A stretch of DNA of 18,394 nucleotides from Fidelibacterota bacterium. Its GTDB lineage: Bacteria; Fidelibacterota; Marinisomatia; Marinisomatales; UBA2128. This document shows positions 1 through 18,394 of this stretch, piece by piece (positions within the stretch are counted from its first letter, which is position 1; each line of letters begins with the position of its first letter). The notes below the pieces were generated by a model. It worked only from the letters and a program-made list of their open reading frames with translations. It ran no database searches and had not been told where the DNA came from. Where the stretch lies: positions 1 to 18,394 of the forward strand of contig JBHHUM010000040.1 of the NCBI GenBank assembly GCA_046861645.1. The letters run 5' to 3'. The position numbers were made by a program, and so were the translations under genes.

Positions 1-182
1 TCTATAAAGGCACTGAACACGGTAAACACGAACTCTGTTGGAGTTCAACAGGGTGATGTAAACAACATTAAATCAGTTTATCTTTAGAATATAGCCAATA
101 TTATTTTTTATATAACTTACAGCTTAACTAGCATTAACGAGGAATAATCTCCTTAGTTAATAACTGTCAAGTTGCTAATGAT

Positions 183-377
183 TTAGGTGATTTCTTCGTT
201 AGTAAATTGCCAGCGACAATTACCACACCACCATGGTTTTCCCATATAACCTGATCTATTTTCATTCATCATCAGGGGATTCCCGCATCGTGGGCAATTA
301 GCTTCAGTATCTTCTGCTGGCCATTCATAATCTGGTTTGAATTTAATAGGATTTTCATATGTTGAGTGATCTTTCAT
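183..377 (-). CDS. Small hypothetical zinc-ribbon protein (64 aa)
   Basis: ORF with two CxxC pairs (CPRC ... WWCGNC) spaced like a Zn ribbon, and a protein-like composition within an AT-rich region. No clear RBS. Confidence 0.55.
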   Translation of the reverse strand: MKDHSTYENPIKFKPDYEWPAEDTEANCPRCGNPLMMNENRSGYMGKPWWCGNCRWQFTNEEIT

Positions 378-729
378 AAATAAAATTTATAATCAAAGGA
401 GAGATTAGACAACCTTGCAATGAGTTACTTGATGGAGTGGAATATTACTCAAGGAGATTAATCCTTTATTTCTTTAGGAATCCCTTCAATGGTTGAATTT
501 AACCTCAAGGGTATTCAACATATGTTTTTTAGTAAAGTAGATTTGGTATTGTAAGCGGGCATTACAACAAATATTTTCTTAATATGAATACTATTTCTTT
601 ACTGAAGATATATCATTATCAACTCAGCTTTTATTACCTTTTCTAAAAGAAAATAATTAATGGATAAGGAATAGATTAATATTTTAATTTTTTATTATTG
701 GGTGATGTAATAAATATGAGGACAATACC

Positions 730-1206
730 TCACCCTAATATGTTTAATGTCAATACCAGGGTTATGATTGCGACACCTACAATTGATTTAATCCAGAAAT
801 AGTATTTACGTTGACTAAGTTTTTCCTCGTATGGTCGCCACCAGAGGACTATATGGTTTGTTTCAAAAGGAACAACATAGACGGTTTGAACTGCCTTTTC
901 TACCAGCTCCTGAAACTCTGCTCCCGTATGATAATATCCTAATAATTGGAGATATTCCGGTTGAAGATATGTAACCACATGTTTCCCCGCAGGAAGTGGT
1001 ATGGGTTCCTTTATAGGCGCTTGACCTGCTAGCATACCATCAATGTAAATATCAAGCCCTGAGGAATCACAGGTAATGGTAATGTAACCCATTTGTGGAA
1101 ACACTGGAGCAGATTTGGACGTATCAGATTTCACGTCTAAACTGTCTTGTGAAGAAGCGGTGATTCCTGATAACAGAATAGAAAAAATAAGCATTTGCAC
1201 TCTCAT
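730..1206 (-). CDS. PEGA domain-containing exported/membrane-anchored protein
   Basis: GYITITCDSSGLDIYIDGMLAGQAPIKEPIPLPAGKHVV matches the PEGA pattern, with an N-terminal signal-like stretch (MLIFSILLSGITA) and a C-terminal TM helix. Start moved from 1272 to ATG 1206 because the longer ORF overlaps the divergent gene start at 1263. Confidence 0.7.
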   Translation of the reverse strand: MRVQMLIFSILLSGITASSQDSLDVKSDTSKSAPVFPQMGYITITCDSSGLDIYIDGMLAGQAPIKEPIPLPAGKHVVTYLQPEYLQLLGYYHTGAEFQELVEKAVQTVYVVPFETNHIVLWWRPYEEKLSQRKYYFWIKSIVGVAIITLVLTLNILG

Positions 1207-1262
1207 AGTACCGAAAGTTAACAGTTTATTTTTGTAGAGACTATCGTAAAATTCCAGTCGTA

Positions 1263-3164
1263 ATGTACTCACAAAAATGGCCAGTTCTTTTAGTTTCCTT
1301 TACAGGAGTTCTTTTCCCAGTAATCCTATTACTGGGAGGATGTGCATATTTCAACACTTTTTATAATGCTCAAAATTATTTTCAGAGTGCTGAAAAGGAA
1401 ATGGCGAAAAACTCTTTCGACGAAAGGCTTAATAAGAAGGCTGAGGAAGCGTTAGACATGACTATTGTTAACTGTAATATCATTTTAGAAGAATATCCAG
1501 AATCGAAACTTAGAGACGATGCCTTGTATCTTTCCGCTAAAGCATTCTATTACCTGGGAGATTTCTCCATAGCAAAAAAACGACTTTTTAGGTTGCAGAA
1601 AGAGCATCCGGAAAGTCCTTATCTGGAAGAATCTTCCCTCTGGTTATCCAAGTGTAGATGGAAATTAGGCGAAACAGATGCTGCTCTCGAGGATCTCTTA
1701 TCTCTTTCAGAAAAGTTATCTAAAAAGGGAGGGACACGTGAGCAACTAGCACAGGTTTATGTAACTTTAGGTGAAATTTACATTGAGCTGGGAAAAAAAG
1801 CGGATGCCGTAAAAGAATTCCAAAAGGCTACCAGATTAACCCGTAATGCATCTATTAAAGGTCAATATTTATTGAGGAGTGGTGAACTATTAGTACAAAT
1901 TAATCAGCTTGATAATGCTTTACGGATTTACAGGCAAGTTCTGAAAGTTACTACAAATCCAGAGCGACTTAATAAAGCCAATCTCGAAATTGTCAGAATT
2001 CTCCGTATCCTCGAGCGGTGGGATGAAACTATTAAAACTATTCAAGTACTCCTTTCTAACGAGAAGTTCACAGCCCTCAAATCTGATCTCAACCTGGAGT
2101 TAGCCAGATTGTATGAGATGCGTGGTATGACCCAGGAAGCCATCAGCAGATATACTTCTATAACAGAAGATTTCCAGAAAACTGAGGCATCTGCTCAAGC
2201 CTATTATCAGTTAGGTGAATTGGCTCTGTCTGAGGGAGATGAGTTTGAAGCTGCCAAACGGTATTATAGCAATGTTGAAAGGGAGAAAAGGTCATCCCTA
2301 TTGGTACCGGTGGCACGTGCTCGAGTAAAAGAGATTGAGGCTTACTTAACCGTTATCAATAATATTTCTGTTTTAGAAGCGGTTCTAACATCTGCCCGGT
2401 TAGAAGAAACTAATATTGAGAAAGATATCCCTGAAGATACATTGCATTATGAAACAGATAGCTTAATGATACCCTCAGGAGAGAGAACCGCAATTACTGA
2501 TACTATGGAAACTATTAAGGAATTGACAGAGAACTTATATTCTTTAGGAGAGTTGCTTGCATTTCATTTCAGCAGAGAAGATAGTGCCATAAAAGTACTG
2601 GATAATCTTGTGAACTATTATCCCAACAGTAATACGATACCTCAAGCTCTTTTTACGCTGGGACACTTATTGAGAGAACGAGGAGATACCCTTGAAGCTG
2701 AAAACTATATTACCCAACTTATTGAGAACTATCCTGCAACTGAATTTGCGATCAAAGCAGCCGCTGAAATAGATATCATATTAATTAACGAAGCGGAAGA
2801 ATTGTTGAAGAAAGCAGAAACTGTACTATATGATGATCCTGAAAAGGCAGTTGAAACTTATAAGAGAATACTGCAGGAGTTTCCTGAGTCATCATATGTT
2901 CCCCATGCTTTACTCGCCATTGGTTTTACTTATGAAAATGTGAGGCACAATTTAGATAGTACACTCAACTATTATAGTCTGCTTATTGATAATTTCCCCA
3001 CCAGTGAACAAGCTGAGTCCATCCAGTCTCATTACGAACAGCTTAGGTCAGCTGTGAATCAACTACAGGCTGATACAACTGCAACTCAAGCAATAGAGGA
3101 CACGACCCTATCTCCCGACGTAATACCTGAACCATCCGATAAGGCTCGGGATGAGTCTGATTGA
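1263..3164 (+). CDS. Tetratricopeptide-repeat lipoprotein (BamD/YfiO-like repeats)
   Basis: Lipobox LGGC after a hydrophobic stretch, then CAYFNTFYNA, and many TPR repeats with 'YPES/FPES/YPNS' turns. Confidence 0.8.
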   Translation: MYSQKWPVLLVSFTGVLFPVILLLGGCAYFNTFYNAQNYFQSAEKEMAKNSFDERLNKKAEEALDMTIVNCNIILEEYPESKLRDDALYLSAKAFYYLGDFSIAKKRLFRLQKEHPESPYLEESSLWLSKCRWKLGETDAALEDLLSLSEKLSKKGGTREQLAQVYVTLGEIYIELGKKADAVKEFQKATRLTRNASIKGQYLLRSGELLVQINQLDNALRIYRQVLKVTTNPERLNKANLEIVRILRILERWDETIKTIQVLLSNEKFTALKSDLNLELARLYEMRGMTQEAISRYTSITEDFQKTEASAQAYYQLGELALSEGDEFEAAKRYYSNVEREKRSSLLVPVARARVKEIEAYLTVINNISVLEAVLTSARLEETNIEKDIPEDTLHYETDSLMIPSGERTAITDTMETIKELTENLYSLGELLAFHFSREDSAIKVLDNLVNYYPNSNTIPQALFTLGHLLRERGDTLEAENYITQLIENYPATEFAIKAAAEIDIILINEAEELLKKAETVLYDDPEKAVETYKRILQEFPESSYVPHALLAIGFTYENVRHNLDSTLNYYSLLIDNFPTSEQAESIQSHYEQLRSAVNQLQADTTATQAIEDTTLSPDVIPEPSDKARDESD

Positions 3165-3945
3165 ATCCGGCAGAGTTCTTTTCAACCGGAAATTAGCTAC
3201 AGGGATATTCCGTATGGAATTGGCACTACCTGAGATAGCCCCTCTAGTAAAGGGTTCAGGACAATTTATATCCCTGCACGTTGGTTTGGGATGGCAAATG
3301 CCACTTCGCAGACCTATGAGTATTGCTAGTGTAAAAAACGATACACTGAGTATTATATATAAGATTTTAGGGAGGGGGACTGAATGGTTACAGGAAAGAA
3401 ACCAGGGAGATTTAATAAACATACTGGGTCCTCTGGGAAATACTTTTTCGCTGGACAGGTTAGATGGAAGAACTCCAATTCTTTTAGCTGGAGGTGTCGG
3501 AATAGCACCTATACTTTTCCTCCATGAGCAAATGATATTGGAGGATCAGGTACACAATTTCATTATCGGTGCTGTGACTGCTGATGAGCATTTTCAAGAT
3601 CATAATCCAAAAAGAGGGATTTATCTTACTACTGATGATGGTTCTTTAGGCATTAAGGGAAATGTTCTGGTAGCGTTGGAGCTTCTGGTGGAAAAGATAG
3701 AGAAGCCATATATTCTAGCCTGTGGTCCAAAGGCAATGTTGATGGCTATCCAAAAGTATGCAATGCAAAACGAAATCCATGGGCAAATTGCAGTGGAGAG
3801 CTATATGGCTTGTGGAACCGGTTTATGCCAGGGATGTGTTGTGGAGACTTCTGCTAAGATCACCAGTAAAAATACTTATCTAGAGAGATATTCACTCGTC
3901 TGTAAAAATGGACCTGTATATGACCTTAATAATGTCCGCTTCTAG
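3151..3945 (+). CDS. pyrK: Dihydroorotate dehydrogenase B electron transfer subunit
   Basis: RRPMSI FAD motif, GPLGN, AGGVGIAP NAD motif, CGP, and MACGTGLCQGC...C 2Fe-2S motif; directly upstream of pyrD. Confidence 0.93.
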   Translation: MSLIESGRVLFNRKLATGIFRMELALPEIAPLVKGSGQFISLHVGLGWQMPLRRPMSIASVKNDTLSIIYKILGRGTEWLQERNQGDLINILGPLGNTFSLDRLDGRTPILLAGGVGIAPILFLHEQMILEDQVHNFIIGAVTADEHFQDHNPKRGIYLTTDDGSLGIKGNVLVALELLVEKIEKPYILACGPKAMLMAIQKYAMQNEIHGQIAVESYMACGTGLCQGCVVETSAKITSKNTYLERYSLVCKNGPVYDLNNVRF

Positions 3946-3951
3946 GTCTCG

Positions 3952-4863
3952 ATGGTGTTGAAAACAAAAGTTGGTTCAGTAGAATTACAGAATCCCATTT
4001 TAGTGGCTTCGGGGACATTTGGTTATGGTAAAAAAAGTGATAACTATTTTGATATTAATATACTGGGGGGGATTGTAACTAAATCAGTCACTAAACATCC
4101 CCGAGAGGGTAATCCACCTCCCCGAATAGTGGAGACACCAGCTGGTATGCTCAATTCCATTGGTTTGGCAAATATCGGAGTGGAACGCTTCGTACTGGAG
4201 ATGCTCCCCGAATATAAAGGATTAAAGACAGCAGTGTTTATGAATATTGCCGGCAGTACGTTGGAAGAGTATGTTGAAGTACTGGAACGGGTAGAAAGTG
4301 TCCCCAATAATCTTACTGGGTATGAGATCAATATTTCCTGTCCTAATGTAAAGAAGGGTGGGATGGAGTTTGGTATGGATTGTGAACTGACAGCACAACT
4401 CACATCTGCCTTACGACAGAAGACAGAGAAACTCCTAATAATGAAATTGTCTCCCAATATCACGGACATTGCTGCTATAGCACGATCAGCAGCAGATGCA
4501 GGTGCCGATGCCATCTCTGCTATTAATACGGTTACTGGAATGAGCATCAATCCCGAAACCAGGAAGTCCAATGTTTATACTAAACTTTGTGGTCTATCAG
4601 GTCCAGCCATCAAACCAATCGGGATTGCCGCTGTCTATCGTGTATCGCAAGCAGTCTCCATTCCCGTGATTGGCATCGGTGGCATCACCTGCGGACACGA
4701 TGTAGCAGAATATCTCCTTGCCGGAGCATCTGCTGTCCAGGTTGGTACTGCTAATTTCCAAGATCCAGCAGCGGGCTTGCGAATATTGGCTGAATTTCGG
4801 GATTACTGTGAACAGAATAATGTTTCTGATGTGAGTGAACTGATAGGTGGTCTACGAGATTAA
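3952..4863 (+). CDS. pyrD: Dihydroorotate dehydrogenase (family 1B) catalytic subunit
   Basis: ASGTFGYG, TKSVT, GNPPPRIVETPAGMLNSIGLAN, EINISCPNV (catalytic Cys), KLSPN and GLSGPAIKP motifs. Confidence 0.96.
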   Translation: MVLKTKVGSVELQNPILVASGTFGYGKKSDNYFDINILGGIVTKSVTKHPREGNPPPRIVETPAGMLNSIGLANIGVERFVLEMLPEYKGLKTAVFMNIAGSTLEEYVEVLERVESVPNNLTGYEINISCPNVKKGGMEFGMDCELTAQLTSALRQKTEKLLIMKLSPNITDIAAIARSAADAGADAISAINTVTGMSINPETRKSNVYTKLCGLSGPAIKPIGIAAVYRVSQAVSIPVIGIGGITCGHDVAEYLLAGASAVQVGTANFQDPAAGLRILAEFRDYCEQNNVSDVSELIGGLRD

Positions 4864-4895
4864 GTACCTGGTACTTTGAAAGTGCCGGGTACTTA
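4861..4895. repeat. REP-like palindrome copy 1
   Basis: T-AAGTACCTGGTACTT-TGA-AAGTGCCGGGTACTT-A: 15-bp arms at 4862-4876 and 4880-4894 with two G:T wobbles. Begins in the pyrD stop codon, 25 bp upstream of the RAYT start. Confidence 0.85.
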
Positions 4896-4920
4896 AAAAA
4901 GGGGACTTGTAAGAAGAAAG

Positions 4921-5523
4921 ATGCCTTACAGGAAAACGAATTTCGAAAAAGGATATTACTATCACCTCTATAACAGAGGAGCTAACCGAGAGAATATCTT
5001 TCGTGAACGTGACAATTATCACTTCCTTCTTGAAAAAATAGAATTATTTAGTGAGAGAGATAAAATAGCTGTAATCGCCTACTGCTTAATGCCCAACCAT
5101 TACCATTTTCTTGTTCGTCAGGATGACAGCATTTCTATATCTGTGTTTATGCATTCTGTTTTTGGCAGCTATACGAAAGCTTTCAACAAGATGTACCAAC
5201 GTACCGGTACACTCTTCGAAGACCGTTTCAAAAGTATCCTAATTGATTCGGAAGAGTATTTGACACACTTATGCAGATATATTCATCGTAATCCTATTGA
5301 CGGCAAGAAACCACTGGTGGATGACATCAGCCAATGGTCTTTTTCCAACTGGCTTGAATGGATTGGCGTAAAAAATGGAAATCTTGTTGACATAGACTTT
5401 ATTCAAGAGCATTTCACATCGGTTGAAGCCTATAAAGAATTTGTATTCGAGTATGAACCTGATGAAAAAGTAGTGAAAAAAATGGAGAAGTATTTATTTG
5501 GAACAAAGTACCCGGCACTTTAG
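4921..5523 (+). CDS. rayT: REP-associated tyrosine transposase (RAYT / TnpA-REP, IS200-like Y1 HUH family)
   Basis: YYHLYNRG strand, YCLMPNHYHFL (HUH motif), GTLFEDRFKS, and YIHRNP (catalytic Tyr followed by the RAYT-type NP). No tnpB adjacent. Confidence 0.88.
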   Translation: MPYRKTNFEKGYYYHLYNRGANRENIFRERDNYHFLLEKIELFSERDKIAVIAYCLMPNHYHFLVRQDDSISISVFMHSVFGSYTKAFNKMYQRTGTLFEDRFKSILIDSEEYLTHLCRYIHRNPIDGKKPLVDDISQWSFSNWLEWIGVKNGNLVDIDFIQEHFTSVEAYKEFVFEYEPDEKVVKKMEKYLFGTKYPAL

Positions 5524-5538
5524 AAGTGCCGAGTACTT
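5506..5538. repeat. REP-like palindrome copy 2
   Basis: AAGTACCCGGCACTT-TAG-AAGTGCCGAGTACTT: 15-bp arms with one mismatch. The TAG loop (5521-5523) is the RAYT stop codon. Confidence 0.85.
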
Positions 5539-5545
5539 AATTTGA

Positions 5546-5998
5546 ATGCACATGTTGACAAAACATACAAGAATTCTGACGGTTTTTTTATTACTCGTCT
5601 TTTTTGGCTGTACTGCTGCACCACGGTACGGTACAGGGAAATCCCCTGCTTCAAAAAGCAAGAGTAGACACACCAGGGTCATGACCGGTATATCCTCTTT
5701 TTATGGAGAAGAATTCCACGGAAAACTTACAGCAAATGGGGAAGTATTTGATATGTATGGATTGACTGCTGCACATAAAACACTTCCACTGAACACTATA
5801 GTACGGGTTACGAATCTCGAAAATGGTAAATCATTGATCCTCCGCATCAATGACCGAGGACCCTATGTGAAAGGACGTATTTTAGATTGTTCTTACGGTG
5901 CCGCCTTGAAGCTAGGATTCGTTGGTAAAGGGACAGCCAAAGTGAAGATCGAGGTAATTGAACTTGGGGATAACCAGTATATGAAGCATAAGACGTGA
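5546..5998 (+). CDS. rlpA: Septal ring lytic transglycosylase RlpA family lipoprotein (DPBB domain only)
   Basis: Lipoprotein signal ending FFGC; GISSFYG..FHGKLTANGEVFDM..LTAAHKTLP..VRVTNLENG..RINDRGP..GRILD motifs. No SPOR domain. Start could be ATG 5552. Confidence 0.9.
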   Translation: MHMLTKHTRILTVFLLLVFFGCTAAPRYGTGKSPASKSKSRHTRVMTGISSFYGEEFHGKLTANGEVFDMYGLTAAHKTLPLNTIVRVTNLENGKSLILRINDRGPYVKGRILDCSYGAALKLGFVGKGTAKVKIEVIELGDNQYMKHKT

Positions 5999-6014
5999 AA
6001 ACCTGTATAGTATG

Positions 6015-6047
6015 AAGTACCCGACACTTCCATAGTGCAGGGGAATT
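6015..6047. repeat. Degenerate REP-like palindrome copy 3
   Basis: AAGTACCCGACACTT-CCA-TAGTGCAGGGGAATT: left arm 14/15 to the copy 2 left arm, right arm 11/15 to AAGTGCCGGGTACTT, same 3-nt spacer. Lies between rlpA and cdsA. Confidence 0.7.
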
Positions 6048-6070
6048 CTTTATATTCAACCTCAATTCAC

Positions 6071-6913
6071 ATGACAGATACACTATCATCCCGAATGTTT
6101 GTGAATTTTCTCGGTGTTCCGGGGATCCTTATACTGGTGTATCTGGGTGGACCCTGGTTTTTGGGTTTTGTTACAGTAGTTGCCCTGATGGCTCTTTATG
6201 AATTTTATCGTCTGGTAGGACATAAAGGTGTTTCCCCACATGTGGGTTTAGGCCTGCTTACCGGGACAATAATAATGTTGTTTTATTATGGCAATCTCTA
6301 TCCCAAACTGGCTACTGCAAATTGGCAGCACCTCCTGATAGTATTTATTCTTATAGTAGGACTTTTAGAACTTTTTCGAGGGAAGGAGCACCCCACAGCC
6401 AATATCACCTATACGCTGGCAGGGATATTATATGTGCCCCTGTTGATCGGGACTATGGTCACACTTCGCAATATAGAATCCAATAAAGTTGATCTCGGTT
6501 TTCACCTAACCCTGGTTCTTTTTGTCTGTGTTTGGACTTGTGACTCCGCTGCTTATCTCTTTGGAAAAAAATGGGGTGAGGTAAAGATATTAATAAAGGT
6601 GAGCCCTAAAAAAACATGGGTAGGAGGGATCGCAGGATTGATCTCAGCCGTTACTGTCGCAGCTGTCTTTTTTTTGACTGACTTCTTTCCCTTAAAATCT
6701 ATAACACTTACTGACTCCATAATCATAGGAGCTATTGTAGGAATATTTGGTCAAGCCGGAGATTTCATAGAATCTTTAATGAAACGTGATGCTGGAGTAA
6801 AAGACTCGGGTTCTTTCCTTTTAGGGCATGGTGGTGTTCTCGATAGATTCGATTCCTTGATTGTGGCTACACCTCTGATCTTCCTCTATTATATTTATAT
6901 GATCGCGGGGTGA
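6071..6913 (+). CDS. cdsA: Phosphatidate cytidylyltransferase
   Basis: Polytopic membrane protein with DSAAYLFG, VSPKKTWVG and GDFIESLMKRDAGVKDSGSFLLGHGGVLDRFDS signature. Start moved from GTG 6035 (inside repeat copy 3) to ATG 6071. Confidence 0.93.
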   Translation: MTDTLSSRMFVNFLGVPGILILVYLGGPWFLGFVTVVALMALYEFYRLVGHKGVSPHVGLGLLTGTIIMLFYYGNLYPKLATANWQHLLIVFILIVGLLELFRGKEHPTANITYTLAGILYVPLLIGTMVTLRNIESNKVDLGFHLTLVLFVCVWTCDSAAYLFGKKWGEVKILIKVSPKKTWVGGIAGLISAVTVAAVFFLTDFFPLKSITLTDSIIIGAIVGIFGQAGDFIESLMKRDAGVKDSGSFLLGHGGVLDRFDSLIVATPLIFLYYIYMIAG

Positions 6914-6938
6914 TCTGAAAATAAATCATCATCTACCA

Positions 6939-7406
6939 GTGGAAAACTTATCTCCGGGGTTACACCAGAATAGCTCGCAATTAGAGCAAATTACAGCAGG
7001 TGAATCATTTCATTGGCGGGCTCACCCTGCCCGCGAGAGAGTAAAGATAGCCATGCTTGGAGGATTTATTATCTTATCTTTAGGGATCATTATTTTTACC
7101 TCATTCCAAAGTATTCTGCTGACTCTTTTTTCAATATTCGTCTTGGTACTTCAACTTAACCGTTTCTATTTTCCCAGCAGTTTTTCCATAAATAGCCAGG
7201 GTATTTCAGCTAAATATCTTCTACGATCTCAACGAATGAATTGGAGTAAAATAAAGCGAATTGAGCAGGATAATTATGGTGCTTATCTTTCTAAACGAGA
7301 AATCCCCTCCCGATGGGATGCTTTCAGGGGAATGCAAATCCTATTCGGAAATGAGCGCGAAAAAGTTAAATCTTTATTGAAAATGGGATGGAAGTCTGCC
7401 TCATGA
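6939..7406 (+). CDS. Hypothetical membrane protein: two TM helices plus bacterial PH-like (YcxB-type) C-terminal domain
   Basis: Two adjacent hydrophobic helices, then 'FSINSQGI...RMNWSKIKRIE', a pattern typical of bacterial PH-like domains. Its stop overlaps the next start (ATGA at 7403-7406). Confidence 0.6.
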   Translation: MENLSPGLHQNSSQLEQITAGESFHWRAHPARERVKIAMLGGFIILSLGIIIFTSFQSILLTLFSIFVLVLQLNRFYFPSSFSINSQGISAKYLLRSQRMNWSKIKRIEQDNYGAYLSKREIPSRWDAFRGMQILFGNEREKVKSLLKMGWKSAS

Positions 7407-7780
7407 GCTGGCTGAAACACGCCTTTGCTGTTGATCCTCCCGGAGCTGCAGAGCCAACAGCAGCACAGGCTAAAGCTGTAGAGAAAGTTTGCCAAGAAGT
7501 AGTCAGACGCCGTTTGACCACTCCAGCTTTAATCATGTTAGAGACATTTCGTCCACTCAATTATGTAGGATCACAACTCCTTCATTTTTTCCACCCTATC
7601 ATCTCGGCTATTCTGTCTACTGATGCTTATCGCAACTTTACAGAATTTTTAGAACGACGTGGAAGTGTTGATTATCTCTGTTACAGGATTGAACAACTTG
7701 ATAAAGAAAGACCTAAAGTTAGACGGAACAGTGACACTAAAGTTGCTGTACAATCTCCTCCTGATTCTAAAGATGACTAA
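7403..7780 (+). CDS. Hypothetical protein (125 aa, helical), member of the GlmL-like operon
   Basis: ATGA overlap with the upstream stop fixes the start at 7403 (MSWLKHAFAVDPPG...); overlaps the next gene start by 8 bp. Confidence 0.7.
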   Translation: MSWLKHAFAVDPPGAAEPTAAQAKAVEKVCQEVVRRRLTTPALIMLETFRPLNYVGSQLLHFFHPIISAILSTDAYRNFTEFLERRGSVDYLCYRIEQLDKERPKVRRNSDTKVAVQSPPDSKDD

Positions 7781-9587
7781 AGTAAATACGGAAAAAATAA
7801 ACATTATTCTCGCTACAGATTGTGGTAGTACCACTACCAAAGCTATTCTCATTCAAAAAGTGGAGGGTGAGTATCGGCAGACCCATCGTGGCGAGGCGCC
7901 AACTACGGTTGAAGAACCGTTTGCGGATGTTACGGTGGGTGTTATCAATTCTGTGACTGAAGTGGCCGAGCTGTCAGGTAGGCGTCTGGTAGACGATGAG
8001 GGAAGGATCATTCAACCCGCCACAGATTCTGAAGGGTGTGATATTTATATCTCCACCTCCAGCGCTGGTGGAGGACTGCAAATGATGGTGGCTGGAGTTA
8101 TCAAGGAGATGACGGCAGCCAGTGCGAAACGTGCTGCCCTGGGTGCTGGAGCAATCGTTATGGATACCATTGCATCTAATGACGGTCGAAAAGCTCACCA
8201 GCGCATTCAACGTATTCGCGAGCTGCGTCCGGATATGATGCTCATCTCTGGTGGAACGGATGGGGGTGATACCAAACATGTTGTGGAAATAGCTGAACTG
8301 GTATCACCTGCTAAACCGAAGCCACGCTTTGGCAAGGAATATCAATTGCCCATTGTTTATGCAGGGAATAATCAAGCAGTCGAAAAGATGGAGAACATTT
8401 TCGATAATGGCTTTGAACTCAAAGTCGTGGATAATCTCCGTCCAGTCTTAGAGAGAGAAAATTTAGGTCCTGCTCGAGATGCCATTCATGATTTATTCCT
8501 GGAGCATGTCATGGCTCATGCACCAGGTTACAATAAACTTATCCAGTGGACGGATGCTCCAATCATGCCCACACCGGGAGCGGTTGGGAATATCCTGCAA
8601 ACTATTGCTACCCGGGAAAAGATTAATGTCGTGGGCGTTGATATTGGCGGTGCTACTACGGATGTTTTCAGTGTATTTAACGGCACCTTCAACCGTACTG
8701 TCAGCGCTAACCTTGGAATGAGTTATTCAATATCTAATGTCTGCTCCGAAGCATCCATGCCCAATATCTTGCGCTGGGTGCATATTGATATGGATGAGCG
8801 GGAACTACGCAACCGTGTAAAGAACAAAATGATACGTCCCACTACCATTCCCCAGACTCTGGAAGCTCTGATATTTGAACATGCAGTCGCCCGGGAAGCT
8901 CTCCGCTTGGCCTATCAGCAACATAAGGAATTTGCCACCACGCTTAAGGGAGTTCAACAGCAGCGAACTGTTGGAGATACCTTCAGTCAGGTGATTAGTG
9001 GACAATCTATCGTAGATAACATGAAATTGAACCTACTGGTAGCCTCTGGAGGGGTATTATCCCACGCTCCCCGCATGCATCAAACGGCTATGTTATTAAT
9101 CGATTCTTTTCAGCCAGAAGGGGTAACAGCATTAGCTAAAGACAGTATTTTCATGATGCCCCACTTGGGTGTTCTGGCACAAGTACATCCTCAGGCTGCA
9201 ACGGAAGTTTTTGAACGGGACTGCCTCATCTACCTCGGTTCTGTTGTGGCTCCCGCTGGTAAATGTAAAGAAGGAAAACCATGCTTCTCCTATAAAATTC
9301 AAGGGTCAACTCTTAATGAGACTGGGGAAATACTTTTCGGGAAAATAAAACTTCTTCCCTTAGGACCAGGGGAAACCGCTACCATTACTATCGAACCGAC
9401 GAAAATATTTGATACTGGTGCAGGCCCAGGGAGAAAAGTTGAAGCAGAAGTAAAAGGTGGTACGGTTGGTCTTTTCTTGGATGGACGCGGTCGTCCTTTC
9501 GATATCCCTAAAGATCACAACCAAAGCAGAAAAATGATGGAAAACTGGATTACAGCGGTTGATCTTTATCATAACAGAGAGGTTTAG
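7773..9587 (+). CDS. GlmL/MutL (glutamate mutase L-like, not DNA-repair MutL) ASKHA actin-fold ATPase with C-terminal extension
   Basis: ILATDCGSTTTK (phosphate 1), SSAGGGLQM, AALGAGA, ISGGTDGG, YAGN, IMPTPGAV, VDIGGATTDVFS (phosphate 2), RTVSANLGM and SGGVLSH (adenosine) motifs match GlmL/OraF-type proteins. Start set at ATG 7773, just before the phosphate-1 strand (604 aa). Confidence 0.85.
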   Translation: MTKVNTEKINIILATDCGSTTTKAILIQKVEGEYRQTHRGEAPTTVEEPFADVTVGVINSVTEVAELSGRRLVDDEGRIIQPATDSEGCDIYISTSSAGGGLQMMVAGVIKEMTAASAKRAALGAGAIVMDTIASNDGRKAHQRIQRIRELRPDMMLISGGTDGGDTKHVVEIAELVSPAKPKPRFGKEYQLPIVYAGNNQAVEKMENIFDNGFELKVVDNLRPVLERENLGPARDAIHDLFLEHVMAHAPGYNKLIQWTDAPIMPTPGAVGNILQTIATREKINVVGVDIGGATTDVFSVFNGTFNRTVSANLGMSYSISNVCSEASMPNILRWVHIDMDERELRNRVKNKMIRPTTIPQTLEALIFEHAVAREALRLAYQQHKEFATTLKGVQQQRTVGDTFSQVISGQSIVDNMKLNLLVASGGVLSHAPRMHQTAMLLIDSFQPEGVTALAKDSIFMMPHLGVLAQVHPQAATEVFERDCLIYLGSVVAPAGKCKEGKPCFSYKIQGSTLNETGEILFGKIKLLPLGPGETATITIEPTKIFDTGAGPGRKVEAEVKGGTVGLFLDGRGRPFDIPKDHNQSRKMMENWITAVDLYHNREV

Positions 9588-9589
9588 GG

Positions 9590-10723
9590 TTGGCACACGC
9601 TTATACACCCGGATTGAAAATTAGTCACCGTGAGATAATTCAGAGGAATAGAACACTTCCTATCAAAGGTAAAGTTTTGGTTTCAGAAGGGGATAGAGTG
9701 GAAGCTCAACAGATCGTAGCGGAGACATTCATGCCGGGGGATATCATTCCCATTAACATTGCCAATAATCTTTCCATGCCACCGGCTGATGTACCTGAAT
9801 GCATGCTCGTCAAGAAAGGTGACCAGGTGTCAGTGGGAGATCCAATTGCCCGTACCAAAGGTATTTTTGGTCTTTTCAAAACTGAGTATAAAAGTAAATA
9901 CGAAGGAACAGTTGAAACCATATCTGATGTCACAGGTCAGATAATTTTACGCGGGGAACCACAACCAGTAAGAGTACTGGCCTTCATACCGGGAAAGATT
10001 GTTAAGGTTTTACCAGAAGAAGGTGTAGTAATCGAAGCTGAAGTAAGTTACATTCAGGGTATATTCGGAATCGGAGGAGAAACATTTGGTACCATCAGAA
10101 TAGCCTGCGATTCTCATTCTGAAGCACTCACAAAAGAAAAAATTTCAGCAGATATGCAAGACCAGGTTATAGTCGGAGGGAGTAGAGTAACTGCCCATGC
10201 CATTTCTAGAGCGGTGGAAGTGGGAGCAGCTGGTGTGGTTTCTGGAGGAATTGATGACGCCGACTTGAAAGAGTTTCTTGGGTATGATCTTGGCGTAGCA
10301 ATCACCGGTACAGAAAAAAAAGGTATTACGCTTATCATTACTGAAGGATTTGGTGATATAGCCATGGCTCAACGCACTTTTGAGCTCCTGAAATCACGTG
10401 AAGGGGCTAACGCATCTATCAACGGAGCTACACAGATAAGAGCGGGGGTTATCCGGCCGGTCATTGCTATTCCTGTGGATAGCACCGTATCACATGAGCC
10501 TACTGCCGTTAGTCAAAGGGAAGGAATTCTTGAAGTTGGTTGTTCTGTACGGATCATTCGTGATCCTTATTTTGGTATGTTAGGCAGGGTAAAAAATCTT
10601 CCTTATGAACCCCAGAAATTAGGATCCGGCTCAAAAGCCAGAGTTTTAGAAGTTGAGCTGTCCTCTGGAGATATTGTTACTGTTCCCCGGGCCAATGTTG
10701 AATTGATTGAGGGGGACGATTGA
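9590..10723 (+). CDS. Hypothetical soluble protein: barrel-sandwich-hybrid repeats, alpha/beta core, C-terminal KOW/SH3-like domain
   Basis: GKVLVSEGDRVEAQQIVA and LVKKGDQVSVGDPIA...SKYEGTVETI resemble biotinyl/lipoyl-like hybrid domains; VGCSVRIIRDPYFGMLGRV is KOW-like. TTG start with GAGAGGT RBS, 2 bp after the upstream stop. Confidence 0.75.
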   Translation: MAHAYTPGLKISHREIIQRNRTLPIKGKVLVSEGDRVEAQQIVAETFMPGDIIPINIANNLSMPPADVPECMLVKKGDQVSVGDPIARTKGIFGLFKTEYKSKYEGTVETISDVTGQIILRGEPQPVRVLAFIPGKIVKVLPEEGVVIEAEVSYIQGIFGIGGETFGTIRIACDSHSEALTKEKISADMQDQVIVGGSRVTAHAISRAVEVGAAGVVSGGIDDADLKEFLGYDLGVAITGTEKKGITLIITEGFGDIAMAQRTFELLKSREGANASINGATQIRAGVIRPVIAIPVDSTVSHEPTAVSQREGILEVGCSVRIIRDPYFGMLGRVKNLPYEPQKLGSGSKARVLEVELSSGDIVTVPRANVELIEGDD

Positions 10724-12102
10724 TGCGACATTGGGCTTCCCAGATAGCTTTTTTCTTCACCCTGACAACTGTTGTTCTTACTCAAGATTTTGATGGTAAA
10801 CTGAAGGTTATGGTTGAGGATCACAGTTGGGATGGTGGTGATAAAATGGATTTATCATGGATATTAACAGATGATAAAGTCGGGAAAGTGGTTTCTTATA
10901 AAATTTATCGTTCCAATACAGATGAAGAGATCGAAGCAATCATCAATGAAGAAAAATCTAAAGCAATCAAATCTGCAAAAGAGGAGGTTACGGAGCAACT
11001 TTTTACTTTAGCCGAGAAGAATGGTGTTCCCAAGGATGATAAAGGATTATTAAGGAAGATACGGGAGGAGAGAAAAAAAGCATCCGAAAAGGCTACACAA
11101 AATTTTATTGAACAGGAAGCTGATCTACGCGAGCAATCCAAATTCAGGTTCCTCACCGTTGGTATTAAGGGCCAGACTGCTCTGACAGTTGAGAAACTTG
11201 ATGATAACACTGAGTACTTTTTCAAGGTTGCAGCCTTAGATGAACATGGTCATGTACTGCTAGCGGATACGACTGATCGCTCCTTAAGTCCTGTCAAACA
11301 AAATTTTGATGGATCACGATTCTATCTTAGTATTATCACGTTTATACTTTGTTTCTCGGTTGTATCTTTCATACAGATAGCTAGAAAAGGCACTTCTTTA
11401 AAAGTTCGCAAAATAGCTGGTTTGGAGGCAGTTGACGAAGCAGTAGGAAGAGCCACTGAAATGGGGCGTTCTATTCTCTTCATACCCGGTATTCAAGATA
11501 TGAACGAAATTCAAACAATCGCCGGGTTAACGGTACTTTCTCGTGTCGCTGAGACGGCAGCTAATTATGATGCTAAACTGGAAGTACCCACCAGCCGTTC
11601 ACTGGTAATGACTACGGCTCGGGAGACCGTTCAGGCGTCCTTCCTCGCTGCTGGTCGACCTGAATCCTATAACCAGGATTTGATTTACTATGTTACCGAT
11701 GAGCAGTTTGGGTATGTAGCTTATCTTTCCGGAATGATGGTAAGAGAGAAACCGGCAGCCTGCTTTTATATGGGGGCATTTTTCGCTGAATCATTGATTC
11801 TGGCTGAGACGGGTAATTCTATAGGAGCCATACAGGTAGCGGGTACAGCCATGCCCGCCCAATTACCCTTCTTTGTGGCTGCATGTGATTATACTCTCAT
11901 CGGAGAAGAGTTCTTTGCAGCGTCTGCTTATCTTTCCGGTGAACCAGATCAGTTGGGAAGTTTGAAAGGTCAGGATGTGGGTAAGGTTATTGTTGCTGCT
12001 GGTATGTTTATTGGGATCACATTGGCAACAATTGGAGCCATTACTCAATCTGAAGCTATCATGAAAGCCCTCGATTTCATCAAGAGTACAGTGCTGGGTT
12101 AA
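10723..12102 (+). CDS. Membrane protein: signal peptide, fibronectin type III domain, TM, DUF6754-like alpha/beta domain, TM
   Basis: Fn3 motifs DLSW, YKIYRS and LDDNTEYFFKVAA; after the TM, RKIAGLEAVDEAVGRATEMGR ... QVAGTA ... QLPFFVAACDYTLIGEEFFAASAYL, recognised as DUF6754-like. TGATG coupling to the upstream stop gives ATG 10723. Confidence 0.75.
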   Translation: MRHWASQIAFFFTLTTVVLTQDFDGKLKVMVEDHSWDGGDKMDLSWILTDDKVGKVVSYKIYRSNTDEEIEAIINEEKSKAIKSAKEEVTEQLFTLAEKNGVPKDDKGLLRKIREERKKASEKATQNFIEQEADLREQSKFRFLTVGIKGQTALTVEKLDDNTEYFFKVAALDEHGHVLLADTTDRSLSPVKQNFDGSRFYLSIITFILCFSVVSFIQIARKGTSLKVRKIAGLEAVDEAVGRATEMGRSILFIPGIQDMNEIQTIAGLTVLSRVAETAANYDAKLEVPTSRSLVMTTARETVQASFLAAGRPESYNQDLIYYVTDEQFGYVAYLSGMMVREKPAACFYMGAFFAESLILAETGNSIGAIQVAGTAMPAQLPFFVAACDYTLIGEEFFAASAYLSGEPDQLGSLKGQDVGKVIVAAGMFIGITLATIGAITQSEAIMKALDFIKSTVLG

Positions 12103-12116
12103 GGAGTAAGGCTTAA

Positions 12117-12815
12117 ATGAAACGAACAATTCCCCTGATGATTACAGCCCTGGGAGGTTTCGTCCTCATCATAGCCTATTTTATACCCGCCACACAAGGG
12201 TGGGGAGAGACCGTTTCCATCTGGTTTGATGTACTGGCCTCTATTGCTTTCATCCTCGGAGGCGGAAACCTGTTGAAAATCCATCTGAAAAAAGTATCTG
12301 ACAAGCAGGCTGGTTGGGGCTTCTCATTGGTCACTGTAATATCATTCATTATTATGCTTTTCGTTGGTCTTTCCAAGATGGGTGTTCATCCCAGCACTAA
12401 TTTCCCCAACTTCGCCTGGTCGGGAAGCTATCGTGAGCTGGGTAGTCCCTTCTGGTGGTTGTATGAATATGCTTTTAAGCCGTTAACCGCTACCATGTTT
12501 GCTATGTTAGCATTTTATGTAGCCTCAGCGGCGTTTAGAGCTTTTCGAGCCAAGAATATCGAGGCTATCCTTTTATTGGGGACAGCATTTATCATCCTTT
12601 TAGGTCGTACCTTTGCAGGAGTATATTTGACCAGCTGGCTACCTGATTCTCTGAGCGGCTTGAGAATTGAGAACTTGACGGTTATCATTATGCAAGTATT
12701 TAATACTGCTGGTAACCGGGCAATTATGATTGGTATTGCTCTTGGAATCGCATCCACTTCATTAAAGGTTTTACTAGGTGTAGATCGATCTTACCTGGGA
12801 GGTGGAGAGGATTGA
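12117..12815 (+). CDS. Uncharacterised polytopic membrane protein (about 6 TM)
   Basis: About six hydrophobic segments; AAGGAG RBS at 12101-12106; motif ATMFAMLAFYVASAAFRAFR. Confidence 0.8.
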   Translation: MKRTIPLMITALGGFVLIIAYFIPATQGWGETVSIWFDVLASIAFILGGGNLLKIHLKKVSDKQAGWGFSLVTVISFIIMLFVGLSKMGVHPSTNFPNFAWSGSYRELGSPFWWLYEYAFKPLTATMFAMLAFYVASAAFRAFRAKNIEAILLLGTAFIILLGRTFAGVYLTSWLPDSLSGLRIENLTVIIMQVFNTAGNRAIMIGIALGIASTSLKVLLGVDRSYLGGGED

Positions 12816-12817
12816 TC

Positions 12818-13699
12818 ATGTTTGAAAAATTAAAGAACATTGATCGCCGCTGGATTTTTCTGATGATGTTATTATCAGTTTCAATTCCTATAATCGTCAT
12901 CGGTTTGACAGGTCAATCTTTCCCTGAAACCCCTACTCAGCTAGCTTATTCAACTTTCAACGCTATTGAAGATTTGAATCCGGGTGATAAAGTTTTACTG
13001 TCTTTCGATTTTGATCCCGCTAGCGAAGGTGAGTTAGGACCCATGGCTACAGCATTTACTTACCATTGTGCTGCCAAAGGACTCAAAATGTACTTCATGG
13101 CTCTATGGCCCGTGGGTCCACAAATGATCGATAACGCTATTGAAAAAGTTATTAAAAAAGATTTTCCCAATTTGGTTTACGGTAAAGATTATGTCAATCT
13201 TGGTTATAAATCAGGTAATGAAGGAGTGATTAAGGTTATAATAACTGATTTCAGGGAATTATACACCACCGATTCCCGAGGGAGTACATTCGATGATATT
13301 CCCATGTGTCAGGAAGTTTCCAGTGTTCGTGATATGGACTTGATCATTAACATCAGCGCTGGTTATGCTGGTACCAAGGAGTGGGTACAGTACGCAGTAA
13401 CACCTTATCCTGAAGAAGTCACCCTTGTAGCTGGATGTACTGGTGTCCAGGCACCATTATTGTATCCTTATATACCTGACCAGCTACCGGGGCTTCTTGG
13501 AGCCATTAAAGGAGCAGCAGAATACGAAAAACTGGTCTTTGATAGATATTATCGTGAGAAAGGCCTTGAAGTACCCGGGATGTATCAGGAAGGTGTCCGT
13601 CGCATGGGTCCACAGTTGGTTGCTCACCTTTTGATGATACTCTTAATTATTGCAGGGAATGTCATTTTCTTTATCGAAAGGAAAAGAGGTACATTGTAA
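12818..13699 (+). CDS. Uncharacterised membrane protein: TM, extracytoplasmic alpha/beta domain, TM
   Basis: GGAGAGG RBS before ATG 12818. Basic N-terminus (KLKNIDRR) and C-terminus (ERKR) flank two TMs enclosing a ~230-aa soluble domain. Confidence 0.8.
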   Translation: MFEKLKNIDRRWIFLMMLLSVSIPIIVIGLTGQSFPETPTQLAYSTFNAIEDLNPGDKVLLSFDFDPASEGELGPMATAFTYHCAAKGLKMYFMALWPVGPQMIDNAIEKVIKKDFPNLVYGKDYVNLGYKSGNEGVIKVIITDFRELYTTDSRGSTFDDIPMCQEVSSVRDMDLIINISAGYAGTKEWVQYAVTPYPEEVTLVAGCTGVQAPLLYPYIPDQLPGLLGAIKGAAEYEKLVFDRYYREKGLEVPGMYQEGVRRMGPQLVAHLLMILLIIAGNVIFFIERKRGTL

Positions 13700-14688
13700 T
13701 GGATCGCCAAAAAATGATATGGAGTATTGTTTTTGCTTTTGGTGTCCTGGCTCTTATTGGAAATGCCGCCTTTCGAGATGCTGGCTCTGTTTACGTAAAG
13801 AAAATTGACCATGAATTCGCTCAAGTGGAAGCCGAGAAATGGGTAAATGTTAAAAGCGATGAGGCTCTGGATTATGATCTGGAAGGGAAAGAGCGTATTA
13901 AATGGTCATCGGAAGAATTGGCAAGTTATAGAGACTACCTGAAAGCTATCCGTAATAATGCGGATCAAAGGGAATATTCATTTAGTTCTTCTAGAACCTT
14001 TGGTGTTTGGGTTGCTGCTCTTTTTACACTGTTTATTATGTCGTTTCTTTTCAAGGATAATCCCTTTTATAAATTTGCTGAGTCAGTCGTTGTGGGAGTT
14101 TCTGCCGCTTATTGGATGGTAGTCGGCTTCTGGGAAGTGATCGTGCCCAATTTAATTGGAAAGCTATGGCCCACTATAGTAAAAAATTGGGCGATGCCTG
14201 GGTTGGATGCCACCGCAGAATTGACCTATTTGGTACCCTTGATTTTAGGTATTATGCTACTCTGGAGATTGGCACCTAAAGGAACCTGGATTAGTCGTTG
14301 GCCTTTGGCTTTTATCATTGGTACCACAGCGGGGATACGTCTTATAGGTTTCATACATGCCGATTTCCTCAGCCAGATTAGGAATAGCATCATCCCACTG
14401 GTAGTCATGGAAAATGGTTCTTTCATGTTTTGGGATTCTTTCCTCAATTTGATCCTTGTTATCGGTGTGTTAACTGCAATTGTCTATTTCTTCTTCTCCA
14501 TAGAACATAAGGGAATAGTAGGCAAGACTGCCAACGTTGGTATCTGGTTTCTGATGATAACCTTTGGCGCTGCCTTTGGATATACAGTTATGGGTCGTAT
14601 TGCTCTCTTGGCTATCCGCTTGGAATTTCTCTTTGATGATTGGCTCTGGATCATCGATCCTACCATGAATCGTATCACTGGCATGTGA
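13699..14688 (+). CDS. Uncharacterised polytopic membrane protein (about 7-8 TM)
   Basis: TAATG coupling to the upstream stop; N-terminal TM, charged loop, then a multi-TM core with KDNPFYKFAESVVVGVSAAY and FLMITFGAAFGYTVMGR. Confidence 0.8.
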   Translation: MDRQKMIWSIVFAFGVLALIGNAAFRDAGSVYVKKIDHEFAQVEAEKWVNVKSDEALDYDLEGKERIKWSSEELASYRDYLKAIRNNADQREYSFSSSRTFGVWVAALFTLFIMSFLFKDNPFYKFAESVVVGVSAAYWMVVGFWEVIVPNLIGKLWPTIVKNWAMPGLDATAELTYLVPLILGIMLLWRLAPKGTWISRWPLAFIIGTTAGIRLIGFIHADFLSQIRNSIIPLVVMENGSFMFWDSFLNLILVIGVLTAIVYFFFSIEHKGIVGKTANVGIWFLMITFGAAFGYTVMGRIALLAIRLEFLFDDWLWIIDPTMNRITGM

Positions 14689-14716
14689 TCGTTAGCTTTT
14701 GCTGACGTCTTGAGAA

Positions 14717-15673
14717 CTGGCCCTTCTCGAAGTAAATTCGCTTAGTCTTTCCCTACAAAGAAATAGAGATGTTATTCCCATCGTGGATGATCTCTCTTTG
14801 TTAATATCCACTAGTGATTCTGTAGCGCTGGTAGGAGAATCAGGTTGTGGAAAAAGTCTAACCGCACTAGCCATCCTTCACCTCCTTGATGGCACAGGAA
14901 TTAAGGTTACAGGAAATGTTTTATGGAGGGGTAAAGAGGTTTATCAATTATCTTCTAAAGAATTACACCAATACCGCGGGGGGGAGGTGGCTATTATATT
15001 TCAGGAACCCATGACTGCTCTCAATCCTGTCATTCGTTGTGGTAAGCAAATTAAGGAAGTTCTGAAAATTCATAATTATGGTAATGACGATAATACTGGA
15101 AGAGTTATGGATCTTCTGCAGCGAGTTCGGTTGCCAGATCCTGCTGAAGTTTACAAAAGCTATCCTCACGAACTGAGCGGTGGAATGCGCCAGAGAGTGT
15201 TGATTGCTATGGCCATCGCTGGTAATCCTAAACTTCTCATCGCCGATGAGCCAACTACCGCTCTGGACGTTACGGTTCAGAGCCAGATCATTGATCTTCT
15301 TTTCGATCTTCAGAAGGATAACGATATGAGTGTCCTCTTTATTACTCACGATCTTTCTATTGTCGATGCTATTGCCGAAAGATTAGTAATTATGTACGCT
15401 GGCCAGATAGTTGAGGAGGGAAAGGCTCAGAGTGTTTTGAATAATCCTCTACACCCTTATACCAGGGCCCTATTAAAGTGCGCACCCAGCCTGGAGGAAA
15501 AGAAGCGTAAATTGAGCACTATCCCTGGCTCCGTTCCTCAACCGGGTGAATATCCGTCTGGCTGCAGGTTTCATCCCCGGTGTGATATTACATATGAAGA
15601 GTGCATAAAATTAGAACCTACTCTTGATAGAATAACTGATCGAGATGTGCGTTGTCCTTACGCTATTAAGTAG
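14717..15673 (+). CDS. oppD: Oligopeptide/dipeptide ABC transporter ATP-binding protein (OppD/DppD family)
   Basis: Walker A GESGCGKS, Q-loop IFQEPMTALNP, signature YPHELSGGMRQR, Walker B LLIADEPTTALD, H-loop ITHDL and C-terminal HPYT...GCRFHPRC domain. The frame is open upstream of GTG 14783 to CTG 14717, restoring the typical (M)ALLEVNSL N-terminus. Confidence 0.88.
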   Translation: MALLEVNSLSLSLQRNRDVIPIVDDLSLLISTSDSVALVGESGCGKSLTALAILHLLDGTGIKVTGNVLWRGKEVYQLSSKELHQYRGGEVAIIFQEPMTALNPVIRCGKQIKEVLKIHNYGNDDNTGRVMDLLQRVRLPDPAEVYKSYPHELSGGMRQRVLIAMAIAGNPKLLIADEPTTALDVTVQSQIIDLLFDLQKDNDMSVLFITHDLSIVDAIAERLVIMYAGQIVEEGKAQSVLNNPLHPYTRALLKCAPSLEEKKRKLSTIPGSVPQPGEYPSGCRFHPRCDITYEECIKLEPTLDRITDRDVRCPYAIK

Positions 15674-15774
15674 ACATTTTAATCGTAAGTATGGAAATTA
15701 TTTCATGACTCATGATTTATTCAGGTTGATACTATAAGTTCAAATTCCAATGTGGAATAAATGTAGAAAATATT

Positions 15775-15783
15775 TGTTATAAT
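15775..15783 (+). promoter_or_regulatory. Extended -10 promoter element for the abiE operon
   Basis: TGTTATAAT (TGn + perfect TATAAT at 15778-15783), 47 bp upstream of ATG 15831. Confidence 0.6.
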
Positions 15784-15785
15784 AC

Positions 15786-15811
15786 GTCGGCAGTTATAAA
15801 CTATTGCCGAC
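15786..15811. promoter_or_regulatory. Inverted repeat, probable AbiEi autoregulatory operator
   Basis: GTCGGCA-N12-TGCCGAC perfect 7-bp IR directly downstream of the -10, extending imperfectly outwards (ATAAT/ATTAT; AAATGTA/TACATTT). AbiEi antitoxins are known to repress their own promoter via inverted repeats. Confidence 0.6.
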
Positions 15812-15830
15812 ATTATCTTACATTTCTAAA

Positions 15831-16433
15831 ATGAAGAATTCGCGTTCACAAAAAATCATAGACCTTGTGAGTGAGAAGGGCATTATCAGGCCTCGAGACC
15901 TGAAGCAGCTCGGAATCCCTGAAACTTATCTATATCGCCTTGTTGGTAGCGGGGATATTGTCCGAATAGCTCGTGGGCTCTATACGACACCTGGTTTCAC
16001 CTTTTCAGAACATGAGAGTCTAGCGGAGGTCTGTAAACGTGTTCCTCACGGTGTAATATGTCTCCTTTCCGCTCTAAACTTCCACAATCTCACGACACAG
16101 CTGCCCTTTCAAGTATGGATGGCTATTCATCATAAAACACGCTCCCCGAAGATCGACATCGTACCTGTTCGAATCATCAGAATGTCCGGAGCCTCCCTCG
16201 ATGAGGGTATTGAAGTGCATAAGGTAGATAAAGTACCTGTAAACGTATTCGGTCCTGCAAAAACTGTAGTAGACTGTTTCAAATACCGTAATAAGGTCGG
16301 GCTGGACGTGGCTTTGGAAGCTCTTCGGGATTGTTGGCAAAAACGTCAGTGCACCATGGATGAACTGTGGCGTTTCGCGAAGATTTGCCGTGTCACAGAG
16401 GTGATCAGGCCCTATCTTGAATCTCTCGTATGA
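15831..16433 (+). CDS. abiEi: Type IV toxin-antitoxin antitoxin, AbiEi family transcriptional regulator
   Basis: N-terminal wHTH (LYRLVGSGDIVRIARGLY), GVICLLSALNFHNLTTQLP and AKTVVDCFKYRNKVGLDVALEAL. Start moved to ATG 15831 because TTG 15804 lies inside the operator IR. Confidence 0.9.
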   Translation: MKNSRSQKIIDLVSEKGIIRPRDLKQLGIPETYLYRLVGSGDIVRIARGLYTTPGFTFSEHESLAEVCKRVPHGVICLLSALNFHNLTTQLPFQVWMAIHHKTRSPKIDIVPVRIIRMSGASLDEGIEVHKVDKVPVNVFGPAKTVVDCFKYRNKVGLDVALEALRDCWQKRQCTMDELWRFAKICRVTEVIRPYLESLV

Positions 16434-17347
16434 ATCAGGGACAACCCAAAAACATTTCCCACTCTGTCCGTCAGAGATTGAAAAACCTTTCAGAAGAAAT
16501 GGAGGAGGAATTCCAGAGAGTTCTTATTCGTTACGCCATAGAAAGACTGCTCTACCGTCTTACTCAATCGGATTATATTGGTGATTTTGTGCTCAAGGGT
16601 GCCATGCTGTTTTGCTACTGGAATCAGAAACTCCATCGTGCGACCAAAGACCTCGATTTGCTTGGAACTGGAGAGAGTTCAGTAGATCAGCTGGAAGAGA
16701 TATTTCGAACTATCTGCGGTGTGGTCGTTGTTGATGATGGTCTGAGGTTTAACAAAGACAAAGTCAGAGGGGTGGAAATCCGTGAAGATCAAGAATATGA
16801 GGGTGTAAGAATTCTCATGGGAGCTGCACTCGATTCTGCTCGGATTCCTTTGCAGATTGATATCGGCTTTGGTGATGTCATCGTTCCTTCGCCACAGCTT
16901 GTAGAATATCCAACCATTTTGGAATTTCCTTCTCCTCACTTGAAGGCTTATCCTCGGGAAACGACCATTGCGGAGAAGTATCAGACTATCGTACGGTTCG
17001 GTATTGCATCCAGTCGTGTAAAAGATTTCTATGACATTTGGTTTCTTGCGCAGAAGTTCACTTTTGATGGGCAGAAACTGTCGGGAGCGATTGGCGCCAC
17101 ATTCAAAAGGAGGAGGACGACGATTCCTCTTGAGATACCTGTTGCCCTTTCGGCTGATTTCTTTAACAATAAGAACAAACAGGCACAATGGAGAGCGTTT
17201 ATTGAAAAAGGGAGGTTGGAGATTAGTGTACCAGATCTAAGAAAGGTTTCTTCTTTCTTGGAGCAATTTTTGATTCCTCCGGCTCTGGCAGCTGCGACTC
17301 GTGAGAATTTTACATTCACTTGGAGCCCACCAGGACCGTGGCAATGA
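16430..17347 (+). CDS. abiEii: Type IV toxin-antitoxin toxin, AbiEii/AbiGii nucleotidyltransferase
   Basis: FVLKGAML, RATKDLDL, IAEK and SRVKDFYDI motifs; ATGA overlap with abiEi. Confidence 0.9.
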   Translation: MNQGQPKNISHSVRQRLKNLSEEMEEEFQRVLIRYAIERLLYRLTQSDYIGDFVLKGAMLFCYWNQKLHRATKDLDLLGTGESSVDQLEEIFRTICGVVVVDDGLRFNKDKVRGVEIREDQEYEGVRILMGAALDSARIPLQIDIGFGDVIVPSPQLVEYPTILEFPSPHLKAYPRETTIAEKYQTIVRFGIASSRVKDFYDIWFLAQKFTFDGQKLSGAIGATFKRRRTTIPLEIPVALSADFFNNKNKQAQWRAFIEKGRLEISVPDLRKVSSFLEQFLIPPALAAATRENFTFTWSPPGPWQ

Positions 17348-17579
17348 GTAGGAAGCAATTTGTATGACTAAAGATGTGCGTTACTGATGTAATCGTACCA
17401 CTATAAGTAGTACCTATGTATGAATTTGTTTGATAATCAGAGGTCTAAATAGTGGGATAAGATAAAATATCATTTCCTTTTACAATGGCCTCGCAATTTG
17501 TATTTTCTGCTTAAGTAATCTCGAGTGGAAATCTAGCATAGTGAATATTTTAAATAGTTTCAAACATTAATATCATTCC

Positions 17580-18011
17580 ATGACATCTAATTCAAGTTGC
17601 AAGTTTTCAATATCGAAGAATCGAATGTACTCAGAGCAAACAAGAGATACGATTCATTCTATTTGCAGGGAGCATGGATTTGATGAGATGGACGCAAATC
17701 GTATGGAAATGGCAATTAGAGAAACTTGCCAAAATGCAATTAAGTATGGAATTCATCCTGAAGAAGAATCGAATTATTATCTTGAATTACACATCAACGA
17801 AACAGAGATAAAAGCTATTGTGATTAGTAAAGGAGATGCTATTGATTTTGATAATATTAAGCCGTTTGATATACACCATGATTTCTTAACATATAAAGAT
17901 GGGGGTTTGGGAATACCGCTGGTTAAGGCGCTCATGGATGACGTGCATTATGAGCGGAAGGCAAATAGCACCAACAAAATAACTTTAATAAAGTATATTA
18001 AATCAAGATAA
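17580..18011 (+). CDS. rsbW: RsbW-like anti-sigma factor / Ser kinase (HATPase_c)
   Basis: N-box EMAIRETCQNAIKYG and G2-box DGGLGIPLVKALMDDVHY; adjacent to a STAS protein. Confidence 0.75.
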   Translation: MTSNSSCKFSISKNRMYSEQTRDTIHSICREHGFDEMDANRMEMAIRETCQNAIKYGIHPEEESNYYLELHINETEIKAIVISKGDAIDFDNIKPFDIHHDFLTYKDGGLGIPLVKALMDDVHYERKANSTNKITLIKYIKSR

Positions 18012-18029
18012 AAAGGAGAGAAGTAACAA

Positions 18030-18374
18030 ATGAAAATCAAAGAAAAAGTTAATGGGGATGTCACTGTATTGACCCTGTCTGGGAAGATGATGAATGGTCC
18101 TGAAAGCATCAATTTACATCCCTATGTTAAAGGACTCATTGAAAAGGATCAGACGAAAATTGTAGTTGATATGGGGAAGGTAAAGTGGTTTAGCAGTACG
18201 GGACTGGGATCGTTACTTGCCTCGTATACATCATTACGAAATGCGGAGGGTGATTTGAGGATTGCCCGTCCCACTCAGAAGATCTACAGTGTCTTTATGT
18301 CAACTCAACTGACTAAAGTGTTTGACAGCTTTGATACCGTCGAGGAAGCAGTTGAAAGCTATACGACAAAGTAA
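18030..18374 (+). CDS. rsbV: STAS-domain anti-sigma factor antagonist (RsbV/SpoIIAA-like)
   Basis: VTVLTLSG, IVVDMGKVKWFSSTGLGSL (phospho-Ser region) and FDTVEEAVES; AAGGAG RBS upstream. Confidence 0.8.
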   Translation: MKIKEKVNGDVTVLTLSGKMMNGPESINLHPYVKGLIEKDQTKIVVDMGKVKWFSSTGLGSLLASYTSLRNAEGDLRIARPTQKIYSVFMSTQLTKVFDSFDTVEEAVESYTTK

Positions 18375-18394
18375 GATTTGCTGCTTTCCAAATC

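Follow-up and report, generated by a model that had tools for sequence, protein, structure and literature searches.

What do the eight genes at positions 6939-14688 of this contig encode, and do they form, as the first-pass annotation proposed, a membrane machine with an actin-fold ATPase as its motor? The window, meaning the whole stretch of DNA that we analyzed, is JBHHUM010000040.1, positions 1 to 18,394 of the forward strand, from the Fidelibacterota bacterium assembly GCA_046861645.1, and all positions are counted on it. The ORF listing contains eight genes here, all on the + strand, which we call g1 to g8, with overlapping or nearly abutting junctions. g1 (6939-7406) shares an ATGA overlap at 7403 with g2 (7403, or 7388, to 7780; 125 aa), g2 overlaps by 8 bp with g3 starting at 7773 (7773-9587; 604 aa), and a gap of 2 bp leads to g4 (9590-10723; 377 aa), joined by TGATG at 10723 to g5 (10720 or 10723 to 12102). 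g6 (12117-12815; 232 aa) follows after 14 bp, g7 (12812 or 12818 to 13699, with 12818 the likely start) after 2 bp, and g8 (13699-14688; 329 aa) begins in a TAATG at 13699. The ORF lists thus agree with the earlier description of eight co-oriented, coupled-looking genes, both in the junctions and in the domains named. Hydropathy analyses gave no transmembrane (TM) segment for g2, g3 and g4, one for g1, two each for g5 and g7, about six for g6 and seven for g8. Scans for promoters (21 candidates versus 20.8 in shuffled sequence) and terminators (9 versus 9.1) remained at shuffle level and are uninformative on transcription. None of the eight proteins matched a family in the PADLOC anti-phage models (E <= 0.01), and the domain profiles revealed no ABC_tran match anywhere in g1-g8.

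We then looked at 80 related loci from other genomes of several phyla, using tblastn for the parts. In 48 of them, from Neomarinimicrobiota, Planctomycetota, Gemmatimonadota, Acidobacteriota and Verrucomicrobia, the genes g2 to g8 were complete and followed one another on a single strand as they do in the window. As the same order and strand recur in 48/80 loci of other genomes, the arrangement is far beyond chance, and the conserved co-occurrence that had been proposed as a check was found across phyla. Contig ends cut 26 of the remaining 32 loci, and six loci with ample flank (L044, L045, L050, L055, L062 and L066) miss part of the set. The flanks of the set are not conserved between phyla. 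Among 201 genomes of the window's phylum, PF13941, the Pfam family of g3, scored above its cut-off in 131 and DUF6754, found in g5, in 128, with near-identical tallies per family (e.g., 12/13 and 12/13, 15/20 and 15/20, 0/6 and 0/6 in three of them). Both are retained in genomes of 0.8-1.1 Mb. The system was also present in 40 of the 151 Planctomycetota sampled.

The genes fall into two modules, an ATPase module made of g3 and g4 and a membrane module comprising g1, g2 and g5-g8. In one genus (g48) the operon is split into cdsA-g3-g4 and g1-g2-g5-g8, located approximately 1.07 Mb apart in a closed genome, with no part lost. Two to three copies of the four-gene membrane module, 30-59% identical to one another, stand behind a single g3-g4 in several loci (L159, L205, L214 and others). 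This is the pattern of a shared energizing module that serves paralogous membrane units. Some regions of the Planctomycetota sample harbor just g3-g4-g5 or just g5-g8. The small genes g1 and g2 were found by tblastn in 23/80 and 52/80 loci, respectively. They remain with g5-g8 where the operon is split, and they belong to the membrane module; in an alternative variant of the operon, g2 sits between g4 and g5. For the six core proteins mentioned in the first-pass annotation, the split loci and the repeated membrane modules make two modules a better description.

g3 matches the Pfam MutL/GlmL family PF13941 over the full profile (positions 1-450; E 2e-127), and this match together with its conserved nucleotide-binding motifs assigns it, by sequence, to the actin/Hsp70-fold (ASKHA) ATPases. 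Across 42 sequences, three stretches are invariant: A14-I25 (preceded by L13, which is nearly so), V289-D297 and S425-P433, which we take to be the phosphate-1, phosphate-2 and adenosine motifs. Its initial reading as an ATPase was thus strengthened by the invariance of the ATP-binding motifs. The mean column identity of g3 is 74% over these 42 sequences, and 41 aligned relatives are 68-88% identical to the window copy. About 120 additional aa extend the protein at its C terminus. It scored below the equivalog cut-offs of the NCBIfam models for GlmL (NF040745; 231.2 bits versus 475) and Or-4 (NF040744; 209.7 bits versus 600), and also below the TIGR01319 subfamily cut-off. A weak local match to Hydantoinase_A (PF01968; E 1.7e-6) covers residues 273-313, i.e., 41 residues around the second phosphate-binding region. 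Profile searches identified no relative of g3 in the PDB by sequence.

g4 combines a barrel-sandwich hybrid domain with a conserved domain at its center and an end that is KOW-like; its mean column identity is 70%. The barrel weakly matches the RnfC_N/NQRA_N/Biotin_lipoyl type, and g4 matched no catalytic family in domain profiles, the PDB profile search or the Atlas. In 9 of the 80 loci, g3 and g4 are fused in a single ORF of about 1000 aa. The Atlas clusters found with g4 were unnamed or of its own family, and one of them is a MutL fusion. A complex prediction of g4 with residues 190-460 of g5 returned a score of 0.00, which gives no answer either way.

In the membrane module, g5 starts with a signal-like N terminus and has an FN3 domain that is interrupted by a helical hairpin at residues 68-139; a TM segment at 198-222, the DUF6754 domain (residues 235-406) and another TM segment at the C terminus follow. 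The DUF6754 assignment is strong (PF20539; E 6.6e-121, 402.7 bits for a cut-off of 27). We place the FN3 domain in the periplasm and the alpha/beta DUF6754 domain in the cytoplasm. Invariant acidic and polar residues of DUF6754 fall in stretches after predicted strands. Fold searches with the g5 model returned result rows filled by the FN3 domain, and Foldseek gave Nir2 LNS2 rows at E ~1e-2. A P-type ATPase-like HAD P domain was considered for DUF6754 and rejected at the profile level: the lead, Na,K-ATPase residues 595-692, had an E value of 0.13, and hhalign against 21 P domains gave probabilities of 1.8% and 1.2%. Pfam gave no match at E <= 5 for the long extensions that g5 homologues carry at the N terminus; their NGFE..W and FDD repeats presumably resemble CBM4_9-type modules.

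The other membrane proteins have fewer recognizable parts. g6, with its approximately six TM segments, contains an invariant motif at S137-A145 (SAAFRAFRA), followed by N147 and E149, and in seven Planctomycetota loci about 290-450 aa are inserted into the loop behind its third segment. The periplasmic parts of both g5 and g6 are far longer in Planctomycetota. g7 has a TM segment at each end and, between them, an alpha/beta domain of about 230 aa that is predicted to be periplasmic by the positive-inside rule. Its Atlas model has a pTM of 0.87, with look-alike clusters that are all unnamed. A relationship between g7 and g5 was rejected, as hhalign aligned just a TM helix. g8 consists of an N-terminal TM segment, a small beta domain (residues 32-95) and six further TM helices. 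g1 has its hydrophobic segment at residues 35-53 and a C-terminal part that is weakly PH-like (bPH_6), and g2 is family-less and has no strong TM segment. No known family or fold was found for g6 and g7 by sequence or for g8 by fold search, and the comparison of the TM core with transporters that had been suggested at the outset brought up no resemblance to a known one by the same means. Pfam tallies of relatives stayed at noise level (at most 4/62 for g8 and 3/66 for g7), and PDB profile searches (profiles A1, A2, A3, A5 and A7; g3 alone) gave nothing significant.

We propose that the eight genes encode one undescribed machine of the cytoplasmic membrane, made of two modules and driven by an actin-fold ATPase, a reading to which we give a probability of roughly 45%. 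It builds on the observed gene set, its order and co-occurrence, the fusions, the modularity, the topology by hydropathy and the intact ATP motifs. The g3 ATPase and its hybrid-barrel/KOW partner g4 would form a cytoplasmic energy module that binds and hydrolyzes ATP at the cytoplasmic face of the membrane, with g5, g6, g7 and g8 and the small proteins g1 and g2 as the membrane module. Docking might take place at surfaces on the cytoplasmic side that are strongly conserved, which are the DUF6754 domain and the invariant S137-A145 motif of g6. The ATP cycle would then impose a conformational cycle on the membrane module, by which a substrate might be moved across or extracted from the membrane, toward the periplasmic parts that vary greatly by lineage. 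What the first-pass annotation had called an ATP-driven membrane machine thus stands as far as the conserved set, the pairing with DUF6754, the ATP motifs and the g3-g4 fusions go; from these we infer binding among the other proteins, ATP hydrolysis and transport with its direction and cargo. As no membrane subunit resembles a known transporter, "transport" is used here by analogy, and since the ASKHA proteins also include kinases, chaperones and proteins that form filaments, the use of ATP does not have to imply pumping.

More tentatively, the set may represent a new class of primary membrane machine, energized by an ASKHA ATPase and not by an ABC, P-type, AAA+ or rotary one, in which one to three paralogous membrane units of four proteins each are driven by a single g3-g4 motor. 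The periplasmic reach of these units ranges from none, through the FN3 domain with its 72-aa helical hairpin and about 650 aa of FN3 with a long helical insert, to about 1000 aa of repeats. As this reach varies greatly, ATP energy or cargo may be delivered across the whole envelope. Well-studied ATP-driven membrane machines all use a few motor folds, to which the actin-fold ATPase of this widespread and strongly conserved system would, if this proposal is true, add a new one. With its seven to eight genes, the set offers a defined target for experiments, and its hosts are abundant bacteria of the sea and of soils that have been little studied. Consistent with the earlier statement that no functional description was known, our literature searches found no paper on this gene set, DUF6754 or PF13941, the broader ones being judged by titles and abstract openings among the matches listed. 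FcmB, presented in PMC12645912 as a ParM-derived actin, is unrelated.

The machine might act on lipids of the membrane or on lipid-linked precursors of the envelope, for instance by moving phospholipid or phosphatidic acid or through a role in membrane biogenesis. This would be the main reading with the cargo named, a special case that we regard as unlikely. The only cdsA gene of the genome lies 26 nt upstream of g1, cdsA precedes the set in the same orientation in 19 of 20 regions that represent approximately 17 families of the phylum, and it remains with g3-g4 in the split operon. In the examined flanks of 26/80 loci, we found cdsA, plsX, fabH/D/F or uppS in three layouts, with cdsA upstream (nine loci), plsX-fabH-fabD-fabG-fabF downstream (ten), or fabG..uppS-cdsA downstream or nearby (seven), and lgt, a DedA/VTT gene or a cardiolipin synthase gene occurs near single metagenome loci. 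However, an even sample of Planctomycetota drawn once the idea was formed had lipid genes in none of 20 regions, and only 5 of 78 metagenome loci had them, all in the Planctomycetota-type layouts already seen (plsX-fab and fabG-uppS-cdsA). Such genes were also missing from the loci of Acidobacteriota and from the majority of those of Phycisphaerales. Within the window's phylum, genomes that lack the system still have the whole syntenic block TPR-pyrK-pyrD-rlpA-dagK-cdsA, so the cdsA association counts as one event there, and its adjacency in the window may be secondary because oppABC lies between cdsA and g3 in 7/20 regions. The gene that follows cdsA in system-less genomes codes for an aminotransferase, a GlmU-like protein or FapA, and was rejected as an analogue of the system. 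Genomic context gives no consistent cargo, since lipid and opp neighbors occur in some lineages only.

It may also be that g3 and g4 constitute an enzyme and not a motor, such as a membrane-held ASKHA kinase, a ligase or an ATP-dependent enzyme of hydantoinase-like type, for which g5-g8 would retain or supply a substrate that is bound to the membrane or periplasmic. The Hydantoinase_A match, the residue pattern of the alpha/beta DUF6754 domain and the status of g3 and g4 as the most conserved parts, as is expected for enzymes, are consistent with this. Nevertheless, no substrate-related gene is consistently found nearby, g4 resembles no catalytic family, and an enzyme has no obvious need for paralogous four-gene membrane modules behind one g3-g4; we therefore consider it rather improbable.

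The actin fold, the bitopic and polytopic membrane partners and the periplasmic parts of g5 and g6, much longer in Planctomycetota as if they spanned a periplasm of varying width, might alternatively suggest that g3 is a membrane-tethered, filament-forming or scaffolding protein and that the set organizes the envelope or cell shape with no transport. An enzyme-like unit agrees better with g4 being a fixed 1:1 partner that is often fused to g3, and the GlmL/hydantoinase branch is not known to polymerize, which leaves this explanation with a small probability.

A role as accessory of an Opp/Dpp-type peptide ABC importer appears very improbable. The order cdsA-oppA-oppB-oppC-[g3..g8]-oppD was found in regions of 7 of the 20 phylum genomes sampled, confirmed with Pfam in four (L122, L124, L127 and L129) and by the size of three ORFs only in L123, L126 and L130. 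An OppD/F-type ATPase gene follows g8 in 11/20 regions, plus one weak match, and in the window itself (14783-15673). This association is nevertheless confined to a single phylum, an Opp-type ATPase being close to just one locus elsewhere (L071), and the cdsA block is kept by genomes without the system. In the window's genome, a single oppABC set lies on another contig and there are two OppD/F genes; this is the normal complement, so the ATPase at 14783-15673 is not an orphan.

Finally, the idea that g3 serves a coenzyme-B12 mutase as an accessory or reactivating factor, like GlmL/MutL or Or-4, which its PF13941 and weak NCBIfam matches might evoke, is already contradicted by scores far under the equivalog cut-offs, by the length of g3 with its extra C-terminal part and fixed partner, and by the distribution of glutamate mutase (Met_asp_mut_E), which has no match in the window's genome (94% complete) and one among the 201 phylum genomes, in a genome devoid of PF13941 and DUF6754. 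Lys-AminoMut_A was not found in the window's genome either, in a search that matched no control genome. The ATPase thus goes with DUF6754 and does not track with B12 mutases, as it would have had to do to speak against the first-pass annotation. Because such ATPases bear names of B12-mutase helpers, describing the system would correct a systematic mis-annotation.

How does the set compare with known systems? GlmL/MutL (NF040745, PF13941) and Or-4 (NF040744) share the Pfam family and the ASKHA fold of g3, but g3 falls below their cut-offs, has about 120 aa more at its C terminus and comes with a fixed hybrid-barrel partner and DUF6754 membrane genes, whereas GlmL/MutL is presumably encoded with the glutamate mutase genes glmS and glmE, as in the Pfam description. 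The ASKHA ATPases of the hydantoinase A/oxoprolinase/acetone-carboxylase type (PF01968) are alike at the second phosphate region, over 41 residues only; here, the context is one of membrane genes, with no HyuB-like partner. RnfC and NqrA, of Rnf and Na+-NQR, weakly share the N-terminal barrel-sandwich hybrid of g4 and are likewise soluble subunits encoded beside polytopic membrane genes. MreB with MreC/D, PilM with PilN/O, and FtsA are actin-fold proteins with membrane partners, and the set resembles them in pairing the gene of a cytoplasmic actin-fold protein with genes for bitopic and polytopic membrane proteins; no relation to them emerged at the sequence level, however, and g3 is of the GlmL/hydantoinase branch and has different partners. 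ABC/ECF transporters differ by their ATPase fold, as g1-g8 contain no ABC_tran domain and the ABC ATPase encoded at 14783-15673 is part of an Opp-type set; moreover, the membrane subunits described here are family-less. In ABC/ECF transporters, a soluble ATPase unit acts as a shared energizing module for several membrane units, and it is this organization, one soluble ATPase unit with several paralogous membrane units, that the g3-g4 system resembles.

Eight open reading frames, all on the + strand, occupy positions 6939-14688 of the window (g1 to g8). The first-pass annotation had proposed eight co-oriented genes with tight junctions, and every junction matched it exactly. g1 (6939-7406) and g2 (7403-7780) meet at an ATGA at 7403, g2 overlaps g3 (7773-9587) by 8 bp at 7773, and a 2-bp gap (9588-9589) precedes g4 (9590-10723), which is joined to g5 by a TGATG at 10723. 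A 14-bp gap separates g5 from g6 (12117-12815), a 2-bp gap and then an ATG at 12818 lead into g7, and a TAATG at 13699 joins g7 to g8 (13699-14688).

g3 matched PF13941 (MutL/GlmL; E 2e-127) and has about 120 additional residues at its C terminus, and g5 matched DUF6754 (E 6.6e-121). Sub-threshold matches were obtained for g1, to a bacterial PH domain (Pfam/NCBIfam), and for g4, to an RnfC_N/Biotin_lipoyl barrel followed by a KOW-like end, and g2, g6, g7 and g8 had no family in Pfam or NCBIfam. Hydropathy gave one transmembrane segment for g1, two for g5, about six for g6, two for g7 and seven for g8, and none for g2, g3 or g4. The AlphaFold model of g5 (pLDDT 81) runs from an FN3 domain, which is interrupted by a helical hairpin (residues 68-139), through a transmembrane helix and a five-stranded alpha/beta domain (residues 235-406) to a last transmembrane helix; a profile built from g5 relatives also matched FN3 domains in the PDB. 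According to the positive-inside rule, the DUF6754 domain would be cytoplasmic, and the g7 domain, the g8 beta domain and the g5 FN3 would be periplasmic.

The system is widespread and strongly conserved, and the finding is real. A scan of species-representative genomes returned 143 relatives of g5, the best 80 of which, from Neomarinimicrobiota, Planctomycetota, Gemmatimonadota, Acidobacteriota and Verrucomicrobia MAGs, made up our locus set. The window proteins were found in these 80 loci by tblastn as follows: g5 in 80, g6 in 76, g4 in 73, g7 in 70, g8 in 68, g3 in 60, g2 in 52 and g1 in 23. Complete g2-g8 sets in the order and strand of the window were present in 48/80, which upholds the proposal that the gene set is conserved in other genomes. 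A contig end lies on the missing side in 26 of the remaining 32, and 6 loci lack part of the set despite ample flanks (L044, L045, L050, L055, L062, L066). Mean column identity was 74% for g3, 70% for g4 and 66% for g6, and a metagenome scan added more than 613 relatives. Literature searches found no description of the system, and judged by them it is undescribed. PADLOC gave no match, and in the Atlas only unnamed clusters were found around g7 and only own-family clusters around g4.

Four independent observations define the parts of the system. First, g3 and g4 form a single ORF of 989-1011 aa in 9/80 loci, and several members of the phylum sample (201 genomes, evenly drawn from the phylum of the window) likewise have the two in an open frame of about 1000 aa; an Atlas cluster of MutL proteins of 876 aa also aligns with g4 along its full length. 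Second, in one genus of the phylum (g48) the operon is split into cdsA-g3-g4 and g1-g2-g5-g6-g7-g8; 1.07 Mb separates the two halves in G022 (L230/L231), a closed genome, and the split recurs in G135 (L232/L233) and G051 (L234/L235). Because g1 and g2 are grouped there with g5-g8, they belong with the membrane genes, and since all parts are present, both modules are kept when unlinked. Third, many loci from metagenomes and some genomes of Planctomycetota carry the g5-g6-g7-g8 unit in two to three tandem copies beside a single g3-g4 (for example L159, L176, L184, L201, L205 and L214); these copies are 30-59% identical and are therefore old paralogues. Fourth, a second variant has the order g3-g4-g2-g5-g6-g7-g8. 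The system is best read as a membrane machine of two modules with the ASKHA ATPase as its driver, for which we infer transport of a putative cargo.

This second variant is found in most of the phylum, and its g3 is about 59% identical to that of the window. A FastTree of 106 g3 sequences showed two deep clades, with the window variant nested in the one dominated by Planctomycetota and most copies from the phylum in the other. Yet the two variants share one chromosomal site, following cdsA (L112-L131), which suggests that one variant may have been replaced by a transferred copy. In one genome of the phylum, about 7 kb of other DNA lies between g5 and g6 (L037 and L120, same contig).

Great variation in the periplasmic parts contrasts with near-invariant cytoplasmic and membrane-embedded ones. 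In the window, g5 has an N-terminal part consisting of an FN3 with a hairpin of 72 aa; the g5 proteins of the second variant, about 290 aa long, lack this part. In L243 and L244 it reaches about 650 aa, beginning like the window FN3 region and continuing in an Ala/Glu/Leu/Lys-rich stretch that we read as a probable long helical insert. Three homologues of about 1300 aa (L240:858-4796, L241:1042-4872 and, on the - strand, L242:295-4113) carry about 1000 aa of N-terminal repeats that contain NGFE..W and FDD motifs. The repeats are reminiscent of carbohydrate-binding modules, but a Pfam search down to a threshold of E <= 5 returned nothing for them. In 7 Planctomycetota loci (L027, L047, L053, L055, L056, L067, L078) g6 is enlarged in frame by about 290-450 aa, inserted into the loop that follows its third transmembrane segment; the insert has repeated GPL(S/T)xxQ motifs and no intein-type features at its junctions.

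Clustering of the flanks in the 80 loci initially pointed to lipid synthesis, as cdsA, plsX, fabH/D/F or uppS lay near the system in 26/80, in three layouts, and new data were then used to test this idea. In the window, cdsA (6035-6913) ends 26 nt upstream of g1 and is the sole copy in the genome, and it is upstream of the system in 19/20 regions of the phylum. The TPR-pyrK-pyrD-rlpA-dagK-cdsA block, which in the window starts with a TPR/BamD-like gene (1263-3164) and includes pyrK, pyrD, rlpA and cdsA, is syntenic across the phylum even in genomes without the system, so the adjacency counts as a single event there. Between pyrD and rlpA the window has an IS200-like Y1 transposase gene (4921-5523), absent from that site in the other mapped phylum genomes. 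An even Planctomycetota sample had DUF6754 in 40/151 genomes, and 0/20 of its regions contained the above lipid genes. Other metagenome contexts were heterogeneous, with Lgt, DedA and cardiolipin synthase once each and the rest unrelated.

Peptide import genes form another lead. In 7/20 phylum regions cdsA and g3 are separated by three genes (oppA, oppB and oppC in the 4 checked with Pfam), and an OppD/F-type ATPase follows g8 in 11/20, plus one weak match. More distant families of the phylum have the layout cdsA-oppABC-[system]-oppD, which places the system within an opp-type operon; in the window, its position next to cdsA may be secondary. The window too has an OppD/F-type ABC ATPase (ABC_tran and oligo_HPY) after g8, at 14783-15673. 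The only oppABC set of this genome is on another contig and its second OppD/F gene on a third, which is a normal complement. Farther downstream are an AbiEi antitoxin/AbiEii nucleotidyltransferase toxin pair (type IV; 15804-17347, 4-bp overlap) and, at 17580-18374, a histidine-kinase-like ATPase gene (HATPase_c_2) followed by a STAS-domain gene, an arrangement like that of genes for an RsbW-type anti-sigma factor and the matching anti-anti-sigma factor. We conclude that the context offers leads towards lipids, the envelope and the import of peptides without a consistent answer.

PDB profile searches with g3, g4, g6, g7, g8 and a DUF6754-only alignment gave nothing significant. Weak leads connected DUF6754 to a HAD-like P domain (Na,K-ATPase, E 0.13; Nir2 LNS2 rows in Foldseek, E about 1e-2), but comparison with 21 aligned P domains of P-type ATPases, collected from relatives, gave probabilities of only 1.8% and 1.2%, and we rejected this assignment at the profile level.

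A role of g3 as a B12-mutase helper was also weighed. Its family match favors such a role, yet g3 scored 231 against a curated cut-off of 475 for GlmL, 209.7 against 600 for Or-4 and 168.5 against 204 for the GlmL subfamily. The genome of the window (94% complete) has one PF13941 gene, one DUF6754 gene and no match to the glutamate mutase E subunit; lysine/ornithine aminomutase had no match either, in a weak search that also found none in control genomes. In the phylum sample, the per-family tallies of DUF6754 and PF13941 are almost identical, with 12/13 for both in family f3, 15/20 in f6 and 0/6 in f19 and f20; f26 had DUF6754 in 0/30 and five weak PF13941 matches, the three listed all below the cut-off. 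Glutamate mutase E occurs in a single genome, which has neither DUF6754 nor PF13941. The first-pass annotation had named conserved co-occurrence without B12 mutases as its test, and the counts bear it out: PF13941 above cut-off (131/201) tracks DUF6754 (128/201), as against 1/201 for glutamate mutase E.
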